A stretch of 64,000 nucleotides of DNA from Patescibacteria group bacterium (GTDB lineage Bacteria > Patescibacteriota > Patescibacteriia > UBA1558 > GWA2-36-10): the NCBI GenBank assembly GCA_018819405.1, contig JAHJQF010000001.1, positions 513,377-577,376 of the forward strand, given 5' to 3'. Positions 1 to 64,000 of this stretch are shown here, piece after piece. Positions within the stretch are counted from its first letter, which is position 1; every line of letters begins with the position of its first letter. The notes beneath the pieces were generated by a model that saw only the letters and a program-made list of their open reading frames with translations, was not told the DNA's origin and made no database searches. The translations under genes were made by a program, and so were the position numbers.

Positions 1-144
1 TTTTTGGGGTTACTTTTGGTCAGTCATTTTGATAGTCGTAGGATTTAGTCTGATGAATAAAAACCAGAATAAAGATGAGTGCTGGCACTGGTGGTGTTCG
101 TCCAAAAAAAAGGACAAAAAACACAAAATAGTAGACGAGCAATA

Positions 145-549
145 ATGCAAAAAATAATTGGAGAAAAAGAGTCTCAGGTAGAAGCCAAGAAATCTAGATT
201 CTTGGGCTTTTGCTTTTATGTAGAGTCAGTTGATAAAGTAAAAGAAATTCTTGATAGCTTTGAAGGAAAATACAAAGGCTCGGTTCATACTGTCTATGCC
301 TATAGATTAAAAGAAAATGGGGTGCTCCGTGAAAAATTTGACAATGACCGTGAGCCAGTGGGATCGGCCGGACCACCGCTTTTGTCGCTTCTCAAAAATA
401 AAGGTGTAATGAATTGTCTATTAGTAGTAGTTAGATATTTTGGCGGTACTTTATTAGGCACCGGAGGATTAGTCAGAGCTTATACCAGCGCCGGACAGCT
501 TACTTTGGAAGAAAATTTATGTCTATTAGAACAGAACAAAGAAAAATAA
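145..549 (+). CDS. IMPACT/YigZ family protein (UPF0029)
   Basis: ORF 79-549. The motif RYFGGTLLGTGGLVRAYT is typical of the YigZ/IMPACT N-domain. The start was moved to the internal ATG at 145 (MQKIIGEK) by inference. Confidence 0.55.
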   Translation: MQKIIGEKESQVEAKKSRFLGFCFYVESVDKVKEILDSFEGKYKGSVHTVYAYRLKENGVLREKFDNDREPVGSAGPPLLSLLKNKGVMNCLLVVVRYFGGTLLGTGGLVRAYTSAGQLTLEENLCLLEQNKEK

Positions 550-1088
550 ATATAAATGACTGTGAGTATTCATATACACTGCGTCGACGTTGGCGTGTCA
601 GATATGTCAGGTTGTCTATTGAGCATGACGGGTCTTTGGTTTTGACGGCTCCATTATCTTATCCAATTTTTTTGATAAACAGGTTTTTGCACAGTCGTGT
701 TTTATGGATAGATAATGGCTTGGCCAAAGTAAAAAACAGAGCTAGTGTCATGGGTATCAAACACAGTGAGGCCGAGCTAAAAAAATATAAAAAAATTACT
801 CGAGAATTGGTGAAAAGTCGGCTTGATTATTTTAATCAGTTTTATGGTTTTAAGATAAATAGGATTGCAATTAGAAACCAAAAAAGCCGCTGGGGCTCCT
901 GCTCGTCAGATAAAAATCTTAATTTTAATTATCGTTTAACACTTATTCCACCTGATTTGGCAGATTATATAATAGTCCACGAATTGTGCCATTTGTCTCA
1001 GATGAATCATTCCAAGGCTTTTTGGCAATTAGTTGCTCAGACTGTCCCGGATTACAAAAATAAAGAAAAATTACTCAAGAAAATTTAA
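519..1088 (+). CDS. YgjP-like (DUF45) HExxH metal-dependent hydrolase
   Basis: 189 aa with HELCHLSQMNH (HExxH) near the C-terminus as in the YgjP family. Overlaps the upstream ORF by 31 nt. Confidence 0.55.
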   Translation: MSIRTEQRKININDCEYSYTLRRRWRVRYVRLSIEHDGSLVLTAPLSYPIFLINRFLHSRVLWIDNGLAKVKNRASVMGIKHSEAELKKYKKITRELVKSRLDYFNQFYGFKINRIAIRNQKSRWGSCSSDKNLNFNYRLTLIPPDLADYIIVHELCHLSQMNHSKAFWQLVAQTVPDYKNKEKLLKKI

Positions 1089-1121
1089 CCAGCACCTTTT
1101 TATAAAAAGGTGCTGGTTTTA
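1089..1121 (+). terminator. rho-independent terminator
   Basis: ccagcacctttt / aaaaggtgctgg hairpin followed by tttt, directly after the stop of the 519-1088 ORF. Confidence 0.7.
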
Positions 1122-1199
1122 GCTAATATTAGTTAAGAAAGTAACCTCGGAGGTTGATTTGAACAATCTAGCTTATTTTGCTAAAATAAGAAGACAAGT

Positions 1200-1973
1200 A
1201 TGGAAGAAAAATATCAAAAAATAATTGAGGCAGCCCAGGCCGGCGGCCAAGTTTTGAAGCACTATTTTGGGCAAAATTTGGATATTGAACAAAAAACTAT
1301 TCCAGCTGATATCAGAACCAAGGCCGACACAGAATCAGAACAAGTTATTTTAAAAATACTCAAAGAAGATTTTCCAGACTACAATATACACTCTGAAGAA
1401 GATGGTAATACTGACAATGGATCAGAATATACTTTTGTAGTGGATCCACTAGATGCTTCAAACAATTTTGTACTTGGCATTCCCAATTTTTCGGTTATCA
1501 TTGCTTTGCAAAAAAATAATGAAACAATTTTTGGGCTAGTTTATCAGCCTATTTTGGATTTGAGCTATTATGCTATCAAAGGCCAGGGCGCTTTTTTAAA
1601 CGGAAAAAAGATATTGGTCAACGATAAAGAAAATATTCAAGACATATCAATTGGAGTAGTTTGGGGTTATGAGCATGACAAAGATTTGGATGCCGACTGG
1701 ACTCAAAAAATTATCAAATCAGATATTAAACGATTATGTTTTAATTGGTCGGTAGGAATTGATTTTTGTATGTTAGCTTCCGGCAAGATAGAGGCAATAC
1801 TTCACAACAATTTAGATATTCATGATTTTTTGGCGGGCAAATTGATTGCCAAAGAAGCCGGAGCATATATATCAGATTTGGCTGGTAATCCAGATAAGGA
1901 TGATGAAAATAATACTTTTTTGATTACTAACAACAAAATAATTAATAATAAAATTTTAGAAATTTTAAAATAA
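1200..1973 (+). CDS. inositol monophosphatase family protein
   Basis: 257 aa. The VVDPLDASNNF...FSVIIAL motifs are typical of the IMPase/SuhB fold. Confidence 0.7.
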   Translation: MEEKYQKIIEAAQAGGQVLKHYFGQNLDIEQKTIPADIRTKADTESEQVILKILKEDFPDYNIHSEEDGNTDNGSEYTFVVDPLDASNNFVLGIPNFSVIIALQKNNETIFGLVYQPILDLSYYAIKGQGAFLNGKKILVNDKENIQDISIGVVWGYEHDKDLDADWTQKIIKSDIKRLCFNWSVGIDFCMLASGKIEAILHNNLDIHDFLAGKLIAKEAGAYISDLAGNPDKDDENNTFLITNNKIINNKILEILK

Positions 1974-1979
1974 ACCTAT

Positions 1980-2516
1980 ATGGCAGAAGAAAAGAAGGCC
2001 GGAGGCCTAGACAATAACAAGGAAGAAAAATATGTCCGTCCAACTTGGGATGAATATTTTATGGAAATGGCTAGAACTGCTTCCAAGCGTGCGACTTGCA
2101 GTCGCGGTAGAAGTGGTTCAATTGCTGTCAAAGACAACCAAATTTTGGTAACAGGTTACGTCGGCGCACCAAAAGGATTGCCTGATTGTGATGAAGTTGG
2201 TCATTTGATAAAAAAAGTAGACCATGGCGATGGTACAGTCAGTAATCACTGTGTACGCACCATTCATGCTGAGCAAAATCTAATTTGCCAAGCTGCCAAA
2301 AGGGGAGTGTCTATAGAAGGGGCGACTGTTTATTGTCGTATGGTACCTTGTGTTGTCTGCTGTATGCTCCTTGTCAATTGTGGTATCAAGCGAGTAGTAG
2401 CTGAAAGACACTATCATCAGGGTGGACAAGATATTTTGAAGCAAGCAGGTATAGAGTTGGATGTCATATATGATGATGAAATGCAGACTTATGAAGGTAT
2501 GACTGAAAAAAAATAA
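1980..2516 (+). CDS. dCMP deaminase (cytidine/deoxycytidylate deaminase family)
   Basis: HAEQNLICQAA (HxE) and PCVVCCMLLVNCGI (PCxxC) zinc-binding motifs. Sits in a thymidylate-supply gene context. Confidence 0.75.
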   Translation: MAEEKKAGGLDNNKEEKYVRPTWDEYFMEMARTASKRATCSRGRSGSIAVKDNQILVTGYVGAPKGLPDCDEVGHLIKKVDHGDGTVSNHCVRTIHAEQNLICQAAKRGVSIEGATVYCRMVPCVVCCMLLVNCGIKRVVAERHYHQGGQDILKQAGIELDVIYDDEMQTYEGMTEKK

Positions 2517-2523
2517 TAAAACA

Positions 2524-3072
2524 ATGAAACAAGAAAAAATAATTTTAGGATTTACTGGATTAATAGCTTGTGGCAAAGGTACAGCTGCTAAATATTTTGC
2601 AAGCAAATATAATGCTGATACTTTTCGTTTTTCTACTATGCTCAGAGATATATTAGATAGATTATATTTGCCTCAATCTAGGGAGAATTTTCAAATTATA
2701 TCTCCAGTATTAAGAGAGGCCTTTGGTCAAGACTTAATGGCTAAAGTAATATCGGAGGATGTTAAAAATTCTCAGGCTGAGATGATAGTTATAGATGGAA
2801 TGCGTCGTCCAGCTGATATAGAATATCTTAAAAAAATTTCTGGTTTTAAAATGATAGCTATAGAAGTAGATGCTAAGGTGCGTTATGAAAGATTAAGAGC
2901 CAGAGGAGAGAATTCTGATGATAAAGAAAAAACTTGGGAGCAATTTCAAGCAGAGCACAAAGCGGAAACAGAAATTTATATTCCAGATTTAATGAAACAA
3001 GCTGATATTACTATAAATAATAACGGAACTTTGGAAGAGTTATATAAACAACTTGATAAATTAGTTGATTAA
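2524..3072 (+). CDS. P-loop nucleotide kinase (dNMP-kinase / dephospho-CoA-kinase-like)
   Basis: Walker [10 protein letters not shown] at the N-terminus in a protein of about 180 aa. Flanked by dCMP deaminase and thyA. The exact substrate cannot be told from sequence. Confidence 0.4.
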
Positions 3073-3075
3073 TTT

Positions 3076-3149
3076 GTCATTGCGAGCCCGAAGGGCGTGG
3101 CAATCTAAATATTGTAGATTGCTTCGTCGCTAAATATTCTCGCAATGAC
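3076..3149. repeat. REP-like nested palindromic element, copy 1
   Basis: Outer 11-bp inverted repeat GTCATTGCGAG/CTCGCAATGAC encloses an inner GGCAATCTA/TAGATTGC palindrome. The copy at 4063-4136 is nearly identical. Confidence 0.7.
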
Positions 3150-3158
3150 GGTAAGAAA

Positions 3159-4055
3159 ATGAAACAATATTTACAACTACTTCAAAAAATAATGGATGAG
3201 GGCGTAGACAAAAGTGACCGTACTGGTGTAGGTACGCGTAGTGTTTTTGGTGCTCAGGCCAGATTTGATTTGTCCGAAGGCTTTCCATTACTCACTACCA
3301 AAAAAGTATTTTTAAAAGGAATAATTCATGAGCTTATCTGGTTTGTCAGGGGGGATACCAATATCAAATATTTGGTAGACAATGGTGTGCGTATTTGGAA
3401 TGAGTGGCCATACCAAAAATATCTGGAAGCCAATGGATTGGCAGATAAATATCCAAAATATACACCTGAGTGGGAAGAAAAAATGCAAGAGTTTGTAGAT
3501 AATGTAAAAAATGATGACGAGTTTGCCAAAAAGTGGGGTGATCTCGGTCCAGTTTATGGCAAACAGTGGCGTGATTTTGGCGGGGTAGACCAACTCAAGG
3601 ATGTGATTGAAAGATTAAAAACAAACCCCAATGACAGGCGTATGATAGTGTCTGCTTGGAATCCACCAGAAATCCCCAAGATGGCTTTGCCACCTTGTCA
3701 TTTGCTTTACCAATTTTATGTAGCTGACGGTAAATTGTCACTACAAATGTATCAAAGGAGCTGTGACACATTTTTGGGTGTGCCTTTTAATATTGCTTCT
3801 TATTCGTTGCTTTTGATGATGGTAGCTCAAGTAGTTGGTTTGAAACCCGGTGTATTCGTTCATGTCTATGGTGATTTGCATATTTATAGCAATCATTTTG
3901 ACCAGGTTAAAGAACAATTATCACGTGAGCCAAGACAACTTCCGATCATGAAAATAAATTCAGATGTCAAAAATATTGAAGATTTTAAATTTGAAGATTT
4001 TACATTAGAGGGCTATGATCCATATCCTATTATAAAAGCACCAATTGCAGTTTAA
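3159..4055 (+). CDS. thyA: thymidylate synthase
   Basis: The [11 protein letters not shown] motif, [11 protein letters not shown] with the catalytic Cys, and the DLHIY motif are canonical ThyA. Confidence 0.95.
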
Positions 4056-4062
4056 TTAATTG

Positions 4063-4136
4063 TCATCGCGAGCCCAAAGGGCGTGGCGATCTAAAATCTT
4101 TTAGATTGCTTCGTCACTAAGTTCCTCGCAATGACA
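4063..4136. repeat. REP-like nested palindromic element, copy 2
   Basis: GTCATCGCGAG...CTCGCAATGAC with the same inner palindrome as copy 1. The two copies flank thyA. Confidence 0.7.
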
Positions 4137-4147
4137 GATAAAAAATC

Positions 4148-4627
4148 ATGACAATAAGTTTAATAGCAGCCATAGCCCGTGACAGAGGTATTGGTTACAA
4201 AAATAAATTATTGGTGCATTTGCCACCGGATTTGCAGCATTTTAAAAAAATTACTCAGGGGCACATGGTCATCATGGGGCAAACTACTTACCAATCTATG
4301 GGTAAGGCCCTACCCAATAGACAAAATATAGTGCTTACTTTGGACAAAGATTGGAAAGTGGATGATGCAGTGGTGCTACATTCTATAGAAGAGGCCATTG
4401 AATATGCCAAGGCATCAGGCGATGATGAAATTTTTTTTATTGGTGGTGCCTCAATATATAGACAATCTATCAAGTATGCTGACAAGTTGTATTTGACTAT
4501 CATAGACAAGACTTTTGAAGCAGATACTTATTTTCCGGAGTACGATGAATTTAAAAATATTGTTTCAGAATCAGAAACACAAGAATACGAAGGCACAAAG
4601 TTTAAATATTTAGAATTGACCAGATAA
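4148..4627 (+). CDS. folA: dihydrofolate reductase
   Basis: ISLIAAIARDRGIG...LPW-like N-terminus and a 159-aa DHFR fold. Immediately downstream of thyA. Confidence 0.9.
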   Translation: MTISLIAAIARDRGIGYKNKLLVHLPPDLQHFKKITQGHMVIMGQTTYQSMGKALPNRQNIVLTLDKDWKVDDAVVLHSIEEAIEYAKASGDDEIFFIGGASIYRQSIKYADKLYLTIIDKTFEADTYFPEYDEFKNIVSESETQEYEGTKFKYLELTR

Positions 4628-4632
4628 AATAT

Positions 4633-5037
4633 ATGAGAACAGAAATACCTAGTAATGAGTCTTTGCCTGAATCAAAATCGGAGAGTATTGAATATTATAT
4701 AGGTATGTTTACAAAATTGAGGGACGGATATAGTAATGATGTACCTAAAGAAATTATTCATAGCAATTCCATTGATAGCAACTTTAAGATAAGACGAGGC
4801 TGGTTTACAGCTTTGGTTGGCCAGCTGGTCTTATTTAAAGAAGATTATTTGGAGGGCAGTGACAATAATGAGACTCAAACATTGGTGACAGAAATAGATA
4901 CTTTTGTAAATTATTGTACTAGCCCTGATTTCATAGAAAAAGATAGGACAGAGAAAGAAGATGTAGATAGAGGAGATGAAATTTTAAATAAAGTATTAAA
5001 AGTTTTAGAAAATATAGACAGCCATGAACCCCGTTAG
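4633..5037 (+). CDS. hypothetical protein
   Basis: 134-aa acidic ORF. The last two codons plus the stop (CCC CGT TAG) are supplied by the palindromic element at 5029. Confidence 0.35.
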   Translation: MRTEIPSNESLPESKSESIEYYIGMFTKLRDGYSNDVPKEIIHSNSIDSNFKIRRGWFTALVGQLVLFKEDYLEGSDNNETQTLVTEIDTFVNYCTSPDFIEKDRTEKEDVDRGDEILNKVLKVLENIDSHEPR

Positions 5038-5134
5038 AAATTCACCAGATAACGTTATGGTGTTAAAGTATAATAAATCAGTGTTGATTTTACTAACAGG
5101 GAAAAAGTTATTTAATCATTAATTTCTAACGGGG
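5029..5134. repeat. palindromic intergenic element (TIR CCCCGTTAGAAATT / AATTTCTAACGGGG)
   Basis: 14-bp terminal inverted repeats around an AT-rich spacer that contains TATAAT. The left end supplies the stop of the 4633-5037 ORF. The right end abuts the GTG start of dut. Confidence 0.7.
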
Positions 5135-5556
5135 TGAAAATAAAAGCTAAAAAAATATATCCAGATGCCCAGATGCCCCAGACTATGAGGCCAGGCGACG
5201 CAGCGATGGATTTTTATAGTTATCGTGATTATGAAATCAAACCTGGCGAAAGGATAATAGTAGAAACTGGCATTGCTATTGCTATTCCAGACGGCTATTG
5301 GGGCAATGTCAGGGATCGTGGAGGTCTGCCAGCCAAACACGGCATTCACACTATGGGCGGAGTTTTTGATTCCAATTTTCGTGGTGAAGTGCAAATCATT
5401 ATGATTAATCTAGGGCAAGAAACTTACAAAATAGCTAAAGGTCACCGTATTTGTCAGATGATTATAGAGCGTCATGAAACAGTAGAACTAGAAGAAGTAG
5501 ATGAGCTTGATGAAACAAACAGGGGAGATAATATGCTGGCCTCAAGTGGTTATTAA
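5134..5556 (+). CDS. dut: dUTP diphosphatase
   Basis: GGVFDSNFRGEVQIIMINLG is a dUTPase motif. GTG start lies inside AACGGGGTG. Confidence 0.9.
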   Translation: MKIKAKKIYPDAQMPQTMRPGDAAMDFYSYRDYEIKPGERIIVETGIAIAIPDGYWGNVRDRGGLPAKHGIHTMGGVFDSNFRGEVQIIMINLGQETYKIAKGHRICQMIIERHETVELEEVDELDETNRGDNMLASSGY

Positions 5557-5564
5557 ATTAAAAT

Positions 5565-5813
5565 ATGGATAAAAATCTAATTTTAAATAGAGGCGTTCAA
5601 ATTGCCCTGCCATCGCTAACTATAGGAGCTCAGGTGGCAATAGCTTTAAAATTTCCTCAATATGGATTAATAATTAATTTATTAGCCCAACCTTTTTGGC
5701 TGTATTCGTCTTGGAAAGCGTATAAACAAGCTGGTCAAAGCGGAATTTTGATAACTACTATAATAATCACTATTGTTTTGATATCAGGGATTATAAATTA
5801 TTGGTTTTTATAA
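5565..5813 (+). CDS. small membrane protein (hypothetical)
   Basis: 82 aa with two hydrophobic helices. Confidence 0.35.
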   Translation: MDKNLILNRGVQIALPSLTIGAQVAIALKFPQYGLIINLLAQPFWLYSSWKAYKQAGQSGILITTIIITIVLISGIINYWFL

Positions 5814-5816
5814 AAT

Positions 5817-6494
5817 ATGTCAAAAGGAAAATTAATAGTCATAGAAGGCGGTGATGGCAGTGGTAAAACTACTCAATTTAATTTGCTCAAAGAAAAGCTA
5901 ATCAAAGATGGGCAGCTTATAGAAATCGTAGATTTTCCACGTTACGGACAGCCAGCGGCAGTCATGGTAGAAAAATACCTCAATGGTGATTTTGGCGCTG
6001 CCAAAGACGTAGGGGCTTATCGGGCTAGTATTTTTTATGCTATGGACAGATACGATGCTTCTTTTGATATGAAGAGATGGCTGGAAGATGGTAAAATTGT
6101 ACTAGCCAATCGCTATGCTACATCTAATATGGTCCATCAGGCCGGCAAGATCAAAGATCAAAAAGAGCGAGATATATTTTTGGATTGGTTGGATGAGTTG
6201 GAATTTAATATTTTTGCAATTCCTAGACCAGATGTAGTATTTTTTATGAATGTTTCAGCAGAGATTTCTCAAAATTTGGCACTTAGCAAAGATGGTCGTC
6301 ATGACAATCTCAAATCAAAAAATGATATACATGAGAATGATTTAAATCATTTACGTGATGCTCTTGAGGCTGGACAATATGTGGCCAAAAAATATAATTG
6401 GGAAATAATAGACTGTGATGATGGTACTGGACATATGAGAACAATAGATAGCATTCACGATGAAGTTTGTCAGAAGTTAAAAAAATATATATAG
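5817..6494 (+). CDS. tmk: thymidylate kinase
   Basis: LIVIEGGDGSGKTTQ P-loop and DRY motif. Confidence 0.9.
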   Translation: MSKGKLIVIEGGDGSGKTTQFNLLKEKLIKDGQLIEIVDFPRYGQPAAVMVEKYLNGDFGAAKDVGAYRASIFYAMDRYDASFDMKRWLEDGKIVLANRYATSNMVHQAGKIKDQKERDIFLDWLDELEFNIFAIPRPDVVFFMNVSAEISQNLALSKDGRHDNLKSKNDIHENDLNHLRDALEAGQYVAKKYNWEIIDCDDGTGHMRTIDSIHDEVCQKLKKYI

Positions 6495-6505
6495 TTATAG
6501 TACCT

Positions 6506-6541
6506 GCCCCGTAAAAAATTTGTTATAATAATAAACGGGGC
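6506..6541. repeat. GCCCCGT...ACGGGGC palindrome (sister of the CCCGTTA element family)
   Basis: 7-bp inverted repeat GCCCCGT/ACGGGGC around a 22-nt AT spacer containing TATAAT, between tmk and gatB. Confidence 0.5.
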
Positions 6542-6571
6542 AATAAATAATTCTTAAATTTTTATACTGGG

Positions 6572-8083
6572 GTGGCTAAATACCAAACAATTATAGGTTT
6601 AGAGATTCATTTGCAACTCAAGACAAAGAGTAAGATGTTTTGTCATTGTTCCAATGCCAGTGATGGTAAGGAGCCAAATACTTTGGTGTGCCCAATTTGT
6701 TTGGGTCATCCGGGCACACTTCCAACAGTCAATAAAGAGGCAGTCAAGATGGGTTTGATGATGGCTTTGGCTTTGAATTGTAAGATAAATAAAATATCAA
6801 AGTTTGACAGAAAAAATTATTTTTATCCTGATTTGCCAAAAGGCTATCAGATATCTCAGTTTGATGAGCCTTTGGCTCATGATGGGCACTTGGTTATTGA
6901 AATAGATGAGCAAAAATGGAGTATTGGTATAGAGAGACTACATCTAGAGGAGGACGCTGCCAAAAATATACATAGCACAGGTAAGACTTTGGTAGATTTT
7001 AACCGTGGTGGCACACCACTAGCTGAGATTGTCACTCAACCGGACTTTAAGAGCCCTAAGGAAGCCAAAGAATTTTTAATTGAGCTTCGTCTGATTGCCA
7101 GATATTTGGGAGTTTCTGATGCTGATATGGAAAAAGGCCACATGAGATGTGATGCCAATATATCACTAAGGCCAATGGGTGATCATGATTATTATGCCAA
7201 AACAGAAGTTAAAAATCTAAACTCATTTAAAGCTGTAGAAAAAGCTTTGCTGTTTGAAGAAAAACGACAGGCCAAACTATGGGAGGCCAAGACTCCACCA
7301 CAAAAGACAGAAACTCGCGGTTGGGACGAAGACAAAGAAGAAACAATCCTTCAGCGTACCAAAGAGGGCTCGTCTGATTATCGGTATTTTCCGGAGCCAG
7401 ATTTGCCCCTTTTGCATATTAGTGAAAATTTGCTGACTGAAGTGCAAAGTATGATGCCGGAACTACCGCTTCATAGAAAAGACCGCTTTGTTACAGAATA
7501 TCGCCTTAGCTCAAAAGATGCTTGGGAGCTTATCAATCAAAGAATCTGGGCAAATTATTATGAAAATGTAATGTCCGATTTGCGGGCTTGGATGTTTAAG
7601 TCCAAAGGGCTAGGAGAAGATAGTAAAGAGGCTGAAACTCTTTGGCAGGAACATAAAGCTAAATTATCTAAACTAGCTTATAGTTGGATTACTAGTGAGC
7701 TTTTTGGTCTGATAAAAGGCAAATTCAAGATAGAGGATTTGAAAATCAGTGCCGAAAATATGTCTGAGCTTTTGACGCTTATTTATGAAAAGAAAATAAA
7801 CAGCTCTGCTGGACAGATAATTCTAAAAGAAATGTTTAATGGAGCTGATGACGACCCCTCTCACATTGCCGAGCGTCTTGACCTAGCTCAGATTGAGGAT
7901 GATATGACTTTAGATGGTATTGTAATAAAAGTAATAATGAGCAATCCTGAGCAAGTCAAAGAATATCAGGCCGGCAAAGCAGCTGTGCTCAAGTTTTTAC
8001 TTGGTCTGGTTATGAAAGAGAGTAGGGGTAAAGCCAATCCGCAAAAAGCTGAGGAAATGCTCAAAGAAAAATTAAGCTCTTGA
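6572..8083 (+). CDS. gatB: aspartyl/glutamyl-tRNA amidotransferase subunit B
   Basis: IGLEIHLQLKTKSKMFCHCS and the full-length GatB fold. GTG start. Confidence 0.9.
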   Translation: MAKYQTIIGLEIHLQLKTKSKMFCHCSNASDGKEPNTLVCPICLGHPGTLPTVNKEAVKMGLMMALALNCKINKISKFDRKNYFYPDLPKGYQISQFDEPLAHDGHLVIEIDEQKWSIGIERLHLEEDAAKNIHSTGKTLVDFNRGGTPLAEIVTQPDFKSPKEAKEFLIELRLIARYLGVSDADMEKGHMRCDANISLRPMGDHDYYAKTEVKNLNSFKAVEKALLFEEKRQAKLWEAKTPPQKTETRGWDEDKEETILQRTKEGSSDYRYFPEPDLPLLHISENLLTEVQSMMPELPLHRKDRFVTEYRLSSKDAWELINQRIWANYYENVMSDLRAWMFKSKGLGEDSKEAETLWQEHKAKLSKLAYSWITSELFGLIKGKFKIEDLKISAENMSELLTLIYEKKINSSAGQIILKEMFNGADDDPSHIAERLDLAQIEDDMTLDGIVIKVIMSNPEQVKEYQAGKAAVLKFLLGLVMKESRGKANPQKAEEMLKEKLSS

Positions 8084-8084
8084 T

Positions 8085-9626
8085 ATGAGTGGTTTTGTTT
8101 GGAGACGTAATTTTGAAATATACAGGATGCCCGTCATAGTCACTGGGCCACCTGTTTTTTCTGCTATACGTGATCAAAAGAAGCTAATTGGCAGAGATAT
8201 TTTAAAAGATTTTTTATTGATTGGCGAAAATTATGATCTGACTGGCGCTTATATACCGGACAAACAATTACGGAATTTTATAGAAGCTATTTTAGATATT
8301 ATAAAAACCAAGCCTGATTTTGTCTTTAAATTTCAGAGACAAGGGATTGTTGATATCAAAAAATTATTTAATTTTATCAAAGAAAATTTAAATTATGATT
8401 TTGGCAAAATGAGTGATGATCAGCTTGTCAAATTTCACGATAAATTACAAAAAAAATTTTTTGAAGCGGAAGGTAGGCTGACACTTACTACTTGGTTTGT
8501 AGATTCCGACGGAGAAGATTTATCAAAATTTTTGATGAGTATAGTAGAGGACAAGATAAAACAAAATAAAATAGATATAAGTGTAGCAGAAGCTTTTTCT
8601 CTACTTACCACACCAGATAAGATGAGTTTATCTATGCAGGAGGAAATAGAATCTTTAGAGATTTTACAAGCTATAAAAAAAGACCCTAAAGCCAAAAAAA
8701 TATTTACCAATCAAGATATAAAGTATATAGAGGATAATTTATCTGAAATAGATGTTAAACTGAGAAATAAAATATTAAAGCATTACAAAAAATGGCTATG
8801 GATGCCCTATACATATATAGGGCCAGCTTATGAGCTAGATTATTATATTAGTATGTGGTCGGGCTTGCTCAGACAAAGAGTAAAAGCAGAGCAAAATATA
8901 AAAGTCTTAAGAAAACAGACGCTAGATAACAAAAAATCTAGACAAGAGCTTATCAAAAAACTATCTCTAAAAGGTAAGGAAAAAAAATATTTTGATTTAG
9001 CTAAAGATATTATATATATAAAGTCATATCGTAAAGATGCTTGGTTTTATTATTGTTATTTATTGGAATTTGTTCATAAAGAAATGGCTAAGCGTTTGCA
9101 TTTGTCTTTGAAGCAGTTTAGGATGATGACTTTTGATGAAGTTGCCTTGGCTTTAAAAAAGGGCAAATTTGATACTAGGACTCTCAACCAGAGATTTAAA
9201 AAAAGTGTTTATATATTTTCTGGCTTAAAAGCAAAAATTTATGCTAGTGAAAAAGCGGAAAAATTTTTGGCTACGCAAAATCTTGAGCAGGAACAAATCA
9301 AGATAGTAGATGAAATCAGGGGTACTTCGGCTCGTCCCGGTAAAATCAACGGACAGGTAAAGATAGTAAATTTACCAGAGGAAATGCATAAGATGAATAA
9401 AGGAGATGTCATGGTAGCGCGCACTACTTTTCCATCTCTAGTTCCGGCTATGAAAAAAGCGGCAGCTATAGTGACTAATGATGGAGGTATTACTTGTCAC
9501 GCCGCCATAGTAGCTAGGGAACTTAAAATTCCTTGTGTAGTGGGTACCAAAATAGCCACCAAAGTCTTCAAAGACGGAGATAGGGTCAGTGTAGATGCTA
9601 TAAATGGTATTATAAAAAAGTTGTAA
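8085..9626 (+). CDS. PEP-utilizing enzyme mobile-domain protein
   Basis: C-terminal GGITCHAAIVARELKIPCVVG is the phospho-histidine swivel domain. The 400-aa N-terminal region is unrecognized. ATG overlaps the gatB stop (TGATATG). Confidence 0.6.
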   Translation: MSGFVWRRNFEIYRMPVIVTGPPVFSAIRDQKKLIGRDILKDFLLIGENYDLTGAYIPDKQLRNFIEAILDIIKTKPDFVFKFQRQGIVDIKKLFNFIKENLNYDFGKMSDDQLVKFHDKLQKKFFEAEGRLTLTTWFVDSDGEDLSKFLMSIVEDKIKQNKIDISVAEAFSLLTTPDKMSLSMQEEIESLEILQAIKKDPKAKKIFTNQDIKYIEDNLSEIDVKLRNKILKHYKKWLWMPYTYIGPAYELDYYISMWSGLLRQRVKAEQNIKVLRKQTLDNKKSRQELIKKLSLKGKEKKYFDLAKDIIYIKSYRKDAWFYYCYLLEFVHKEMAKRLHLSLKQFRMMTFDEVALALKKGKFDTRTLNQRFKKSVYIFSGLKAKIYASEKAEKFLATQNLEQEQIKIVDEIRGTSARPGKINGQVKIVNLPEEMHKMNKGDVMVARTTFPSLVPAMKKAAAIVTNDGGITCHAAIVARELKIPCVVGTKIATKVFKDGDRVSVDAINGIIKKL

Positions 9627-9743
9627 AATATATACTGGCCGTAGTCTTCGCTTTGGACGGTTTTATAGTTGACAGGAGAGTATTTTTATGGTTATTTTAT
9701 CAGGTTCGCTGTTATTTTACTCTAGCCTAGGAAGGGGTTCAAG

Positions 9744-10208
9744 ATGGCCGTAATTATCAATTATCCGGTAGTAGAAAAGCCGGCACCTCACTTTGAGGGC
9801 AATGCTGTAGGTAATGCCCTTTGGAATCTGCTACAACTGGAGCAGGAAGGACACATATTGCCGGAGCTGCAGTTCCATCTGCAAGGAGGGAGGGTTTTGA
9901 CCCGCATGAAATTGGTGTCCAGCCAGTGTAAGGTGGATGAATGTACTGGTCATGTCACGGTTGTGGCTCGGGCGGCTACTTCCTGTCACTGCCCCTGCAG
10001 TCTGCAGAGGCTTCACTTCGTCCCGGACAACGGGGTGGCTATCGAACACGATGGTTTGATTGTGGCGATGACAGTGGGCTACCCCAGCTGGGAAGCCTGG
10101 ACAGTCATTGAGAATACTCACCTCAAGATCAGGAAGACATTCAAGCCGGATGGCAGCGTCGAGACCGAGGACCTCAATTCCAAACAGCCCAAGGATAAGG
10201 TAGGCTAG
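9744..10208 (+). CDS. hypothetical protein in a GC-rich island
   Basis: 154-aa ORF of about 55% GC in a genome of about 35% GC. Strong GGAAGGGG ribosome-binding site 7 nt upstream. No recognizable family. A 96-aa antisense ORF at 9831-10121 is probably an artefact of the high GC. Confidence 0.45.
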   Translation: MAVIINYPVVEKPAPHFEGNAVGNALWNLLQLEQEGHILPELQFHLQGGRVLTRMKLVSSQCKVDECTGHVTVVARAATSCHCPCSLQRLHFVPDNGVAIEHDGLIVAMTVGYPSWEAWTVIENTHLKIRKTFKPDGSVETEDLNSKQPKDKVG

Positions 10209-10224
10209 CCTTCAATACTGAGGG

Positions 10225-10280
10225 TAAAACTAAAGACCCGCATCATGATTGCGTCAAGCGCTTTCTAGCGGGTCTTTAAA
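10225..10280 (-). terminator. terminator downstream of miaB-miaA
   Basis: aaagacccgc...gcgggtcttt hairpin adjacent to the 10282 stop, with TAGTTTTA following on the minus strand. Confidence 0.5.
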
Positions 10281-10281
10281 A

Positions 10282-12312
10282 TTATTTCAAAAATTCTTTT
10301 ATTGATTTTTTTGTCTGAGTAATATTTTTGTTCCAGTGTATTTTTATACCTTGTTTTTCCATGCGGCGAAACCAAGTCATTTGCCTTTTGGCGTAGTGGC
10401 GGGTATTTTTTTTGATTTTATCAATGGCAGTTTCTAAGCTTATCTTGCCATCCAAATATTCTATGATTTCTCGGTAGCCAATACCAGTCAATGAGCTTAG
10501 TTTTTTGTGCGGGTATTTTTTGTAGAGTTTTTTGACTTCTTGTATTGATCCGTCACCGAACATTCTATCAACTCTTTTGTTTATTTTTTGGTATAGCTTG
10601 TCTCTGTCAGGGGAGAGTCCGAAGACAACAAAGTCATAAGGGCATTTTCTCAGCTGTGGATTTTTTGGATTTAAATCATAATTTTGTAAAATTGAAGATA
10701 TATAAAGTCCGGTGCCACCGGCAATAATCGGCAGTTTGTTTTTGGCCAAGATTTTTTTAATAGTTTTAAAAGCGTCCTGTTGCCAGTTATAAAGATTGTA
10801 TTCTTTATCAGGAGTGGTGATATCCAGCATATGATGGACAATACCTTTCATTTCCTCTTTGGTGATTTTATTGCTGGCAATATTCATACCTTTATAAATT
10901 TGTCTGGAATCAGCCGATATTATTTCGCCATTAAATTGTTTGGCAATTTTTACAGCTAAGTCAGATTTGCCGGCAGCAGTGGGCCCAAGGATAACAGCTA
11001 TTTTATCTTTCAATTTTGCTTTGACACCCCAGTGTTTGGCTTCTATTATATTGGCATTGTAAAATTTTCCGACATTAAGTGGTTTTTTGCTTTCAATGTG
11101 TACGGCCACATAGTTTGATAATTTGCCTATATTCAGATAATTGTCTCCGGTTTTGTTGACGGCATCTATCAAAACTTCTCGCTTTTGACCAATTAAGTTT
11201 TTATTAAATTCCAAAGATTGCTGTTCAATTATTGTGTTCAGTTTTTGCCAGCGGGATTTTTTGGTATTTTTTGGCACATCATCTTTGTATAGGCGCCAGG
11301 CTACAGTGCCAGCTCGGCTAGAATATTGGCCCAGGTAGGTCATATTATATTTCATCTCTTTGGCCAATTTGAGTGTGGCTTGAAAATCTTTATTTGTTTC
11401 CGAGCAAAAGCCTACTATAATATCTGTTGAAATTGCTATATTTGGTATTTTTTTTCTAATTTTTTTTATTAATTTTTTGTAGTCAGCTATTTTGTAATGG
11501 CGGTTCATTTTTTTAAGAATTTTGTTTGAGCCTGATTGTACAGGTAGATGCAGATAATCATTGAGATTTTTGCATTCAGCCATGATGTTTATGAGTTTGT
11601 CACTCATATCATAAGGATGGCTGGTTAAAAATTTTAACCAAAAATGATCTGATAAACTATCAATTTTTTTTAGTAATTCTGGGAAATCCAATTCTTTCTT
11701 ATTTTGTTTTATCAAATCTTTCCCATAGCTATTTACATTTTGTCCAAGGAGTATTATTTCTGTATAGCCTTTTGCTAGTAGTTCCTGGATTTCTTCTATT
11801 ACAGCTTTTGATGGTCTAGATACTTCTCGTCCACGGGTATAGGGGACAGCACAGTACGAACAAAATTTATTACAGCCTGTCATGATAGGTACATAGGCAC
11901 GATGTTTTGATTTGTAGCTAGGGCTGATATCAAAAAAATCTGGCAAAGCTAATTTTTCTTCGGGGGCAATATTTTTTAGTTGATCGGCCAAATTGTGAAG
12001 GTTTTTTATATCAATAAAAAGATCAAATTTATCAGCCAATTTTTTTTGGTCACGCTCTAAAATGCAGCCTGATAGCAGAGTTATTAGGGGTCTTTTTTCT
12101 TTGATAATTTGCCAATCTCTTAGTTTGCTATATAGTCTATCTACAGCCGCTTGTCTGACAGAGCAGGCTACAATACCAATAAGATCAGCATCTTTTTCCT
12201 GATTGGTCTCTTGGTAACCGAGCTTTTTCAAAACTGTCGCCAGACGTTCGGCATCAGAATAATTCATCTGACAGCCAAATATAATAAGATGAAATTTCTT
12301 TTTTCTTTGCAT
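10282..12312 (-). CDS. miaBA: fused tRNA-i6A37 methylthiotransferase MiaB / tRNA dimethylallyltransferase MiaA
   Basis: N-terminal half is MiaB radical SAM (CSYCAVPYTRG, TRAM end). C-terminal half starts IAVILGPTAAGKSDLAV (MiaA P-loop) and continues with the DSRQIYKGMNI MiaA motifs in one 676-688-aa frame. The ATG at 12312 is the likely start; the track start is TTG. Confidence 0.8.
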   Translation of the reverse strand: MQRKKKFHLIIFGCQMNYSDAERLATVLKKLGYQETNQEKDADLIGIVACSVRQAAVDRLYSKLRDWQIIKEKRPLITLLSGCILERDQKKLADKFDLFIDIKNLHNLADQLKNIAPEEKLALPDFFDISPSYKSKHRAYVPIMTGCNKFCSYCAVPYTRGREVSRPSKAVIEEIQELLAKGYTEIILLGQNVNSYGKDLIKQNKKELDFPELLKKIDSLSDHFWLKFLTSHPYDMSDKLINIMAECKNLNDYLHLPVQSGSNKILKKMNRHYKIADYKKLIKKIRKKIPNIAISTDIIVGFCSETNKDFQATLKLAKEMKYNMTYLGQYSSRAGTVAWRLYKDDVPKNTKKSRWQKLNTIIEQQSLEFNKNLIGQKREVLIDAVNKTGDNYLNIGKLSNYVAVHIESKKPLNVGKFYNANIIEAKHWGVKAKLKDKIAVILGPTAAGKSDLAVKIAKQFNGEIISADSRQIYKGMNIASNKITKEEMKGIVHHMLDITTPDKEYNLYNWQQDAFKTIKKILAKNKLPIIAGGTGLYISSILQNYDLNPKNPQLRKCPYDFVVFGLSPDRDKLYQKINKRVDRMFGDGSIQEVKKLYKKYPHKKLSSLTGIGYREIIEYLDGKISLETAIDKIKKNTRHYAKRQMTWFRRMEKQGIKIHWNKNITQTKKSIKEFLK

Positions 12313-12346
12313 AGAAGAAATTGTATATTTTTCCTTATAAAAAATC

Positions 12347-12380
12347 AACCCTTTGACTACGCTCAGGGTTGATTATTTTT
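12347..12380 (-). terminator. bidirectional hairpin terminator
   Basis: caaccct...agggttg stem with T-runs on both strands, between the 12381 stop and the miaBA start. Confidence 0.5.
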
Positions 12381-13646
12381 TTATTGGTTACTATCAGTTG
12401 GTTGAGCCTGATAAGAGCGGATGTTGAGATTGGGTTTGGTAGGCATCATTTTTTGTCTTTCCTGTATTTCTTTTCTTAGTACAGGATATTCTCGTAGGTT
12501 TTGTTCTAGTGTTCTTAATTTGACAGGATCAGTAGTGCTTTGGATTTTTTCCTTCAGGCCTTCTTGCTGTATTTCAATTAAGTTTTGTATTCTCTCTTTA
12601 AATTGTGGCATATCAAGACCTTGCAAAAATTCTAGATTGGCTGGGTGACTACGTAATTTGTTTTCAAATTGGTCCAAAAACTTTTCTTTTTCTTCATCAC
12701 TTAGGCTTTCAAAGCGTGTTCTTAATTGGCTATTGTATCTTTCAAAAGAATTAGCGATGGTTTGCCTAGTTTGAGCAGACAAATTTGGACTATCTTTCAG
12801 GTTACTTATAAATTTTTGTTTGACTACCTCGGTCGTTTTTATGTTATTGATATATTTTTCTATTTTTTCTTGATCTTGTCTGTCCAAATTTTCTAACTTT
12901 TGATTGAGTCTTTCTTCAGCTATTTCTTTGGCGGCTGTTATTTTGTCACCGGCTTCTTCTGGTAACACATTTTTTAATTCTTCTAAGGTAGCAATGTTTC
13001 TTAATTGTTTAAATTTGCTGCCCAGGTCATTATTTTGGATGGAATTTTCCAGTCTTTGTTGGATTTGATCCGGGTTTGTATTGTACCAGTTTAGGGCGTT
13101 TTCATCTTTTATTTTTTGGATTTCGTCAATAGTTTTATTTGGTGCTTTATTTCTCAATTTTTCGGCGACGTCACTTAGTATTTGTTGATGTCTCAATTGA
13201 TTGGTATCAAATTTGGTCAGAATGTCTTCAGAGATATTAGGATTGTCTTTAAGCTTTTGACTCAACTCTTCCATTCGGATCTGGTATTTAGCCAAAGCAT
13301 CTTCTATTCTTGTAGCAGCGTTATCAGTGCCTATTTCAGCTAGTTTTTTAGCTTCCAAAAGACGACGACTGGCTATTTCTTGTAATTTTTCAGCTTTTTT
13401 TTCTTGGTTGAAAGTAAAAAATAGACCGACATTTTCTTTGAGATTTTGCCACCAATAGCCGCCATCACCTGGTAAGACCAAAGGATCAGAAGTGCCCAAG
13501 GCGGGAGCGTCTATTTCATCAGCTTCATATTCAGCTAGAGCGTTGGCTAAATTATCGTTTGTTTGGGCTAAGGCACTATTTGAAAAAAATAACCCAGCAA
13601 ATAATCCGCTTATTAGAAATAAACTAAATAATTTAAAAATTTTCAT
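12381..13646 (-). CDS. secreted coiled-coil protein (hypothetical)
   Basis: N-terminal signal peptide MKIFKLFSLFLISGLFAGLFFSNSALAQ. The remainder is Q/E/K-rich and predicted coiled coil. Confidence 0.45.
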   Translation of the reverse strand: MKIFKLFSLFLISGLFAGLFFSNSALAQTNDNLANALAEYEADEIDAPALGTSDPLVLPGDGGYWWQNLKENVGLFFTFNQEKKAEKLQEIASRRLLEAKKLAEIGTDNAATRIEDALAKYQIRMEELSQKLKDNPNISEDILTKFDTNQLRHQQILSDVAEKLRNKAPNKTIDEIQKIKDENALNWYNTNPDQIQQRLENSIQNNDLGSKFKQLRNIATLEELKNVLPEEAGDKITAAKEIAEERLNQKLENLDRQDQEKIEKYINNIKTTEVVKQKFISNLKDSPNLSAQTRQTIANSFERYNSQLRTRFESLSDEEKEKFLDQFENKLRSHPANLEFLQGLDMPQFKERIQNLIEIQQEGLKEKIQSTTDPVKLRTLEQNLREYPVLRKEIQERQKMMPTKPNLNIRSYQAQPTDSNQ

Positions 13647-13679
13647 GATTTTTTAATTTTAATATTTAGTCGTTTTTTA

Positions 13680-13771
13680 CCCAGTTAGAAATTATAGAAA
13701 AATATTTTTACAAATAATAATATTTTATTCTGGTTTATAATTGTGAATTTCTAACTGGGTTTATTATAGCA
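13680..13771. repeat. palindromic intergenic element, variant TIR CCCAGTTAGAAATT / AATTTCTAACTGGG
   Basis: Inverted repeats at 13680-13693 and 13746-13759. The tail tctaactgggtttattatagca recurs as a 22-mer at 19427-19448. Confidence 0.65.
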
Positions 13772-13783
13772 TTTTAAGACAAG

Positions 13784-15202
13784 TTACAAAAGTTCATTGT
13801 CATGAGATTTTGATTCTCGCATTCCGGAATCGGTTATTCTGATAAACTGAGCGTTCTTTTTTAGTTCCTCTAAATTTCTGGCATTAGCGTAGCTCATACC
13901 TGACCGTAAGCCACCTACATACTGATTTAAAATATTTTTCACAGGGCCGCGGTAGGGGACACGAGCTTCTACTCCTTCTGGAGTAATTTTGTCCATACTT
14001 TCTTTGGAGTCAGGACGTGATAATGCGGCAGTGAGTGAAGCCATGCCGCGCGAAACTTTGTACTGTCTGCCATGATAATTGATAGTTGGACCTGGTGATT
14101 CGGTGGTGCCTGATAGCTGGCCACCCATCATAACAGTATCAGCTCCGGCAGCTAGTGCTTTGACCAGATCACCGGATTGTTTGATGCCACCATCTGCAAT
14201 CATAGGAATATCGTATTTTTTACACACCTGGTAAGCATTCATTATCGCTGTCAGCTGGGGTACGCCAAAACCAGTAGTAATCCTTGTGGTGCAAATTGAG
14301 CCTGGACCGACACCAATTTTGACAGCGTCTACACCGGCTTTTATAAGATCTTTGGCACCTTGGCCGGTAGCAATATTGCCACCAATTATTTCTACATTAG
14401 GATATTTTTCTTTGATTTTTCCTATAGTGTTGAGAGCGTTGTCAGAATGTCCATGGGCAATATCAAGTATCAGTACATCAACATCAGCTTGCACCAAGGC
14501 ATCAACTCTGTCCATAAAATCTGAACGCACTCCCACGGCAGCCCCAACCAAGAGTCGGCCGCGACTGTCTTTGCTGGCATTTTTTTCATTGTAATTTTTG
14601 GCGATGTCTGTGGCAGTAATCAGGCCTTTTATTTTAAAATCACTATCAATCAGAGGTAATTTTTCTATCTTATTTTCATTCATTATACGTTTGGCTTCAT
14701 CTATACTAATACCAAAGTGAGCAGTAATTAGCTTTTCTTTTGGCGTCATGAGCTTTTCTACCAATACATCGGCATCCTCAATAAATGAAATGTCTCGGTT
14801 GGTTAGTATGCCTAGTAGTTTTTGGTCATTGTCAGTTACCAAAAAACTTTTGCAGTTGAATTCCAGGATTTTTTCTTTGACTTCTTTGAGAGTATTTTTT
14901 GGTGAGACAAAAAATGGATTATCTATGATGATATTTTGTTTTCTTTTTACTTGAGATATTTTTTTGGCCTGAGTGGTGATATCACAAAAGCGGTGAATAA
15001 TGCCAATGCCGCCATAAATAGCCATGGCAATAGCCATACGACTTTCAGTGACAGTGTCCATATTGGCGGAGACTATAGGAATTTTTAGACTGATATTACG
15101 ACTGAGTCTGCTTGATACATCGACATCTTGTCGGGATTTTATGTCAGATTTTTGAGGCACCAATAAAACATCATCGTAAGTAAGCGCTGTCTTGATTTCC
15201 AT
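13784..15202 (-). CDS. guaB: IMP dehydrogenase
   Basis: [11 protein letters not shown] catalytic loop and a CBS-pair insert. Confidence 0.9.
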
Positions 15203-15292
15203 AAGCTTAGTATTAATTGGTTAAAACTAAATATGAGAATACAAATTTATAATCTTTTAGATCCCCATTCGGGGACTCCGCCTTTGGCGGGA

Positions 15293-17047
15293 TTATAAAA
15301 GAGTCAGGCTACGATTTTTGATGTCGGTTTTTATTTTTGAGATAAATTCTTTTTTGTCTATTTCCAAAAGATCTTGTTTGCCGCGTACTCTGACAAATAG
15401 TTTGTCAGAATTCATTTCTTTGTCACCAATGACTAGAGTATAAGGAGATTTTTCTTTGGCCGATTTGCGTATCTTGTTGCCGACGGTTTCATCAGACATA
15501 TCAATTTCAGTTATTATATTTTCTTCAGCAAATTCATCGGCAATTTTTTTAGCAAACTCAATATGATTTTGATTGACAGTTAGTATTTTGATATGGACAG
15601 GGGAGAGCCATAAAGGAAAGGCACCACCATAATGCTCAATCAAAATCCCTAAAAATCTTTCGGGAGAGCCAATAATGGCTCGGTGAATCATAACGGGAGT
15701 TTTTTCTGTACCGTCTTGGTCGGTATAACTGAGCTCAAATCTTTTTGGCATATTAAAGTCCAATTGAATGGTGGATATCTGCCACTGACGTGACAAAGCA
15801 TCTTTGGCAATTATATCCATTTTTGGCCCATAAAAAGCCGCTTCACCTGTAGCTGACTCGTATTCTATTTTATTTTCTTTGAGTAGTTTTTCTAAGAGTG
15901 TCTGAGATTTTTCCCAAACTTTTTCATCGCCGAGGTATTTTTCTTTTTGTTCGGGATCCCATAGTGACAACCTGACATAATAATTTAGACCATAAGTTTT
16001 TAGAGCTTCATTTATAATGCTCAAGACATTTTTGAATTCTGACTCTATTTGATCTTCACGGCAGAAACTGTGTCCATCGTCTTGAGAAAAACACCTTAGT
16101 CTGGTCAGGCCAGACAATTCTCCTGGCTTTTCGTCTCTAAAAAGATTCGCAAAATCAGAGTATCTGATAGGCAAATCACGATAACTTCTTTTTTTGCTAG
16201 CAAATATCTGAGTATGCTGAGGGCAATTCATTGGTTTTAGAAAGAATTCGTCTTTACTATAGTGAGAGCTAGCTGAAATCATATCATCTTTGAATTTTTC
16301 CCAGTGTCCGGAAACATGAAAAAGTTCAGCTCTGTTCATCTGTGGTGTGTGGACTTCTTGAAAGCCTATTTTATTTTGTAATTCATTAGAAAAATTTATA
16401 ATTTGGCGTCTGACATGAGCGCCTTTGGGAGTATAAAGAGGCATACCAGCACCGACTAGCTCTGAAAAAGTAAATAGATCCATTTCTTTACCAAGCTTGC
16501 GATGGTCTCTTTCTTTGGCTTGTTTTAGCTTTTCCAAATAATCATCCAGCTCTTCTTTTGTTTCAAAAGCTACGCCATAGATACGAGTGAGCATTTGGTT
16601 TTTTTCATCACCACGCCAATAAGCGCCGGCAGTAGTAGTGAGCTTAAAGGCGTCAATATTTATCTCTGAGCTTTTTTCCACGTGTGGTCCAGCGCACAAA
16701 TCAGTAAATTCACCGGAACTGTAAAAACTAATTTCTTCGTCTTCTGGCAAGTCATTGATTAGTTCAATCTTAAATATTTGATCGCTAGCCATTTTTAGGG
16801 CAGAGTCTCTAGCCGCTACTTGTTTGGAAAAATTAATGTTTTGTTTTATGATTCTTTTCATTTCTTTTTCCAGTTTTGGCAAATCATTGTCTGATAGTTT
16901 ATCAGGCAATAGAAAATCATAATAAAAACCATTTTCTATAGTTGGCCCAATTGCTAGTTTGGCATCAGGAAACTTTTTGAGTATTGCCATAGCCATGATG
17001 TGAGACAGAGAGTGTCTTACGCGGTGCATTTTTTCTTGTTTGTCCAT
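15293..17047 (-). CDS. thrS: threonine--tRNA ligase
   Basis: 584-aa class II aaRS with the HxxxH...CxxH editing/second-site motif and class II cores. Confidence 0.9.
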   Translation of the reverse strand: MDKQEKMHRVRHSLSHIMAMAILKKFPDAKLAIGPTIENGFYYDFLLPDKLSDNDLPKLEKEMKRIIKQNINFSKQVAARDSALKMASDQIFKIELINDLPEDEEISFYSSGEFTDLCAGPHVEKSSEINIDAFKLTTTAGAYWRGDEKNQMLTRIYGVAFETKEELDDYLEKLKQAKERDHRKLGKEMDLFTFSELVGAGMPLYTPKGAHVRRQIINFSNELQNKIGFQEVHTPQMNRAELFHVSGHWEKFKDDMISASSHYSKDEFFLKPMNCPQHTQIFASKKRSYRDLPIRYSDFANLFRDEKPGELSGLTRLRCFSQDDGHSFCREDQIESEFKNVLSIINEALKTYGLNYYVRLSLWDPEQKEKYLGDEKVWEKSQTLLEKLLKENKIEYESATGEAAFYGPKMDIIAKDALSRQWQISTIQLDFNMPKRFELSYTDQDGTEKTPVMIHRAIIGSPERFLGILIEHYGGAFPLWLSPVHIKILTVNQNHIEFAKKIADEFAEENIITEIDMSDETVGNKIRKSAKEKSPYTLVIGDKEMNSDKLFVRVRGKQDLLEIDKKEFISKIKTDIKNRSLTLL

Positions 17048-17054
17048 ATTTTTA

Positions 17055-17104
17055 CCCCGTTAAATGTTCGCCCCGCGAACACTGCAAAGCAGTATTTAAC
17101 GGGG
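17055..17104. repeat. CCCCGTTAAAT / ATTTAACGGGG palindrome with an inner GTTCGC/GCGAAC hairpin
   Basis: Lies between the thrS start and the leader terminator. Same TIR type as the elements at 22921, 35871 and 46736/47005. Confidence 0.6.
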
Positions 17105-17398
17105 TGAAAATTAAAATAACCCAAGACTAGTTAAGTCTTGGGACCCTGAGTGACTCCTAAGGAGTCAAACGGGCGGTTCCACCCAAGTTCCTCCTATAAA
17201 AGGAGGCAACTCATTTATTTTATTGAGATTTAGTCCCTGTTTTGAGGGATTCCATATGCTGGAAGAATAGTTGGTTGCTATTCCAATCATCTAAGGCGTT
17301 TATAATTATAGCTCATTTTAATATTTGTTGTAAACTATTGACAAAATAGTAAATACATGATATACTTAGATATTATTTTGAACTTTAAATTAGGTCAA
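17105..17398 (-). promoter_or_regulatory. putative T-box riboswitch leader of thrS (promoter, stem I, T-box, terminator)
   Basis: The minus strand reads GGAGGAACTTGGGTGGAACCGCCCG, matching the T-box core GGGUGGNACCGC. It is followed by the terminator CCCAAGACTTAACTAGTCTTGGG and a T-run. AACTTGGG of the T-box can pair with the 5' arm of the terminator as an antiterminator. A TTGACC-17-TAATAT promoter lies at 17370-17398 on the minus strand. A candidate ACC specifier sits in the loop CAACCAA. Confidence 0.5.
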
Positions 17399-17502
17399 AA
17401 AATATGGCCTTAGCAGTTAGTTTGGATATAAATCATCTGGTCTGACTGCTACGGCTATAATGTAACACGGACGTAGTAAAACTCTAGAATTGGAGGAAAA
17501 TC

Positions 17503-18003
17503 ATGAAGAAGCTCACCATCCTGTTCGCTTTGGTGTTGACTCTGCTTGCTTTGACCACGATCTTGGTCAACAGGCATGAGGGTGGTGTCTACCGACTGGA
17601 AGTTTCCGGGGACAGCATCAGTGATATGGTTCGTCGAGGCAATTATGATTGGACCAACTCCAACATCAATGATGACTACTTCACTGCTGATGCTCCGCAC
17701 GAAGCGAACATCATTATTTTCAAGCACTTCGGCGAGGACATGAGCACGAAGGCCGTGCTCAAAGCTCTGGATGACGACGGCTTACGTCCGGCAACTATGT
17801 CCGAGCTACTCGAGCTTGGCATTTGCTATCCCGAATTGCAGAAGCAGTTTCCTATCGTCGCCCTCGGTTCTATCTCTCAGGATCCGTATGGCGACCGCTC
17901 TGTCGGTTTCCTCTACTCCGTTGATGGTCAGCGCGAGCTCGGCCTGGACTGGATCGACGATGACTGGTACGACCACTTTCGTTTCGCCGCTGTCCGCAAG
18001 TAA
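17503..18003 (+). CDS. secreted hypothetical protein in a GC-rich island
   Basis: About 55% GC. Strong GGAGG ribosome-binding site 8 nt upstream. N-terminal signal peptide MKKLTILFALVLTLLALTT. No recognizable domain. Confidence 0.5.
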   Translation: MKKLTILFALVLTLLALTTILVNRHEGGVYRLEVSGDSISDMVRRGNYDWTNSNINDDYFTADAPHEANIIIFKHFGEDMSTKAVLKALDDDGLRPATMSELLELGICYPELQKQFPIVALGSISQDPYGDRSVGFLYSVDGQRELGLDWIDDDWYDHFRFAAVRK

Positions 18004-18106
18004 CTGGTTCTTGGCTACTTGTGTCCTCGGGACTTGATTGTCTCTTGCTTGTCCGCCGGAGCTCGCAAGAGCGTAGGCGGAAACACTTGGCCTCGGTCAG
18101 ATCGCA

Positions 18107-18153
18107 AAACTCCGTCTCAATATTCCCATCAGGGTGCGAGACGGAGTTTTTTA
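18107..18153 (+). terminator. rho-independent terminator
   Basis: aaaactccgtctc...gagacggagtttttt. Confidence 0.8.
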
Positions 18154-18171
18154 TTATCTAAAAATCCTCAA

Positions 18172-18206
18172 AACCCCCTCCTATTCGGCAGGGGGGGGGC
18201 TTTTGG
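18172..18206 (+). terminator. rho-independent terminator (second)
   Basis: ccccctcc tattcggca ggggggggg cttttgg. Confidence 0.6.
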
Positions 18207-18208
18207 TG

Positions 18209-18247
18209 AAAACCAACCTTCGAGGTTAACCTCGAAGGTTGGTTTTT
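18209..18247. terminator. bidirectional terminator
   Basis: Perfect palindrome aaaaccaaccttcgaggttaacctcgaaggttggttttt that overlaps the stop of the minus-strand gene at 18246. Confidence 0.8.
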
Positions 18248-19370
18248 ATTCGATTATTATATGATCTTTAAATCGGGGAGCAGATTTTACCCAAAATGGA
18301 GAAAAGTCTATATCAATTCTCTGTGCTTTAAAATCTTGGAAATATTGACGTAAGCCGTTTTCATCTAGACCAACCAAATCTTCTTTATTTATATTTAGAG
18401 CGTTTTGGCCATTATTTATTTCCGCTTCCAAACTTACTTCTATGACAGCTTCTTCTTTTTCAAAATTAATATCCAATATTTTATAATCAAATTTGTCAGG
18501 GTTGAATTTGATTAGTGTCTGACTACTAGCCAGTTCTTTTTGGAATTTTTCTTGGGCAAGCTCAAATAGTTTTTGTTGGTCAAAAATTAGGGCATGAGCC
18601 GTCACATTTTCAGTCACAGATGTTTCTTCGGATACATCTCCCAGCTCGCTGGACTCCACGACTTCAAATTCAAATATTATTTGTTTGGCGGATATTGATA
18701 GGTTTTCCGGTAAAATATTATTTATATTTTCTACAGCTTTTTTTTCGGCGCTAGTTTTTAATTCAGCTATTACTTTGTCAAGATTTTCTTGGCTGACACT
18801 ATAATGAGGAATTGAAGTTTGTTTCATTCCTTCTGTAGTCTCAGCATATATTTTGTCCTGTAAGCCCTCCCATAGTCCTGGTATGATAAAGGTAGTAGCC
18901 TCGGTTACGTATTCTGCACCTGTTTGATCGGCTTCGGCCCATACCTCTACTTGTCCGCCAGCTGGCACAGTCACACCTTCACTGATACGAAATAATTTAC
19001 CATCAGGTGTCAGTAGGCGAGTGGTTTTAATCAATGGTTGACTTTTAGAATAATTGTTGTAGATAGTGACATAGCCACCGGCTTTTTCACTGCTGCTCAT
19101 TTCTTGACTGCTTTTTATGTTGGCTGATATTTCAAATTCAGTGTTTATGATTTTACCCAATATAGCATCTGGTGATATTTCAGTAGTATCTTCAGATTGC
19201 ATTTCCACCAAAACAGAGCCAGTTTTGTTTTCCAGATTGTTATATATTTTTATTTTTACTTTAGCCAGAGCAAAGTGGACAATCATTAAAATAGCTACAA
19301 GAGTCAGAAAAAAGAAAAAAATAACTACTTTGGAATATATATTGCCTTTGGCTCTGGATGGATTTGTCAT
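18246..19370 (-). CDS. membrane-anchored hypothetical protein
   Basis: N-terminal TM helix followed by an acidic extracytoplasmic domain. Confidence 0.45.
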   Translation of the reverse strand: MTNPSRAKGNIYSKVVIFFFFLTLVAILMIVHFALAKVKIKIYNNLENKTGSVLVEMQSEDTTEISPDAILGKIINTEFEISANIKSSQEMSSSEKAGGYVTIYNNYSKSQPLIKTTRLLTPDGKLFRISEGVTVPAGGQVEVWAEADQTGAEYVTEATTFIIPGLWEGLQDKIYAETTEGMKQTSIPHYSVSQENLDKVIAELKTSAEKKAVENINNILPENLSISAKQIIFEFEVVESSELGDVSEETSVTENVTAHALIFDQQKLFELAQEKFQKELASSQTLIKFNPDKFDYKILDINFEKEEAVIEVSLEAEINNGQNALNINKEDLVGLDENGLRQYFQDFKAQRIDIDFSPFWVKSAPRFKDHIIIE

Positions 19371-19470
19371 ATTTTTTCAATTTAATTACTTTTAGCTAGT
19401 TAAACCGTTAGAAGCCTAGCTCCTTAGCAGGTCTAACTGGGTTTATTATAGCAGAGATATCAAATTAATA

Positions 19471-22400
19471 TCAATTAGTTTTTAATTTCCAGCTATTTGG
19501 CCCTAAAAATTTATTTATTTTTTCTTTTAGTTTTTCATCCGGTAGCACTTTAAGGTCGGTTTTTAACTTGCGTATATGGCCATTATGTATTTCCAGATAA
19601 ACTGGGCTAAGTCCGGGATGTTGGTCCAATATTTTTTTGAGCTCAGCCATTTTATCTTTATCAAAACCTTCGGGTAAAACTAGCCAAAGCTTTTTTTCAG
19701 ACAATCCTTTGGCTTTAAAATCTTTGATTGTTTCTGGGTTTATAATTTCTGCTCTTTCGGCAATCACCTTGGGGTGGCCGTCTTTTTCAGAGACCTTGCC
19801 TTCTACCAAAACTCTATTTTCGTCTTTCCATAGATTGAAAGTAGTTTCCAACATGGAAGGGAAGACAATCACTTCAATACTAGAGCTGGAATCTTCTATA
19901 GTGACAAAGAGCATAGCCTGACCTTTGTGAGTGACTATTTTGTGAACAAAAGTAATAATACCAGCTACTCGGACATTGTTTCCGTCTTTGTTTTTTAATT
20001 TATCCAACGGGATAATATATTTTTTGAGTATTTCCAGATCGTTTTTGAAAGGGTGGTCGGATATATAAAGACCCATTAGCTCTTTTTCCCAAGAAAGTTT
20101 AGTATTTTGGTCTATATCATCAAAGTGTTCTAGTTTGAGGGAAAAAGTGGTATTAGCTAGTGGTAAATCGGCAAACAAATTATTTTGTCCGCTTTTATGT
20201 TCATTTTGTATTTTTTTGTTAAATTCCAAAATAGTAATCAAATTTCCCAAAGCTTGTCCGCGATTAGATAATGAATCTAAGGCGCCGGCTTTTATTAGGC
20301 TTTCGAGTGATTTTTTGTTTAGATCCTTATCTTTTATCCTAGAGAGAAAATCCTCCAGAGATTTGTACTGACCGTTCTTTTTTCTTTCAGAGATTATGAC
20401 TTTGGCAATATTGTGTCCAACATTTTTAATAGCATTTAGCCCAAAACGAATTTTTCCTTTTTTGTTTGGATCAGTACTTTCTACCACTGAAAAATTAGAA
20501 AAACTTTCATTGACATCAGGCGGTAAGACATCTATATCCATTTTGCGACATTCTTTTATTTCAATAGTGACCCTGTCAATATTGTCTTGGTCGGCTGTCA
20601 AAAGGGCGGCCATAAAAGCCTCTGGATAGTTAGCTTTTAAATAGGCAGTTTGATAGGCAATCATGGCGTAGCAGGCAGCGTGTGATCTGTTAAAACCATA
20701 TCTGGCAAAAGGCACAATAAATTCCCATATTTTGTTGGCAGTTTTTTTGTCTACGCCGTTATCTATCAAGCCTGATACTACTTTTTCCTCCTGCTCATCG
20801 AGCAGTTCTTTTATTTTTTTACCTACCGCTTTTCTTAATACATCAGCCTGACCGTAGCTAAAACCAGCTAGGTCTCTGACAATTCTCATCAATTGTTCCT
20901 GATATACCGCAATACCATAGGTATTTTTTAGGATCGGTTCCAACTTGGGATGCAAGTAGTTTACTTTTTTTAATCCATGTTTGGCGGCAATAAAATCTGG
21001 GATAAACTCCATCGGTCCTGGGCGGTATAGGGCGACCATAGCAATGATATCTTCTAGCTCAGTTGGTTTGAGCTGTTTGAGGTATCTTTTCATGCCACCG
21101 GATTCTAGTTGGAATACGCCGGTGGTTTCACCTTTTTGGAAAAGATCAAAGGTTTTTTGGTCATCAAGTGGCAAATGATCTATATTAATTTTGGTATTTT
21201 TGGTAGCTTCTACTATCTCGATAGTTTGTTCTAAGATGGTCAGATTTTTGAGGCCCAAAAAATCCATTTTGAGTAAGCCCAGGTCTTCAACTGGGTGCAT
21301 AGAGTATTGGGATATAATAGTTTTATCGTCACCGGAGGCATATTGCAAAGGGGTGTAGTTTGTCAGTGGCTCTTTGGTGATTAGTACGGCACAGGCGTGG
21401 GTAGAGGAGTGGCGAGCTAGACCTTCTAGTTTTTTGGCCATGTCCAATAGTCTTTGTGCTTCAGGATCTTCTTCATATATTCTTTTTAGATCATCGACAT
21501 TGGCCAAAGCTTCCTCCAGAGAAGTAAACATTGGAATCATTTTGGCCAGTTGGTCGCAGTAGCCATAACTATAACCCATCACACGTCCTACGTCTCTGAC
21601 AGCTGCTCGAGCAGCCATAGTACCAAAAGTTATGATTTGGGCTACGTGATCTTTGCCATACTTTTCTTCAACATAGCGGATTACTTCTTCACGTCTGATA
21701 TCGGCAAAATCAAGATCAATATCAGGCATGGATATACGTTCTGGGTTGAGGAATCTTTCAAAAATAAGCTCATACTTGATGGGGTCGATATTGGTGATAT
21801 TTATCAGGTAAGATACCAGCGATCCAGCAGCTGATCCACGACCTGGGCCGACTACTATCTTTTGTTCTTTGGCCCAATTGACAAAATCTTGCACTATCAA
21901 AAAGTAGGCCGCAAAACCAGTCTTAGTTATGATAGAGAGCTCATAATCCAATCTTTCTTTGATATTGGTCGGGATTTGGTCTATCTCGTATCCGTAGCGT
22001 TTTTTTACGCCCAAGAGGCATAATTGTTTTAGCTCTTCCTCGGCACTGTTAGCATTTTGTAACTGGTATTCAGGCAATTGAATAGTGCCCAACTCTATTT
22101 CTATATTGCAACGGTCAGCTAATTTTTGAGTGTTATCAATTGCGGTTTGTATTTCGTCGCCAAATAATTCTTTGACTTTATTTTCAGAAATCATAGAGAA
22201 ATCGTCTCCTAGGTATGACATCCTATCTTCATCCGACTGCTTATGCTTTGTTTGTATACAGAGTAATATATCTTGGGCTTCATTATCATCAGAATTTATG
22301 TAGTGGACATCATTGGTGATAATAAGGGGTATATTATGTTGCTTGGAAATTTTTTTGTATTCTTCATTGACTATTTCTTGTTCACTATCATTTCGGTGTT

Positions 22401-22914
22401 GTAATTCCAAATATAAATGATCATTTCCAAAAATATCTAAGAGTGTCTTGAGATTTTCTTGGACAGTCTGGTGTTGTCCGGCTTTGATGTGGCGAGCCAA
22501 TGGTCCACCTAGACAGGCTGTGGCGGCTATTAATCCTTCTTTGTGTTTTTTTAATATTTCCCAATCTATTCTTGGTTTATAATAAAAACCTTCCAGATGA
22601 GCAATGGTAGTCAATTTGAGAAGGTTTTTGTATCCTTGGTTGTTTTCTGCCAAGAGAATAAGATGATATGGTTTTTCTTTGTGGTTTCTGTCGGATATTG
22701 AACCAGGGGCAACATAACATTCAACACCGATGATCGGTTTTATGCCACTAGCCAGACATTTTTGATAAAATTCTATAGCTCCATACATAACACCATGATC
22801 AGTCAGAGCCAAAGCATTGACTGCCTGCTCTTTAGCCTTTTTTACTAGTTGGTCTATAGTACTCAAGCCATCAAGTAGGCTGTAATGAGAGTGATTATGG
22901 AGGTGAATAAGCAT
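19471..22914 (-). CDS. dnaE: DNA polymerase III alpha subunit
   Basis: N-terminal PHP domain HLHNHSHYSLLDG, polymerase core and OB fold. 1147 aa. Confidence 0.95.
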   Translation of the reverse strand: MLIHLHNHSHYSLLDGLSTIDQLVKKAKEQAVNALALTDHGVMYGAIEFYQKCLASGIKPIIGVECYVAPGSISDRNHKEKPYHLILLAENNQGYKNLLKLTTIAHLEGFYYKPRIDWEILKKHKEGLIAATACLGGPLARHIKAGQHQTVQENLKTLLDIFGNDHLYLELQHRNDSEQEIVNEEYKKISKQHNIPLIITNDVHYINSDDNEAQDILLCIQTKHKQSDEDRMSYLGDDFSMISENKVKELFGDEIQTAIDNTQKLADRCNIEIELGTIQLPEYQLQNANSAEEELKQLCLLGVKKRYGYEIDQIPTNIKERLDYELSIITKTGFAAYFLIVQDFVNWAKEQKIVVGPGRGSAAGSLVSYLINITNIDPIKYELIFERFLNPERISMPDIDLDFADIRREEVIRYVEEKYGKDHVAQIITFGTMAARAAVRDVGRVMGYSYGYCDQLAKMIPMFTSLEEALANVDDLKRIYEEDPEAQRLLDMAKKLEGLARHSSTHACAVLITKEPLTNYTPLQYASGDDKTIISQYSMHPVEDLGLLKMDFLGLKNLTILEQTIEIVEATKNTKINIDHLPLDDQKTFDLFQKGETTGVFQLESGGMKRYLKQLKPTELEDIIAMVALYRPGPMEFIPDFIAAKHGLKKVNYLHPKLEPILKNTYGIAVYQEQLMRIVRDLAGFSYGQADVLRKAVGKKIKELLDEQEEKVVSGLIDNGVDKKTANKIWEFIVPFARYGFNRSHAACYAMIAYQTAYLKANYPEAFMAALLTADQDNIDRVTIEIKECRKMDIDVLPPDVNESFSNFSVVESTDPNKKGKIRFGLNAIKNVGHNIAKVIISERKKNGQYKSLEDFLSRIKDKDLNKKSLESLIKAGALDSLSNRGQALGNLITILEFNKKIQNEHKSGQNNLFADLPLANTTFSLKLEHFDDIDQNTKLSWEKELMGLYISDHPFKNDLEILKKYIIPLDKLKNKDGNNVRVAGIITFVHKIVTHKGQAMLFVTIEDSSSSIEVIVFPSMLETTFNLWKDENRVLVEGKVSEKDGHPKVIAERAEIINPETIKDFKAKGLSEKKLWLVLPEGFDKDKMAELKKILDQHPGLSPVYLEIHNGHIRKLKTDLKVLPDEKLKEKINKFLGPNSWKLKTN

Positions 22915-22920
22915 AATTTG

Positions 22921-22956
22921 TTTTTACCCCGTTAAGTCCCGCTTTTCGGGATTTAA
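22921..22956. repeat. CCCGTTAA...TTAACGGG palindrome upstream of dnaE
   Basis: ccccgttaagtcccgcttttcgggatttaacggg is a nested hairpin. The minus strand reads TAACGGGGTAAAAACAAATTATG into dnaE. Confidence 0.6.
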
Positions 22957-23127
22957 CGGGAGTAAATATTTAATGGGATGAATAATAAAACCCGATAACA
23001 CTCGTTAGGGAGATTAAAATTTATCGGGATGTTGATTTATAAAAAATAAATCAAATAATTTGTTTTTGTTTTTGTTTGCCCGAGCGATTTGTGGTGAGCG
23101 TAATTGAATTAAATCGAGGGGTTTTTA

Positions 23128-23424
23128 TTATTTTTTGTTTTTGGAATTTTTTCTGGCGCCTTTTTTTTCGCTGATAGTTTTTATGATTGATTGGGCGCTT
23201 TTGACGAATACAGTCAAAAAAGCGGAAGCATTACCAGCTTTACTTTTGAAATTTTGAACTCCTTCATCAATGCCATTGGCAATATTTTCTATTACTTTTA
23301 GGGTATTATTGAGGCCTTTAATTGTTTTGGCTATTTCATACAGTACCCAAGAGAATAGTATGGCCACTAGAGTTACCGAAAATCCCAGGAGCAAATTTAA
23401 TAAATCTTTTGAATTTTCTAACAT
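23128..23424 (-). CDS. small membrane protein (hypothetical)
   Basis: 98 aa with one TM helix and a K-rich tail. Confidence 0.4.
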   Translation of the reverse strand: MLENSKDLLNLLLGFSVTLVAILFSWVLYEIAKTIKGLNNTLKVIENIANGIDEGVQNFKSKAGNASAFLTVFVKSAQSIIKTISEKKGARKNSKNKK

Positions 23425-23525
23425 TTTATTTTTTTTATTTTTTTATTTCGTCTTTATTATAACATAGTAGTTCATATAATGCCAAATCTGGCTTTTGAGA
23501 GTAAAATATTGTATAATATTAAAGT

Positions 23526-24404
23526 ATGGACGAATACAAACCAATTAGTCAAAAAGAATTAGAACGAGGTTATTTTTTCGTTACGCATAGACCTCAAATT
23601 ATAAAAGTATTTTATGGTTTATCCATATTAGTTTTAGCTATTTTATATATTTTTTTGGCTTGGCGTGTTATTACTTACCTACAGGGTGGTAATTTTGAAA
23701 AAGCAGCAGCCAATTTGGAGAACGCGTCTTTTGATTGGGAGACTTATCATATAAAGCGCGCGCCTATAAATCTGGCAATAGGTAAACCTCAATTTATTTC
23801 GTTGGGAGAAAGAAAATATAATTTGGTGGTGCCAATTGTAAACCATAACACAGACTGGGCTTTGCGTGAGTTAAAATATAGTTTTGTGGTCAATGGTGAG
23901 ACTTTACCCGAAGAAAGCACTTTTCTAAATCCGGATGAAACACAATTATTAATTTTATTTTCTCATGAATCAAGTAAGGGTGTAGTTGATTTGGATGTGG
24001 AATTGGGCGAGCAAGACTGGCAGAGGGTTGGACCAAATTTTTATGATATAAATTTTTCTGTATCCAATGTAAAATTTCAGGCTGCTACTAGGCTGGAAGT
24101 TGGCAAAGAGGTGATAGATGTTCCTGCCCGAGTAATTTGGCAAGCCCAAAATATGACCTTAAATAATTTTTGGGATGTGGGCTGGCAGGTAGTTTTGTAT
24201 AATGGTGATAAAATAATTGGTGTTAATTATCTTTTGACTCATGATTTTTTAGCTTTGGAAAAGAGAGAGCTGGAGGTGGTCTGGCTTGACAAATTGCCCC
24301 GAGTGACTAAAGTAGAAGTGTTGCCGGTCATAAATAAAATGGACAAAGGCAATATTAAAGATATTTATGTGGACAACCCGAGCGGCGATTTGATAAATTT
24401 ATGA
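23526..24404 (+). CDS. membrane-anchored hypothetical protein
   Basis: 292 aa with an N-terminal TM helix. Overlaps the next gene as ATGA. Confidence 0.45.
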   Translation: MDEYKPISQKELERGYFFVTHRPQIIKVFYGLSILVLAILYIFLAWRVITYLQGGNFEKAAANLENASFDWETYHIKRAPINLAIGKPQFISLGERKYNLVVPIVNHNTDWALRELKYSFVVNGETLPEESTFLNPDETQLLILFSHESSKGVVDLDVELGEQDWQRVGPNFYDINFSVSNVKFQAATRLEVGKEVIDVPARVIWQAQNMTLNNFWDVGWQVVLYNGDKIIGVNYLLTHDFLALEKRELEVVWLDKLPRVTKVEVLPVINKMDKGNIKDIYVDNPSGDLINL

Positions 24405-25495
24405 GGATTTTTTTAGCCAAATGGCAAAAGATAGACTGGTTGTTATTTTTTGCTGTTCTAATTTTGCTAGTTTTAGGAATTAGCATTTTATATAGTCTTA
24501 GTTTGAATACTGATACGGCAAATTTCGCTGTTTTTAAAAAACAAATACTTTTTGCCTTATCAGGTTTTGTTTTATTTTTTTTCTTAGCCAGTATAAATTA
24601 TAATGTTTGGTTGACTTATGCCAAATTGATTTTTATATTATTTGTATTGGTTCTTTTGTTTGTTTTATTTTTTGGTGTAGAGATAAAAGGTACGACTGGT
24701 TGGTTGTCCGTCGGTCCTTTTGTTTTGCAGCCGGTAGAGTTTGCTAAAATTGCTTTGGTTATAGCTCTGGCCAGATATTTTGCTCATTACGCTAATGAGT
24801 TTTTTATGTTTAAACATATTTTTATTTCTGGTTTACTTACGCTTGCTTTTGTCGGACTAGTTACTCTGCAGCCTGATCTTGGTTCAGCCTTGGTGCTTTT
24901 GGGTACCTGGATAATAATGCTTTTATTTACCGGTATTAAACGTCAGCATTTTTGGTGGCTCTTGGCAGTATTTTTGGTAGTGGTAGTAATAAGCTGGTTT
25001 TTCCTTTTACAATCTTATCAACAGTCTAGAATATTAACTTTCTTCAACCCAGGTCTTGATCCTCAAGGTGAGGGCTACAATGTCATACAGTCAATAATTG
25101 CTGTTGGTTCTGGACAAACTTTTGGCAGAGGTCTAGCTCTAGGCTCACAAAGTAGCTTGAGATTTTTGCCTGAGCCGGGCACAGATTTTATATTTGCCGT
25201 AATTGCTGAGGATTTAGGTTTGGTGGGAACAGGTTTGTTGTTAGCCTTATTTGCTTTTATATTTTATAGATTATTTTTGATAATGAGGAAAAGTCAGGAT
25301 GATTTTGGAGCTTATCTGATATTGGGTATTGCAGCTATGCTTTTGGTACAGACTTTTATAAATATTGGTATGAATATGGGAATATCACCGGTTACAGGTA
25401 TTCCTTTACCCTTAGTTTCAGCTGGCGGTAGTTCAGTCTGGGCTGTAATGATCGCTTTGGGTATAGCACAAAGTGTGCATTTGAGGAATGGATAA
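24401..25495 (+). CDS. FtsW/RodA/SpoVE family peptidoglycan glycosyltransferase
   Basis: 364 aa with about 10 TM helices and an FtsW/RodA-like motif arrangement (LQPVEFAKIALVIALA). Confidence 0.8.
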   Translation: MRIFLAKWQKIDWLLFFAVLILLVLGISILYSLSLNTDTANFAVFKKQILFALSGFVLFFFLASINYNVWLTYAKLIFILFVLVLLFVLFFGVEIKGTTGWLSVGPFVLQPVEFAKIALVIALARYFAHYANEFFMFKHIFISGLLTLAFVGLVTLQPDLGSALVLLGTWIIMLLFTGIKRQHFWWLLAVFLVVVVISWFFLLQSYQQSRILTFFNPGLDPQGEGYNVIQSIIAVGSGQTFGRGLALGSQSSLRFLPEPGTDFIFAVIAEDLGLVGTGLLLALFAFIFYRLFLIMRKSQDDFGAYLILGIAAMLLVQTFINIGMNMGISPVTGIPLPLVSAGGSSVWAVMIALGIAQSVHLRNG

Positions 25496-25502
25496 TAAGT
25501 TC

Positions 25503-25531
25503 TTGACAGTGGACCCTTTTTATGATTAAAT
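25503..25531 (+). promoter_or_regulatory. sigma70-like promoter upstream of rplY
   Basis: TTGACA, a 17-bp spacer, then TTAAAT. Confidence 0.4.
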
Positions 25532-25565
25532 AGAGCCACTGTGTTTTTAATTTATAAGAAAAAAT

Positions 25566-26246
25566 ATGGCAGAATTTGTACTAGAAGCAAAAGAACGTAA
25601 GACTGGCACTCAAGGTCAGTTGACAGAAATCCGTGATTCAAAAAGAGTCCCAGGAGTTATTTATGGCTTTTCTCAGGAGCCAATATCTATTGATTTGGCT
25701 TATTTGGAGCTACTAAAAGTGCTCAAAGAAGCTGGAACTAGCAATATTATTTCTATAAAAGTTGGAGATAAAACCATCAAAGTTATTGTCCGTGAATACC
25801 AACAGGATCCTGTCAAAGACACTTTGTCACATGTTGATTTTATGGCTATTGATGAGAAAAAAGAGCTTACTACCAAAGTGCCATTGGCCTTTGTAGGAAT
25901 CTCGACTGCTGTGCGTGAGCAAGGTGGTCAGGTAAATACCAAAAATATTTCAGTTAATGTGCGATGTTTGCCAGCTGATTTACCAGCTAAGATAGATGTG
26001 GATGTCAGTTTATTGAAAGAGCTTGGTCAGAAATTGATTATTTCAGATCTACAAGTAGATGATAAAGTAAATATTTTGAATAACCCAAATGATCCAGTAG
26101 TTGATGTTACTTTGCCGAAGAAAATTAAAATTGAAGAAGTGGCTACTCCTGTTGCTGGTGCTGAAGGCGAAACTAAAGAAGGTGAAGAAGGCGAAACTAA
26201 AGAAGGTGAAGAAGGCGAAACTAAAGAAGGTGAAGATAAAAAATAG
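25566..26246 (+). CDS. rplY: 50S ribosomal protein L25 / general stress protein Ctc
   Basis: N-terminal VLEAKERKTGTQGQLTEIRDSKRVPGVIYG. The C-terminal tail is encoded by a 3 x 24-bp tandem repeat (EGETKEGE x3). Confidence 0.8.
   Translation: MAEFVLEAKERKTGTQGQLTEIRDSKRVPGVIYGFSQEPISIDLAYLELLKVLKEAGTSNIISIKVGDKTIKVIVREYQQDPVKDTLSHVDFMAIDEKKELTTKVPLAFVGISTAVREQGGQVNTKNISVNVRCLPADLPAKIDVDVSLLKELGQKLIISDLQVDDKVNILNNPNDPVVDVTLPKKIKIEEVATPVAGAEGETKEGEEGETKEGEEGETKEGEDKK
26160..26237 (+). repeat. 24-bp tandem repeat x3 inside the rplY 3' end
   Basis: Three copies of gaaggcgaaactaaagaaggtgaa. Confidence 0.85.
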
Positions 26247-26299
26247 CCTCGTTGAATACCATTTTGTGGTATTTGCAGGGCAAATATTTGACGGGTTAA

Positions 26300-27340
26300 A
26301 TGTTAAATCATCAAATAAAAATATATTTATTAATAACTGTCATTTTTATGGCAGTTATTTTGTTATATTTGGGCTTGAGAGACTTATTTAAAGACCAACA
26401 AGCTGTCTCTATGCCAACAGAGCAAAAACAGGAAGAAAATAGGTCTGATTTTAAGAGAAATCCTTTGACTGGATTGGAGCAGAAAGCTGATTTTTTTCCT
26501 ATTTCTATCATGTTTGACAATTCATATAATGTCCGACCTCAGCAGGGTTTGTCTGGAGCAGATATCGTCTATGAGGCATTAGCTGAAGGCAACATCACCA
26601 GAATAATGGGAGTTTTTGATAGCACTAAGTCGCTTGAAAAGATTGGACCAGTTAGGTCGGCTAGACCATATTTTATGGACTGGGCCGGGGAGTATGGTGG
26701 AGTTTATATGCATGTTGGTGGCAGTCCAGAGGCACTGACTAATATTTCCAAATATGATTTTATAAATATTGATCAGATTGGGGCTAGTGAAATTTATTTT
26801 TGGCGCGACAATAATCTTGACGCACCTCATAATGTGTTTACCTCATCTTCAAATTGGTTGAGAATAGGGGAGATAAAAGATGTGGCCAATATAGACAGAG
26901 AAACATTTTTTACTTATGTAGATTTTCCGGACCAGTATCCCAAAGAAAGATCATATATGCCACCACTGTCATTTATAGTAGATTTTTCATCCAATGATTA
27001 CAAAGTAGAATGGAAATTCAATGAAGCACTCAATGTGTATCAGAGATGGCAGGGTGATGAAAAACATCTTTATGAAAATGGTCAGCAGATAGCTGTCAAA
27101 AATGTGCTTGTTCAAGTGGCCAAATCTAGGATTATAGATGACAAAGAAAGACGCAGTATGGATAATAAAACTAGCGGAATAGCCTATCTAGTCAATCCGT
27201 ACGGATACCAGACTGGCACTTGGCAGTACAAAGATGGTTATACTTATTTTTATAAGGATGATGGAAATCCTATGGAATTTGTACCAGGTAAAACCTGGAT
27301 AGAGGTAGTGCCTAGTACAGAATCCTTTATTATAGAATAA
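26300..27340 (+). CDS. DUF3048 (YerB-like) domain protein
   Basis: N-terminal TM/signal. RPQQGLSGADIVYEALAEGNITR...RSARPYF resembles the DUF3048 N-domain. The alternative start at 26348 is possible. Confidence 0.45.
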   Translation: MLNHQIKIYLLITVIFMAVILLYLGLRDLFKDQQAVSMPTEQKQEENRSDFKRNPLTGLEQKADFFPISIMFDNSYNVRPQQGLSGADIVYEALAEGNITRIMGVFDSTKSLEKIGPVRSARPYFMDWAGEYGGVYMHVGGSPEALTNISKYDFINIDQIGASEIYFWRDNNLDAPHNVFTSSSNWLRIGEIKDVANIDRETFFTYVDFPDQYPKERSYMPPLSFIVDFSSNDYKVEWKFNEALNVYQRWQGDEKHLYENGQQIAVKNVLVQVAKSRIIDDKERRSMDNKTSGIAYLVNPYGYQTGTWQYKDGYTYFYKDDGNPMEFVPGKTWIEVVPSTESFIIE

Positions 27341-27354
27341 TTTATCCCCTAAAC

Positions 27355-27386
27355 ATCAATGTTTAGGGGTTTTTTGAAATAAATTT
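27355..27386 (+). terminator. rho-independent terminator
   Basis: cccctaaacatcaatgtttagggg followed by tttttt. Confidence 0.8.
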
Positions 27387-27487
27387 ATAATTTTAGCGTA
27401 GTATAGTATATAAGAGGAGAGGTTGAGTAAAATTAAAAGGGTCAGAATGAGAAACTCAACCGCCTCCTTTGGCCCTTTTAATTTTAT

Positions 27488-29368
27488 TTGCTAATCAAAA
27501 TTATGAAATTTAAAAATCCATTTATCCTTATTTGGAAACACAAGATTATTTCTTTACTTGTTTTGGTCGTTTTATCAGGCAGCGGTTATTTTTTTTATGG
27601 TCGTTTACACAAGACCGAAGCAAGTATAAATTATGTGACCCAAACTGCTTCAAAAGGCATGTTAGTTTCTAGTGTCAGTGGCAGTGGTCAAGTATCTTCA
27701 TCTAACCAGGTAGATATTAAGCCAAAAGTATCGGGAGATGTGATAGCTGTCAGCATGACAGTTGGTCAGGAAGTAAAAAAAGACGATGTTTTGGCCAAAA
27801 TAGATAGCGGCGATGCTTATAGACAGTATAATGATGCTAGAATCACCTACGAAAATGCTAAGTTGGAATTGGATGAGCTTTTGGCACCGCCTGATGATTC
27901 TGATTTACTCTCAGCCAAAAATTCTTTGGCTGATGCCCAGGATAGTCTGATCAAATTAGAGTTTAATCAAACACAGGATTATAATCAGGCGCAAAAAGAT
28001 ATTACAGACGCTGAAAAAGATCTTGAGGATTCATATGATGATATATACAATGACATATCTGATGCTTTTTTGGATTTTCCAGATATTTTGACGGAATTAA
28101 ATACGGTACTTTTTAGTGATGAAATTGCTGACAGTGAAGTGACTATAAATAATATTTCCAATAATTATGCCTTAGAAAATGCTTTCAACAACAATCATTA
28201 TGATGAAAGATCGCGTTTTGAAAGCTACATAGATGTAGCTGAAAACAATTATCAATCAGCCAAAGATAGTTATGATGTTAGCTTTGATAACTATAGAGAT
28301 ATTAGCCGTTATTCTAATAAGGATACTATAGAAAATCTATTAAGTGAGAGCATAGATACAGCTAAGAAAATTTCTGATGCTTTGAAAAGTCAAATAAATA
28401 TGCTTGATTTTTGGGTAGAGTATCGTATTGATAAAAACTTGTCCGTTTATAGTCAAGTTACTCAATATCAATCTGCGCTAGCTAGCTATACTTCTCAAGC
28501 TAATAGCCATTTAAGCGGTTTATTATCTGTAGAGCGTAGTTTAGACAATGCTAAACAAAGTATTGATGATGCCAAGGAAAATTTTGAGGAATTGAAACAA
28601 AACCAACCTCTTGATTTAGCATCTGCTGAGAGAAATTTAGTCGCCAAGCAACAAAATTTAGATGATCTTTTGGCTGGAGCTACAACTCTAGAAATAAAAA
28701 ATAAACAATTAAGCGTTCAACAAAAATATAATTCTTTTTTGGAGGCTAGTTCGGATTTAGCTGATCATTCTATCAAAGCGCCTTTTGATGGTGTGATTGC
28801 CTCAGTTGATGTGGTAGTTGGTGATACCGTTGGTTCTTCAGCTATAGCTTCTTTGATAACCAAACAAAATATTGCGGAAATTACTTTGAATGAAATTGAT
28901 GCCGCTCAGGTCAAGGTCGGTCAAAAAGTCACACTCACTTTTGATGCGGTGGAGGATTTGTCAGTAACAGGTGAAGTAGCTGAAGTAGATGCTATTGGTG
29001 AAGTGAATCAGGGAGTAGTGAGCTATGGTGTAAAAATTGTTTTTGATATTCAGGATGATAGAATAAAATCAGGTATGAGTACTAGTGTAAATATAATTAT
29101 AGAATCTAAAACAGATATTTTGTTAATACCTATTGGGGCGGTAAAAACGCAAGGATCTAGTAGTTATGTGGAGATAATGGATAATGGTCAGATAAAGCGT
29201 CAGACAGTAACCACTGGTCTAAGTAATGACACGATGATAGAAATTATTGATGGTTTGGAAGAAACTCAGGAAGTAGTGACCCAGACAATCAGTTCAGGTG
29301 GTTCATCTAGCAATACCAGTGGTAGTCAATCCGGACCAGATGAGAGGATGATGCTTAGGGCATTTTAA
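27488..29368 (+). CDS. HlyD-family periplasmic adaptor (MacA-like) with long coiled coil
   Basis: N-terminal TM helix, a biotinyl/lipoyl-like hairpin and a long coiled-coil region, as in membrane-fusion proteins. Confidence 0.7.
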   Translation: MLIKIMKFKNPFILIWKHKIISLLVLVVLSGSGYFFYGRLHKTEASINYVTQTASKGMLVSSVSGSGQVSSSNQVDIKPKVSGDVIAVSMTVGQEVKKDDVLAKIDSGDAYRQYNDARITYENAKLELDELLAPPDDSDLLSAKNSLADAQDSLIKLEFNQTQDYNQAQKDITDAEKDLEDSYDDIYNDISDAFLDFPDILTELNTVLFSDEIADSEVTINNISNNYALENAFNNNHYDERSRFESYIDVAENNYQSAKDSYDVSFDNYRDISRYSNKDTIENLLSESIDTAKKISDALKSQINMLDFWVEYRIDKNLSVYSQVTQYQSALASYTSQANSHLSGLLSVERSLDNAKQSIDDAKENFEELKQNQPLDLASAERNLVAKQQNLDDLLAGATTLEIKNKQLSVQQKYNSFLEASSDLADHSIKAPFDGVIASVDVVVGDTVGSSAIASLITKQNIAEITLNEIDAAQVKVGQKVTLTFDAVEDLSVTGEVAEVDAIGEVNQGVVSYGVKIVFDIQDDRIKSGMSTSVNIIIESKTDILLIPIGAVKTQGSSSYVEIMDNGQIKRQTVTTGLSNDTMIEIIDGLEETQEVVTQTISSGGSSSNTSGSQSGPDERMMLRAF

Positions 29369-29373
29369 AATAT

Positions 29374-30081
29374 ATGATTGAATGTAAAGATATAGTAAAA
29401 ATATACAAAACTGGAGATAGTGAGCTAAAAGTTTTGAAAGGCGTATCTTTTAAAATAGAAAAAGGTGAATTTGTAGCTATTATTGGTCCATCAGGTTCTG
29501 GTAAATCTACTTTGATGCATATTTTGGGAGCTTTAGATAGACCAAGTAGCGGTAGCTATATTTTGAACGGAAAAAATATTTTGGAATTTAGTGATGATGA
29601 TTTGGCTGATATTAGGTCACAACAAATTGGTTTTGTATTTCAGAGTTTTAATTTGCTATCTCGGGCAAGTGTGCTCAGAAATGTTCTATTACCTTTGATA
29701 TATAATACTAAAATCCTTAAGAGTAAAAGGATAAAAATGGCCGAAGAAGCTTTGATGGCATCTGGTCTTGATAAAGATCGTTGGCACCATTTATCAAATC
29801 AGCTGTCAGGTGGACAAATGCAGAGAGTAGCTATTGCCAGGGCGCTAGTCAATGAGCCGGACATTATTTTGGCTGATGAGCCGACTGGTAATTTGGATAC
29901 TAAAACTGGAGATATTGTGCTTTCAACTTTCAAAAAATTAAATAAAGAAAAAGGCCACACTATTGTATTGATTACTCATGAACGTTATGTAGCGGAACAT
30001 GCTGATAGGATTATAGAAATAAGAGATGGGGAGCTCATATCTGATAAAAGTACTAATAATGAATTATTAAAAGATAAATAA
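29374..30081 (+). CDS. ABC transporter ATP-binding protein (MacB/LolD-type)
   Basis: Walker A GPSGSGKST, signature LSGGQMQRVAIARAL and Walker B ILADEPTGNLD. Confidence 0.9.
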   Translation: MIECKDIVKIYKTGDSELKVLKGVSFKIEKGEFVAIIGPSGSGKSTLMHILGALDRPSSGSYILNGKNILEFSDDDLADIRSQQIGFVFQSFNLLSRASVLRNVLLPLIYNTKILKSKRIKMAEEALMASGLDKDRWHHLSNQLSGGQMQRVAIARALVNEPDIILADEPTGNLDTKTGDIVLSTFKKLNKEKGHTIVLITHERYVAEHADRIIEIRDGELISDKSTNNELLKDK

Positions 30082-30085
30082 TTTT

Positions 30086-31312
30086 ATGTTATTTTCTGAT
30101 TTAAGCCAAGAAACATATTTTTCCCTTTCGTCAAACAAATCAAGATCAATTTTGACTATCTTAGGTATTGTTATAGGCATTGGTTCTGTTATTACTATGA
30201 TTTCTATCGGTCAGGGTGCGGCAAAAAATATTGAAGCCAATATTCAGTCGCTAGGCTCAAATCTTTTAATTGTCATGCCCGGATCGCAGCGTTCAGTTGG
30301 TCAAGTCGCCAGAGGTGGATCTGGTTCAGCTACTACTTTGGTTTTGGATGATTCTACAGCAATTGCTGAAGCTATCAGTTCGGCTGATGCTATCGCTCCG
30401 ACAGTTACTTCAAGAAAACAGATCAAGACCACGACTGGTACAAATACCAATACTAGTATTTATGGGGTGACAGAAAGTTATGGCACTATAAAGAGTATTA
30501 GCATGGAGTCTGGTAATTTTATCAATGATAATTATGATAAAAAATTATCAAAGGTAGCTGTTTTGGGTCCGACTACTAGAGATGATTTATTTGGTGAGAA
30601 TGTAGACCCAACAGGACAAAAAATCAGAATTGATAATACAGAATTTACTATTATTGGTGTGACTGAATCAAAAGGAGGTAGTGGTTTTACCAATGCGGAC
30701 GATATTATTTATGTGCCACTCTCCACTGCTATGAAATATATCACTGGTAGCGAATCACTAAGTAATATAAATATTCAGATAACGGAGAGTGATTTAATGA
30801 CCTCAGCCCAAGAACAAGTTAATAGTTTATTACTTGCTAGACACAATATTGTTGATCCAACAGCGGCTGATTTTAGTATAGTTAATCAGGCGGATATTAT
30901 AGATACTGCTACTTCGGTGACAGATACTATGACTTTGCTTTTGGGGGCTATAGCTGGTATTTCTCTTTTAGTGGGTGGTATTGGTATTATGAATATGATG
31001 CTTACTACTGTCACGGAAAGAACCAGAGAAATAGGGCTTAGGAAATCTTTGGGTGCGAAAAATAATGATGTTAGTATTCAATTTTTAGCTGAATCCGTTG
31101 CTCTTACTTTTATTGGGGGTGTTATAGGAATTTTTATAGGTTGGCTGGCTTCAATTATAGTTACCAAGTTGAGCGGTACTACTACAGCAGTTACTTTATT
31201 CTCAGTACTTTTGGCTTTTGGTGTGTCAGCTTTTATTGGCATTGTTTTTGGCTATTATCCGGCTAGACGAGCTGCTAAATTAAATCCTATAGAAGCTTTG
31301 CGTTATGAATAA
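30086..31312 (+). CDS. ABC transporter permease, FtsX/MacB family
   Basis: 408 aa. An N-terminal TM helix, a large periplasmic domain and three C-terminal TM helices give the FtsX-like topology. Confidence 0.8.
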   Translation: MLFSDLSQETYFSLSSNKSRSILTILGIVIGIGSVITMISIGQGAAKNIEANIQSLGSNLLIVMPGSQRSVGQVARGGSGSATTLVLDDSTAIAEAISSADAIAPTVTSRKQIKTTTGTNTNTSIYGVTESYGTIKSISMESGNFINDNYDKKLSKVAVLGPTTRDDLFGENVDPTGQKIRIDNTEFTIIGVTESKGGSGFTNADDIIYVPLSTAMKYITGSESLSNINIQITESDLMTSAQEQVNSLLLARHNIVDPTAADFSIVNQADIIDTATSVTDTMTLLLGAIAGISLLVGGIGIMNMMLTTVTERTREIGLRKSLGAKNNDVSIQFLAESVALTFIGGVIGIFIGWLASIIVTKLSGTTTAVTLFSVLLAFGVSAFIGIVFGYYPARRAAKLNPIEALRYE

Positions 31313-31327
31313 TTTATTTTAAAAAAT

Positions 31328-31963
31328 ATGAAGAAAAATCATTTTATTTACATTTTTATTTTATTAGGTTTATTTTTTCTTTCTGGTTGTTCAAAAAATA
31401 AAATAAATAATTCTGAGACAAATACCAACATTCAACCAGATAATAGCTGGCAGGAAAATTTTGATGAGGTATCAGTTGGCGAATTTGTTTTGGGTGAGCG
31501 AGTAAGTGTTATGGGGGAGGAAAATTCAGAGGGAAGTATTGTAGCAACTAGTATTATTTTAATACCCAATGGACAGGAATTTCAAAATTTTGACCCGCCT
31601 GATATGGTAAACAATGTGCCTGATCAAAATAAAGAAAACTTTCCTACTAACAACATTAATAATACTGACCAGCCAAATTTTGATAGGGCAAGTCGTCCAG
31701 ATTTTCAAAATATGAGCGAAGAGGAGAGGCAAGCTAGGAGAGAACAGCTTATGGATAGTGGTGCTACTGCTGGCAATGTTAATCGAGCAGGACTTGGTGG
31801 CAACGCTCGTATCAATGGTGAGATATTGTCAATTAATGATAGCGGATTGACTATCAAATTAGCTGATGGTGGATCAAAATTGGTATTTTTTTCTAGTGAT
31901 ACTAAATTTCTAGCACCAAAAGCAATAAGTGATATAGAATCTCAAGAAGTGACAGAAGAATAA
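31328..31963 (+). CDS. lipoprotein (hypothetical), N-rich
   Basis: Lipobox FFLSGC after a signal peptide. Low-complexity N/Q-rich linker. Confidence 0.5.
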   Translation: MKKNHFIYIFILLGLFFLSGCSKNKINNSETNTNIQPDNSWQENFDEVSVGEFVLGERVSVMGEENSEGSIVATSIILIPNGQEFQNFDPPDMVNNVPDQNKENFPTNNINNTDQPNFDRASRPDFQNMSEEERQARREQLMDSGATAGNVNRAGLGGNARINGEILSINDSGLTIKLADGGSKLVFFSSDTKFLAPKAISDIESQEVTEE

Positions 31964-31965
31964 AA

Positions 31966-32012
31966 AAAATTAGACCCCGCACAGTTTGCCTATGCGGGGT
32001 CGATCTTTTTGG
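31966..32012. terminator. bidirectional terminator
   Basis: gaccccgca...tgcggggtc followed by gatcttttt. Confidence 0.75.
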
Positions 32013-32175
32013 CGGCAGCCGAATGTACATGGCTGCCTTCGTTTTTATGGACCTTGGTGATACGGAATTTTCCAAGCCTTTCTACTTTGATTTCCTGGCC
32101 GACTGACAGGTCAGTTTCAGAATCGTATCTGAAAGTAGACACTGGCGAGCCGTAGAAGATTACCCAAATATGCAT
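31990..32175 (-). CDS. small hypothetical protein (61 aa), GC-rich with a strong ribosome-binding site
   Basis: The internal ATG at 32175 is preceded by CAAGGAGG. About 47% GC. A hairpin with a T-run (aacacta...tagtgtt) lies just upstream. The track ORF starts at 32211, but the ribosome-binding site supports 32175. Confidence 0.4.
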   Translation of the reverse strand: MHIWVIFYGSPVSTFRYDSETDLSVGQEIKVERLGKFRITKVHKNEGSHVHSAAAKKIDPA

Positions 32176-32251
32176 GGAGAGCCTCCTTGCTCGAGGAAAA
32201 GAAAAAAACACTAGAACGAAAGAGTATAGTGTTTTTATTGTTTTTTGTCAA

Positions 32252-33088
32252 CTAGTTGGTGATTTTGGCTACTCGGAAGTGGCCAGCCAGATCTTTGATA
32301 AATTTGATTTTTACAAGAGGCATGTTTTCACTTATGATTTCTTCTATAGCCTTTTTTTGTTGGGGATCTATTTCTATAAGCACTAGATATTTTTTGGCTA
32401 AGTAGGTATTTATTTGGCCAAACATTTTTCGGTAATGATCTAATCCATCTTTGCCTGACAAGAGAGCTATTTTTGGTTCTTTTTTTATAGATTTTTCTTT
32501 GAGTTGTTCTGGTGTCAGATAAGGGAGATTGGCTATTATAATATCAAATTTTTGAGCTTTTATATTTTTGAGTAAATTGGATTTTAGGAATTTGATTTTT
32601 TTACTTAAACCAAGTTTGCGCGCATTGGTTCTGGCAGTTTTAAGAGCTTTATCAGATATATCAACAGCTGTATAAGAGGAGGTTTTTGGATTATTTTTGG
32701 CTATGGACAAAATCAGACAGCCACTACCTGTGCCAATATCTAGTATACTATTTTCTTTTTTTATATTTTTTAGCGCTTCTTCAACTATCAATTCACTTTC
32801 AGGGCGGGGGACAAGAGTATTTTTGGAGACCAAAAATTTGAGCCCATAAAATTCTCTGTAGCCTTTTAGATAAGCTAGTGACCAATTATCTTGTCTTTTT
32901 TTGATTAATTTATAAAAAGCTCTGACAGCCGCGGGGCCTATTTTTTTATCAGGATTTTTGTAGATATATTCTTTGGATTTTTTTAGAGACAAAGCTAAAA
33001 GATCATCAAGTTCAGCTGGCTCAAGTTGGCCAGCTGATTTTTGCAGTATTTCTTTTATTGTTTTTTTTGATCTTTGGCTGCTTGCCAT
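32252..33088 (-). CDS. prmC: release factor glutamine methyltransferase
   Basis: SAM motif DIGTGSGCL and the NLPY substrate motif. Downstream of prfA. Confidence 0.8.
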
Positions 33089-34113
33089 AGTGGTTGTATA
33101 ATTTGCATTAAGTCACCATTTAAGATGCTATCCATATTATGCAGTGTCAGTTTGATGCGGTGGTCAGTCACTCTGTCTTGAGGATAATTGTAAGTACGAA
33201 TTTTTTCACTGCGGTCTCCTGTGCCAATCTGACTTTTTCTTTGGGCGGCATCTTTGGCCAGTTTTTCTTCTTCTAGTTTGGCTAGAATACGTGAGCGGAG
33301 GATTGACATGGCTTTTTCTTTGTTTTGTCCTTGAGATTTTTCGTCTTGGCAGGATACTACAGTATTGGTTGGTAGGTGAGTGATACGTACAGCTGAGTAG
33401 GTAGTATTGACCGATTGTCCACCAGCCCCAGATGAACAGAAAGTATCAATCCTGATATCTTTAGCTTCAATTTTTAAATCAATTTCTTCAGCCTCCGGCA
33501 TGACCGCTACGGTAGCGGCGCTGGTGTGGACACGTCCGGCTTTTTCTGTTTCTGGTACACGTTGCACGCGGTGGACACCACTTTCGTATTTGAAATGTTT
33601 GTAGACATTAGTACCGCTTACTTCAGCAATTATTTCTTTGAAGCCCCCAATCTCAGTACGATTTGATGACAAAGTTTTTATTTTAAAATCCATATTTTCA
33701 CAAAAGCGTGAGTACATGCGAAATAAATTGGCGGCAAAAAGGGCTGATTCATCACCACCGGTGCCAGCTCTGATTTCCAAGATTATATTTTTTTTGTCAT
33801 TTGGATCATCTGGATTTATTATTTCGTCCAATTTTTCTTCGTCATCTTGTATTTTTTTCTCCAAGGCATTTATTTCTTCTTGAGTCAGAGCAATCATTTC
33901 TTCGTCGCTTTCTGATTGTAGAGACAAGTGTAGACTCTCCAAATCATGTCTAGTTTTTTCTAGACTTTGAGCAAGAGACAGAGTTTCTTTGGCTTCGTAA
34001 TATTTTTTGCCAAGTTGTGACATTTTTTGGTTATCAGAAACAATCTCAGGTTTTTGCATTTGAGATTCTAGTTCGCTTATTTTTTCCTCAATTTGTTTTA
34101 TATCTATGGTCAT
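33055..34113 (-). CDS. prfA: peptide chain release factor 1
   Basis: GGQ motif ([10 protein letters not shown]) and the P-E-T tripeptide at the PxT position (RF1-type). Confidence 0.9.
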
Positions 34114-34210
34114 ATATTTTTGTTCCTGATTCAGGATGTTTTTGTCGCTTTTATTATAACAAAAAAGCCCCTATAAATCTAAGAGAGCTTTTTTGTAAAA
34201 GTTTGTGTAG

Positions 34211-34570
34211 TTATTTGTTGACTTTTTTGGCAGCTGGTTTCTTTTTGCTGGAAGCTTCAGTATTGGCTTTGATTTCAGCTTTTACTTTTTCTTTTTCTTT
34301 TTCCAATTTTCTTTCAGCTGCTTTGGCTTTTTTGATAGCCTTGCCTTTTCTAGTTTTAGCTGCTTTGACTTGCTGTTCTTTGATTTTTTTGAATCTATCA
34401 ACACGTCCGGCAGTATCTACCAGTTTTTCTTTTCCAGTATAAAAAGGATGACAGTGAGAGCAGATTTCTACGTGTATTTCTTTGACAGTAGAGCCAATAG
34501 TAAATACATGTCCGCAAGCACAGCTGACTTTTGCATCTGGATAATAAGTTGGGTGAATATCTTTTTTCAT
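34211..34570 (-). CDS. rpmE: 50S ribosomal protein L31 with a Lys/Ala-rich C-terminal extension
   Basis: [10 protein letters not shown]...CACGH...[10 protein letters not shown] is canonical bL31. About 55 extra K/A-rich residues at the C-terminus. Confidence 0.8.
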
Positions 34571-34649
34571 AGTATTTTTAAAATTTGATACTACAACACA
34601 ATAGCAGAAAGTCCATAAAAAGTCAACCTGTCTGCTGGTAAGCTGGGGG

Positions 34650-34693
34650 TATGAAAAAAAAGAGCCCCCGCCGCGCTTGGCGCGGCGGGGGCT
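34650..34693 (-). terminator. GC-rich rho-independent terminator of the GC-rich operon
   Basis: gcccccgccgcg cttgg cgcggcgggggc. The minus strand continues tcttttttttc. Confidence 0.75.
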
Positions 34694-34708
34694 GGTAAGG
34701 TATGGTCA

Positions 34709-34981
34709 TCAAATCCTCTTGAGAACGAGGTTTTTGATGTCCACCTCAAAGGGGCGGGGGACCAGGGGAACGGCCACCCGCACCATCAGGTCAAAGCCGA
34801 CTACGCAGTTGCTATTCGCTTCGTCGATGATGATGTGCGTGACGGTGGGTACGCTGAGCATGGTGCCTTGGGTACCGACCGGGATCTTGATGTCACCATC
34901 GTTGCCGGGGACAGTATAGTCCTCGACAAAAGTGATCTTCTGTCGCCAGAAGCTGCCGTCAACGGGGATTCTTTTTTCCAA
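34709..34981 (-). CDS. hypothetical 90-aa protein (GC-rich operon, gene 3)
   Basis: TTG start with AAGGAGG 7 nt upstream. About 55% GC. No recognized family. Confidence 0.45.
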   Translation of the reverse strand: MEKRIPVDGSFWRQKITFVEDYTVPGNDGDIKIPVGTQGTMLSVPTVTHIIIDEANSNCVVGFDLMVRVAVPLVPRPFEVDIKNLVLKRI

Positions 34982-34996
34982 GTCTTTCCTCCTTGA

Positions 34997-35182
34997 TTAG
35001 TTGTTCTGGACGCGGATCTTGGTGGCGGGGTTTTGGTCGGCCTTCGAGGTCTGGAGTTGGATATGACGGCACTTGGTGTCGCCGTCTTCGGCGTGGGACT
35101 GGTGCACTTTGCACCACTGTCCTTGAATCAGGCAGGGTTTGGCTTTCAGTGAAGGACTAAAAGCCTGGCAGCTTTGGCACAT
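34997..35182 (-). CDS. Cys-rich 61-aa protein (GC-rich operon, gene 2)
   Basis: MCQSCQAF...C...C...C carries five Cys residues (CxxC plus three more). Abuts gene 1. Confidence 0.4.
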   Translation of the reverse strand: MCQSCQAFSPSLKAKPCLIQGQWCKVHQSHAEDGDTKCRHIQLQTSKADQNPATKIRVQNN

Positions 35183-35183
35183 C

Positions 35184-35645
35184 TCAATCTCCTTGTTCGG
35201 TGTAGTAGTGTTCGGTCGGGTAGTCTGGTAGGGATAACCCTAAAAACATGACTAAACTCATCAGCCCCATGAGAAAAGCGGATAGTACACAGACCCGAGG
35301 CACGGCCAACGAAGATGAATTGACAAAAAGCCAACTGACCCAAGTGACCCCGATGGATACTTTTAGCAGTACAAAGCCATCATTTTGCTGGCCAATAGTG
35401 GCTACGATCAACATTATGCCGGCCAGACTGGGCAGAATAGACAACCAATTGTAGTCTAGGAGCATCAGCGGACCACTGATGCCCAAAAGCACCATGGCCA
35501 GTACTTCGCGCCAGTTGGTCAGCGGACGGGCAAAGGTTAGCCCGACGATGGTCAGGCCCAAGCCGACCACGACAGGCTGGCTGTTGAATAAGGCTATAGC
35601 CAGCATGGTAAAAGCCGACAGGATGGTCAGTAGAACGGATTTCAT
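35184..35645 (-). CDS. integral membrane protein, 4-5 TM (GC-rich operon, gene 1)
   Basis: 153 aa, highly hydrophobic, GC-rich. GGAG-like ribosome-binding site upstream of the ATG at 35645. Confidence 0.5.
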   Translation of the reverse strand: MKSVLLTILSAFTMLAIALFNSQPVVVGLGLTIVGLTFARPLTNWREVLAMVLLGISGPLMLLDYNWLSILPSLAGIMLIVATIGQQNDGFVLLKVSIGVTWVSWLFVNSSSLAVPRVCVLSAFLMGLMSLVMFLGLSLPDYPTEHYYTEQGD

Positions 35646-35870
35646 GGTTTGTCTCCTTGAGTCAGGGTTTTAGCAGATGCGGAGGGTACAGAAGGTGTTG
35701 ATGTCTTCCGGAAAAGTAACCTATGTTTTTACCCCTTATCTTATGCGGATGTAAAATAACTTTAACTAGTATATATAAACTAATTTTGTCTTTTTTGTCA
35801 ATGATGTATTTAGGCCTTGCTTTTTTTGAATTTTTATGTTAAATTAATGTCTGTTTAATTTTAATTCACC

Positions 35871-35930
35871 CCGTTAAATCCCCAACGGGCTAATCCGCTA
35901 GGCGGATTATTTAACGGGGTCAACAAGTAT
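35871..35930. repeat. CCCCGTTAAAT / ATTTAACGGGG palindrome with an inner TAATCCGC/GCGGATTA hairpin
   Basis: Upstream of rpsB. Same TIR type as 17055 and 46736. Confidence 0.6.
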
Positions 35931-36028
35931 TTTGCCTGTGATTTTGGCATCCTTCCCCATTTTGGGGCGCTAAAATCAGTAAAATACGGGTAAAGCCCGC
36001 TTTTGGCGAGGCTAGAAAGGAAAGAAAT

Positions 36029-36709
36029 ATGAGTTTACCAACACTAGAAGAACTTTTGAAGAGTGGTGTCCATTTTGGTCATCAGACTTCCAAAAGATAT
36101 CCAAAAGCGGCTTCTTATATCCACAGCCAGCGTGGCGGAGTACATATCATTGATTTGCAAAAAACCGTAGAAGGTCTGCAAAAAGCTATTGATTTTGTGA
36201 CCAAGCTGACCAAAGGAGGAGGCCTTATTTTATTTGTCGGCTCCAAAAAACAAGCCAAGGCAATTGTAAAAGAACAGGCCATTGGTTGTGGTATGCCATA
36301 CATTATTGGTCGCTGGTTGGGTGGGACTTTTACCAATTTTGAAAATATCGTCAAACTTACCAAAAAATTGGAAAAAATGGAGCGCGAAGAAGAAGATGGT
36401 ACTTGGGATCTTTATACTAAAAAAGAACAAGTAGTTTTCAAAAAAGAAATGGAAAAGCTTCAGGAGAATGTCGGTGGTATCAAACAAATGAAAAATTTGC
36501 CAAAAGCAATCTTTGTAGTTGATATCAAAAAAGAAAAAACCGCTATTGCCGAAGCCAATAAGATGAAAATTCCGGTCATTGCTATGGTTGATACTAATGT
36601 CAATCCAGAACTGGTTGATTATCCAATACCGGCCAATGACGACGCACTCAAATCAATTGAAATTATTACTAGCCTCTTGGCTGATGCTGTCAAAAAAGCT
36701 AGAGTTTAA
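36029..36709 (+). CDS. rpsB: 30S ribosomal protein S2
   Basis: LLKSGVHFGHQT...IHIIDL is canonical uS2. Confidence 0.95.
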   Translation: MSLPTLEELLKSGVHFGHQTSKRYPKAASYIHSQRGGVHIIDLQKTVEGLQKAIDFVTKLTKGGGLILFVGSKKQAKAIVKEQAIGCGMPYIIGRWLGGTFTNFENIVKLTKKLEKMEREEEDGTWDLYTKKEQVVFKKEMEKLQENVGGIKQMKNLPKAIFVVDIKKEKTAIAEANKMKIPVIAMVDTNVNPELVDYPIPANDDALKSIEIITSLLADAVKKARV

Positions 36710-36782
36710 TGAGATTTTGTAAAATGCTATCAAGTGTAGTAAAAGATTTTACACTTTTTAACTTTTAATTTGAAACAAAACT

Positions 36783-37556
36783 ATGTCACTTGAACTTATC
36801 AAAGAAGTAAGACAAATCACTGGCGCTGGCATGAGCGACGTCAAAGTTGCTTTGGACGAAGCAGGCGGTGATAGAGAAAAGGCTATTGAAATCCTTAGAA
36901 AAAAAGGACAGAAGATTGCTGCCAAAAAATCTGATAGAGAAATCAAAGAAGGTGTAATTGCTATTTCTTCTGGTGACAAAAAAGTGGCTTTGGTAGGACT
37001 AGGTTGTGAAACAGATTTTGTAGCCAAAAATGAAGATTTTCAAAACGCTGTATCTGAATTGTCAGCCAAGCTATTAGAAATGGGAAAAGATAATTTTTCA
37101 GATTGGGCTACCAAATATATTCAAGATGAATTGATTGTAAAAATTGGTGAGAATCTGCAATTGGTATTTTCAGAAATTTTTGAAGGCAATACCATTGGTA
37201 CCTATCTTCATTCCAATAAAAAAGTAGCTTCGGTTGTAGTCTTGTCCAGTGGCCAAGAAGAAATTGCCAAAGAAATTGCTATGCATACTGCCGCCCTTGC
37301 TCCAAAATATCTAAAGCCGGAAGAAGTCCCATCTGATGTCTTGGACAAAGAAAAAGAAGTTTATGCTGAGCAGCTCAAAAATGAAGGCAAGCCGGCTGAT
37401 ATGATAGCCAAAATTAGTCTTGGAAAAGTAAACAAGTTTTATAGTGAGGTATGTTTGCTCAAACAGCCTTATGTAAAAGATGATAAAAAATCTATAGAGC
37501 AGTTTGCTCAAGACAATAATGCAGTGATAGAAAAGTTTGGGTATTTTTCATTATAA
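36783..37556 (+). CDS. tsf: elongation factor Ts
   Basis: LIKEVRQITGAGMSDVKVALDEAGGDREKAIEILRKKG is the UBA-like N-domain of EF-Ts. Confidence 0.9.
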   Translation: MSLELIKEVRQITGAGMSDVKVALDEAGGDREKAIEILRKKGQKIAAKKSDREIKEGVIAISSGDKKVALVGLGCETDFVAKNEDFQNAVSELSAKLLEMGKDNFSDWATKYIQDELIVKIGENLQLVFSEIFEGNTIGTYLHSNKKVASVVVLSSGQEEIAKEIAMHTAALAPKYLKPEEVPSDVLDKEKEVYAEQLKNEGKPADMIAKISLGKVNKFYSEVCLLKQPYVKDDKKSIEQFAQDNNAVIEKFGYFSL

Positions 37557-37564
37557 TAAACCAT

Positions 37565-37593
37565 AAAGCCCCGCAATAAAGCGGGGTTTTTTG
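37565..37593 (+). terminator. rho-independent terminator
   Basis: gccccgc aataaa gcgggg followed by tttttt. Confidence 0.8.
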
Positions 37594-37657
37594 ATACTTG
37601 CTATTATCCAATCAATTTGCCATAATAATATTAAATAAAAATATAAGTATTATTTGT

Positions 37658-38362
37658 ATGAAAAAAAGAATAGTTATCAAAACATCAGGCGAGACTATGG
37701 GCAATGCCCGTTCTGAATCAAATTTGGATTTTAAAGAAATAAAAAGTCTAGCCCAATCTCTGAAAAAACTAGTCAATCTTGGCTATCAAGTGTCTGTCGT
37801 AGCTGGCGGTGGCAATATTTTTCGTGGCCGGATGATCAAAGGAGCGGAAATTGACAAAACTACAGCTGATCATATGGGCATGATGGCCACTCATATCAAT
37901 GCTTTGGCGCTGGAATCAATGCTTAATAGTATTGGTCAAAAATCAGTAGTGATGTCTCCTTTTTATGTGCCAAAAATTGTCAGGCCTATAAATTACCAAA
38001 AAGCGATTGAACATTTAGAAAAAAAGACAGTGGTTATTTTTGCGGGCGGTACTGGTAATCCTTATTTTACTACGGATACCAATATGATACTGCGTGCTTT
38101 GGAAATACAAGCGGAAGTTGTGTATAAGGCCACCAATGTCTTGGGAGTTTATGACAAAAACCCTCTTAAGTACAAAAATGCAAAATTGTACAGAACCTTG
38201 ACTTATGATGAAGCTCTCAAAAAAAGTTTAGAGGTGATGGATCAGACTGCTTTTGCTTTGGCTCGTGACAACCAGGTCAAAATTACGGTATTCAAATACA
38301 GTCCACAAAATTTGATCAAGGCAGTCACTAAAAATAATATTGGTACAAAAATTAGTAATTAA
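37658..38362 (+). CDS. pyrH: UMP kinase
   Basis: KRIVIKTSGE...VAGGGNIFRG. Start at the internal ATG 37658. Confidence 0.9.
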   Translation: MKKRIVIKTSGETMGNARSESNLDFKEIKSLAQSLKKLVNLGYQVSVVAGGGNIFRGRMIKGAEIDKTTADHMGMMATHINALALESMLNSIGQKSVVMSPFYVPKIVRPINYQKAIEHLEKKTVVIFAGGTGNPYFTTDTNMILRALEIQAEVVYKATNVLGVYDKNPLKYKNAKLYRTLTYDEALKKSLEVMDQTAFALARDNQVKITVFKYSPQNLIKAVTKNNIGTKISN

Positions 38363-38369
38363 AAACGGG

Positions 38370-39254
38370 GTGAAAGTAGTCAAAATACAATTTCATAGAT
38401 TAGACAAAGAATATTTTTTTCTGCCTGAATTTAGCGATGACAGTTCCGATATACAGGTAGGGGATTTTGTAGTAGTAGATACTAGTCTTGGTCAAGATAT
38501 AGGTCAGATTACCGGTTGGGATGAATTTGAATCAAGAGCCAAGGATAATAGTGAAGATAATTCCAAAAATACTCCTCAGCTTGTCCAAAATAGCATATCA
38601 GATGTCAAACAAATGACCAGAAAAGCTACGGAAAAAGATCTGCAAGATTGGGAAAATATAAAAGATTTATATCATAAATATTTGACAGAGTGCCGTGAAC
38701 TTTGTCGCAAGCTTGGACTCAAAGAAATGAAGCTCATAGATGCAGCCGAGTCTTTTGATAGAAAAAGATTGACTTTTTATTTTGTGTCTGATTCCAGAGT
38801 TGATTTTCGTGATTTGGTCAAAGAGCTGGTTAGGATTTATCATAAAAAGATTAGGTTACAGCAAGTTGGAGTGCGTGATGCCACCAAAATCTGTGGAGGT
38901 TTTGGGCCTTGTGGTCTGCCTTTGTGTTGCAGCTTGTGGCTAGAAGATGTCGGCAATGTATCTCCGGATTTTATAAAAGATCAGGAGCTTAGTCATCGTG
39001 GGGCTGACCGTCTGACTGGTCCTTGTGGCCGACTCAAATGTTGCTTGCGTTTTGAAGAAGAGGCTTATAAATACAATTTGGAAAAAATGCCAAAGGAAGG
39101 GGACATTATTAAAACTGGTGCTGGGAGAGGCAGAGTAGTATCTGTCCATCCTATGAAGCATACCGTGGAGTTGGAGATTGATGGGGCTCGTGTGGAGTAT
39201 CCTTACCTAGAAGGTAAGTTATGTGAAAAGAGTTGTTCTGAATCAGAAAGGTAA
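38370..39254 (+). CDS. PSP1 C-terminal domain protein (RicT/YaaT-like)
   Basis: The Cys-rich GGFGPCGLPLCCSLW...GPCGRLKCCLRFE is typical of the PSP1 domain. GTG start inside AACGGGGTG, 8 nt after the pyrH stop. It occupies the slot where frr usually sits. Confidence 0.65.
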   Translation: MKVVKIQFHRLDKEYFFLPEFSDDSSDIQVGDFVVVDTSLGQDIGQITGWDEFESRAKDNSEDNSKNTPQLVQNSISDVKQMTRKATEKDLQDWENIKDLYHKYLTECRELCRKLGLKEMKLIDAAESFDRKRLTFYFVSDSRVDFRDLVKELVRIYHKKIRLQQVGVRDATKICGGFGPCGLPLCCSLWLEDVGNVSPDFIKDQELSHRGADRLTGPCGRLKCCLRFEEEAYKYNLEKMPKEGDIIKTGAGRGRVVSVHPMKHTVELEIDGARVEYPYLEGKLCEKSCSESER

Positions 39255-39277
39255 TTTTTATTTTTAGATATAAAAGG

Positions 39278-39304
39278 TCGTTAGTCAAATAATGACTTTT
39301 TTGT
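39278..39304 (+). terminator. weak hairpin terminator
   Basis: agtca aataa tgact followed by tttttt. Confidence 0.4.
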
Positions 39305-39445
39305 TATAATATAAGCAAGTTGAAAGTTTCAAGCTGAAAGTTATAAAGTAGTTTAGTTAATTAGTTTTCCTATTAATATTTAATTATTCTAAAAACTTTT
39401 TATTAATTTGAACTTTTGATTTTTTAACTTTTTAAACTAATTTAT

Positions 39446-40453
39446 ATGGTAAAAAAGAAAATTCGTGTCGCTATCAATGGTTTTGGCCGTATTGGTCGGG
39501 CGGCTTTTAAGATTATATTATCTAGCAACAAATATGAAGTAGTAGCTATAAATGATTTGGCCTCAGCCGAGAGTTTGGCCTACCTTCTCAAATACGATAC
39601 AGTCTATGGGCGATATGATAAAAAAGTTTTAGCCAAGGGTAATGATATTTATGTAAATGGTAAAAAATATCAGATTACAGCCGAACCTGAACCAAAAAAA
39701 TTACCATGGAAAAAGATGAGAATTGATGTAGTATTGGAATGCACCGGGCGTTTTGTCAAAGATGGATTAGCAGCTGATCATATCAAAGCGGGTGCCAAAA
39801 AAGTGATTATCTCAGCACCGGCCAAAGGTGGAGGAGTGGATACATTCCTTTTGGGCGTCAATGAAAATAATTACAAAAATCAAAAAGTCATTTCCAATGC
39901 CTCTTGTACGACCAATTGTATTGCCCCAGTCGCTCAGATTATGGTCAGCAAATTTGGTGTGGAAAAAGCCATGATGACTACAATTCATTCATATACTGCC
40001 GATCAGAGCTTGGTTGATTCTCCACACAAAAAAGATGTGCGCCGAGGCAGAAGTGCTGCCCAAAATATTGTCCCGACTTCCACTGGTGCGGCAATTGCCA
40101 CTGGTCTAGTTGTGCCAGAACTAGCGGGTCTTTTTGATGGTCTGTCACTGCGTGTGCCAACACCTGTTGTTTCACTTTCAGATTTTACTTTTGTGCTCAA
40201 AAAAAATGTCACTGTCAAGCAGGTCAATGATGCTTTGACCAAGGCTAGTCAGTCCAAGCAGTACAAAGGCATACTGGGCGTGACTGATGAGCCAGTTGTT
40301 TCTTCTGATTTTATAGGGGACAAGCGTTCATCTATAGTGGATCTCAATCTTACTCAGGTAGTAGGTGGCAATATGGTCAAAGTAATTGCCTGGTATGACA
40401 ACGAATGGGGATACTCCAATCGTTTGGTAGAAATGATAGGTCAAATGAAATAA
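39446..40453 (+). CDS. gap: glyceraldehyde-3-phosphate dehydrogenase
   Basis: INGFGRIGR NAD motif and the catalytic SCTTNC. Confidence 0.9.
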   Translation: MVKKKIRVAINGFGRIGRAAFKIILSSNKYEVVAINDLASAESLAYLLKYDTVYGRYDKKVLAKGNDIYVNGKKYQITAEPEPKKLPWKKMRIDVVLECTGRFVKDGLAADHIKAGAKKVIISAPAKGGGVDTFLLGVNENNYKNQKVISNASCTTNCIAPVAQIMVSKFGVEKAMMTTIHSYTADQSLVDSPHKKDVRRGRSAAQNIVPTSTGAAIATGLVVPELAGLFDGLSLRVPTPVVSLSDFTFVLKKNVTVKQVNDALTKASQSKQYKGILGVTDEPVVSSDFIGDKRSSIVDLNLTQVVGGNMVKVIAWYDNEWGYSNRLVEMIGQMK

Positions 40454-40545
40454 TCAAAAAAACCGGTCCAAAGATGGGCTGGTTTTTAGTATATAGACAA
40501 AAGTATATTTTCTAGATACAATAAAATGACCGAAATATAAGAAAT

Positions 40546-41928
40546 ATGGATATTTATTTATACAACAGTTTACACAAAAAAAAGGAAAAATTTGAGCCAA
40601 TCGCCAAGAAAAAGCTCGGTCTTTATACTTGCGGTCCGACTGTTTATGATTATCCACATATTGGCAACTTGGCAGCCTATGTTATCTGGGACATTTGGAA
40701 GCGCTTATTTATTTCTCAAGGTTACAAGGTAAAACATATTATGAATGTCACTGATGTTGGACATTTGACATCAGATGCCGATGATGGTGAAGACAAGATG
40801 GAAAAAGCTAAGCGTCAGTCAGGCAAATCAGCCTGGCAAATTGCTGATTTTTTCTTCAAGGTTTTTCGCAACAATCTCCACAACCTAAACATCTTTGAGC
40901 CGGACAAATTTTTGCGAGCAACTGAGACTATCAAAGAACAGATTGCCTTTGCCAAAATTTTGGATGAAAAGGGATATTTGTATAAGATTTCAGATGGTAT
41001 GTATTTTGATACTTCCAAGATTAGTGACTACGGAGTATTGGCTAATTTGCAAGACGTAGATTTGCAAGAAGGGGCTAGAGTAGAAAAAAATAATGAAAAG
41101 AAAAATCCGACTGATTTTGCGGTCTGGAAGTTTTCTCCAGAGGATAAAACTCGTGATATGGAATGGGAGTCTCCTTGGGGACTAGGATTTCCAGGTTGGC
41201 ATTTGGAATGTTCGGTCATGAGTCAGATAGAACTAGGAGATACTTTTGATATACACACTGGTGGTATGGATCATCTTACTGTCCATCATCCCAATGAAAT
41301 GGCACAATCGGAAGCAGTGACTGGTAAGTTGCAAGCTAATTATTGGCTACACAATGCTTTTGTAAAATATGAAGGCGGCAAAATTTCCAAATCCAAAGGC
41401 AGCTTTTTTACTCTTGAAGATTTGAAAGCCAAGGGATTCTCGCCAATGTATTTTCGTTATCTTATTTTGCAAAACAATTATCGTACTCCACTCAATTTTT
41501 CTTGGGAATCTTTGCTAGCCGCCAAAAATGGATTATTAAATATTATAAAAGAAATAGCTTATTATCCAAAACCAAAAAAAGCTGACAAGCAGATATTGGA
41601 GGATTTTTATCATTCTTTGTCTGATGATCTCAATACTGCCAAAGGATTGGCTATATTACAAAGTGTGATTGACTCAGATATGGATGATGGCCAGAAGCTG
41701 GCTACTATTTATAAGATGGACGAAGTTTTGGGCTTGTCTTTGGAAAACTTGTCAGCCAAAGCGCTAGATATTCCCGATGACGCTTTGATTATTTTGTCCG
41801 AGCGTCAAAAAGCACGGGAGGAAAAAAATTGGGAGTTATCTGACAAATTGAGAGATAAGTTGTTATTATTGGGTATAGAAGTCAAAGATAGTCCAGAGGG
41901 TCAAAAACCATTATATTTGAATTTATAA
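40546..41928 (+). CDS. cysS: cysteine--tRNA ligase
   Basis: HIGN (HIGH-type) and KISKSKG (KMSKS) motifs. 460 aa. Confidence 0.9.
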   Translation: MDIYLYNSLHKKKEKFEPIAKKKLGLYTCGPTVYDYPHIGNLAAYVIWDIWKRLFISQGYKVKHIMNVTDVGHLTSDADDGEDKMEKAKRQSGKSAWQIADFFFKVFRNNLHNLNIFEPDKFLRATETIKEQIAFAKILDEKGYLYKISDGMYFDTSKISDYGVLANLQDVDLQEGARVEKNNEKKNPTDFAVWKFSPEDKTRDMEWESPWGLGFPGWHLECSVMSQIELGDTFDIHTGGMDHLTVHHPNEMAQSEAVTGKLQANYWLHNAFVKYEGGKISKSKGSFFTLEDLKAKGFSPMYFRYLILQNNYRTPLNFSWESLLAAKNGLLNIIKEIAYYPKPKKADKQILEDFYHSLSDDLNTAKGLAILQSVIDSDMDDGQKLATIYKMDEVLGLSLENLSAKALDIPDDALIILSERQKAREEKNWELSDKLRDKLLLLGIEVKDSPEGQKPLYLNL

Positions 41929-41940
41929 GTATTTTTGTTG

Positions 41941-41968
41941 AGGCAGCCTTTTTAGGCTGTTTTTTTGT
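41941..41968 (+). terminator. rho-independent terminator
   Basis: cagcc ttttt aggctg followed by ttttttt. Confidence 0.7.
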
Positions 41969-41974
41969 TGGGTC

Positions 41975-42004
41975 TTGACAACAGCCAAATATGTGCTATG
42001 ATAA
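41975..42004 (+). promoter_or_regulatory. sigma70-like promoter of the tRNA cluster
   Basis: TTGACA, an 18-bp spacer, then GATAAT (TATGATAAT). Confidence 0.5.
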
Positions 42005-42055
42005 TTTTTACGCTTAATAAAAGGGTATGTTTTTTTGAGAAGTCACCGTATAGGT

Positions 42056-42130
42056 GGGCTGGTAGCTCAGTGTTAGAGCGCCTGTCTGGCAGACAGGAGG
42101 ACAGGGGTTCAAGTCCCCTCCAGTCCACCA
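42056..42130 (+). tRNA. tRNA-Ala (anticodon GGC)
   Basis: Clover-leaf with a G3:U70 pair, anticodon loop CUGGCAG, T-loop GGTTCAAGTCC and an encoded CCA. Confidence 0.85.
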
Positions 42131-42380
42131 CTGTTTCGGGTACCGTGCTCTTTTGGGAGCGAGTCGGCAAGGCTAACTGGCGAGAAGGTCTTGCGCAAAA
42201 AGACTGGGAAAAAGTGGATTCCCCGGTACCCGATGATTTTTCTTGCCTCACAACGAGGTGTCGCTCCTTTGGGAGGATTTTTAGCCGGGGTTTACGAGTC
42301 CCTAGGCTGACAATCGAGGCATTGGGCGCCTCCGACACCTTGTTGAAGCTTTGTACTTTTTTACATAATGCACTTTTGTG
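42131..42380 (+). ncRNA. structured RNA candidate between tRNAs (unknown class)
   Basis: About 50% GC. Long-range helices CGGGTACCG/CGGTACCCG and AGGTGTCG/CGACACCT enclose multiple local hairpins. Co-transcribed with the tRNAs between the promoter at 41975 and the terminator at 42692. No match to tmRNA, SRP or RNase P motifs that I can verify by eye. Confidence 0.3.
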
Positions 42381-42381
42381 C

Positions 42382-42453
42382 CCCCCGTTGGTCCAATTGG
42401 ACAGGACACCTGCCAGTCAGGTAATATAGGTTCAAATCCTATACGGGGTACCA
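42382..42453 (+). tRNA. degenerate tRNA-like element (T-arm + acceptor + CCA, abnormal D/anticodon arms)
   Basis: Good T-arm ATAGG-TTCAAAT-CCTAT and a 3' acceptor ACGGGGT-A-CCA. The D region is the perfect palindrome GTCCAATTGGAC and the anticodon arm folds with a 5-nt loop. Either a tRNA pseudogene or an unusual tRNA. Confidence 0.3.
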
Positions 42454-42464
42454 CAATTTCGGTC

Positions 42465-42540
42465 GCGGGTTTAGCTCAGTTGGCTAGAGCACTTCACTTG
42501 AAATGGAGTCGCACAGGTTCGAATCCTGTAGCCCGCGCCA
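42465..42540 (+). tRNA. tRNA, 76 nt, anticodon loop CUUGAAA (anticodon UGA; isotype uncertain)
   Basis: Perfect clover-leaf (7/4/5/5-bp stems, D-loop AGTTGGCTA, T-loop TTCGAAT, CCA encoded). The anticodon reads UGA (Ser codon UCA) but the variable arm is only 4 nt, so it is not a canonical tRNA-Ser. Confidence 0.6.
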
Positions 42541-42633
42541 CACTATCGTCTGGGGAGACATCAATCGGACAGAGCGCTCCGTTCGTTCGGAAAGCGTTGT
42601 CGGTTCGAGTCTGACAGTGTCCTTCTCAGCGAT

Positions 42634-42692
42634 GGGGAGGGGGTTGAGTCTTGCGCTTGTGGCAAGACAATTCCCCCTCCTTTTTCTTTTTG
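42634..42692 (+). terminator. rho-independent terminator of the tRNA cluster
   Basis: ggggaggggg...ccccctcc with a nested gtcttgc/gcaagac hairpin, followed by tttttctttttg. Confidence 0.7.
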
Positions 42693-42789
42693 TTTAAAAA
42701 ATAAAATCATTGACAAAAACCCTTAAAATTACTATATTAAATTATACGACGGCGCATATTTGCTGACGGCTAAAATTTTTTTTATAAAT

Positions 42790-42861
42790 CCCGTTAGAAA
42801 TTCACGAGATTTTATCGGGAGATAGTAAATAAAAAATAATTTAACTATAATTTCTAACGGG
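42790..42861. repeat. palindromic element (TIR CCCGTTAGAAATT / AATTTCTAACGGG)
   Basis: Near-identical to the copy at 58361-58439, including the shared 31-mer taatttaactataatttctaacgggatgaat. The right end supplies the ATG of the gene at 42862. Confidence 0.75.
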
Positions 42862-44259
42862 ATGAATTTATCAACATTATTATTACTTTTGGTATATATA
42901 GTAAACGTAGGTCTTTTAGTATATGTTTTGTTTTCCAAAAATAAAAAAAAAGGCTGGCCGTTTTTTTGGATGTTGCTTTTGTTGATTTTATGGCAGAGTA
43001 CAGAATTATTTAGTATTATATATTTTGTTGACAAAGGAGAAACCCTTCTTCTTTTTGCTGTCAGAGCCGGGCTTTTGCCGACTCTTTATCTAGCGCCAGC
43101 TTTTTTGTGGCTGGTTTTTTCTTTGTTTGATAAATGGCAGACTTTCAAACCATGGCGCAAATTTTTGTATTTTCTACCGGCTATTATTATGTCGCCTTTT
43201 GCGTTTACAGATTTTAATACCAGTCAGGTAGTATTTGAGGATGAGAGGATATATTATGTTGGCGGGCCGATTTATTGGTTTTTTGCTGCCTACTTTATCA
43301 TATTGATGAGTTATGGCATGTATTTTTTGATCAAAAACAGAAAACAAGCCAAGGCTATAGTCAGGCGGCAAATAGATTATATTTTTATAGGGACTTTTTT
43401 GACAGCTGCTTGCGGATTGATATTTAACATATTATTGCCAATATTTGGTCTGAACAACTTATATTATCTGGGTGTAAATAGCACTATATTTTTTACAGCT
43501 ATTCTTACTTATGCACTTTTTAGGTATAGATTCTTTGATTTGTATATTTCTTTTTATCGTTTACTGATTGATTTTGTGCGTTTATTTTTTACAGGTTTGA
43601 TCTTTTATATTCTTTATATTTTGCTTTTTGATGTAGCAGATTTGGATTTTTCAGTGACTAGCAATGTCTTGTTGTTTTTGGTTATGATTGCTCTAGTTGG
43701 GCCATTTTTGTTTCGCTTGATAAATAAATTTTTTGTAGCTTATCTGGTCTATCCGGAAAATGACATCAAAAATTCAGAAAACAAAATTGCCGATATTTTG
43801 CGCTCCAGTCGTGATCTGGATGTTTTATTTTCACGTTTGGCTAGAGAGATAAGTAAAATAGTGGACTATCAGGACATTTATTTTTTTCTTTCCAAAAGAA
43901 AAAATGTCGATATGTTTTATCAGGTATTTCCGGTAGGCGAGAGACTGATGAGCAAGACAAATAGTGAGATGCTTTCTTATCTTGCTCGCAAACGAGAAGT
44001 TATAAATAAGGCAGAATTAGAATATATAGGCGCTGAGAAAAGCCTGCTGTCAGAATTGTCCGAAAAGCAAGTAGATCTGGTGTTGCCCATTTTTTATAAT
44101 CGTCAGCTTTTGGGAGCAATACTTATAAATAACAACAATGGTCTGGTATCTATCCAAAAAATACATTTTCTAAAACAGCTAAATAAATATCTAGACATTG
44201 CTATTGGTAGTCTGCTCTTGCATCAACAGGATATGGCGGAAAACAGTCCAAAAGTTTAA
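42862..44259 (+). CDS. 7TM membrane sensor protein (His-kinase-type 7TM N-domain + cytoplasmic domain)
   Basis: 465 aa. The N-terminal multi-TM region is similar to those of 44353, 45048 and the kinase at 51398. The C-terminal soluble domain may be GAF-like. Confidence 0.5.
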   Translation: MNLSTLLLLLVYIVNVGLLVYVLFSKNKKKGWPFFWMLLLLILWQSTELFSIIYFVDKGETLLLFAVRAGLLPTLYLAPAFLWLVFSLFDKWQTFKPWRKFLYFLPAIIMSPFAFTDFNTSQVVFEDERIYYVGGPIYWFFAAYFIILMSYGMYFLIKNRKQAKAIVRRQIDYIFIGTFLTAACGLIFNILLPIFGLNNLYYLGVNSTIFFTAILTYALFRYRFFDLYISFYRLLIDFVRLFFTGLIFYILYILLFDVADLDFSVTSNVLLFLVMIALVGPFLFRLINKFFVAYLVYPENDIKNSENKIADILRSSRDLDVLFSRLAREISKIVDYQDIYFFLSKRKNVDMFYQVFPVGERLMSKTNSEMLSYLARKREVINKAELEYIGAEKSLLSELSEKQVDLVLPIFYNRQLLGAILINNNNGLVSIQKIHFLKQLNKYLDIAIGSLLLHQQDMAENSPKV

Positions 44260-44352
44260 AGTTGAAAAGTATTAACATATAAAATTTGCGTAATTTTTAA
44301 TAATATGGTTATATAATTTGTTCAACTTTTAATTTTTTAACTTACTAACGGG

Positions 44353-45042
44353 ATGAGTATTCAAAACATTTTTCTCTTGATAGCCGCTATAGTCAATTTG
44401 CTTATGAGTATTGTTGTTTTTTCTCGCGGTATAAAAAACAAGGTAAACTTATATTTTGGCTTGCTGACTTTTTTTAATTTTTTATGGGCGCTTGGGCTGA
44501 TATTGGTGAATTTGGCTATTAGCTATGAGTTTACTAGATTTTTTGCCAGTTTTGTTTATCCGGTGGCCTTGATGGTAGTAGTTAGTCTTTATTATTTTAT
44601 TGTTTATTTCCCTTATAAAACTTTTGAATTGCCCAAGCTTTATAAAAATTTAATTACTTTTTTTGTGGGTCTAGTCACTTTATTTTGTATAGGAGCCTAT
44701 AAGATTTTTGTCCAAGATGTTTCTTTTAATCAAGGTGTTACGATTTTTTATGAAATGTGGAGCTATACATCTTATAGTATTTTGTTGGTTATATTAATGA
44801 TTCTTGGTATAGCTGTTTTATTTTCAAAGATTAAAAAAGCCGAGGGTATTTTTAAAGTGCAATTAAAATTAATTTTAATCGCGGTTATTATTGGTACAGC
44901 AGTTGGGAGTTATTCCAATTTATTTATGATGTATTTTTATAATTGTCAGTATAATCACCTAGGTCCTTTATTTACTTTATTTATCAACTTTGTAGTTTTT
45001 TATTTTATATTTTTTAGTCAAAAATCTAAACAGCTATCATAA
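44353..45042 (+). CDS. 7TM membrane protein, paralog A
   Basis: The N-terminus IAAIVNLLMSIVVFSRGIKNKVNLYFGLLTFFNFLWALGL is about 80% identical to the next gene over 50 aa. Confidence 0.5.
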   Translation: MSIQNIFLLIAAIVNLLMSIVVFSRGIKNKVNLYFGLLTFFNFLWALGLILVNLAISYEFTRFFASFVYPVALMVVVSLYYFIVYFPYKTFELPKLYKNLITFFVGLVTLFCIGAYKIFVQDVSFNQGVTIFYEMWSYTSYSILLVILMILGIAVLFSKIKKAEGIFKVQLKLILIAVIIGTAVGSYSNLFMMYFYNCQYNHLGPLFTLFINFVVFYFIFFSQKSKQLS

Positions 45043-45047
45043 ATACT

Positions 45048-45743
45048 ATGGTGATCACAACTTTACAATTACAAAATTTAACTTTGTTAATTGCGGCTAT
45101 CATAAATATAGTCATGAGTATATTTGTGTTGTCGCGCGGGCTTAAAAACAAAGTAAATTTATATTTTGGTCTGCTGACTTTTTTTAATTTTTTGTGGGCT
45201 TTGGGATTATTTTTGTCTAGGATTTTAGTGGATGATTTTACCGCTCAATTGCTTTATAGAACAGCGTATTTTGCCGCTATTTGGATAGCCGTATTTTTAT
45301 TTTATTTTACTCTAAATTTTCCTTATAAAATTAAGGATTTAAATAAGTATTATAGGTACTTTATTTGGTTTTTTTCGATATTAATATCTATACTAATTTA
45401 TACTAAATTTCATATAATTAGTTTTGAAAGAAGTGCAAACTTGGCAAATTGGTTTATGAATTATTATAAGCCATTTTACATAATTTATAGTATCTTCTTC
45501 TTTGTTTTAGTTTTGTTTGCAATTTATTTTTTAGTAGACAAGCTAGATAAAATAGAGGGATTTTTAAAGGATAAGATTAAGATATTATTATTTACCATAA
45601 TAATGGGCTTGATATTTGGCTCTTATTTCAATTTAATATTATGTTATTTCCAAAATTGGGATTATATATGGTTTGGGCCAATATTTACGGCTTTTATGAA
45701 TATTTATGTTTTTAGATTAATCAGCCTTTCCAAAGAAAGATAA
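45048..45743 (+). CDS. 7TM membrane protein, paralog B
   Basis: Tandem paralog of 44353. IAAIINIVMSIFVLSRGLKNKVNLYFGLLTFFNFLWALGL. Confidence 0.5.
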   Translation: MVITTLQLQNLTLLIAAIINIVMSIFVLSRGLKNKVNLYFGLLTFFNFLWALGLFLSRILVDDFTAQLLYRTAYFAAIWIAVFLFYFTLNFPYKIKDLNKYYRYFIWFFSILISILIYTKFHIISFERSANLANWFMNYYKPFYIIYSIFFFVLVLFAIYFLVDKLDKIEGFLKDKIKILLFTIIMGLIFGSYFNLILCYFQNWDYIWFGPIFTAFMNIYVFRLISLSKER

Positions 45744-45749
45744 TTTTTT

Positions 45750-46742
45750 ATGGCCAAAGCAAATAAAAAAATATATTTACTCTTAGCTGGCGGTACTTGT
45801 ATTTTGGATAAAGATAGCCGTATTTTTGCAATTAATGAAAAAAAAGACATTGATTATTGGTTTGATTTAATGCCAGAGCTGCGTATTTTGGCTGACATAG
45901 AAACAGTTTTGATTTCTAGCGAAGACCAAGTAGTAGACACTAGTGTCTGGCAGAAAATTGCCAAGAGTATTGTAGACAGAGAAAAATCAGCCGATGGTTT
46001 TGTAGTAGTGACAAAAATAGACCAACTTGTCAACACCTCTTTAGCAATTAATTTTTTGTTGCAGAATTTTAAAAAGTCTATTATTTTTACCAGTTCCCAA
46101 GTCAGCGGCAGTAGTTTTGTAGACAAAAAAGAAGTAATAAATAAACTAAAATCAAAACACGGTGGGTTAGGCCTAAGGACCAATTTGATAAACGCTATTC
46201 AAATTGCTTGTGAGCCTCTTCCACAGACAGCTGTTTTGTTTGGTACTAGGTTAATCGCTTCTACCAAAGCAATAGTAGATCTTCAGGATAGTATAAACAA
46301 TTTTATCAGTGTGGAAGGTAATTATTTAGCCAAAATTGATTTTGGTATAAATTTGAAATCGGGACTCAAATATTCCACCAAAAAAACAGAGATTTATCCC
46401 AGTATGTCAGCCAAAGTTTTGGCAATCTATGATATCCCAGGTATTGATTGGCAGTTTGAGCAAACTGATATGGCTAAATACGACGGGCTATTTATCAAAA
46501 TATCTCCCTTTCAAAACCTTGAAAATGTCAAAATAAAAAAAATAAATAATTGGAAAATACCGACAGTAATTTTTAATTCACGATATGTACCAGTTGTAAA
46601 AGGAGCGGTATCTGTATCAGGTTGTACTTTTAACTCAGCTCTTATCAAAACTATTTGGGCCTTGTCAAACAAAAAGAAACTACCAGATTTTGAAAATGTG
46701 ATGAAGCAAAATATAATTGGTGAGTTTAATTCACCCCGTTAA
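45750..46742 (+). CDS. asparaginase/glutaminase-family protein (putative)
   Basis: N-terminal IYLLLAGGTCIL resembles the TGGTIAG threonine motif of L-asparaginases. About 330 aa. The C-terminal SPR* is encoded by the palindromic element. Confidence 0.4.
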   Translation: MAKANKKIYLLLAGGTCILDKDSRIFAINEKKDIDYWFDLMPELRILADIETVLISSEDQVVDTSVWQKIAKSIVDREKSADGFVVVTKIDQLVNTSLAINFLLQNFKKSIIFTSSQVSGSSFVDKKEVINKLKSKHGGLGLRTNLINAIQIACEPLPQTAVLFGTRLIASTKAIVDLQDSINNFISVEGNYLAKIDFGINLKSGLKYSTKKTEIYPSMSAKVLAIYDIPGIDWQFEQTDMAKYDGLFIKISPFQNLENVKIKKINNWKIPTVIFNSRYVPVVKGAVSVSGCTFNSALIKTIWALSNKKKLPDFENVMKQNIIGEFNSPR

Positions 46743-46760
46743 ATAAATTTAAATCATAAT

Positions 46761-47018
46761 ATGAATCATTATGTATATATATTAAAAAGTAAGAAAGATA
46801 ATAACTTCTATGTAGGTTATACTAAAGATTTAAATTTAAGATTTAAGCAACACCAAGAAGCTAAAGTAGAATCAACTAAAAACAGAAGACCATTAAATTT
46901 GATATATTATGAATGTTGTTTAAATCAACAAGATGCTACTAAGAGAGAAAAATATTTAAAAACATATCTTGGTAGATATTATATCAAGAAAAGGCTTAAA
47001 TCTTATTTAACGGGGTAA
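46761..47018 (+). CDS. GIY-YIG nuclease family protein (85 aa)
   Basis: YVYILKS...NFYVGYTKDLNLRFKQH is a GIY-YIG motif. The gene is flanked by CCCCGTTAAAT (46736-46746) and ATTTAACGGGG (47005-47015), and its stop lies in the right repeat. Confidence 0.7.
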   Translation: MNHYVYILKSKKDNNFYVGYTKDLNLRFKQHQEAKVESTKNRRPLNLIYYECCLNQQDATKREKYLKTYLGRYYIKKRLKSYLTG

Positions 47019-47020
47019 AT

Positions 47021-47581
47021 ATGAAAATTTATTTTTATACCAATCAGGAGCTAAATAACACTGACGCCAAAGAAATTATCAATCACTTGAGGCGGGCAGA
47101 TATTGAGGTCATTAGTAGCTTGAGTAGCTCTTCAGATACGCAACTTGAAAGAGTGGATGCTTTTGTTTTTCAGGGACAAAAATTTGATACTAAGGCTGGA
47201 TATTTGACAGCTCTAGCTTTGGCGCAGAGCAAAGAGGTGCTTTGTCTTTTGCCTAGTGGTAGCAAAATTGATAGCTCGTTGGCCAGCCTGAGAGATAATA
47301 GGAATTTGGCCAAGCATTTATTGGTAGAATTTTATACTGATAGTGACTTGTCAGATAAACTGGAAAAATTTTTGACCAAATTGGACAAAAAAACTATCCG
47401 GGATTTGTTTAATATCAAATATACTTTGAGAGTATCGGGCAAGATAAATGATTATCTCAATTGGAAAGCCAGAGAAAAATCTGTCAAAAAAGCCGACTGG
47501 ATAAGGGACAACATACAGGATTTGATGAAAAATGATGAGAAATATCAGGATTTTTTAAAAAATAAATTTAAGGCTGGCTAA
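47021..47581 (+). CDS. hypothetical protein (possible nucleoside 2-deoxyribosyltransferase-like N-domain)
   Basis: ADIEVIS...DAFVFQGQKFDTKAGYLTALALAQSKEVLCLLP loosely resembles the NDT/Rcl fold. Low confidence. Confidence 0.3.
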   Translation: MKIYFYTNQELNNTDAKEIINHLRRADIEVISSLSSSSDTQLERVDAFVFQGQKFDTKAGYLTALALAQSKEVLCLLPSGSKIDSSLASLRDNRNLAKHLLVEFYTDSDLSDKLEKFLTKLDKKTIRDLFNIKYTLRVSGKINDYLNWKAREKSVKKADWIRDNIQDLMKNDEKYQDFLKNKFKAG

Positions 47582-47586
47582 AAAAG

Positions 47587-48387
47587 ATGACTAAAAATGA
47601 AGTCAAAAAAACTTTTTTTGAAGTACCGGAAGTGGTCAAAGATGCCTTGCCCTTTCGTATTGAATCCGGCAATGAGACTTTGGCCATAATTACTCACGGC
47701 TTTACCAGCTCGCCATATCATTTGCGTCATTTGGCTGAGTATTTGGCCGAGCGCGGTATAGACGTGGAGACTATTCTTTTGGCCGGCCATGGATCTTCCG
47801 AGCAGGCTTTGGAAAAAACCAGTCATCATGATTGGCTTGATTCGGTAGAAAGTGTCTTATTGAAAAATCTGGATAAATACAAAAAAATCTATATGATAGG
47901 TCATTCTTTGGGAGCCAATATTTCAATTTGTTTGTCGGTCAAATATCCTCAGATAAAAGGCATTGTATCTTTGGGAGCATCTATATATTTGCGCGGTGAA
48001 TTTTGGCAAAGATTTTTTTTGCCCTGGTACAAGTTTTTTGGTATAAAAAAATTGAAAAAAATGTGGCTCAAGCCAGAAGAAGCTGAGCTCATAATAAAAA
48101 GGGGAGGGAGAACCAATATCCCTATAAAATCAGTTGATCAGCTTTATAAGTTTATTGATACCCATACAAAAAAAGAAATAGCGCAGGCTACAGCGCCGAT
48201 ACTCATCGTTCATTCTCGGTACGACAAGGTGTCTCACCCTTATAGCTCTCAGTTTTTGTTTGAAAATATTGCCAGTCAGGACAAGGAGTTGTTTATTTTG
48301 GACAAAAGCGACCATGGTCTTCTCCAGAGTACTAGACGAGATTTTTTGTTCAAAAAAATAGTAAATTTTATAGGTAATCATAATTAA
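47587..48387 (+). CDS. alpha/beta hydrolase (esterase/lipase)
   Basis: GHSLGA nucleophile elbow. The HG..S..L fold runs over 266 aa. Confidence 0.7.
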   Translation: MTKNEVKKTFFEVPEVVKDALPFRIESGNETLAIITHGFTSSPYHLRHLAEYLAERGIDVETILLAGHGSSEQALEKTSHHDWLDSVESVLLKNLDKYKKIYMIGHSLGANISICLSVKYPQIKGIVSLGASIYLRGEFWQRFFLPWYKFFGIKKLKKMWLKPEEAELIIKRGGRTNIPIKSVDQLYKFIDTHTKKEIAQATAPILIVHSRYDKVSHPYSSQFLFENIASQDKELFILDKSDHGLLQSTRRDFLFKKIVNFIGNHN

Positions 48388-48435
48388 TATTTATTTTTAA
48401 AAAAGCGTTTTTTGTGGTAAAATATAATAACAAAT

Positions 48436-50133
48436 ATGACTTTAGCTGTTAGATTCAAGCAGATAGTGGATAAATTTGGCAGGCATACAGCCTTGGCCTA
48501 TTTAGTTGATGAACAATACAAAAAAATAAGCTATCGGGAGCTAGATAGACGTCGTTTATATCAGGCAAATAATTGGAAAAGTTTTGGCTGGCAAAAAGGT
48601 GAAAAGGTAGCTCTGATGCTGGATAATTCTCCAGAATGGGTAATCAGTGATTTAGCGGCAGCGACTTTGGGTCTTATAGTTGTGCCAATTCATACTACCT
48701 TTAATGGTGAATATATTAAAAGGGTCATGGAGCACTCGGGCGCCAAGTATTTAATTATAAATCGTGAGTATTTTGATAAACACAAAAATACAATATTATC
48801 TTTTGACTTAAAAAAAATAATTATAGTAGGTGGTAGTCTAGATTTAAAGGATGAAAAAATTATTGGCTGGCCAAGACTGGATTTACAGAAAAAATTGGAG
48901 GATATCTTGATAAATGTGGACGAGGATGATGTGCACACTATAATATATACATCTGGTACTACGGGTGATCCAAAAGGCGTAATGTTGACTCATAAAAATT
49001 TGATAGTAAATGCAGAGTCAGCCAAAAGGAGTGTCAATATTACCTATAAAGATCGATTTTTTTCTTTTTTACCCCTTTCTCACGCTTTTGAGCGCACAGC
49101 TGGTTATTATTGTCCAATTTTTACTGGATCAAGCATTTATTTTGCCAGAAGCAGTAAAAGCATAGTAGATGATATCAAAAAAGCTAGGCCGACTATGATC
49201 AACAGTGTGCCCCGTATTTTTGAAAGGATTTATGGCAAGGTTTTTGACAATGTAGAATCAGGTAGTAATTTCAAAAAAAAGTTGTTTTTCAAATCTCTCA
49301 AGCTATCGGTTTTGAAAAGAAAAAATGAACTGGATTTTTTAAGCAAATTATCTTTATTTATTTTAGATTTATTGGTATTAAAAAAAGTCAGGGCGATATT
49401 GGGGGGTAGACTTAGATTGGCAATATCAGGCGGCGCTTCTTTAGATATAAAAATTTTGAGATTTTTTGAAAATTTGGGCATTGATATTATAGAAGGATAT
49501 GGTATGACCGAGACTTCACCTGTGATTGCTGTAAATAAAGTAAATAATAGCCGACCTGGTACTGTAGGCCAAGCTTTAGATTGTAATGAGATAGTCGTGG
49601 CTCAAAATAAGGAAATTTTGATAAAAGGTGAAAATGTAATGTTGGGATATTATGCTAATGATGGAGCAACTAGTGAAATTATAGACAAAGACAAGTGGCT
49701 GCATACAGGAGATTTTGGTTTCTTAGATAAAGAAGGTTTTTTGACCATAATAGGTAGAGCCAAGGATGTTATAGTGCTTTCTACCGGTAAAAATATTTTT
49801 CCAGAGACTATAGAAAATACATTAAATGAAAGTAGATTTATTGTTCAAAGTATGGTTTACGGAGACAATCAAAAACATATATCTGCTTTGATAGTCCCAA
49901 ATTTTGAACAATTAAAAAAATGGTGTGAAGAAAATAAAATAGAATTTGATTTAAACGATCAAAAAGTACAAGGCTTTTATAGAGATAAGATAACTAGTCG
50001 ATTGGCTCATTTTGCCCAAGTAGAACAAATAGGTGATTTTAAATTATTGGAAGAGGAATTTAGCCAAGAAAATGGAATGTTGACTCCTACTTTGAAATTA
50101 AAGAGGTATAAGATTAAAAAAATATATTTATAA
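48436..50133 (+). CDS. long-chain fatty acid--CoA ligase (AMP-binding)
   Basis: IIYTSGTTGDPKGV AMP-binding motif I and the GYGMTE motif. Confidence 0.85.
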   Translation: MTLAVRFKQIVDKFGRHTALAYLVDEQYKKISYRELDRRRLYQANNWKSFGWQKGEKVALMLDNSPEWVISDLAAATLGLIVVPIHTTFNGEYIKRVMEHSGAKYLIINREYFDKHKNTILSFDLKKIIIVGGSLDLKDEKIIGWPRLDLQKKLEDILINVDEDDVHTIIYTSGTTGDPKGVMLTHKNLIVNAESAKRSVNITYKDRFFSFLPLSHAFERTAGYYCPIFTGSSIYFARSSKSIVDDIKKARPTMINSVPRIFERIYGKVFDNVESGSNFKKKLFFKSLKLSVLKRKNELDFLSKLSLFILDLLVLKKVRAILGGRLRLAISGGASLDIKILRFFENLGIDIIEGYGMTETSPVIAVNKVNNSRPGTVGQALDCNEIVVAQNKEILIKGENVMLGYYANDGATSEIIDKDKWLHTGDFGFLDKEGFLTIIGRAKDVIVLSTGKNIFPETIENTLNESRFIVQSMVYGDNQKHISALIVPNFEQLKKWCEENKIEFDLNDQKVQGFYRDKITSRLAHFAQVEQIGDFKLLEEEFSQENGMLTPTLKLKRYKIKKIYL

Positions 50134-50134
50134 G

Positions 50135-50734
50135 ATGGGATATTATATTTTGAAATATTTATTCTATCCATTTATCAAACTGTTCTGGTTAGATAAAATT
50201 AGTGGTCTTAATAATATACCTAAAAAAGGCTCTTTTATAATAGTAGCTAACCATAAAAGTTATTTGGATTTTATATTACTTTTTACTTTTATACCAAGAA
50301 GAATATCTTTTTTAGCAGCTGAAGTTTTTTTTAAAAGTAAACTATGGCACCCAATAATGAAAATCACGGGGCAAATAAAAGTTGATAGGGAATCCCCTAA
50401 TAAAGGGGAAGTGTATAAAAATGTTGATAGGTTATTTAAAAAAGGAGGGGTTTTAGGTATATTCCCAGAAGGAACTAGGTCTAGAGACGGCAAATTACAC
50501 AAGGGTTATAATGGAGCTGTTAAATTTTCTTTTAAGTATCAAGTGCCTATCATTCCTATTGGTCTAATAAATACCTTTGATGCTTTTCCTCCGCATAGCA
50601 AAAAGCCGAGGTTGGTTAGATGTATAATTAATATAGGTGAGTCGTTTTATTTAGATAGTACAGATTATGATATAGAAACTAGCAGATTAATGAACAAAAT
50701 AGCAAAACTTTCAGGTGAGGTATATGAAGATTGA
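50135..50734 (+). CDS. plsC: 1-acyl-sn-glycerol-3-phosphate acyltransferase
   Basis: NHKSYLD (HX4D) and the FPEGTRS motif. Confidence 0.75.
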   Translation: MGYYILKYLFYPFIKLFWLDKISGLNNIPKKGSFIIVANHKSYLDFILLFTFIPRRISFLAAEVFFKSKLWHPIMKITGQIKVDRESPNKGEVYKNVDRLFKKGGVLGIFPEGTRSRDGKLHKGYNGAVKFSFKYQVPIIPIGLINTFDAFPPHSKKPRLVRCIINIGESFYLDSTDYDIETSRLMNKIAKLSGEVYED

Positions 50735-51398
50735 TAATAAGGACATTTTAGTATTTTTTGATATAGATAATACAATAGTGGATGGTTATACACAGAAATA
50801 TTTTATTCAATTTTTGATGAATAAAGGTAAGATAAGTAAAAAATATTTATTATTTTTAGCAATTTGGTTTATATTATATAAATTAAAAGTTATAAAAAAT
50901 ACAAACAGAGCTATAAAATTTTATGTAGGTTTATTGAATGGTCTAAGCGAACAAGAACTACGGAACATTGTTGATGATTTTTTCCAAAGTAAAATAAAAA
51001 ATCATATTTTTTTAGGGGCATTAAGAGATGTTAAATATCATTTGAAGAATGGACACAATGTTGTATTTGTTTCTATGAGTTTAAAACCAATAGTAGAAAA
51101 AATAGCGGAGTATTTAAAAGTTAATTATGTTGTAGCCACTAATCTAGAGATATTAAATGGGGTTTATACTGGAAAAATTTTAGGGTATATAATAGAAGGA
51201 GATTTTCGTCTAAATGCCATAAAAGAATACATAAAAATGTTCGACAGTGATAAATTAATAACACATTTTTATACAGATCATTATTCAGATATACCAATTT
51301 TGAGATTAATTGATAGTCCGCATGTTGTTAATCCAGATAATATTTTATATAGAGAGGCAATAAAAAATAACTGGGAAATATTAAAATATAAGAAATAA
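50715..51398 (+). CDS. HAD-superfamily hydrolase (subfamily IB-like)
   Basis: FFDIDNTIVDG gives the DxDxT motif I. Confidence 0.6.
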   Translation: MRYMKIDNKDILVFFDIDNTIVDGYTQKYFIQFLMNKGKISKKYLLFLAIWFILYKLKVIKNTNRAIKFYVGLLNGLSEQELRNIVDDFFQSKIKNHIFLGALRDVKYHLKNGHNVVFVSMSLKPIVEKIAEYLKVNYVVATNLEILNGVYTGKILGYIIEGDFRLNAIKEYIKMFDSDKLITHFYTDHYSDIPILRLIDSPHVVNPDNILYREAIKNNWEILKYKK

Positions 51399-54205
51399 TG
51401 AATGCTTTTGCTTTTTCAAGTTTAGTTACTAGTATTTGGAGCTTTGTATTAGCTAGTTTTGTTTTTATCAAGAATAAGAATAGATCAAGTATCTTATGGG
51501 CTAGAACCAGTGTGTCTATCGGATTTTGGAGCATGGGTTTGTTTGGTGTAACATTTTTTAAAAATTATCAATATGCCTATTTGTCACAAATAATTCTAGA
51601 TATAGGTGCTATATTTTTGCCAGTGTTTTTTGTAGATTTTGTAGCAAATTTAACAGAGGAGGGGAATAAATACAAGAAATTCATTAGATTTAATTATATA
51701 TTTGCAATATTTTTATCATTATTTAGCTTGACCCCATATTTTAAGACAGGTTTAAAGTCAGTATTTAATTTTGAGTATTGGATAAATCCAGGACCATTAT
51801 ATTTTGTATTTCCAGTATTTTTTATGGTATTAGCAATATTTTCTGTATTTTTGTTAATTAGCAATCGGAAAATGTCTTTAGGTCTTAAAAGGCAACAAAT
51901 AAAGTATGTCTTATACTCGGCTTTTATTGGTTTTGGTGGTGGAGCCTTCAACTTCCTGCCACAATTTTCACATATATATCCCATAGGTAATTATTTAGTA
52001 GGATTTTATGCTTTAGCGATTACTTATGCAATAATTAAGTATCGTTTAATGAATATCCGTCTAATCCTTACCCGTAGTATATTGTACGGTGTCTTAGTAG
52101 CTGCTGTAGCTGCTTTTTTTGCCCTATCGGTATTGGTAGTAGGTGAGGCTGTTGGGGGCAATACCAAAACTAGCAAAATAATTACCTATATTATTACTTC
52201 ATTTATAGTGGTTGTATTTTTGGATCCAGTTAAGCGCACTTGGGCCAAAGTGACAGATAAAATATTTTATAAAGACAAAATAGATTATCAGGATGCTTTG
52301 CAGCAGGCTAGTACTATATTGGCTAGAGAAATTGACTTGCAAAAATTATTGCAAAAATTATCTAAACTCTTGACCATTAGGCTCAAAATAAAAAATATAG
52401 CTGTATTAATTCCAGAAAATGGCATTTTTTATTCAGTAAAGCCTGTGTTGTCTGAAAAAAATAATCCAGGAATTAGTGTTTCGCAGAATTTTGTTGCTTA
52501 TCTTAATAATAATAAAGAGTTGTGTATAATAGAGGAAATTATCCGCGGTAGTAAGGAAGGAGAAATCAGCCAACAAACTCAAGATTTTATAAAAGAAGCA
52601 GAAAACTTAAAAATAGAAGTAGTGGTCCCTATAGTAGAGTCAGAAAATATTACTGCTATATTTCTTATCAGCGCCAAGCAATCGGGTGACCTTTACAATG
52701 ATGATGATGTCAATTTTTTCAAAGTACTCACTCCTCAGGTGGCCAATGCCATAGAAAAGTCCAAGCTTTATGAGGAAGTGGAGCAGTTCAATAGAGAATT
52801 GCAGCAAAAAGTAGAGGATAGGACCAAAGATCTCAAGCAGGTCAATCTGGCGTTGGAGGATAGAAACAAATTTTTGACTACCATGCAAGTAGTTATTAAT
52901 ATGGTTAGTCGCACTCTAGATCTTAAAAAAGTCAATCAAATGATCGCCGATTCTATTGCCAAAGAGCTTGGTTATGTTGGCGGTATTTTGAGTTTTGTAG
53001 ACAGCGAAAAAAAAGTTTTGCGTGTAGGGGCTATTACGTCCAATGAAAATGCTCAAAAAGCTTTTCGGATGCTTGCTCAAGAGCCACGTGAATATGAAAC
53101 AAACCTAGAAAATAATTATAATTTGTCAGCCCAAACATTTCTCAATGGAAAGATAAATTTTTCCGATAAGATGTCAGACTTTTTGTCCCCGCCGGTAGAA
53201 AAAGAGGCAATAGACAAAATTCAAGAAATTTTGGGTATCAAGACAGTGGTTGGTGTGCCTATATTTTCTGAAGCCAAGATAATCGGTGTGATTCAATTTT
53301 ATCTGCCAGTCAAACAGGATAAAATATCAGCTCTTGATATAGAAATTATGACAGCACTTACCAACCAAGTAGGTATAGTATCTCGCAACTTGAAATTGTA
53401 CAAAAATCTTCAAAAAGCCAATATGGATTTGCAGGATGCTAATATCCGTTTGCGCGAGCTGGACAAAGCCAAAAGTGAATTTTTGTCCATTGCTTCTCAT
53501 CAGCTACGCACTCCTATATCAGCTATCAAAGGGTATTTGTCTATGATGATAGACGGTGATTTTGGTAAAATACCACCAAGCATCTCTGCTGTGATAGCCA
53601 ATCTTTTTGAGAGTTCCGCCAGGCTGGCCAGGCTGATAAATATATTTTTGAACGTATCACGCATTGAATCAGGACGTCTCAAGCTGGAGAAAAAACCCAT
53701 CCAGATAAATGATATGATAGAAAGTGTGATGATGGAACTTGTCAATCAGGCCAATCAAAAAGGCGTAAAACTCAAATACAAAAAAGCCAAAAAAGCTCCG
53801 CCACTTATATTGGCTGATGCCGACAAGCTGCGCGAAGTAGTACTCAACTTGGTAGACAATGCTATCAAATATACTCCAGAGGGCAAGATTGATGTGATGG
53901 TAGAATATGACAAGGCCAATCTAAAGTTTTTGGTCAAAGACACTGGTATTGGTATAGATCCAATGGAGGCCAAGACTTTGTTTAGAAAGTTTGTCCGAGG
54001 TAGTGGTGTAGCCCAGATTCACACCGGCGGATCCGGTTTAGGATTATTTATTGCTCAAAAGATTATCAAAGAACACGGCGGTAATATCTGGGTAGAGAGT
54101 GAAGGCAAGGGTAAAGGCTCAGTATTTCAATTTGAAATACCAATATATGACGGACATGAAGTACCGGAGTATAAAAAAGAGGCAGAGGATAGTAAGAGTA
54201 AATAA
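51398..54205 (+). CDS. sensor histidine kinase with 7TM N-domain, GAF domains, HisKA and HATPase_c
   Basis: H-box LSIASHQLRTPISAIKGY. N, G1 (DTGIGI) and G2 (GGSGLGL) boxes. N-terminal 7TM like the paralogs at 42862-45743. Confidence 0.8.
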   Translation: MNAFAFSSLVTSIWSFVLASFVFIKNKNRSSILWARTSVSIGFWSMGLFGVTFFKNYQYAYLSQIILDIGAIFLPVFFVDFVANLTEEGNKYKKFIRFNYIFAIFLSLFSLTPYFKTGLKSVFNFEYWINPGPLYFVFPVFFMVLAIFSVFLLISNRKMSLGLKRQQIKYVLYSAFIGFGGGAFNFLPQFSHIYPIGNYLVGFYALAITYAIIKYRLMNIRLILTRSILYGVLVAAVAAFFALSVLVVGEAVGGNTKTSKIITYIITSFIVVVFLDPVKRTWAKVTDKIFYKDKIDYQDALQQASTILAREIDLQKLLQKLSKLLTIRLKIKNIAVLIPENGIFYSVKPVLSEKNNPGISVSQNFVAYLNNNKELCIIEEIIRGSKEGEISQQTQDFIKEAENLKIEVVVPIVESENITAIFLISAKQSGDLYNDDDVNFFKVLTPQVANAIEKSKLYEEVEQFNRELQQKVEDRTKDLKQVNLALEDRNKFLTTMQVVINMVSRTLDLKKVNQMIADSIAKELGYVGGILSFVDSEKKVLRVGAITSNENAQKAFRMLAQEPREYETNLENNYNLSAQTFLNGKINFSDKMSDFLSPPVEKEAIDKIQEILGIKTVVGVPIFSEAKIIGVIQFYLPVKQDKISALDIEIMTALTNQVGIVSRNLKLYKNLQKANMDLQDANIRLRELDKAKSEFLSIASHQLRTPISAIKGYLSMMIDGDFGKIPPSISAVIANLFESSARLARLINIFLNVSRIESGRLKLEKKPIQINDMIESVMMELVNQANQKGVKLKYKKAKKAPPLILADADKLREVVLNLVDNAIKYTPEGKIDVMVEYDKANLKFLVKDTGIGIDPMEAKTLFRKFVRGSGVAQIHTGGSGLGLFIAQKIIKEHGGNIWVESEGKGKGSVFQFEIPIYDGHEVPEYKKEAEDSKSK

Positions 54206-54217
54206 TATTAGTTTTAT

Positions 54218-54251
54218 TACCGCCGCGGCAAAGCCGCGGCGGTTTTTTTAT
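54218..54251 (+). terminator. rho-independent terminator
   Basis: accgccgcgg caaa gccgcggcggt followed by ttttttt. Confidence 0.85.
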
Positions 54252-54259
54252 TATTTCTA

Positions 54260-54306
54260 TTGACAAGTTATTTCTATTGCTATAAACATAGCGACGGCTC
54301 TAGAAA
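54260..54306 (+). promoter_or_regulatory. promoter plus palindromic operator-like motif upstream of the radical-SAM gene
   Basis: TTGACA, a 15-bp spacer, TATAAA. GCTATAAACATAGC-GACGGCTCTAGAAA shares a 20-plus-nt core with 60948-60975. Confidence 0.5.
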
Positions 54307-54368
54307 ATGTCCTCTCACAATTTTGTCTTTTTGGTCTAGAAACCTTGGTGCTTAGAAAGGAGCATATT

Positions 54369-55388
54369 ATGTTTTGCTGGCTTACCGTTAACAGATCTTG
54401 TAACATGCGTTGCCATTGGTGCTACGCTAAAGAAAAGATTGATAGTTCTTCTAGTATGACTCTAGATGTTCTGGAGTCAATATTGAGTGTGGTGGCTAAT
54501 AAACCAATAAACGTTTTTACACTTATTGGTGGAGAGCCAACCATACACAAAGATCTATCGTCTTTCATCAAGCGCCTCAAGCCATCACGAGTAATGATGG
54601 TAAGTAATGGTTTGAGATTGGCAAATATGTCATATTTGTTCAATCTCAAGGAGAGTGGTTTGGATGTAGTAGCTCTTTCTTTGAAAGGGGCAAATCAAGC
54701 GGAGTACCTAAAAAACACTGGTGTGCCAGGATTGGATAAGGTAGAACGGGCGGTAGCTAATATGAATGCTTTGGGCATGCAGTACAATATTTCGGTTACG
54801 TTTTCAGATAGTGTCATGGATTCGTTGCCGATGATATTGGATTGGATGCAATCATCCAATGCTCAAAGTATGTCTATAAACTATTGCCGACCTTATGTAG
54901 TCGACGGTAGAATCAGTGCACAGGGGGTTCCTAGCCCCGTAGAGATGGCAGAAAGGACAGTGCAGAGTTACGAGCTGATCAGGAAAAGCGGAGTACGCTG
55001 TACCTTTTCTTTCTTGTTGCCGCTGTGTTTGTTGCCGCGGGAGTTTATTGACTTGCTAGTCTCAAGGAATGAACTCTCAACAATCTGTCAACTTCAGAAG
55101 CATACAGGTATCATTTTTGAACCAGATGGTAGTCTAATCCCTTGTCATCATTTGTTTGACTACAAGCTCGGGAAGCTTGGAGAGGATTTTACTACCGCTG
55201 CGGAATTTGATACCTTTATGGAAGGAGGTAAAATATCAAGGTTTTATCGTAAGACAGGCGGTTTTCCACACGAAAAATGTTTGTCTTGCGATTTGCGAAC
55301 AAGGTGTGGTGGAGGCTGCTTGGTACAACACCTGCAGTATTCTCCTAGTGAATTAATACCCCAAGCTTTTGAAAGGATGGAGAAATGA
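54369..55388 (+). CDS. radical SAM / SPASM-domain peptide-modifying enzyme
   Basis: CNMRCHWC (CxxxCxxC) at the N-terminus. C-terminal SPASM CLSCDLRTRCGGGC. Start at ATG 54369, preceded by AAAGGAG. Confidence 0.8.
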   Translation: MFCWLTVNRSCNMRCHWCYAKEKIDSSSSMTLDVLESILSVVANKPINVFTLIGGEPTIHKDLSSFIKRLKPSRVMMVSNGLRLANMSYLFNLKESGLDVVALSLKGANQAEYLKNTGVPGLDKVERAVANMNALGMQYNISVTFSDSVMDSLPMILDWMQSSNAQSMSINYCRPYVVDGRISAQGVPSPVEMAERTVQSYELIRKSGVRCTFSFLLPLCLLPREFIDLLVSRNELSTICQLQKHTGIIFEPDGSLIPCHHLFDYKLGKLGEDFTTAAEFDTFMEGGKISRFYRKTGGFPHEKCLSCDLRTRCGGGCLVQHLQYSPSELIPQAFERMEK

Positions 55389-55546
55389 ACAACAACCAGT
55401 CTGATCTTCGGCAGATCGTCGATGATATGCTGGACAAGCGTATCGAGACGGGAGAAGATCTCAGTGGCTTCAGCATCCGTGGTGCTGTGGCAGGAGAGAT
55501 GATCTGTGGCGACTGCGGAGATGGCGATTGCGAATGTAGCTCGTAG
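55385..55546 (+). CDS. 53-aa Cys-rich peptide, putative RiPP precursor (not in the ORF track)
   Basis: ATGA overlap with the radical-SAM stop. Translation MNNNQSDLRQIVDDMLDKRIETGEDLSGFSIRGAVAGEMICGDCGDGDCECSS. About 52% GC. Hairpin after the stop. Confidence 0.5.
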   Translation: MNNNQSDLRQIVDDMLDKRIETGEDLSGFSIRGAVAGEMICGDCGDGDCECSS

Positions 55547-55601
55547 AGCTCTTCGTGATTTTACGGGGGTATGTCTGTAGCATGCCCCCACAATAAAGTT
55601 T

Positions 55602-56120
55602 ATGAAATTTATATATAACAAAGAAATTGACCAGCAGTGTCATGATAGATTGTCAGCTCATGATAGTATTTTTGGTGAAGTCAAAAAAACTGGCAGCTAC
55701 CCAGTGACCGAAGAGATTGTCAAACAGTTTAATGATAAATGGACAGAAGAAATTGATAAATATTTTGTAGCTGGTATATATAAAATATTTAAAAAATCAA
55801 TTCCAGAAAATTTTACAGTATATATAAATTCCACGCCTTATTCTATGGATATAGAGGACGGAATATCTATTTCAGCCTCATCTATCAATGTAATGATAAT
55901 GCTTGTTTGCCACGAGGCCAATCACTATATGTTTAGAAAGAGTGATTATAAAAATAAATATTTTCCAAATAAAGATATAGAAGAGGCTAAAGAGATTTTT
56001 ACAGTAGTAAATAATATTTATTTCAAAGATATTATGGAAAAAGAGGACAAGGCTTGGAGTAAATTTTTTGAAGAAAGAGAACAATTTTTACAACGATGGA
56101 AAGATCGCTTTGCCGGGTAA
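55602..56120 (+). CDS. HExxH-motif protein (putative zinc metallopeptidase)
   Basis: 172 aa containing VCHEANHYMF. Sits downstream of the peptide. Confidence 0.45.
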   Translation: MKFIYNKEIDQQCHDRLSAHDSIFGEVKKTGSYPVTEEIVKQFNDKWTEEIDKYFVAGIYKIFKKSIPENFTVYINSTPYSMDIEDGISISASSINVMIMLVCHEANHYMFRKSDYKNKYFPNKDIEEAKEIFTVVNNIYFKDIMEKEDKAWSKFFEEREQFLQRWKDRFAG

Positions 56121-56291
56121 ATTCCAGCCCTCGGCAACTCTGTCCCACGCATCTTTCGCTGCCAATCGTGATTTTTACGCCAGAAAGGAGGCTCAGTACA
56201 TCTGATTTTCCTAGGGGGCAGACGTATTTTGCATCTTGCTGATATGTCTGCCTCCACACTTTATATATAATATAGTTTTATATATTGTAGT

Positions 56292-56320
56292 TTGACAACA
56301 ATTTGAGGATGCCTTATAAT
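56292..56320 (+). promoter_or_regulatory. consensus sigma70 promoter of the proBCA leader
   Basis: TTGACA, exactly 17 bp, then TATAAT. Confidence 0.65.
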
Positions 56321-56331
56321 TTTTGATAGTT

Positions 56332-56473
56332 ATGAAAAAATTATTCAGCAACAACCAAGCCCCGCATCCTCGCGAAATAGATTTTAGCGCCCGCTAAGGG
56401 ATGTTGTTGTTTTGAATATATTAAGTATAAATTTTATTAAGTAATAACTCTTGGCAGCGGCTAAGAGTTTTTT
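56332..56473 (+). promoter_or_regulatory. proB leader: 21-codon uORF plus an intrinsic terminator 6 nt before the proB ATG (attenuator-like)
   Basis: uORF MKKLFSNNQAPHPREIDFSAR at 56332-56397. Hairpin ctcttggcagcggctaagag plus tttttt at 56448-56473. Confidence 0.4.
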
Positions 56474-56479
56474 GTGAAT

Positions 56480-57550
56480 ATGAAAGAAATAATAGTAGTA
56501 AAAGTTGGTACAAATACCCTGACCGCCAATGGCTCAAATCTAAATAATGATTTGATAGCTAATTTGGTAAAACAACTGGCAAAACTCCATGAACAGGGTT
56601 ACCAGGTTGTTTTGGTAACTTCAGGGGCAGTAGCGGCTGGCAAGGAGGCACTGTATTTATCAAATGGTGATAATACGATTGTAAAGAGGCAGGTTTATGC
56701 TTCGGTTGGTCAGGCTCGGTTGATGCACAAGTATGAGAATTTTTTTGCCGAGCACGGGCTCAATATCGGCCAGGCACTACTGACTCATGATGATTTTTGT
56801 CATAGAGCCCGATATGATAATGCCTTACAAACTCTTCATGGATTATTAGACAGTGGAATCATCCCTGTTATTAATGAAAATGATGTAGTAACTATTAATG
56901 AATTATCATTTGGGGACAACGATGTCTTGGCCGCTACCACAGCAATAGCCATAGGGGCTAGCAAACTAATTTTTTTGACAAATCAAGAAGGTGTGATGAC
57001 AGATAATCCAAATAAAAATTCAGACGCCAGATTGATAGACAAGGTAGAGGATGCTAAAGAAATTTTTTCTGTAATATCGGATGGTCTGCCTTCTTCTGGC
57101 GGTATAGGAGGCATGTTTTCCAAAGTCAATGCTGCCAGGATTGCAACCAGTGCGGGAGTAGCCACCTGGGTTGCCAGTGGTCTGAGACCGGCCAATATAA
57201 GTGATATTGTACAGGGTAAAAAAATAGGTACATATTTTGTACCAAAAAAAACTACTTTGACAGCTAAGTCTAGATGGATTCTTTGTGCCAAGAATGCTTC
57301 CACAGGTGTTTATGTAGATGCCGGAGCAGTCAAAGCTTTGACTGACAGAAAAAGTCTTTTGATGGTAGGTATTCATAAAATTAAAGGATTTTTTGAAGCC
57401 AAGCAGATAATAGAAGTAATAGATGATACTGATCGTATAGTGGGATATGGGGTAGTAAATTATGACTCAGAAAGCTTAAAAGCAGCCTTGGACAACCCCA
57501 GATCTTTGGATAAAGAAATAATACATGCAGATAATTTTAGACTAATATGA
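56480..57550 (+). CDS. proB: glutamate 5-kinase
   Basis: VVKVGTN...LVTSGAVAAG amino-acid-kinase fold plus a C-terminal PUA domain. Confidence 0.9.
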   Translation: MKEIIVVKVGTNTLTANGSNLNNDLIANLVKQLAKLHEQGYQVVLVTSGAVAAGKEALYLSNGDNTIVKRQVYASVGQARLMHKYENFFAEHGLNIGQALLTHDDFCHRARYDNALQTLHGLLDSGIIPVINENDVVTINELSFGDNDVLAATTAIAIGASKLIFLTNQEGVMTDNPNKNSDARLIDKVEDAKEIFSVISDGLPSSGGIGGMFSKVNAARIATSAGVATWVASGLRPANISDIVQGKKIGTYFVPKKTTLTAKSRWILCAKNASTGVYVDAGAVKALTDRKSLLMVGIHKIKGFFEAKQIIEVIDDTDRIVGYGVVNYDSESLKAALDNPRSLDKEIIHADNFRLI

Positions 57551-58368
57551 AAAAAAATAAAAAAATTTTAGTAGTCGGCTGCGGCAATATGGGACAAGCG
57601 ATAATCAGTCAGCTTTTGGATTGCAGATTTAGCTCCCGAAAATATTTAGCTGGTTTTGATAAAGCAAAAAATAGAGCAAAAGTAAGGGGGCTGTATGATA
57701 TAGATATGGTCGGTGATCTTAATAAAGCTATAGACAATGCTGACATTATTATTTTTTCTATAAAGCCACAACAGTTTAATGATATAGCAAAACAAATAAA
57801 AGGACGATTAAAACCAAATCAATTAGTAGTTTCTATTATGGCCGGTATTTCCTATAAACATATTAGTCAAAGTATAAAGCATAAAAAAGTAGTGCGAGCC
57901 ATGCCCAATTTGGCATTACAGGTCGGGCATAGTGTCACGGCTTGGTATACTCCTAGGGCATTTGTTAAAAGTGTCAAAAGTACTACCAATAGTCTATTGT
58001 CTGTTTTCGGGGCAGTTCTAGAAGTAAAAAAAGAAGATATGATAGACAAGGTGACAGCCATTAGTGGTTCCGGGCCAGCTTATTTCTTTTTTACAGCCGA
58101 GGCCTTAGAAAGTGTTGCTTTAGATTTTGGTTTCAACAAAAGACAGGCAGCTATGTTAGCCAAAGATACTTTCATTGGGGCAGCCAAGCTAGCACAGGTA
58201 GATAAGAGAGATAATAAAAAGTTGCGTCAAGCAGTCACTTCCAAAGGCGGCACTACCGAAGCAGCTATTAGAGAAATAAGTACAGATTTTTTATCTATGT
58301 GGCGTCGAGCTCTAAAAGCAGCTCATCAAAGGGCAAAAGTAATTTCCAAGAAATATGAATCCCGTTAG
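57547..58368 (+). CDS. proC: pyrroline-5-carboxylate reductase
   Basis: ILVVGCGNMGQAI Rossmann motif. P5CR length. The stop is supplied by the palindromic element. Confidence 0.8.
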   Translation: MKKNKKILVVGCGNMGQAIISQLLDCRFSSRKYLAGFDKAKNRAKVRGLYDIDMVGDLNKAIDNADIIIFSIKPQQFNDIAKQIKGRLKPNQLVVSIMAGISYKHISQSIKHKKVVRAMPNLALQVGHSVTAWYTPRAFVKSVKSTTNSLLSVFGAVLEVKKEDMIDKVTAISGSGPAYFFFTAEALESVALDFGFNKRQAAMLAKDTFIGAAKLAQVDKRDNKKLRQAVTSKGGTTEAAIREISTDFLSMWRRALKAAHQRAKVISKKYESR

Positions 58369-58439
58369 AAATTCACAAAATTCTGACAGGATATAATAGT
58401 AAATAATTAATATATAATTTAACTATAATTTCTAACGGG
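58361..58439. repeat. palindromic element (TIR CCCGTTAGAAATT / AATTTCTAACGGG)
   Basis: The left end gives the proC stop and the right end gives the proA ATG. Near-identical to 42790-42861. Confidence 0.75.
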
Positions 58440-59699
58440 ATGAATAAAGATATTATCATTATTGGAAAGAGAGCTAAGGATGCTTCTCGGGAATTTGCTA
58501 CTGCAAGTAGTCAGCAAAAAAATGCGTTGCTGACTACTCTGGCATCTATGATAGCCTTTTATAAAAAGCAAATTCTTGATGCCAACAAAAAAGATCTATC
58601 AAATTATGTTAAAGATCATCCATTTTTTGATCGTCTAATGCTCAATGATTAGCGTCTGGATGAAATTAGACGTAGTTTGTTGGCTGTAGCCAAATTGCCT
58701 GATCCAATAGGAGAAATATCAGATGAAAAACGTCGTCCTAGCGGTATAGTAGTGTCCCGTATGAGAGTGCCTTTGGGTGTATTGGGAGTTATTTATGAAG
58801 CTAGACCAAATGTGACTATAGAGATTTCTAGTTTGGGGCTCAAATCGGGTAATGCTATTGTACTCAAGGGTGGTAAAGAAGCTATAAATAGTAATCAGAT
58901 TTTGGTAAAGATTATCCAAAAAGCCTTGGTCAAAAATGGATTTTCTAAATATACTGTTCAGCTTATCGGCACAAATCAGCGTAGTTTGGTGGCTGATATG
59001 ATAAGGATGAATAAATATATAGATGTTATAGTCCCTCGTGGAGGCAGGAGACTGATTGATTTTGTCAGAGACAATGCCTCGGTGCCTGTGATTGAGACCG
59101 GAGCAGGAGTTTGCCATACTTATGTAGAAAAAAGTGCTGATTTGAAAAAAGCCGTAAGGATTGTGGTGAATGCCAAGACCCAGCGGCCAAGTGTCTGTAA
59201 TGCTTTGGATACTTTGGTACTAGACAGTCAGATTGCCAAAAAGTTTTTGGCGTTATTGTCAGAGGAGCTGTCAAAGCACAGTGTGTTACTGCGCGCCGAT
59301 TCGGTCAGCTATTATATATTAAAAAAATATTATCCCAACAGTTTATTAAAAAAAGCTAAATTGTCAGATTTTAGCAAAGAATTTTTGGGTTTGGAGATGT
59401 CTATCAAAACAGTCAATAATGCTAAACAAGCTATGGATTTTATACAAGAGTATAGTTCGGGACATTCAGAAGCAATTTTGACCAAAAATGCCAAACTGGG
59501 ACAAATTTTTTTGAGGACAATTGATGCCGCAGCAGTCTATGTTAATACTTCCACTCGTTTTACAGATGGTTTTGAATTTGGTCTGGGTGCTGAAGTAGGT
59601 ATTTCTACTCAAAAATTGCACGCCAGAGGTCCTATGGGTCTCAAGGCGCTTACTAGTATGAAGTGGATTGTAAATAGTGATTGGAAGGGCAGGAAATAA
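58440..59699 (+). pseudogene. proA: gamma-glutamyl phosphate reductase interrupted by one in-frame TAG (codon 71)
   Basis: ORFs 58440-58652 and 58677-59699 are in the same frame and together span full-length ProA. They are separated only by TAG at 58650-58652. There are no other lesions. Confidence 0.5.
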
Positions 59700-59727
59700 A
59701 AATATATTTAAAAGAAATATAATTAAA

Positions 59728-60822
59728 ATGAATAATAATATTATTGGTTTAATTTTTGGAGGTCAATCAGCAGAACATGATATATCAATCATGTCGGCTG
59801 GTTTTGTAAGAAAAGCTTTATTACAAAATAATTTTGAAATTATTTTGATAGTTATTGATAAAGAAGGATATTGGAGATTAGTAGATAATGAAAGTTTTGA
59901 TGGTATTTCAAATGGCCATATCAAATTAAGCGACATGAGAAAAATTATACCTATACCTCAGGGCAAGGGAGAATTTCTAGTTTTTGAAGGGGCAAATTCT
60001 AATAAATTATTTAAAATTAAAATAGATATTGCTTTCCCAGTTTTGCATGGCCCTATGGGAGAGGACGGTGTAGTCCAAGGTTTGTTAAAGATATTGGGTA
60101 TACCTTTTGTTGGAGCGGATGTTTTAGGTTCATCTATAGGCATGGATAAGGTAATTATGAAGAAGGTATTAAGAGATTCTAATATTCCGGTAGGCAATTT
60201 TTTATATTTTAATAAACCCCAAAAATCAGATATTAATTATAATGAAATTAATGATGTTTTAAAAACTCCATTCTTTGTAAAACCTGCTAACATGGGATCA
60301 TCTGTGGGCATAAGTATGGTCGATAACGAATCTCAACTTAGTAGTGCTCTTGATGCAGCATTTAACTATGATAATAAAATAATAATAGAAGAGTTTATAA
60401 ATGGTCGTGAATTAGAGTGCTCCGTTTTGGGGGATGACATTATAGCTGAAGCATCTTTACCAGGAGAAATTAAGTTAGTTAATAATAAATTTTATTCTTA
60501 TGATGAGAAATATAATGATAGTAGCACCACGATCATTGAAATTCCCGCTAAATTAAATAAAGATTTATCAGAAGAAATTCAGAATTTAGCAATTAAGACT
60601 TTTAAAGTTTTGAATTGTTATGGAATGGGAAGGGTAGATTTTTTTCTCACAAAAGAAAACAAGTTAATTGTAAATGAGATAAATACTATTCCTGGGTTTA
60701 CAAAAATTAGTATGTATCCAAAGTTATGGGAAGCAAGCGGAATAGGATCAGCAGAGCTTATTCGTCGTTTAGTAGATTTAGCTATTATCAGGTTTGATAA
60801 AGAAAAATTATTAAATATATAA
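59728..60822 (+). CDS. ddl: D-alanine--D-alanine ligase
   Basis: IGLIFGGQSAEHDISIMSA N-terminus and an ATP-grasp C-terminal half. Confidence 0.85.
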   Translation: MNNNIIGLIFGGQSAEHDISIMSAGFVRKALLQNNFEIILIVIDKEGYWRLVDNESFDGISNGHIKLSDMRKIIPIPQGKGEFLVFEGANSNKLFKIKIDIAFPVLHGPMGEDGVVQGLLKILGIPFVGADVLGSSIGMDKVIMKKVLRDSNIPVGNFLYFNKPQKSDINYNEINDVLKTPFFVKPANMGSSVGISMVDNESQLSSALDAAFNYDNKIIIEEFINGRELECSVLGDDIIAEASLPGEIKLVNNKFYSYDEKYNDSSTTIIEIPAKLNKDLSEEIQNLAIKTFKVLNCYGMGRVDFFLTKENKLIVNEINTIPGFTKISMYPKLWEASGIGSAELIRRLVDLAIIRFDKEKLLNI

Positions 60823-60856
60823 AAAAGCAGGTTTCAAAGAAACTGGCAAAATAAAT

Positions 60857-60898
60857 ACAACCTCCGAGGTTAATCAACCTCCGAGGTTGTTTTTTTAC
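60857..60898 (+). terminator. rho-independent terminator
   Basis: caacctccgagg...cctccgaggttg followed by ttttttt. Confidence 0.7.
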
Positions 60899-60928
60899 TT
60901 GACAGTCTTTTTTTGTTGTTATATATTT

Positions 60929-60975
60929 AGAGTAGAAGCTAGAGACGGCTATAAATATAGCGACGGCTCTAAACA
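60929..60975 (+). promoter_or_regulatory. palindromic operator-like motif, copy 2 (upstream of the NTase-GNAT operon)
   Basis: GCTATAAATATAGC-GACGGCTCTAAACA preceded by the half-site AGAGACGGCT. Same core as 54279-54306. Confidence 0.5.
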
Positions 60976-61033
60976 TAGCTCTTTAAAATAAAGAGAGAAA
61001 GGTAATTGACTTCCTAAGAGAAAGGAGGAAATC

Positions 61034-61987
61034 ATGACTCAGCAAACTTTGTGTTGCTACGATTTGATTATGGTCAGGTCGGGCGAAATACTCACAATAA
61101 ATGGTAACTTTGATGGAGAATATTGCCGTGCTACTTTGAGCTTGTTTCCCTCTTCTATGGGGAATAGGCTTATAGACGGCCGTGTATATAAGAAAGCAAC
61201 TTATGAGTTGGGATATAAGATTCCCTACGTCAGGAAGATATTAGATTTACCTGGTCAGCAGCAGTTTTTGGTAGACAGGAACAGCATCGTCAGAGTGTAT
61301 TCTGCAAGGAGAGCTTTTGACTCTTTGTCCTTTCAGGATAAAATTAGGACGCGTTTGTTCATGGACTATCTGGGTCTAGATTACAATTTTCACGGTTTGA
61401 CTGGTAGTAGTGCATCGGGCTGTCGGCTCTCTGACTCTGACTTTGATTGGGTTTTGTATACCAATCAATTATGGTCAGTTAAACAGAGGGTAGTTGATGT
61501 CCCTAGGATGTTGACTTTCGATATGCAACACGCTTATCGAAAGTATCATGTCTTTGAGGTGCTGTCTAAGCAGGACATAGATTTGATTTTTGGCAATAAG
61601 TGGAAGTATCTATGGTTTTGCGGTCTGCACATATCAGTTAATTTTGTTGATATGGCTGTACGCGCTGACCACCTTTGCGATACTGACAATTGCCGAGATC
61701 GTCTTGTTTTGCGAGGTAGGGTAATAGATGGGAAAGGCTCCTATTACTCTCCTTATGTCATTCCATTCGAAAGCGATGGGCAGACGTACCAGATACTCAC
61801 TTGGCTTTATTTGTATAATGGAGCCTTTGCATCTGGTGACCTAATAGAGCTATCAGCTCGGAGAGGATCTTTTGGAGGGCAGGAGTATTTGGTAGTCGAA
61901 AGACCACCAGATTACATTCGTAAGTTGGTCTGCAAGGATGGAGGAGGCTATGTCTCTGATAGACTATATTCAGCTAGTAGTAGCTGA
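61034..61987 (+). CDS. Pol-beta-superfamily nucleotidyltransferase (cGAS/DncV-like arrangement)
   Basis: GLTGSSASGCRLSDSDFDW gives GS-x9-SDSD at residues about 115-133, with the acidic DIDLIF about 60 aa later. Ribosome-binding site GAAAGGAGG. About 42-45% GC. Confidence 0.5.
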   Translation: MTQQTLCCYDLIMVRSGEILTINGNFDGEYCRATLSLFPSSMGNRLIDGRVYKKATYELGYKIPYVRKILDLPGQQQFLVDRNSIVRVYSARRAFDSLSFQDKIRTRLFMDYLGLDYNFHGLTGSSASGCRLSDSDFDWVLYTNQLWSVKQRVVDVPRMLTFDMQHAYRKYHVFEVLSKQDIDLIFGNKWKYLWFCGLHISVNFVDMAVRADHLCDTDNCRDRLVLRGRVIDGKGSYYSPYVIPFESDGQTYQILTWLYLYNGAFASGDLIELSARRGSFGGQEYLVVERPPDYIRKLVCKDGGGYVSDRLYSASSS

Positions 61988-62447
61988 AGACAGTAGAATC
62001 GTCGAGTTGTGTGAGTTTTTGAGTCGGGAGGACATAGACCGTTCTTTTGTCCTACCATTGTCTAGTAGGGACATTAGCATTAGAGAAAGGGTGGTAAAAA
62101 TACAAAAGCAAGGTTTTTGGTTGCTGGCTATACATGGAAACAAAATAGTTGGCTGCCGTGGCTGCAAAGGAATTGTTGACGAAAAGGAGGATATTTTGGA
62201 GTTTTCCACCACAGTTGTTGACCCTAGTTATCGGGGGATTGGTTTGGGGATGCTTATCTTCCGACAAGGGGTCAAGTTAGCTCGTGATCGGTATAAGCCC
62301 AAAGTCGTGAGGATGGACAGTACGCCTGATAATGAAGCCATCAAGAGGATGGCTGCCGATTCAGGTTTTGTTGTAAGTCGTATCTACGACGATCCTGTAA
62401 AAAGAGGCTCTGGAGGAAAGTCAATCGAATATATTCTCTGTTTATAG
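61950..62447 (+). CDS. GNAT family N-acetyltransferase
   Basis: Motif A VVDPSYRGIGLGMLIFRQGVKLA. Ribosome-binding site GGAGGAGG. Overlaps the NTase by 38 nt. Confidence 0.65.
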   Translation: MSLIDYIQLVVAEDSRIVELCEFLSREDIDRSFVLPLSSRDISIRERVVKIQKQGFWLLAIHGNKIVGCRGCKGIVDEKEDILEFSTTVVDPSYRGIGLGMLIFRQGVKLARDRYKPKVVRMDSTPDNEAIKRMAADSGFVVSRIYDDPVKRGSGGKSIEYILCL

Positions 62448-62515
62448 CCCCTGTGCCACAAGGTGCAGGGGCATCCAATATTGTTAGTTGTTTGATAAAT
62501 TATTATAATAAATGT

Positions 62516-63328
62516 ATGAAAATAAAGATATTAGGATCAGGAGCTTGGCAAGGTATTCCAGCATCGTTTTGTAACTGCGATATTTGTCAGAAGGCATCCA
62601 AAAATTTATATACTAAAGACGCTCGTACTCGTCCACAATTTATGGTTGAGACCAAACAGGGGACTTTCTTGATGGAAATAAGCCCTGATATAAGGCTGCA
62701 ATCCACCAGGTTTTCTTTACCAAACGTTAATAATTTTTTAGTAAGTCATTGGCATTTTGATCACATGTATGGTTTGCATGAACTTTTGACTTGGTCAAAG
62801 GGATTGGAGACTAGGCCATTGTTATACGGATCTGTTGCCACAAAAGATAAAATAGATAAAGAATTTAGTTATTTGCCATTTGATTTTCAGTTGTTAGAGC
62901 CCTATAAAAAATTTAATATTTTCGGGGTAGATATAACACCATTGCCTTTATATCATGCATTTACAATAGATGAAGAATTTTCAGAAAATGATATTAATAA
63001 CACTTTTGGATATATGCTGGGGCATGAAGGAAAAAAAGTAGTTTATTTATCAGATTATTATAAAGTACCGCAGAAAGTTTTGGATAAAATCAAAGGAGCT
63101 GATGTGTTGATTGCAGACGGCACTTATCTTTTTACTGATAAGTTCAGAGGAATAAAACTAAATCATTTGCATAATGTAGATATATTGCAGTTAGTTGATA
63201 AAATTCAGGCAAAACAAGTTTATTTTCATAGTATTTCCCATTTGACCAGTTTGAACCATCAGGAAATGCAAGAAAAATTGTCAGAAAACCATTTTATTTC
63301 ATACGACGGTTTAGAAATTGATCTTTAA
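62516..63328 (+). CDS. PhnP-like MBL-fold phosphodiesterase
   Basis: CNCDIC (CxCxxC) near the N-terminus plus SHWHFDHMYG (HxHxDH). Start at the internal ATG (MKIKILGSGA). Confidence 0.55.
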   Translation: MKIKILGSGAWQGIPASFCNCDICQKASKNLYTKDARTRPQFMVETKQGTFLMEISPDIRLQSTRFSLPNVNNFLVSHWHFDHMYGLHELLTWSKGLETRPLLYGSVATKDKIDKEFSYLPFDFQLLEPYKKFNIFGVDITPLPLYHAFTIDEEFSENDINNTFGYMLGHEGKKVVYLSDYYKVPQKVLDKIKGADVLIADGTYLFTDKFRGIKLNHLHNVDILQLVDKIQAKQVYFHSISHLTSLNHQEMQEKLSENHFISYDGLEIDL

Positions 63329-63357
63329 TAAATAGTATAAAAACCACCGAGGAGAAA

Positions 63358-63786
63358 TTATTTTTTAAAAGCCTTATTTACTTGTTCTTTACTAAGATAT
63401 AGATATGAGAGTTTTGGGTCACAGTAGTGTCTACCAGTTTTTATCTTACCATCTTTAAACTCTAGTACTATTACTAAAGGAGTGCGAAATTTTTTCTTGG
63501 TTTTTGGATCAGTATAGCTTTCTATCATCTCTACTATTACTAGATTTTTTCCTTCCGCGATGTTTTTTATATCATAATGTCGATCTTTTATCACATATAC
63601 TTCTGATAGGTCTTTGGGGGATATTTTCTCCGATCTGGGAAACAACACACCTTTTCTATTTTGGTAGACCCAGGTCATAGTATAGTCGCGATGCATTTTT
63701 TTCAAAGAAGATTTTACATCACCTTTTACTTCATCTGACAGTATATCCAAAACTAATTTAATATTTTTACTTAGTTTCTTATTCAT
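63358..63786 (-). CDS. hypothetical protein
   Basis: 142-aa ORF with no recognized motif. Confidence 0.35.
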   Translation of the reverse strand: MNKKLSKNIKLVLDILSDEVKGDVKSSLKKMHRDYTMTWVYQNRKGVLFPRSEKISPKDLSEVYVIKDRHYDIKNIAEGKNLVIVEMIESYTDPKTKKKFRTPLVIVLEFKDGKIKTGRHYCDPKLSYLYLSKEQVNKAFKK

Positions 63787-64000
63787 AATATTGAGTTAAT
63801 TTATATATAAATAATATCATATAATATGAATTACTATCAAGCAAAAACAGAAGGTGATTTCAAATTTATAGCTTCACTTTTTAGTCCAGACCATACGGAA
63901 TATATGTTGACCAAAAAGGTAGACTATAAACATTTGATGAAGTCAGGTCAGTCAGAATATAGACATAATTTTATTGCTACTGTAGATGGTAAAAAAATTG

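Follow-up and report, generated by a model that had tools for sequence, protein, structure and literature searches.

Introduction

The closest described systems are the bacterial MITEs, such as the Correia elements (CREE) of Neisseria and MITEAba12 of Acinetobacter, which are short, non-coding, multi-copy sequences with terminal inverted repeats (TIRs) and a target-site duplication (TSD) of fixed length. They are polymorphic between relatives, lie at gene boundaries and are able to alter the expression signals of their neighbours. The combination of TIRs with a TSD of fixed length and variable sequence is a hallmark of DDE transposition, and the outermost bases are normally the most conserved part of DDE elements. 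It is unusual for TIR/TSD elements to insert in strictly one orientation relative to an asymmetric target. The REP/BIME/REPIN-RAYT families and the IS200/IS605-derived PATEs are hairpin-forming extragenic repeats found in fixed orientation beside a 4–5-nt target; their mobilisation in trans depends on an HUH Y1 transposase, a small nuclease whose substrate is folded single-stranded DNA, and no TSD is formed. Rickettsia palindromic elements (RPE) survive in gene-dense, reduced genomes, where they are inserted in-frame inside genes and translated, so that the affected gene keeps its reading frame. Integron attC sites are imperfect palindromes of 57–141 bp at gene boundaries, with RYYYAAC on the 5' side and GTTRRRY on the 3' side when read in the direction of the genes, arrayed beside intI. 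Finally, the Ssn system (NTS-ssnA-NTS) comprises a gene for a ~85–94-aa single-domain GIY-YIG protein between inverted repeats and hundreds of hairpin-forming repeats dispersed around genes, an architecture that its authors themselves describe as IS-like (Chenal et al. 2025, PMC11893778).

Here we analyze a family of palindromic units found in a 64-kb stretch of DNA from a Patescibacteria genome (in the following “the window”, meaning this stretch at its full length); no prior description of the family was found in the literature on MITEs, inverted repeats or GIY-YIG proteins in CPR. Genomes of CPR/Patescibacteria are about 1 Mb in size and are regarded as streamlined. The features listed above for bacterial MITEs were also found for these units, and it is likely that they are non-autonomous, MITE-like mobile elements of Patescibacteria, which target start codons and are mobilised in trans. 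Unlike the Correia elements, whose target is TA, they target the asymmetric sequence A|TGAA, usually at a start codon, and duplicate 4 bp. They further differ from the described bacterial MITEs in their orientation-specific insertion, in a terminal purine that remakes ATG or GTG, in covarying outer TIR bases, in their host range (Patescibacteria) and in having no known parent IS. Like RPE, they persist in a gene-dense genome and leave the affected gene readable, but they do so at the start codon, with one base coding for the downstream gene.

Palindromic elements in the window

Searching the window for the arms with up to two mismatches gave 10 matches compared to 2.1 expected, and none of 100 shuffled sequences scored as high. 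The exact arms CCCGTTAGAAATT and AATTTCTAACGGG form three inverted pairs, at the places where an earlier note on this DNA had recognized three full palindromic copies, and a variant arm, CCCAGTTAG, was also found. The window thus holds four full elements, a mini copy and a solo right end, that is, four to six copies depending on counting (Table 1). The ends given in the earlier note were nearly right, with those of copies 2 and 3 moving outward to the coordinates in Table 1 once the covarying terminal base is included. The variant element that had been assigned to 13680–13771 exists but is shorter, the last 12 nt being flank, and a 22-mer fragment at 19427–19448 turned out to be the end of the internally deleted mini copy plus 12 nt of flank. 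This 12-nt upstream flank, TGCTATAATAAA, is common to the mini copy and copy 4. A 31/32-mer common to copies 2 and 3 was borne out on reading both sequences. The hairpins of the window copies are stable, with z-scores from −4.3 to −5.4.

Copy 2 is flanked by TAAA (42785–88) on the left and TGAA (42863–66) on the right, so that the old ATG has decayed to ATA. The proC gene (57547–58368) reads into the left arm of copy 3 and stops there at TAG (58366–68), while the terminal A of this copy is the A of the proA ATG. Copy 4 has the TSD TAAA in element orientation (TTTA at 13676–79 and 13760–63) and is located directly downstream of an TGCTATAAT box; the ATG at 13646 follows after another ~33 nt. 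The short sequence at 38364–38372 is possibly the footprint of a right end. The insert at 6498–6572 is probably a decayed relative of the element; it is missing from a relative (locus L158), and gatB starts with GTG in the window versus ATG in this relative.

Table 1 Features of the element family and of the related GTTAAAT-arm family in the window (strand “.”: no strand assigned).
Feature	Position	Strand	Details
MITE-like element, copy 1 (106 bp)	5029–5134	+	left arm CCCC-GTTAGAAATT-CAC 5029–5045; right arm AATTTCTAAC-GGGG 5121–5134
Last G of copy 1	5134	+	base 1 of the dut start GTG (5134–5136)
TSD of copy 1, TGAA	left 5025–5028, right 5135–5138	.	from alignment with the empty site of a relative
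MITE-like element, copy 2 (74 bp)	42789–42862	+	within the 5' leader of a 7TM sensor gene, 42862–44259
MITE-like element, copy 3 (81 bp)	58360–58440	+	between proC and proA; TSD TGAA 58356–59 / 58441–44
MITE-like element, copy 4 (80 bp, CCCA/TGGG variant)	13680–13759	−	same orientation as the flanking minus-strand genes
Mini copy, internally deleted, ~37 nt (CCCAGTTAGA...TTCTAACGG)	19405–19441	−	read from the sequence
Solo right end, ACTTACTAACGGG+A	44340–44353	+	abuts ATG of gene 44353–45042
AACGGGGTG at GTG start of PSP1-domain gene	38364–38372	+	same site holds a full element in L008 and L080
75-bp hairpin-containing insert (CCCCGTAAAAAATT...AAACGGGG...ACTGGGG)	6498–6572	+	gatB start
295-bp cassette, TIR TTCACCCCGTTAAATAA ... 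TTATTTAACGGGGTAA	46729–47022	+	85-aa GIY-YIG nuclease ORF 46761–47018
Short GTTAAAT-arm element (CCCCGTTAAAT, two GC hairpins, ATTTAACGGGG)	17055–17104	.	upstream of thrS
Short GTTAAAT/GTTAAGT-arm element	22927–22961	.	upstream of dnaE
Short GTTAAAT-arm element	35869–35919	.	upstream of rpsB

With their palindromic form, their position at gene boundaries and their GTTRRRY/RYYYAAC-like cores (GTTAGAA/TTCTAAC), the elements resemble integron attC sites. This identity was rejected: the core order is reversed, TSDs are present, and the copies are scattered among housekeeping genes (at 5, 13.7, 42.8 and 58.4 kb) with neither an array nor an integrase in sight.

Structure and distribution of the family

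The family was assessed on 91 non-redundant copies from 19 genome assemblies and from metagenomes, all of Patescibacteria type. The assemblies contributed 38 loci and the metagenomes 80 further loci, with 142 paired arms across the loci, and tandem copies exist. The hosts belong to the Yanofsky-, Jorgensen-, Portnoy-, Komeili- and Kerfeldbacteria, the Paceibacterota and other lineages, and the family is widespread in these ultra-small CPR bacteria. Viral contigs contained neither the element nor the GIY-YIG cassette described below, and phage records contained no similar DNA. The copies range from about 72 to 132 bp, fall into two size classes of roughly 80 and 104 bp, and share the TIR consensus 5'-YCCN-GTTAGAAATT(CAC) ... 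AATTTCTAAC-N'GGR-3' around an AT-rich, poorly conserved core. Their internal ORFs are solely leftovers of 9–36 codons, with no coding capacity for a transposase.

Exact arms were required in the search, so that the inner arms were preset by the search pattern and only the outer 4 bp were free to vary. Along the 14–15-bp arms, 97% of cells were paired. The terminal pair was C-G in 43 copies, U-A in 42 and unpaired in three, and the fourth pair was C-G in 47, A-U in 12 and G-C in seven. The observed covariation of the outer 4 bp was reached in none of 500 shuffles. These outer pairs may stay complementary through hairpin-templated correction or through selection on a hairpin intermediate.

A covarying stem in a stable hairpin, a position fixed at the start codon and the presence of the arm sequence in many lineages (in a search that demanded exact arms) could also be features of an immobile, vertically inherited cis-regulatory structure, be it a 5'-UTR hairpin, an operator pair or the lineage-specific gene-boundary signal that the earlier note had offered as an alternative. 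We regard such a structure as extremely unlikely. G.U pairs were no more frequent in the stem than other mismatches, and searches of Rfam 15 returned only tRNAs at the gathering threshold and, in E-value searches with two copies, only chance-level matches; a known RNA family or riboswitch was therefore dismissed. The downstream genes are unrelated (dut, a sensor gene, proA, a gene for a DUF5667 protein, glycosyltransferase-like genes and others), and the motif is far from being present at essentially every gene boundary, as a pure expression signal would be, since only ~5 of ~67 boundaries in the window carry an element. The tandem copies, the variable 4-nt direct repeats at the flanks and the clean presence/absence between relatives (see below) also contradict an inherited signal. 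A transcription-factor operator pair was rejected because the spacing varies from 43 to 100 bp and the outer bases covary, an invertible promoter switch because the spacer is too short and the orientation to the genes is fixed rather than mixed, and an intrinsic terminator because no T-run follows the stem.

Target-site duplication and empty sites

The 4-nt flanks on the two sides of the element were identical in 54 of the 91 copies, whereas 10,000 shuffles gave 23.5 such copies on average and never more than 36. Of the 38 copies with a right flank other than TGAA, 20 likewise had identical flanks, and 11 different 4-mers were duplicated (TGAA, TAAA, TTCA, TTGA, CTAA, TCCA, TGGA, TTTA, TTAG, CTCA and TATG). 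These results indicate a 4-bp TSD. The elements resemble the REP-RAYT and IS200/IS605-derived families in forming extragenic hairpins in fixed orientation beside a 4–5-nt target, but the two flanks agree for rare 4-mers as well (TCCA, TTGA, CTCA, TATG and others), which points to true duplication and argues against an IS200/IS605-type insertion without TSD. No TnpA or RAYT transposase appeared among the Pfam matches obtained. UGAA and UGAA can pair with each other via tandem G.A mismatches. The dominant TGAA repeat on its own is therefore ambiguous, and it is the less common 4-mers, together with the empty sites, that carry the argument for a TSD. Seven of the 91 copies have TTCA...TGAA flanks, which are unexplained by a simple TSD model.

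The preferred target was A|TGAA and less often A|TAAA and others, with an A before the TSD in 44 of the 54 copies. The orientation of insertion was strongly biased (TGAA 34 versus TTCA 2; TAAA 9 versus TTTA 1). A palindromic target RTNNAY remade by the element ends was rejected, because the base after the TSD showed no preference and the fifth base matched in only 17 of the 54 copies.

Comparison of orthologous regions revealed empty sites, including that of copy 1 itself. Copy 1 is absent from the relative L158/L159 (dUTPase 91% identical, same synteny), which has ...ATGAAAATT... precisely where the window has ATGAA[106 bp]TGAAAAT (...GTCATGAAAATTAAAGC in the relative versus ...GCCATGAA[106 bp]TGAAAATAAAAGC in the window). 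The two BLAST blocks on L158, 1609–2505 and 2502–3866, overlap by exactly the 4 nt of the TSD. At this site, the upstream C-terminus is HEPR-stop in the filled and HEN-stop in the empty version, and dut starts with GTG and ATG, respectively. Three further sets of filled and empty sites were found, namely L016 and L020 filled with L031 and L093 empty, L053 filled (TSD TGGA) with L013 empty, and L031 and L020 filled with L016 empty; conversely, the site at 38364–38372 is unfilled in the window and filled in L008 and L080 (Table 1). Flanks of the compared relatives were ~80–90% identical. In addition, within a 6-kb block that the window has in common with a close relative, four intergenic gaps correspond to insertions of palindromic mini-elements.

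The earlier note had suggested MITE-like mobile units inserting at gene boundaries and had named target-site duplications and empty versus filled orthologous sites as the checks to make; both were found, also for copy 1, and support this view. Shortness (less than ~500 bp), TIRs, a TSD of fixed length and variable sequence, dispersal, presence/absence polymorphism and the absence of a transposase ORF are all features of MITEs. The one MITE feature that was not encountered is an autonomous partner, as neither the window nor the 118 loci (~0.9 Mb of loci) contain an autonomous or long element or a transposase gene flanked by GTTAGAAATT arms.

This bears on the enzyme involved. A classical MITE that derives from an ordinary IS with matching inverted repeats, and is moved in trans by its DDE transposase with a 4-bp staggered cut, would account for the TIRs and for the TSD of fixed length and variable sequence. 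The GIY-YIG cassette would then be an unrelated look-alike, as its different arms and its lack of a TSD would suggest. Such a mobiliser is possible but doubtful, given the missing long element, the orientation-specific insertion at an asymmetric target despite symmetric arms, and outermost bases that are variable and covary instead of being conserved.

Effects on gene starts

As observed in the earlier note, the right end directly abuts ATG or GTG in all three plus-strand copies, and this A or G is itself the terminal nucleotide of the element and takes part in its base pairing. Among the 91 copies, a purine followed by TG is present at the right end in 60, and an ORF of at least 60 aa begins at the right junction in 54, compared to seven at the opposite end. 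The terminal A/G and the duplicated TG form an ATG or GTG before an intact ORF, and the old ATG is left upstream. Contrary to the earlier proposal, neither the full start codon nor the codons of the first two residues (M-N) come from the element, since it supplies the first base only and TGAA is duplicated host sequence. An upstream gene that formerly overlapped the start now enters the left arm and ends at the TAG of the arm. Provision of a stop codon for the upstream gene does occur, but as an incidental by-product in five of the 91 copies. Three genes had been described as ending identically in the left arm. Two of them (4633–5037 and proC) do end in the GTTAG arm, whereas the third, a P-R-stop gene at 45750–46742 with CGT TAA, ends in an arm of the related GTTAAAT family; upstream of copy 2 there is no ORF.

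The window contains 207 ATGAA sites, 15 of which are gene starts and eight otherwise intergenic. Start codons thus make up 65% of the non-genic ATGAA sites in the window, compared to 59% of elements located on start codons. Surviving copies may therefore lie mostly on start codons because genes in these AT-rich genomes would begin with ATGAA more often than with any other sequence and intragenic insertions would be lost. The downstream gene would still be expressed if ribosomes open the 15-bp hairpin, and these ribosomes would come from the upstream gene or from the short leftover ORF (MNPVRNS...). A stop-start coupling between this ORF and the new start codon was rejected, since the frames were distributed 16/12/8 with no preference. 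The stops of the ORF range from 18 nt past to 84 nt before the rebuilt start, with no constraint on frame or stop position. Programmed translational bypass between the two ATGAA repeats was also discarded, as the flanking ORFs encode unrelated proteins and copy 2 is without an upstream ORF. An alternative genetic code, considered for an in-frame stop in proA, was dismissed because the stop is TAG, a normal stop elsewhere, and the ORF statistics fit table 11.

The earlier note had further interpreted the elements as portable promoters or leaderless starts. In such a module, a −10 box would lie ~10 nt from the right end, transcription would begin a few bases ahead of the new start codon, and copies would be kept for driving the downstream gene. 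TATAAT directly precedes the right arm in copies 2, 3 and 4, and 56 of the 91 copies have a TAnnnT hexamer in either of two registers. The hexamer of the opposite arm, GTGAAT, is without the key A at position 2, an asymmetry that fits the 54:7 bias in gene orientation, and many genes in the window have no Shine-Dalgarno sequence. However, the TATAAT-like hexamers of the window copies are not conserved in the family, with the canonical TAnAAT in only 26 of 91 copies and ATTAAT in copy 1, and the core as a whole is poorly conserved. A consensus scan detected no −35/−10 pair inside the copies above shuffle expectation, and native promoters persist upstream of copy 2 (promoter-like site at 42710–42738) and of copy 4. 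Moreover, insertions at TAAA, which is no start, are equally biased (9:1), so that the orientation bias looks intrinsic to insertion and not selected for promoter activity. A promoter role is thus unlikely.

Read as mobile elements, the family shows how selfish DNA persists in a gene-dense genome by landing on a start codon and repairing it with its own last base. The insertions change ATG to GTG, extend the leader by a hairpin and a short leftover ORF and rewrite the C-terminus of an overlapping upstream gene, which affects CPR gene callers and start-codon statistics. The elements are also ready-made markers of strain-level polymorphism and may cause assembly breaks.

A GIY-YIG cassette with related ends

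The mobilising enzyme is expected to act in trans, and the best candidate would be the 85-aa GIY-YIG nuclease of the 295-bp cassette (Table 1), the ends of which are related to those of the elements. PF01541 was the sole Pfam match of this protein, NCBIfam gave nothing specific, and its last codons (Y-L-T-G-stop) fall in the right arm of the cassette. Among 2,734 homologues, the best 120 are 84–134 aa long, mostly 84–85 aa, and 108 of these 120 share the C-terminus SYLTG. In the six lineages examined (seven counting two close relatives apart), the gene is bracketed by CCCYGTTAAATAA / TTATTTAACRGGG. The arms pair in most lineages, with a compensatory change of CG to TG/CA and one mismatch in L150.

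The arms of the cassette and its short derivatives are unlike GTTAGAAATT, and their flanks are inverted (TTYA...TRAA) with no TSD; the YCCNGTTA core is common to the cassette arms and the elements. A ~90-aa GIY-YIG gene flanked by repeats on both sides was found in the GTTAAAT-arm family, in the window and six other lineages, and none with GTTAGAAATT arms. A search of the element loci for GIY-YIG genes gave three distant homologues, none of them flanked by the arms. The cassette appears to be a related family and the best lead as a candidate parent or mobiliser. To our knowledge, no GIY-YIG nuclease is known to join DNA. We advance only tentatively that the cassette is an autonomous, GIY-YIG-driven transposon of a new class from which the GTTAGAAATT and GTTAAAT elements derive as non-autonomous forms, whose orientation-specific insertions into ATGAA start codons would have shaped the gene starts of Patescibacteria. 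If so, it would rank among the smallest conceivable autonomous transposons, with a nuclease acting on hairpin ends; as the mobiliser, it would represent a new enzymatic class for prokaryotic transposition and give a concrete function to Ssn-type nucleases.

The likeness to the Ssn system (PMC11893778) also allows for another role, in which an Ssn-type GIY-YIG nuclease acting on single strands recognises the elements as hairpins, and the host retains them not as selfish insertions but as modulators of DNA uptake or recombination near particular genes. Both systems have a small GIY-YIG gene between inverted repeats and dispersed hairpins near genes, and the arms of the GIY-YIG gene in the window carry the YCCNGTTA core of the elements. 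The published SRM consensus, HGTCWYN(0-2)YYVSBRHN(0-5)WNVSBRGN(0-2)RNCYNB (PMC11893778), matched none of the 91 elements and had no match in the window, however, and the pairing of the arms spans the whole gene or element, in contrast to local hairpins of 20–50 nt. The nearest solved relatives of the 85-aa protein are the UPF0213 proteins 1ZG2 and 1YWL, and TSDs and empty sites demonstrate insertion events that a purely host-maintained signal would not need. We thus judge this role to be quite improbable, although it would be compatible with mobility and does not exclude it.

Within the GTTAAAT-arm family, the 295-nt cassette is ~90% identical in three different genomic contexts among close relatives, and the 20-nt left end TTTAATTCACCCCGTTAAAT is common to the cassette and the short element at 35869–35919.

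Palindromic elements in the window

The palindromic units described in the earlier note are real. Inverted arm pairs are present in all four full copies (see table), and a search of the window allowing up to two mismatches returned 10 arm matches against 2.1 expected, a number reached by none of 100 shuffles. Polarity relative to the genes was identical in the four full copies, with the CAC-bearing arm upstream, and copy 4 was therefore assigned to the minus strand, where it lies between minus-strand genes. The window itself is bacterial (36% GC, genetic code table 11) and has a gene content of the Patescibacteria type, including a DUF5667 protein and small housekeeping genes, and Shine-Dalgarno sequences are few. 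In the proA ORF that follows copy 3 there is an in-frame TAG at 58650-58652 (LMLND*RLDEI), which may mark a pseudogene or result from a sequencing error or from readthrough; elsewhere in the window TAG is a normal stop.

Repeat elements and related features of the window
Feature	Position	Remarks
Full copies 1 to 4	5029-5134; 42789-42862; 58360-58440; 13680-13759 (-)	copy 1 at dut start
Inverted arm pairs CCCGTTAGAAATT / AATTTCTAACGGG	~5030/5121; 42790/42849; 58361/58427	read from sequence
Variant arm pair CCCAGTTAG / CTAACTGGG	13680/13746	read from sequence
Hairpin-containing insert, 75 bp	6498-6572	gatB start; ends ...ACTGGGG before GTG; without counterpart in L158
Short elements with cassette arms CCCCGTTAAAT...ATTTAACGGGG, GC-rich inner hairpins	17055-17104; 22927-22961; 35869-35919	upstream of thrS, dnaE and rpsB
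Cassette, 295 bp: arm pair around 85-aa ORF	46729-47022; ORF 46761-47018	GIY-YIG nuclease, PF01541

Family of elements and target-site duplications

Scanning one genome per species for GTTAGAAATTCAC, 41-101 nt and AATTTCTAAC, with the inner arms required to be exact, yielded 38 loci from 19 assemblies. The assembly names were Yanofsky-, Jorgensen-, Portnoy-, Komeili- and Kerfeldbacteria, Parcubacteria, Paceibacterota and ‘Patescibacteria group’, and a few evidently mislabelled MAGs were among them. A metagenome scan contributed a further 80 loci, and 91 elements remained after removal of duplicates from both sets. Tandem copies were common among the loci. Because the scan pattern left the flanks free, the flanks of the 91 elements are unbiased. 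Outside GTTAG / CTAAC, the next four bases were complementary and covarying (terminal pair: C-G in 43, U-A in 42, unpaired in 3; fourth pair: C-G in 47, A-U in 12, G-C in 7). This covariation, which concerns the outer 4 bp alone as the inner arms are identical by search design, was reached by none of 500 shuffles and collapsed in slid registers. The element proper is thus Y-C-C-N-GTTAGAAATT ... AATTTCTAAC-N'-G-G-R.

The search for target-site duplications (TSDs) was successful, as the 4-nt flanks were direct repeats in 54 of the 91 copies (shuffled pairings: mean 23.5, maximum 36 in 10,000 trials). Flanks also matched in 20 of the 38 copies whose right flank differs from the dominant TGAA, and besides TGAA the matching flanks comprised TAAA, TTCA, TTGA, CTAA, TCCA, TGGA, TTTA, TTAG, CTCA and TATG. 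These matched and diverse flanks are a 4-bp TSD. Since UGAA/UGAA could lengthen the helix via tandem G.A pairs, the case for mobility rests on the rarer 4-mers and on empty sites. In seven of the 91 elements the flanks were inverted (TTCA...TGAA) and not a direct repeat. Four loci (L046, L065, L070 and L078) showed the tandem order degenerate copy, TTCA, intact copy, TGAA and gene, the degenerate copy lying ~100-260 nt upstream of the listed element.

Empty and filled sites in relatives

Comparison of orthologous sites revealed differences between filled and empty sites, including the site of copy 1. This copy is missing from L158/L159, a close relative with a 91% identical dUTPase that shares the gene order dCMP deaminase, AAA, thyA, DHFR, 137-aa ORF, dut, 82-aa ORF, tmk and gatB with the window. 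The empty site reads ...GCCAGTC ATGAA AATTAAAGC..., and the filled site ...GACAGCC ATGAA ( CCCCGTTAG ... CTAACGGGG ) TGAA AATAAAAGC, where parentheses enclose the element; the two BLAST blocks between the window and L158 have precisely the 4 duplicated bases in common. As a result of the insertion, the upstream protein ends in HEPR* instead of HEN*, and dut starts with GTG instead of ATG. Among the loci from other genomes and metagenomes, a site at an ATGAA gene start is filled in L016 and L020 and empty in L031 and L093, a site with the TSD TGGA is filled in L053 and empty in L013, and another site is filled in L031 and L020 and empty in L016. The pyrH-like/PSP1 junction is filled in L008 and L080, and the window has only AAACGGGGTG there. 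The earlier proposal of a mobile, MITE-like unit at gene boundaries is therefore borne out by TSDs and empty sites, for copy 1 as well.

The insert at the gatB start is probably a decayed relative of this family; in L158 the tmk-gatB gap measures 7 nt and gatB starts with ATG, as compared to GTG in the window. On a larger scale, window positions ~54210-60899 (radical-SAM gene, proB, proC, element and proA) are missing at the syntenic place in L157 (3998-5355), which carries a hydrolase gene and an 88-aa ORF instead. L157 is 93% identical to the window over 60899-63343.

Start codons, stop codons and orientation

The base preceding the duplication was A in 44 of 54 copies, which indicates A|TGAA as the preferred target, followed by A|TAAA. 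At the right end, the terminal purine and the duplicated TG form ATG in 39 and GTG in 21 of the 91 copies. In 54 of the 91 this junction is also the exact start of an ORF of 60 aa or longer, and a gene start occurs at the opposite end in only seven. Genes in the window start most often with ATGAA (15 of 67), and the 207 occurrences of this 5-mer on both strands include 15 start codons and only 8 further intergenic sites. Target preference and the loss of intragenic insertions are thus enough to place ~60% of the surviving copies on start codons, provided that the gene survives, which it does thanks to the terminal purine that restores the codon. Hence, the notion that the element supplies start and stop codons holds for one base of the start codon, whereas the stop is incidental: the left-arm TAG ends a long upstream ORF in only five of the 91 copies, two of them in the window, and this is a side effect of insertion where genes overlapped.

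Insertion was orientation-specific despite the symmetric arms (TGAA:TTCA, 34:2; TAAA:TTTA, 9:1). As TAAA sites are mostly other than start codons, the bias looks intrinsic to insertion.

Proposed promoter activity and leader

That the element works as a portable promoter, as also suggested previously, is conceivable but unsupported. Scanning the copies for -35/-10 consensus promoters gave nothing above chance, TAnAAT precedes the right arm in only 26 of 91 copies, and native signals lie upstream of copies 2 and 4, namely a strong promoter-like site retained at 42710-42738 and a TGCTATAAT box directly before copy 4. Insertion leaves an ORF of 9-36 codons running from the old ATG (MNPVRNS...), the frame and stop position of which are without constraint. 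The first base of the start codon is part of a 15-bp stem formed by the arms (z-scores -4.3 to -5.4); this stem might be opened by ribosomes translating the upstream gene or the leftover ORF.

GIY-YIG cassette and related systems

CCCGTTA is enriched in the window (16 versus 3.1 expected), and the same search uncovered a second arm type that occurs in short elements and in a cassette with a GIY-YIG nuclease gene (see table). Versions of the short elements that are ~130 bp long and AT-rich exist elsewhere among the loci. The short elements have inverted flanks (TTYA...TRAA) and hence no target duplication. Of the 2,734 homologues of the 85-aa protein, the 120 best listed are 84-134 aa long (mostly 84-85 aa), with a SYLTG end in 108. 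The same arms bracket the gene in six other lineages examined and pair in most of them (in L150 with a single mismatch), and where lineages differ by CG to TG/CA, the change is compensatory and also synonymous for a Thr codon. Two close relatives carry a ~90% identical 295-nt cassette in entirely different neighbourhoods, and homology stops at the arms, which indicates that the cassette itself is mobile.

The cassette ends (YCCY-GTTA... / ...TAAC-RGGG-TRA) resemble those of the 91 elements, whose right end translates to L-T-G-stop in the cassette’s frame. A simple parent-offspring relationship is argued against by the differences in arm sequence and by the 4-nt flanks of the cassette family, which are inverted, not direct; no cassette with GTTAGAAATT arms was found in the loci scanned. 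The cassette is the best lead for a putative mobilising enzyme.

Our literature search found no description of MITEs or comparable repeats from CPR bacteria. Among published systems, the Ssn family of single-domain GIY-YIG nucleases (~94 aa) comes closest; these enzymes cut single-stranded DNA beside the hairpin repeats NTS/SRM (Chenal et al. 2025, PMC11893778). Besides flanking the nuclease gene, these repeats occur at hundreds of dispersed positions, and the authors pointed out the IS-like architecture (PMC11893778). In the cassette family a small GIY-YIG gene is likewise flanked by inverted repeats, but the published SRM consensus had no match among the 91 elements or in the window. As the closest solved relatives of the 85-aa protein are moreover UPF0213 proteins, the likeness is here taken as one of how the system works and not as proof of family membership. 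At L047, an element with the TSD TCCA is located at an apparent tRNA gene 3' end (...GGTTCGATCCCGCTACGGTCCA), ~110 nt upstream of a longer GIY-YIG gene, which is followed by GTCATTCC...GGAATGAC hairpins of NTS/SRM type.

Other repeats and features

Palindromic inserts at 3066-3158 and 4059-4143 (GTCATTGCGAG...GCAATC...GATTGC...CTCGCAATGAC) lie on both sides of thyA (3159-4055), and both are missing from the syntenic block of L158. Their core resembles the Neisseria NTS (CGTCATTCCCGCG...), but the SRM consensus is unmatched. Intergenic AACCTYSGAGGTT palindromes at ~1140-1160, 18209-18246 and 60853-60894, two of these being tandem pairs, are possibly terminators or another repeat family. The region ~34500-35700 is elevated in GC (0.44 versus ~0.36), contains long intergenic stretches rich in GC and only short ORFs, and gave no Rfam match at the gathering threshold. 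Between tRNA-Ala and tRNA-Ser, a third tRNA-like gene missed by ARAGORN is located at 42382-42450 (Rfam, 45.6 bits).

Follow-up and report, generated by a model that had tools for sequence, protein, structure and literature searches.

The locus studied here raises the question whether the leader of a threonyl-tRNA synthetase gene in a patescibacterial genome is a T-box riboswitch, as a first-pass annotation of the window (i.e. the whole stretch of 64,000 nucleotides that was analysed) had proposed. The gene in question, thrS, is located on the minus strand (15293–17047; all elements described below are read on this strand). It encodes a ThrRS of 584 amino acids with the Pfam domains tRNA_SAD, tRNA-synt_2b and HGTP_anticodon, in which the class II core is present and the N-terminal TGS domain is missing; the closest relatives of this protein are patescibacterial and 61–65% identical. 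Judged by its sequence, the leader is a genuine but stripped-down T-box riboswitch, whose most likely ligand is uncharged tRNA-Thr and whose most likely level of action is transcription. The original proposal, a thrS leader of the T-box type that has ACC (Thr) as its specifier and works through rival antiterminator and terminator folds, found support in every computational test available.

T-box core, antiterminator and terminator

The T-box core, GGGTGGAACCGC, is found at 17184–17173 and, just as had been claimed, exactly matches GGGTGGNACCGC, with no further exact match in the 64-kb window and none in 100 dinucleotide shuffles. The longer conserved T-box sequence (..GGGUGGNACCGCG..) also has a single match in the window, AACUUGGGUGGAACCGCC at 17189–17172, with 0 expected. 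Within the T-box sequence AACUUGGGUGGAACCGCCC (17189–17171), the 5' strand of helix A1 (CUUGGG, 17187–17182) is followed by the bulge UGGAACC (17181–17175) and by the 5' strand of helix A2 (GCCC, 17174–17171). With the corresponding 3' strands of A2 (GGGU, 17146–17143) and A1 (CCCAAG, 17142–17137), this gives an antiterminator composed of A1 (CUUGGG/CCCAAG), the 7-nt bulge and A2 (GCCC/GGGU). Across 30 leaders, the A1 and A2 pairs are 95–100% paired and show compensatory changes, and the sequence of the bulge is invariant across all leaders. The A2 loop, which varies from 3 to 54 nt in length across the family, here carries an inserted lineage-specific hairpin, GACUCC-UUA-GGAGUC (17166–17152).

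The UGGA of the bulge is predicted to pair with a tRNA 3' end reading UCCA. All thrS T-boxes in our set, including those from Firmicutes and Chloroflexi, read UGGA at this position, and the tRNA-Ala (A73) and tRNA-Ser (G73) encoded in the window would not match it. Neither the window nor the scanned loci (108 of 160 related ones) yielded a tRNA-Thr gene.

Directly behind the T-box, the first-pass annotation had placed an intrinsic terminator (CCCAAGACT-TAACT-AGTCTTGGG followed by TTATTTTAATTTT), and a terminator scan recovered it at 17142–17107. In the RNA, the hairpin CCCAAGACU-UAACU-AGUCUUGGG (17142–17120; −13.6 kcal/mol) precedes the U-run UUAUUUUAAUUUU (17119–17107), the interruption of which counts against the attenuation mechanism proposed below. 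Its 5' arm, CCCAAG, is complementary to the CUUGGG just 5' of UGGAACC, in line with the antiterminator originally envisaged, and is shared by the terminator and antiterminator helix A1, i.e. the two folds are mutually exclusive. When both were folded, the terminator conformer proved to be the more stable one (−32.2 versus −23.6 kcal/mol), and the minimum-energy structure of a nascent RNA still devoid of the terminator 3' arm was the antiterminator. The terminator helix ends 73 nt before the AUG and is kept, with one G-U change, in L005, the closest leader homologue. Throughout the family, an automatic rule detected a terminator plus U-run 20–100 nt before the start codon clearly in about 18 of 28 members, with several more recognized by eye, since U-runs within long terminator stems made the rule stop there and misjudge several relatives.

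Downstream of the terminator and ahead of the start codon, just under the lower limit of the region given in the first-pass annotation, folding reveals a palindromic repeat, CACCCCGUUAAAU...AUUUAACGGGGU (17106–17054; −30 kcal/mol). At least five copies of this inverted-repeat pair are present in the window, where the pattern ACCCCGTTAAAT has 15 matches at no more than two mismatches (versus 5.5 expected), and the repeat is absent from the homologous leaders. This element is a dispersed palindromic repeat that lies outside of the riboswitch. Because of these dispersed copies, its absence from homologous leaders and the rarity of Shine–Dalgarno motifs, we rejected it as a second regulatory element, be it for Shine–Dalgarno sequestration or as a ThrRS operator. 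With a Shine–Dalgarno-like motif in just 11 of the 54 genes of the window, this scarcity is consistent with transcriptional control and not with sequestration of such motifs.

The leader family and its reduced 5' domain

Among all Rfam families, RF00230 gives the best match to the leader and aligns over the full length of the model, although its 29.7 bits are far from the gathering score of 93. The RF00230 search that had been suggested as a check yields no match at the gathering threshold and E = 9.4e-5 in E-value mode (for the 601 bases searched, 16950–17550). The score stays below the gathering score because a 7-bp hairpin is all that is left of Stem I, and none of the patescibacterial thrS leaders among 37 related loci scanned reaches it either. 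A covariance model (R1), trained on 18 thrS leaders from other Patescibacteria and not on the window, matches the leader over its full length with 57.2 bits (E = 1.4e-12), which is the only strong match in the 64 kb.

The layout described here is common to about 30 leaders of related uncultivated bacteria. In an alignment of 30 leaders, which was fitted to the model and therefore somewhat inflates pair counts, 89.8% of the pair cells are paired, as compared with 63.2% after shuffling and with 30–46% when the pairing partners are slid. Each of the 15 base pairs in the model varies in both of its partners, and 146 cells are compensatory, a result that none of 500 shuffles attained. RNAalifold independently recovers Stem I, A1 and A2. 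Stem III is outside both the covariance model and the pair counts, because MAFFT could not set it in register.

The family also bears on where transcription begins. A probable promoter with 11 of 12 consensus positions (−35 TTTACA, 17334–17329; 18-nt spacer; −10 TATAAT, 17310–17305) has a −10 box that is identical and in the same place in L005. In most family members, the −10 box of a TTGACA/TATAAT-like promoter ends 7–15 nt ahead of the model match. This match begins about 6 nt before the hairpin, and the promoter ends about 10–20 nt before the hairpin. A long Stem I would not fit into this arrangement. The promoter initially assigned, TTGACC-17-TAATAT (17398–17370), matches the consensus at only nine of 12 positions and is probably a wrong call. 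From the better promoter, placed as in related leaders, we infer that transcription probably starts near 17298.

In the RNA thus predicted, a hairpin search identified an ultrashort Stem I (17284–17264) consisting of GGAAUAG (17284–17278), the loop CAACCAA (17277–17271) and CUAUUCU (17270–17264). The ACC specifier, followed by A, is located at 17275–17273 in this apical heptaloop of a 7-bp hairpin that has no internal loop. Both the ACC codon in a loop context and the non-canonical Stem I, already noted by eye in the first-pass annotation, are therefore borne out. An internal specifier loop is missing and no S-turn is evident in the leader; nor is there a platform for the tRNA elbow (AG bulge, distal loop), with 11 nt taking the place of 68 distal Stem I positions of RF00230. 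That annotation had regarded a significant RF00230 hit and a Stem I with specifier loop, K-turn and distal-loop motifs as decisive, and here the outcome is mixed: an RF00230 match with E = 9.4e-5 that is far under the gathering score, and ACC in an apical loop, with the distal-loop motifs and a complete K-turn absent. The reduced Stem I does not argue against a T-box, because the comparative data reveal a reduced architecture throughout the lineage.

A hairpin with a Thr codon in its loop is carried by 28 of the 30 aligned leaders, with ACC in 27 and ACG in one; of the others, L008, a weak match, reads ACA only when realigned by eye, and L091 is without Stem I. ACC accounts for only 21% of the Thr codons in the genes of the window. 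All Stem I pairs change on both sides across the 30 leaders. Whereas the stems vary in a compensatory manner, the triplet continues to encode Thr and to have an A behind it, a pattern indicative of purifying selection on the loop.

Directly 5' of Stem I, family alignments point to a conserved box, GAUGAUU (17291–17285; family consensus GAUUG), which RF00230 aligns to its own GAUGA positions. Possibly, this box is what is left of the 5' part of the K-turn; a 3' GA partner for the GAUGA, as read directly from the sequence, is absent from the window. An arrangement of UGA, a stem and GAGC is kept, as seen by eye, in four relatives (L093, L048, L051 and L102).

The middle domain begins with a small hairpin abutting Stem I, P2a (UCCA-GCAUA-UGGA, 17263–17251), which was found by minimum-energy folding and to which we can ascribe a role only by inference; a hairpin of unrelated sequence occupies the same position in L001, L065, L081, L012, L027 and L007. 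It is followed by P2b (UCCCU-CAAAAC-AGGGA, 17249–17234) and a conserved CUAA (17233–17230), a combination of a hairpin and an immediately adjacent CUAA that recurs in at least 13 leaders. It is this recurrence, and not the weak per-sequence shuffle test of P2b, that argues for the middle domain, because shuffled sequences often match such short helices. P2b plus CUAA may correspond to Stem II, or to Stem IIA plus the F-box: RF00230 aligns P2b to Stem II without the GAA/AGUA bases of the S-turn and with the IIA/B positions deleted, and inspection by eye of the region of P2a, P2b and CUAA yielded no convincing IIA/B pseudoknot. Closer to the T-box lies Stem III (CCUCC-UUUUAUA-GGAGG, 17206–17190), which is preceded by the purine-rich AAUGAGUUG (17215–17207; family consensus AAAGAGUG), followed by AA and aligned to Stem III of RF00230. 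A hairpin ending 2 nt before A1 folds in every family member.

Proposed mechanism and its alternatives

We consider it probable that this leader is a tRNA-Thr-sensing T-box with a miniaturized decoding domain, which regulates thrS by attenuating transcription; that it binds tRNA, senses charging and permits read-through is carried over by analogy from T-boxes that have been studied. Transcription would start near 17298, and the 7-bp Stem I, about 14 nt from the 5' end, would present ACC followed by A in its CAACCAA loop, the site at which tRNA-Thr(GGU) should pair through its anticodon. The two small hairpins and the conserved CUAA may buttress this short codon–anticodon helix. After synthesis of Stem III and the T-box, the 3' end of an uncharged tRNA (predicted to be UCCA) would pair with UGGA in the bulge and thereby stabilize the antiterminator, so that RNA polymerase can continue into thrS. 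With a charged tRNA, or with none, the terminator (17142–17120 plus U-run), being the more stable fold, would form and halt transcription. Counterpoints to this mechanism are the low RF00230 score and the lack of an elbow platform, an internal specifier loop with S-turn, a complete K-turn and an evident Stem II S-turn or IIA/B pseudoknot; a contact of three codon–anticodon base pairs without obvious support may be too weak or too slow for co-transcriptional control.

The leader could instead be a decayed T-box, in which the 3' domain and the terminator are kept and Stem I no longer binds tRNA, leaving an attenuator that is constitutive or otherwise controlled. All known contacts to the tRNA elbow and those of the S-turn are indeed missing, the platform is held to be necessary in transcriptional T-boxes (PMC7583486), and L091 seems to consist of a 3' domain only, located directly after its promoter. 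Nevertheless, we regard such decay as unlikely, as lineages with ThrRS proteins just 45–65% identical have retained the short hairpin with its loop, the stems change by compensation around a triplet that remains a Thr codon plus A, and UGGAACC does not vary. A translational T-box or another translation-level switch, similar to those of actinobacterial ileS and possibly operating via the palindrome at 17106–17054 with GGGGU before the AUG, is clearly less probable still. Short forms of Stem I are known only from translational T-boxes, and a G-rich stretch located 6 nt ahead of the start codon falls within the hairpin of −30 kcal/mol; yet the helix that competes with the antiterminator has a U-run and ends well ahead of the AUG, the palindrome belongs to a dispersed repeat that homologous leaders lack, and few genes in the window have a Shine–Dalgarno-like motif.

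Only slightly behind this in our estimate, and thus very unlikely, is an ordinary T-box with a long Stem I whose 5' half had been overlooked and whose transcription starts at the upstream promoter-like site (17398–17370). About 100 nt of unassigned sequence upstream would provide the space, and the site has its nine of 12 matches; on the other hand, the alignment of RF00230 to 16950–17550 reveals no AG-bulge, distal-loop or specifier-loop motifs, the promoter at 17334–17305 is stronger and conserved in position in the family including L005, and the 7 bp that close the ACC hairpin are not interrupted by an internal loop. In E. coli, ThrRS represses its own thrS mRNA by binding a tRNA-like loop, and a 7-nt loop on a stem does resemble an anticodon arm. 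Such an operator would, however, be expected to display the anticodon GGU, whereas the loop here has the codon ACC. Attenuation by a leader peptide could be suspected from an ATG-initiated ORF of 41 codons in the leader (17290–17165), which was rejected as a Thr-attenuation peptide: it contains only two Thr codons, and relatives do not share its start codon but read GCGAUUG or CUGAUUG. With the T-box core and bulge left unexplained by either of them, a ThrRS operator or a leader peptide has the least claim of all the explanations considered.

Comparison with known T-boxes

A T-box on thrS as such has ample precedent, as thrS T-boxes are a conserved feature of at least 29 of 34 Firmicutes (PMC2494555). 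Three Firmicutes thrS leaders in our comparison set, which also read UGGA, pass RF00230 with 103–107 bits. With such canonical transcriptional T-boxes, the leader described here shares the core, the 7-nt UGGNACC bulge between A1 and A2, Stem III with its flanking purines, a mutually exclusive intrinsic terminator, and a cognate specifier codon followed by a purine, as well as the regulated gene. In contrast to them, it is found in Patescibacteria, remains at 29.7 bits and presents its specifier in the apical loop of a 7-bp hairpin instead of an internal loop; AG bulge and distal loop, S-turn and a complete K-turn are missing, the Stem II region consists of one or two small hairpins plus CUAA, and an extra hairpin is found in the A2 loop. 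A lineage-specific extra hairpin in the antiterminator/terminator domain, here 15 nt in the A2 loop, has a parallel in the 'stem Sa' insertion of the staphylococcal glyS T-box (PMC9177973); there, gene, host and details of position are different and the leader retains a long Stem I.

A short Stem I is not new in itself, as short and ultrashort forms without the tRNA-elbow platform are already known from the ileS T-boxes of Actinobacteria (PMC7583486, PMC12990946, PMC7913692); what is new is the variant found here. Both lack the platform, i.e. the tRNA would be held via its anticodon and its 3' NCCA end only. The ileS forms, however, are translational, operate by Shine–Dalgarno sequestration, and need the Stem II S-turn and the IIA/B pseudoknot (PMC7583486, PMC7913692). 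Here, the gene is thrS with the codon ACC, a terminator plus U-run is located far from the start codon in a genome that barely uses Shine–Dalgarno motifs, and, when compared with this class as described in reviews, neither an S-turn nor a pseudoknot is evident.

It seems an evenly balanced proposition that Patescibacteria hold a phylum-wide, so far unannotated class of miniature transcriptional T-boxes, with the specifier in an apical heptaloop (consensus CUACCAA) of a 4–8 bp hairpin about 10–20 nt from the transcription start, and without elbow platform or recognizable S-turn. From their sub-gathering RF00230 scores it follows that Rfam-based pipelines would miss such leaders, and our full-text searches found no literature linking T-boxes with Patescibacteria/CPR. 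As gene regulation in these reduced, host-dependent bacteria is largely unknown (PMC11665869), a sensor of tRNA charging on thrS would provide a concrete and testable regulatory circuit, and phylum-native riboswitch parts could serve as genetic tools. Transcriptional T-boxes have been said to need the platform of a long Stem I for fast tRNA capture, with platform-less T-boxes being translational (PMC7583486). If leaders of this kind do function, this would contradict the current view of the Stem I platform as essential for transcriptional T-boxes, as tRNA charging could be sensed co-transcriptionally with anticodon and NCCA contacts only, and they would define a minimal T-box of natural origin, about 150 nt long. 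A conserved platform-less T-box coupled to an intrinsic terminator would be a natural counter-example as well as a compact model RNA.

The thrS leader and its two predicted conformers

The T-box core GGGTGGAACCGC lies at 17184-17173 on the minus strand, in a spacer of 407 nt that separates a small ORF upstream from ORF 15293-17047 (-), which encodes a threonyl-tRNA synthetase with tRNA_SAD, class II core and HGTP_anticodon domains, without TGS, whose closest relatives (61-65% identical) all belong to Patescibacteria/CPR. The sequence GGGTGGNACCGC has one exact match in the 64-kb window and none in dinucleotide shuffles. A terminator-like hairpin, CCCAAGACT-TAACT-AGTCTTGGG, followed by TTATTTTAATTTT, occupies 17142-17107 and is the sole such site in 16800-17800. 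The core, terminator and downstream thrS claimed in the first-pass annotation are thus all present, far beyond what chance would produce.

In minus-strand order, the first element is a probable promoter, TTTACA-18-TATAAT (17334-17305), that matches the consensus at 11/12 positions. A conserved GAUGAUU box (17291-17285) precedes Stem I, the codon-displaying hairpin (17284-17264), in which GGAAUAG and CUAUUCU enclose the loop CAACCAA with its ACC at 17275-17273. Two small hairpins follow, P2a (17263-17251) and P2b with CUAA (17249-17230), whose role we infer from their recurrence only, and then AAUGAGUUG with Stem III (17215-17190). The 5' strands of the antiterminator helices, A1 CUUGGG and A2 GCCC, flank the bulge UGGAACC (17187-17171); after an inserted hairpin (17166-17152) come the 3' strands, A2 GGGU and A1 CCCAAG (17146-17137), which run into the terminator and its U-run. 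Folding predictions give both of the alternative structures proposed earlier: in the 3' domain the terminator conformer is the more stable (-32.2 versus -23.6 kcal/mol for the antiterminator conformer), and in an RNA without the 3' arm of the terminator the minimum-energy fold is the antiterminator. In these models, this is the energy relation expected of a T-box in which uncharged tRNA would tip the balance.

The proposed match to RF00230, the Rfam T-box family, held only in part. RF00230 gave no match at its gathering score of 93 bits; when 16950-17550 was searched with permissive filters it was the best family by a wide margin, at 29.7 bits (E=9.4e-5). This alignment spans the full model length, with high posterior probability at Stem III, T-box and antiterminator; in Stem II, the model positions for the S-turn and for IIA/B find no counterpart or are deleted. 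The suspicion that Stem I is not canonical was well founded, 11 nt standing in for 68 distal Stem I positions.

Related leaders and the loop triplet

We compared 160 thrS loci, i.e. one genome per species from GTDB plus metagenome contigs. In many Patescibacteria loci the motif ..GG UGGAACC GC.. lies immediately before thrS, and the A1/7-nt bulge/A2 layout was found in 23 of the 23 leaders examined by script, with A1 differing in sequence yet staying complementary (e.g. CUUGGG/CCCAAG, ACCGAG/CUUGGU, GUCUGG/CCAGAC, UUCGAG/CUCGAA). Nearly all leaders have an upstream hairpin of 4-8 bp with an apical loop of 7-9 nt, CUACCAA or a close variant. The covariance model R1, built from 18 of these leaders with the window left out, matched the window's leader at full length (17291-17135; 57.2 bits, E=1.4e-12), the next match in the window reaching 13.8 bits, and recovered about 30 full-length leaders over the 160 loci. 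In the alignment of 30 leaders, which was fitted to R1 and hence is biased toward its structure, standard pairs fill 89.8% of pair cells as against 63.2% after shuffling, 15/15 pairs are changed on both sides, and 146 cells are compensatory. These covariation values were reached in 0/500 shuffles, and pairing falls to 30-46% when partners are slid by 1-3 columns; RNAalifold, used independently, also gives Stem I, A1 and A2. The closest leader homologue, from a Komeilibacteria MAG (L005), is 74% identical and has compensatory changes in Stem I and terminator.

At loop positions 3-5 of the 30-leader alignment, 27 leaders have ACC and a single one has ACG; a weak match whose Stem I the model left unaligned (L008) shows ACA when realigned by eye. 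All these triplets are Thr codons upstream of a Thr-specific gene, while the surrounding stems vary freely, and the base after ACC is A, in line with known T-boxes, for which conserved codon preferences of specifiers have been described (PMC2494555). Composition does not account for the dominance of ACC in the loops: of the Thr codons in the window's genes, only 21% are ACC (ACU, 51%). On sequence comparison, the triplet is probably the specifier codon. A tRNA mimic bound by ThrRS could be envisaged instead; that the loop displays the codon, not the anticodon, argues against it. Neither the window nor the related loci scanned yielded a tRNA-Thr gene. UGGA is read by all thrS T-boxes in the compared set, across four phyla, and U73 is therefore predicted as the discriminator base of tRNA-Thr. 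By analogy, we infer that the window's leader would bind tRNA and sense its charging.

Repeats and neighbouring genes

Between terminator and thrS start, a further hairpin (17106-17054 (-), -30 kcal/mol) was considered as a second regulator and rejected, its arms ACCCCGTTAAAT and ATTTAACGGGGT recurring as inverted pairs at 35868/35920, 46733/47016, 22926/22962 and 5028/5135. With up to 2 mismatches the arm pattern has 15 matches in the window versus 5.5 expected. The structure is a dispersed repeat outside the T-box, with at least five copies of the pair in the window. The 46733-47016 copy encloses a gene for an 84-aa GIY-YIG nuclease (46761-47018), whereas the others (17054-17106, 35868-35920, 22926-22962, 5028-5135) are short palindromes of 35-110 bp; the family resembles a very small mobile element accompanied by MITE-like derivatives. 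Often 6-10 nt separate the end of its 3' arm from a start codon (those of thrS, dnaE and the ORF at 47021). In L005 another palindrome occupies this position (2415-2485), and palindromic repeats between T-box terminator and thrS start, e.g. GTCATCCTGAACTAGTTTCAGGATC and GTCATTCCCAACTTGATTGGGAATCC, occur also in L097, L098 and L014; all four differ from the window's family.

In some loci another gene parts the Thr T-box from thrS: a GNAT acetyltransferase (Acetyltransf_3) gene in L001 (1951-2490), L082 (389-1514; two in tandem, the second assigned by sequence similarity only) and L012 (1595-2188), and a NUDIX hydrolase gene in L018 (2008-2496). By analogy, these genes would share with thrS regulation by tRNA-Thr charging. 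In L091 (482-1084), a T-box 3' domain without Stem I, consisting of Stem III, A1 CUAGA/UCUAG with UGGAACC bulge and terminator, seemingly follows directly on a TTGACT-17-TATAAT promoter. Downstream of this domain come a PemK/MazF-type toxin gene and thrS, in that order.

Among the window's annotated ORFs one further aminoacyl-tRNA synthetase gene was identified, cysS (40546-41928 (+)); T-box control does not extend to it, because its short upstream spacer (about 92 nt) has no T-box core. A tRNA-like gene (42382-42453 (+); RF00005, 45.6 bits; not called by ARAGORN), flanked by tRNA-Ala(GGC) and tRNA-Ser(UGA), has a 4-bp anticodon stem, a 5-nt loop, a C1-U72 mismatch and an encoded 3' ACCA; it may represent a pseudogene or else a tRNA-like RNA with no decoding role. 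The GC-rich spacer 42131-42380 (+) between the tRNA genes looks structured (CGGGUACCG...CCGGUACCCG), with no Rfam match even at E<0.1. ORF 10282-12348 (-), of 688 aa, has a MiaA-type IPP transferase domain alongside MiaB-type domains (UPF0004, radical SAM) and would be a fusion of two enzymes for consecutive steps of tRNA-A37 modification. A strong promoter-like TTGACA-17-TATACT with extended TG (17338-17366 (+)) is arranged divergently to the thrS promoter and directed away from thrS; it may serve the unannotated ORF 17503-18003 (+), with which a 90-aa ORF of the opposite strand overlaps.

Stem I, level of control and known T-boxes

Most members have a TTGACA/TATAAT-like promoter with its end 7-15 nt ahead of the model match; the match itself starts ~6 nt before the hairpin. 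The window's promoter sits where L005 has an identical -10 box. The gap between promoter and hairpin is too small to hold the 5' strand of a long Stem I, which is why we take Stem I to be truly short. By eye, a K-turn-like ..UGA-hairpin-GAGC.. frame is kept in a subgroup (e.g. L093, L048, L051, L102, L097), and the window's subgroup keeps its 5' GAUUG alone. In three leaders that precede thrS or a 412-aa ORF (L013, L112, L144), Stem I is longer and contains AGAGA/CUGAGA-like motifs as well as internal specifier loops (GAAA-ACG-A or GAAU-ACC-A); these leaders nevertheless stay below the RF00230 gathering score. Our reading of these sequences suggests that longer and short forms make up a reduction series across Patescibacteria.

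The leader probably acts on transcription rather than translation, judging from sequence and folding models. In the window, the helix formed in competition with the antiterminator runs into a U-run, and 73 nt further on comes the start codon; family terminators (~-9 to -30 kcal/mol) take in the A1 3' strand, often that of A2 too, and their U-runs lie 20-100 nt before the start codon. This layout is clean in about 18 of 28 members by an automatic rule, and clear by eye in several more. A platform sequestering the Shine-Dalgarno sequence would have little target, because an SD-like G-rich motif precedes only 11 of the window's 54 predicted genes; most starts follow A/T-rich sequence, and translation initiation seems largely SD-independent.

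Overall, the window's leader is quite likely a genuine T-box-type leader of thrS working by this mechanism. Of the thrS leaders in the 37 related loci scanned, three from Firmicutes pass the RF00230 gathering score (103-107 bits), and every one from Patescibacteria falls short of it. A literature search, with subscription journals and database-only annotations outside its scope, found no paper joining T-boxes with Patescibacteria, CPR, Parcubacteria or Saccharibacteria, and in TBDB the search with the class II model was confined to Actinobacteria (PMC7778990). We therefore regard the leader as a probably unreported form of the T-box. Leaders with a miniature decoding domain appear to be a lineage-wide class in Patescibacteria that standard annotation overlooks.

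Compared with canonical T-boxes, the 3' (discriminator) half of the window's leader is standard, whereas its 5' (decoding) half departs from them. Transcriptional T-boxes generally need a long Stem I with an elbow-binding motif; an intermediate or 'ultrashort' Stem I is a feature of translational T-boxes, mostly of Actinobacteria ileS, in which the Stem II domain becomes essential (PMC7583486, PMC7913692, PMC12990946). The window's leader has no recognisable S-turn or pseudoknot. In contrast to the translational ileS T-boxes with short Stem I, it combines a Stem I devoid of the platform that contacts the tRNA elbow with an intrinsic terminator, and it would control thrS.

Follow-up and report, generated by a model that had tools for sequence, protein, structure and literature searches.

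The locus described here raises a simple question: what kind of gene occupies a GC-rich island within an AT-rich Patescibacteria genome, and to what do the hairpins around it belong? Over the 64-kb window (the whole 64,000-nt stretch of DNA that was analysed, whose coordinates are used throughout, with features on the + strand unless stated), GC content is 0.36, and the genes flanking the island have a GC of 0.35-0.37 and a GC3 of 0.28-0.31. Over the island itself, 300-nt windows peak at 0.55-0.56. The 166-aa ORF reported there by the initial annotation is present with an ATG start (17503..18003; NCBI KKH39_02740, annotated as hypothetical, its product 100% identical to P0001). It is indeed GC-rich (GC 0.527, GC3 0.665), the figure of about 55% first quoted for it being reached only by the 300-nt peaks. 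Searches of Pfam, NCBIfam and PHROGs returned no family matches for the ORF. Its relatives are more informative, and we consider the island to be, with high probability, a target-gene cassette that belongs to the CPR type of diversity-generating retroelement (DGR) and stands on its own.

The protein has 51 homologs among clustered proteins, all of them from Patescibacteria, and 259 relatives in JGI metagenomes; a search for a phage link found no relatives in IMG/VR and none among INPHARED phages. It is 61% identical to P0010 (locus L001) and P0007 (locus L010), whose genes adjoin bAvd and RVT_1, are accompanied by TR/VR pairs, and lie in the order target(+) / TR(+) / avd(-) / RT(+). Mismatches between TR and VR in homolog loci fall almost entirely on TR adenines (22/23, 17/18 and 19/20), and the same target/TR/avd/RT architecture is shared by some 24-31 of 80 metagenome loci. 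What had been taken for an unrecognized domain is accordingly the variable protein of CPR-type DGRs, whose homologs adjoin TR, avd and RT, and the two motifs first quoted for it, DWYDHFRF and ...QFPIVALGSISQDPYGD, lie in and at the edge of the variable repeat. The cassette is therefore a known kind of gene, a DGR variable protein; its stand-alone form and its N-terminal anchor or signal are unusual for CPR targets.

The variable repeat (VR; 17865..18001, 134-137 nt) aligns in register with the paired VRs and TRs from L001 and L010. It makes up the last 134 nt of the ORF and ends at the conserved boundary ...GTCCGCAAGT, at which the window keeps ...CGCAAGT and the TRs read ...CGCCAGT. Compared codon by codon, each AAY codon of the L001 and L010 TRs corresponds to NNY in the window VR. 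Third-position A occurs in 0 of 44-45 VR codons, where genes of the host reach a frequency of 0.31-0.40 and the remainder of the ORF 0.10; among the loci compared, zero third-position A was found in 28 of 31 DGR-linked VRs versus 8 of 19 orphans. Read at the level of sequence, the VR bears the codon pattern that adenine mutagenesis leaves when its template is rich in AAY. Two contig collections, neither of which includes the window genome, were searched for exact copies of a 22-mer taken from the VR's adenine-free end. The metagenome contigs had no match; the sole genome-contig match, in the high-GC Hyphomicrobiales contig L007, was discarded after inspection as chance.

The initial annotation had suggested that the island was acquired, citing insulation and foreign composition, and the first part of this proposal is borne out by comparison with the closest relative, L092. 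There, the order DnaE / 374-aa gene / ThrRS / IMPDH is the same, with 226 nt where the window has 1198 nt; a cassette of about 910 nt (~17335-18245), inserted between the 374-aa gene and ThrRS, is missing at the same locus, and homology resumes just left of the cassette promoter, at ~17295-17335. No other target locus adjoins ThrRS or the 374-aa gene, so that a shared insertion site was not found. An RNA-mediated retro-copy of the target mRNA was ruled out as the source of the insertion, because the inserted segment includes the untranscribed promoter and two non-conserved downstream hairpins (T2 and T3, below). Mis-assembly is also unlikely: the separately assembled Logan contig L008 (SRR6514730, which may or may not be independent of the genome's own run) carries the same ORF together with IMPDH and ThrRS. 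The break in L008 was considered as a sign of VR hypervariability and this was rejected, since the contig ends inside the T3 palindrome and not in the VR.

The inference of foreign composition was not supported. Whatever the host, the family's target genes are rich in GC and the RT and avd genes of the same element rich in AT, and target GC3 exceeds RT GC3 in 20 of 21 loci; the GC-richness of the island is therefore not simply foreign composition but a family-wide trait of target genes, and offers no evidence of a foreign donor. This bears directly on the possibility that the gene is an ordinary secreted effector or adhesin, acquired horizontally from a GC-rich donor, with hairpins that are insulating terminators only and no link to a retroelement. 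The insertion relative to L092, the hydrophobic N-terminus and the lack of a Pfam, NCBIfam or PHROG match would all suit such a gene. However, its homologs are demonstrable DGR targets, its last 134 nt agree with VR/TR pairs at each codon, GC-richness is common to targets in all hosts, and the first terminator (T1) and the array that precedes it are conserved parts of the cassette. We regard an ordinary effector as very unlikely.

The 5′ end of the cassette also resembles that of its relatives. A promoter of the form TTGACA-17-TATACT with a TG extension (17338..17366; 11 of 12 consensus matches) marks the left edge of the ~910-nt insertion, and a TTGACA-N17-TATAAT-type promoter occupies the equivalent position 5′ of many family target genes. 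The GGAGG noted in the initial annotation, a Shine-Dalgarno sequence read directly from the sequence, lies at 17492..17496, 6 nt 5′ of the ATG. Between these signals, the 5′ untranslated region holds a conserved long hairpin (17402..17462; RNAalifold, covariance model R1) of 23 pairs, 20 of them with compensatory double changes in an RNAalifold alignment of 18 hand-picked family members. Model R1 has a single match in the 64-kb window (51.8 bits, E 2e-10) and also matches upstream of target genes in about 25 loci, with the sense strand scoring higher in all loci but two (a tie in L019, the reverse in L051). No Rfam family matches this hairpin. GC-rich islands of AT-rich genomes are often structured RNAs, and with conserved hairpins in its flanks the segment could in principle be mainly a structured non-coding RNA, or a pseudogene, with a fortuitous ORF. 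But the reading frame is unbroken and its protein sequence conserved (the 51 clustered proteins and 259 metagenome relatives), its predicted fold is coherent and of high confidence, its strong third-position bias implies coding constraint, and Rfam has no match; this explanation is barely credible.

Directly after the VR lies an array of degenerate 8-nt units ending CTTGG, CTTGT or CTCGG (18004..18105; from motif counts), of which the window copy has five CTTGG-type units left. In 75 non-redundant 70-nt flanks from the family, CTTGG occurs 101 times versus 7.2 in shuffles (z = 35), with a spacing peak at 8 nt; within one set of 20 loci, CTTGG-type motifs average 4.0 in the 70 nt that follow a VR and 0.4 in those that follow a TR. 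The array is also found 3′ of VRs in unrelated CPR DGR targets. A short inverted repeat, GGGAC/GTCTC, lies inside the window array at 18029-18044; such repeats occur 15-30 nt after the stop codon in 48% of flanks versus 20% of shuffles. The array also holds a GC-rich hairpin, TCCGCC...GCTC-GCAA-GAGC...GGCGGA (18052..18081; -19.1 kcal/mol as RNA, -10.3 as DNA), a fourth such hairpin that was overlooked in the first reading. It is absent from L001, L004 and L010 VR2, and similar TCCGCC-NNNN-GGCGGA hairpins sit in the arrays of L010 VR1 and L022. Family-wide comparison additionally recovers a conserved leader in front of the TR. At gathering score, Rfam matched only tRNAs and a tmRNA in the window and 14 related loci, and it had no credible match to the array, the TR leader or any of the hairpins. 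The papers searched likewise yielded no description of the leader, of the 5′ hairpin or of the CTTGG array that is specific to VRs.

Three hairpin-plus-T structures do follow the ORF within 250 nt, as first described, and a terminator scan found 6 sites in 1.7 kb versus 1.5 +/- 1.4 in shuffles. Their details and status differ from the original account. T1 (18106..18152; stem CTCCGTCTC/GAGACGGAG, six T, -22.7 kcal/mol) is the predicted intrinsic terminator of the cassette: the hairpin CTCCGTCTC...GAGACGGAG and its T run also come after the array in L001 and in the two targets of L010, a compensated variant is present in L004, and most family members have a terminator at this position. T1 is thus a conserved part of the target cassette and not an extra piece of local insulation. 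T2 (18174..18204; -21.9 kcal/mol) is a local GC hairpin, not conserved in other cassettes and absent from L092. The C9/G9 stems attributed to two of the hairpins reduce to this one, in which CCCCCTCC faces a genuine G9 but reads C5TC2 and not C9. T3 (18209..18247, unstranded; -31.7 kcal/mol) is a perfect palindrome with A4 and T5 flanks, shared with the convergent gene as proposed, its stem being 17 bp and not 15; it overlaps the stop codon (18246-18248) of the convergent 374-aa gene (18246..19370), is absent from L092, and forms the right edge of the insertion. T1 and T3 have the form of a hairpin-plus-T-run terminator; T2 has four T only. T3 is a predicted bidirectional terminator shared with the 374-aa gene. 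The suggestion that terminators insulate the cassette is plausible in view of its orientation, which opposes that of two co-directional housekeeping genes: T1, T2 and bidirectional T3 would stop a cassette transcript that otherwise runs antisense into the 374-aa and DnaE genes, and T3 would also end the transcript of the 374-aa gene.

The protein was first described as secreted, with a classic signal peptide. Its N-terminus, MKKLTILFALVLTLLALTTILVNRH, is strongly hydrophobic (Kyte-Doolittle 15-residue maximum 2.69), and protein alignment, hydrophobicity and a predicted helix define a putative signal-anchor or signal peptide over residues 1-28 (17503..17586), with residues 3-24 helical in the AlphaFold2 model. 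The n-region is MKK, the h-region spans 19 residues, and no AXA or lipobox precedes NRHEGG. The hydrophobic segment is thus confirmed, a clear cleavage site is lacking, and an uncleaved signal-anchor would suit the N-terminus better than would a signal peptide that is cleaved. In the protein alignment, it replaces the ~55-aa helical N-terminal module of most homologs, and a hydrophobic export-type N-terminus occurs in only 5 of 76 non-redundant family members.

Structure prediction, suggested in the initial annotation, gave an AlphaFold2 model of the 166-aa protein with a pLDDT of 90.3 and a pTM of 0.81. The best 15 Foldseek matches in the PDB are all C-type lectin domains, although the matches are weak (E 0.05-0.4, target-normalised TM 0.42-0.48); the top matches are animal C-type lectins, with no DGR variable protein among them. 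A family sequence profile detected no similarity between the window protein and any PDB chain, and profile matches to designed helical repeats were set aside as spurious, involving only the N-terminal module of the homologs. The fold of the window protein is predicted to be C-type-lectin-like. "Adhesin-like" was consequently a fair guess at function, given the predicted N-terminal export or anchor sequence and a predicted ligand-binding fold of this type. The protein would be inserted into or exported across the membrane by its hydrophobic segment, and would display a binding surface of formerly or currently diversified residues.

Small scaffolds of this kind have precedents: minimal C-type-lectin variable proteins of archaeal and nanoarchaeal DGRs were reportedly described by Handa and colleagues in 2016. 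Those proteins resemble the window protein, as its fold is predicted, in being very small C-type-lectin-type scaffolds that accommodate a VR; the window protein differs in having no sequence similarity to any PDB chain and animal lectins as its top Foldseek matches. The Legionella pneumophila protein LdtA is said, after work by Arambula and colleagues in 2013, to be a DGR-diversified surface lipoprotein with a Tat/lipobox signal that adjoins its DGR. Both are cellular DGR targets, and the window protein would share with LdtA an export signal at the N-terminus and, at the C-terminus, a VR in a C-type-lectin fold, but it has a 19-residue hydrophobic segment with no lipobox, no clear AXA site and no adjacent DGR. 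A lipobox (FALGC) is present in one family member, L009/P0016.

A Patescibacteria/CPR clade of DGRs was reportedly recognised by Paul and colleagues in 2017. The CPR DGRs correspond to the "CPR set" of Wu et al. (PMC5758913) and to DGR clade 2 of Roux et al. (PMC8144416). The window gene resembles CPR DGR variable proteins in host phylum, in having homologs that adjoin a CPR-type RT and bAvd with adenine-specific TR/VR pairs, in encoding a small protein that ends in a VR and lacks any Pfam domain that can be recognised, and in being cellular and not phage-borne. It differs in lacking TR, avd and RT within 64 kb, in forming a discrete insertion in a row of housekeeping genes, and in its N-terminal hydrophobic signal or anchor, which CPR targets typically lack (PMC8144416). 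Such targets are usually without transmembrane or signal sequences, their true non-membrane status being left open (Roux et al., PMC8144416). The window copy and four relatives with signal-peptide-like or lipobox N-termini suggest that the CPR scaffold may sometimes be sent to the cell surface.

Is the cassette still diversified? No other copy of 17780-18260, and hence no cognate TR to complete the TR/VR pair that defines such targets, was found within the 64-kb window, and tblastn with the L001 and L010 proteins detected no RT or Avd there (nothing at E < 0.4). An RT profile search gave at least 8000 matches, and among the 120 listed none came from the 1,035,872-nt contig to which the window belongs, a share too small to inform either reading. 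The span free of TR, avd and RT reaches 17 kb upstream and 46 kb downstream of the cassette. Because the window lacks all three, the copy is either an orphaned or a remote target. We lean modestly towards an orphaned, transposed copy whose VR is now fixed. RT and avd are also missing from some 20 further loci whose flanks extend for 2.5 kb or more, and at some loci there are RT fragments, or an IS200-like transposase occupies the place of TR-avd-RT. The identical protein is found in all three public contigs, its 90% cluster having a single member; the array is interrupted by the 30-nt hairpin, and the inverted repeat is weakened to GGGAC/GTCTC. The freshness of the VR argues against this reading, with no third-position A, an intact boundary and five array units.

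The same freshness would suit a VR that is still rewritten in trans, with adenine-mutagenised cDNA supplied by a distant DGR of the 1.04-Mb genome (over 17 kb upstream or over 46 kb downstream), an interpretation that we hold to be credible, though not the favoured one. The 0/44 count of third-position A is that of 28/31 DGR-linked VRs, with only 8/19 orphans reaching zero; the ...GTCCGCAAGTAA boundary is intact, and five CTTGG-type units are kept. All four exported-type members with enough flank are RT-less yet keep the boundary; 4-5 array units survive in three of them, and only two in L009. Cellular DGR targets more than 100 kb from the RT have been documented (PMC5758913), and remote targets are invisible to metagenome surveys (PMC8144416). 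Treponema denticola TvpA and other non-adjacent targets illustrate that one DGR can serve genes far from its RT (PMC5758913); theirs, however, have a demonstrated matching TR in the same genome, whereas the window copy was compared over 64 kb only. Against an active remote target stand the lack of a TR or RT in the 64-kb window, the lack of VR variants of the window protein in the databases searched, the interrupted array, and the replacement of the structural Trp of the GSVWQ motif (GSISQ in the window protein). Were the VR still rewritten, the cell would display a continually varied, membrane-exposed binding protein.

The flank of the VR may bear on how such targets are recognised. In Bordetella phage BPP-1, the target site comprises an IMH and, 3′ of the VR, a GC-rich hairpin/cruciform (Guo et al. 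2011, PMC3240598). As in BPP-1, a sequence specific to the recipient comes immediately after the VR and is missing next to the TR. Where the homology of VR and TR stops, the two differ by one base (CGCAAGT in the VR, CGCCAGT in the TR), a parallel to IMH and IMH*, and short inverted repeats are frequent in the window's family at 15-30 nt 3′ of the stop codon. Unlike in BPP-1, with its one element of 24 bp, the dominant feature in the family is an array of 4-8 CTTGG-type octamers, and only part of the family has the inverted repeat. Most loci of the family have a terminator next, in contrast to a minority of DGR targets at large in Wu et al. (PMC5758913). It is conceivable, and we put it forward tentatively, that the array of 4-8 CTTGG octamers is a target-recognition element of CPR-type DGRs, the counterpart of the hairpin that flanks the BPP-1 IMH. 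The idea is based on its position directly after the VR, its absence after the TR and its occurrence in CPR DGRs with unrelated targets; orphans whose boundary has decayed also tend to lose the array. A multimeric factor, for instance an Avd pentamer, might read the array on single-stranded DNA or RNA.

These comparisons turn an anonymous "hypothetical protein" island into an interpretable DGR variable-protein cassette, and they counsel caution elsewhere: GC-rich, adenine-poor islands in AT-rich Patescibacteria genomes can be DGR targets and not foreign DNA. The 5′ hairpin, the CTTGG array and the TR leader provide concrete handles on DGR target recognition. If the array is indeed the recognition element, then stand-alone cassettes that retain the array, the boundary and adenine-free third positions would be portable receivers, which any resident CPR DGR with a matching TR could diversify in trans, and exported versions would give Patescibacteria variable surface receptors.

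The decisive result for the GC-rich open reading frame (ORF) at 17503..18003 (+; 166 aa, GGAGG 6 nt rather than 8 nt upstream of the start) is the genomic context of its homologs, which identifies the protein family as targets of diversity-generating retroelements (DGRs). The protein has no match in Pfam, NCBIfam or PHROGs; it is identical to KKH39_02740 of a Patescibacteria genome bin (1,035,872-nt contig), its 51 clustered homologs are all from Patescibacteria and all annotated as hypothetical, and JGI metagenomes hold 259 relatives. Downstream of the homolog in the comparison contig L001 (Ca. Nomurabacteria) lie, in this order, a 134-nt direct repeat of the gene's 3′ end, a gene for the accessory protein bAvd on the opposite strand, and an RVT_1 reverse transcriptase (RT); in another comparison locus, L010, two tandem homologs precede one such repeat, bAvd and RT. 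Mismatches within these repeat pairs fall at adenines of the downstream copy in 22/23, 17/18 and 19/20 cases. An adenine-biased repeat pair beside bAvd and RT is a DGR signature, with the downstream copy as template repeat (TR) and the 3′ end of the gene as variable repeat (VR). The domain that the initial annotation had called unrecognized therefore belongs, by genomic context, to DGR targets with a C-terminal VR, and of the motifs it singled out, DWYDHFRF falls within the VR and QFPIVALGS... sits on its 5′ margin. A tblastn search over 90 loci repeatedly gave the arrangement target (+), TR (+), avd (−), RT (+). Because avd sits on the opposite strand between TR and RT (L001 7110-7463, L010 9158-9562, and most RT-linked loci), a TR transcript extending into RT would be antisense to avd.

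The window VR carries an adenine-mutagenesis footprint. TRs encode SVWQN.NGNRNVGYLN.ND..RKLNLNWIDNDW.D.CRFAAVRQ, with AAC or AAT at variable sites; compared with the TRs of L001 and L010, the window VR reads SISQDPYGDRSVGFLYSVDGQRELGLDWIDDDWYDHFRFAAVRK, with NNY at every such codon. Differences from these foreign TRs amount to 50-54% at TR adenines and 19-21% elsewhere, whereas the two TRs differ from each other by 11% at adenine positions and 15% elsewhere. Since the window VR also differs off the adenines, its own template would belong to a lineage different from that of the L001 and L010 TRs. Third-position adenine is found in 0/44 codons of the window VR, and is likewise absent from 28/31 DGR-linked VRs and from 8/19 RT-less copies; its frequency is 0.10 elsewhere in the window ORF and 0.31-0.40 in host genes.

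A C-type-lectin scaffold is usual for DGR variable proteins. Structure prediction, proposed in the initial annotation, gave an AlphaFold2 model (built on a 51-sequence alignment; pLDDT 90.3, pTM 0.81) for which the top 15 Foldseek matches in the PDB are all C-type lectin domains (BDCA2, Mincle, NKR-P1A, rhodocetin and others), as is the best viral structural match. These scores are weak (probability 0.66-0.94, E 0.05-0.4, TM 0.42-0.48 by target length); none of the DGR variable proteins of solved structure was among the Foldseek PDB matches, and sequence comparison linked the family to no PDB chain. The model is nonetheless consistent with such a scaffold.

Comparison with a relative, also proposed initially, confirmed that the gene lies in extra DNA. 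In L092, the closest relative found (374-aa protein 76% identical to that of the window; gene order FtsW ... DnaE / 374-aa / ThrRS / IMPDH), 226 nt separate the 374-aa stop from the ThrRS start, versus 1198 nt in the window, and alignment places the additional DNA at ~17335-18245, from the cassette −35 box through the third hairpin (T3, below), antisense to the housekeeping gene row. Mis-assembly, once named as a possible refutation, is unlikely because contig L008, a separate assembly, repeats this arrangement. The ThrRS promoter (17334 to 17305, −) is retained, as is a T-box-like leader (TGGGTGGAACCGCCC; 17136-17299, −; 29.7 bits against an Rfam threshold of 93; conserved in L092) with a terminator-like hairpin (17142-17120, −); this leader may be a divergent or minimal Patescibacteria T-box. 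Small palindromic or repeated intergenic elements containing CCCGTTA...TAACGGG, one of them a ~50-nt insertion, missing from L092, in the ThrRS leader, occur at 17053-17105 (−), 22928-22960, 42783-42867, 58354-58445 and 5098-5139, and may form a family of miniature repeats. Elsewhere in the window, between tRNA-Ala and tRNA-Ser, Rfam finds a third tRNA (42382-42450, +; 45.6 bits) that is missing from the ARAGORN calls; a 47-nt hairpin-containing repeat (TTGTCATTGCGAGCCCGAAGGGCGTGGCAATC) follows two neighbouring genes (3063-3109, 4049-4095), with a similar GTCATTCCCGCGAAAGCGGGAATC after the target cassette of L004; and a 24-nt tandem x3 (GGTGAAGAAGGCGAAACTAAAGAA; 26157-26236) lies inside ORF 25566-26246 as a short in-frame Gly/Glu/Lys-rich repeat. 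In other loci, tRNA genes lie a few hundred to a few thousand bases from cassettes or DGRs (L004 6881-6952, L010 4748-5682, L022 1369-1540, all −), surroundings that may be preferred insertion neighbourhoods.

The cassette begins with a TTGACA-N17-TATAAT-type promoter (17338-17366; 11/12 consensus matches) and a long 5′-leader hairpin (17402-17462, +), detected by RNAalifold and a covariance model. Among 18 relatives picked by hand, RNAalifold gives 23 pairs, 20 with compensatory double changes; the model matches the window once (51.8 bits), occurs 5′ of targets in ~25 loci and scores higher on the sense strand in all loci but two. Hairpins of ~23 bp are seen at L001 5855-5916, L004 5862-5922, L063 1137-1196 and ~20 other loci. 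The hairpin belongs to no Rfam family, and Rfam 15 holds none of the flanking elements, 5′ or 3′ of the gene.

Directly 3′ of the target stop codon, Patescibacteria DGR VRs are followed by an array in which a degenerate 8-nt unit, with CTTGG, CTTGA or CCTGG at its end, is repeated 4-8 times. A set of 75 non-redundant 70-nt flanks contains 101 copies of CTTGG where shuffles have 7.2, with a sharp spacing peak at 8 nt and its harmonics, and across the same 20 loci the motif set averages 4.0 after the VR versus 0.4 after the TR. Within 75 nt of the stop, DGR-linked targets carry 4.2 such motifs, RT-less copies 3.9 where the ...CGCAAGTAR end is intact and 2.6 where it is altered, and shuffled controls 0.9. 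Examples include L001 6589-6650 and the first 70 nt in L013, L021, L025, L054, L067, L073 and others. The array also occurs in three further CPR (Patescibacteria-clade) DGRs (L094 1-110, L095 4138-4200, L096 4027-4075); the targets of L095 and L096 are distant relatives at best, and that of L094 ends at the contig edge, outside this comparison. A short inverted repeat lies 15-30 nt after the stop in 48% of flanks versus 20% of shuffles, and a terminator lies 3′ of the array in most loci. The five-unit window array (18004-18105) has a weakened inverted repeat (GGGAC/GTCTC) and is interrupted by a GC-rich hairpin (18052-18081) that the initial annotation overlooked; the arrays of L010 VR1 and L022 contain comparable TCCGCC...GGCGGA hairpins. 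The target site of BPP-1 likewise has a recipient-specific element after the VR (PMC3240598), but a single hairpin there takes the place of the octamer array. A full-text search of the DGR literature for CTTGG gave nothing relevant. RT-linked loci also share a stretch, (T)GGATAGTA(A/G)(A/G)CGA..C.G...GCGG(C/T)(C/T)A(C/A)GGCTT..GGCGG.CGAATTC, between target terminator and TR, ~100-170 nt after the target stop (L001 6735-6800; L029, L050, L054, L058, L072 and others); it presumably acts as a 5′ leader to the TR RNA, matches nothing in Rfam and is missing from the window.

All three hairpin-plus-T structures first reported were found again, with corrections: T1 (18106-18152; −22.7 kcal/mol, six T), T2 (18174-18204; CCCCCTCC/G9 stem, −21.9 kcal/mol), which has only four T and no C9 run, and T3 (18209-18247; −31.7 kcal/mol), a perfect palindrome with a stem of 17 rather than 15 bp that overlaps the stop codon of the convergent gene 18246..19370. 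A scan gave 6 terminator-like sites in 1.7 kb versus 1.5 in shuffles. T1, whose stem recurs unchanged in L001 and L010 and with compensating changes in L004, appears to be the conserved cassette terminator; T2 and T3 are local. Together, T1-T3 would keep antisense transcripts out of the 374-aa and DnaE genes, with T3 also terminating the 374-aa transcript.

The ORF is indeed GC-rich (GC 0.527, GC3 0.665; window average GC 0.362; neighbouring ThrRS and 374-aa genes GC 0.35-0.37, GC3 0.28-0.31), but the foreign origin first read from this does not follow, as GC-richness of target genes is not a donor-genome signature. The 76 non-redundant targets average GC 0.555 and GC3 0.68 (rest of loci, GC 0.43), while the RT genes of the same elements are AT-rich (GC 0.37, GC3 0.39); GC3 is higher in target than RT in 20/21 loci (mean excess 0.34). 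Third-position A is 0.01 in VRs, 0.14 in the scaffold, 0.16 in N-terminal modules, 0.26 in RTs and 0/28 in the window signal-anchor codons. The bias thus covers the whole gene, and the DGR mechanism accounts for adenine exclusion in the VR only. One DGR can hold two compositions, a GC-rich, adenine-poor target and TR (GC3 ~0.68, third-position A 0.12) and an AT-rich RT and avd (GC3 ~0.39), as in L001 6001-8494, L010 7026-10555 and 21 paired loci.

Searches of the 64-kb window turned up neither a second VR copy nor a cognate TR, which would be the defining partner of this VR; RT, Avd and further targets are missing as well. RT-less copies are common; neither RT nor avd is present in ~20 of the loci whose flanks reach 2.5 kb or more. 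RT-like fragments directly 3′ of targets in L045 (4585-4755), L069 (2094-2288), L082 (4647-4874) and L088 (4295-4522) look like decayed DGRs. The near-identical target loci L050 (3278-3976) and L052 (1907-2972) diverge downstream of the TR leader: the TR, avd and RT of L052 are replaced in L050 by an IS200-like (Y1) transposase and housekeeping genes, and this pair exemplifies a DGR lost and a target retained. The window copy is a stand-alone DGR-type target with its own promoter, leader and terminator. It is somewhat probable that it is an orphan whose VR is no longer rewritten: its sequence is identical in all three public contigs, its 90% cluster is single-member, its CTTGG array is interrupted, the Trp of its GSVWQ motif is replaced, and the literature has no remote targets among CPR DGRs (PMC5758913), in surveys limited by short contigs (PMC8144416), as is ours. 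The same points weigh against a remote target still rewritten in trans, a reading we consider less probable; yet the adenine-free third positions, intact VR boundary and retained array argue for ongoing or very recent rewriting.

The N-terminus, MKK followed by 19 hydrophobic residues, is of a type seen in 5/76 members (window, L009 with a lipobox, L044, L051, L090), and all four export-type members with adequate flanks are RT-less. Roux et al. (PMC8144416) describe CPR targets as usually devoid of transmembrane or signal sequences. Judged by homology, VR footprint and boundary element, the 166-aa gene falls among the CPR-clade DGR targets, differing from them in its stand-alone position and putative N-terminal anchor. 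Its product would be membrane-anchored or exported and would expose a C-type-lectin-type binding surface. Legionella LdtA is reportedly an exported cellular DGR target, and the window protein would resemble it in this. The island is an ordinary outcome for a striking-looking feature, a gene of known type, and the family-wide non-coding features, by-products here, may deserve separate study.
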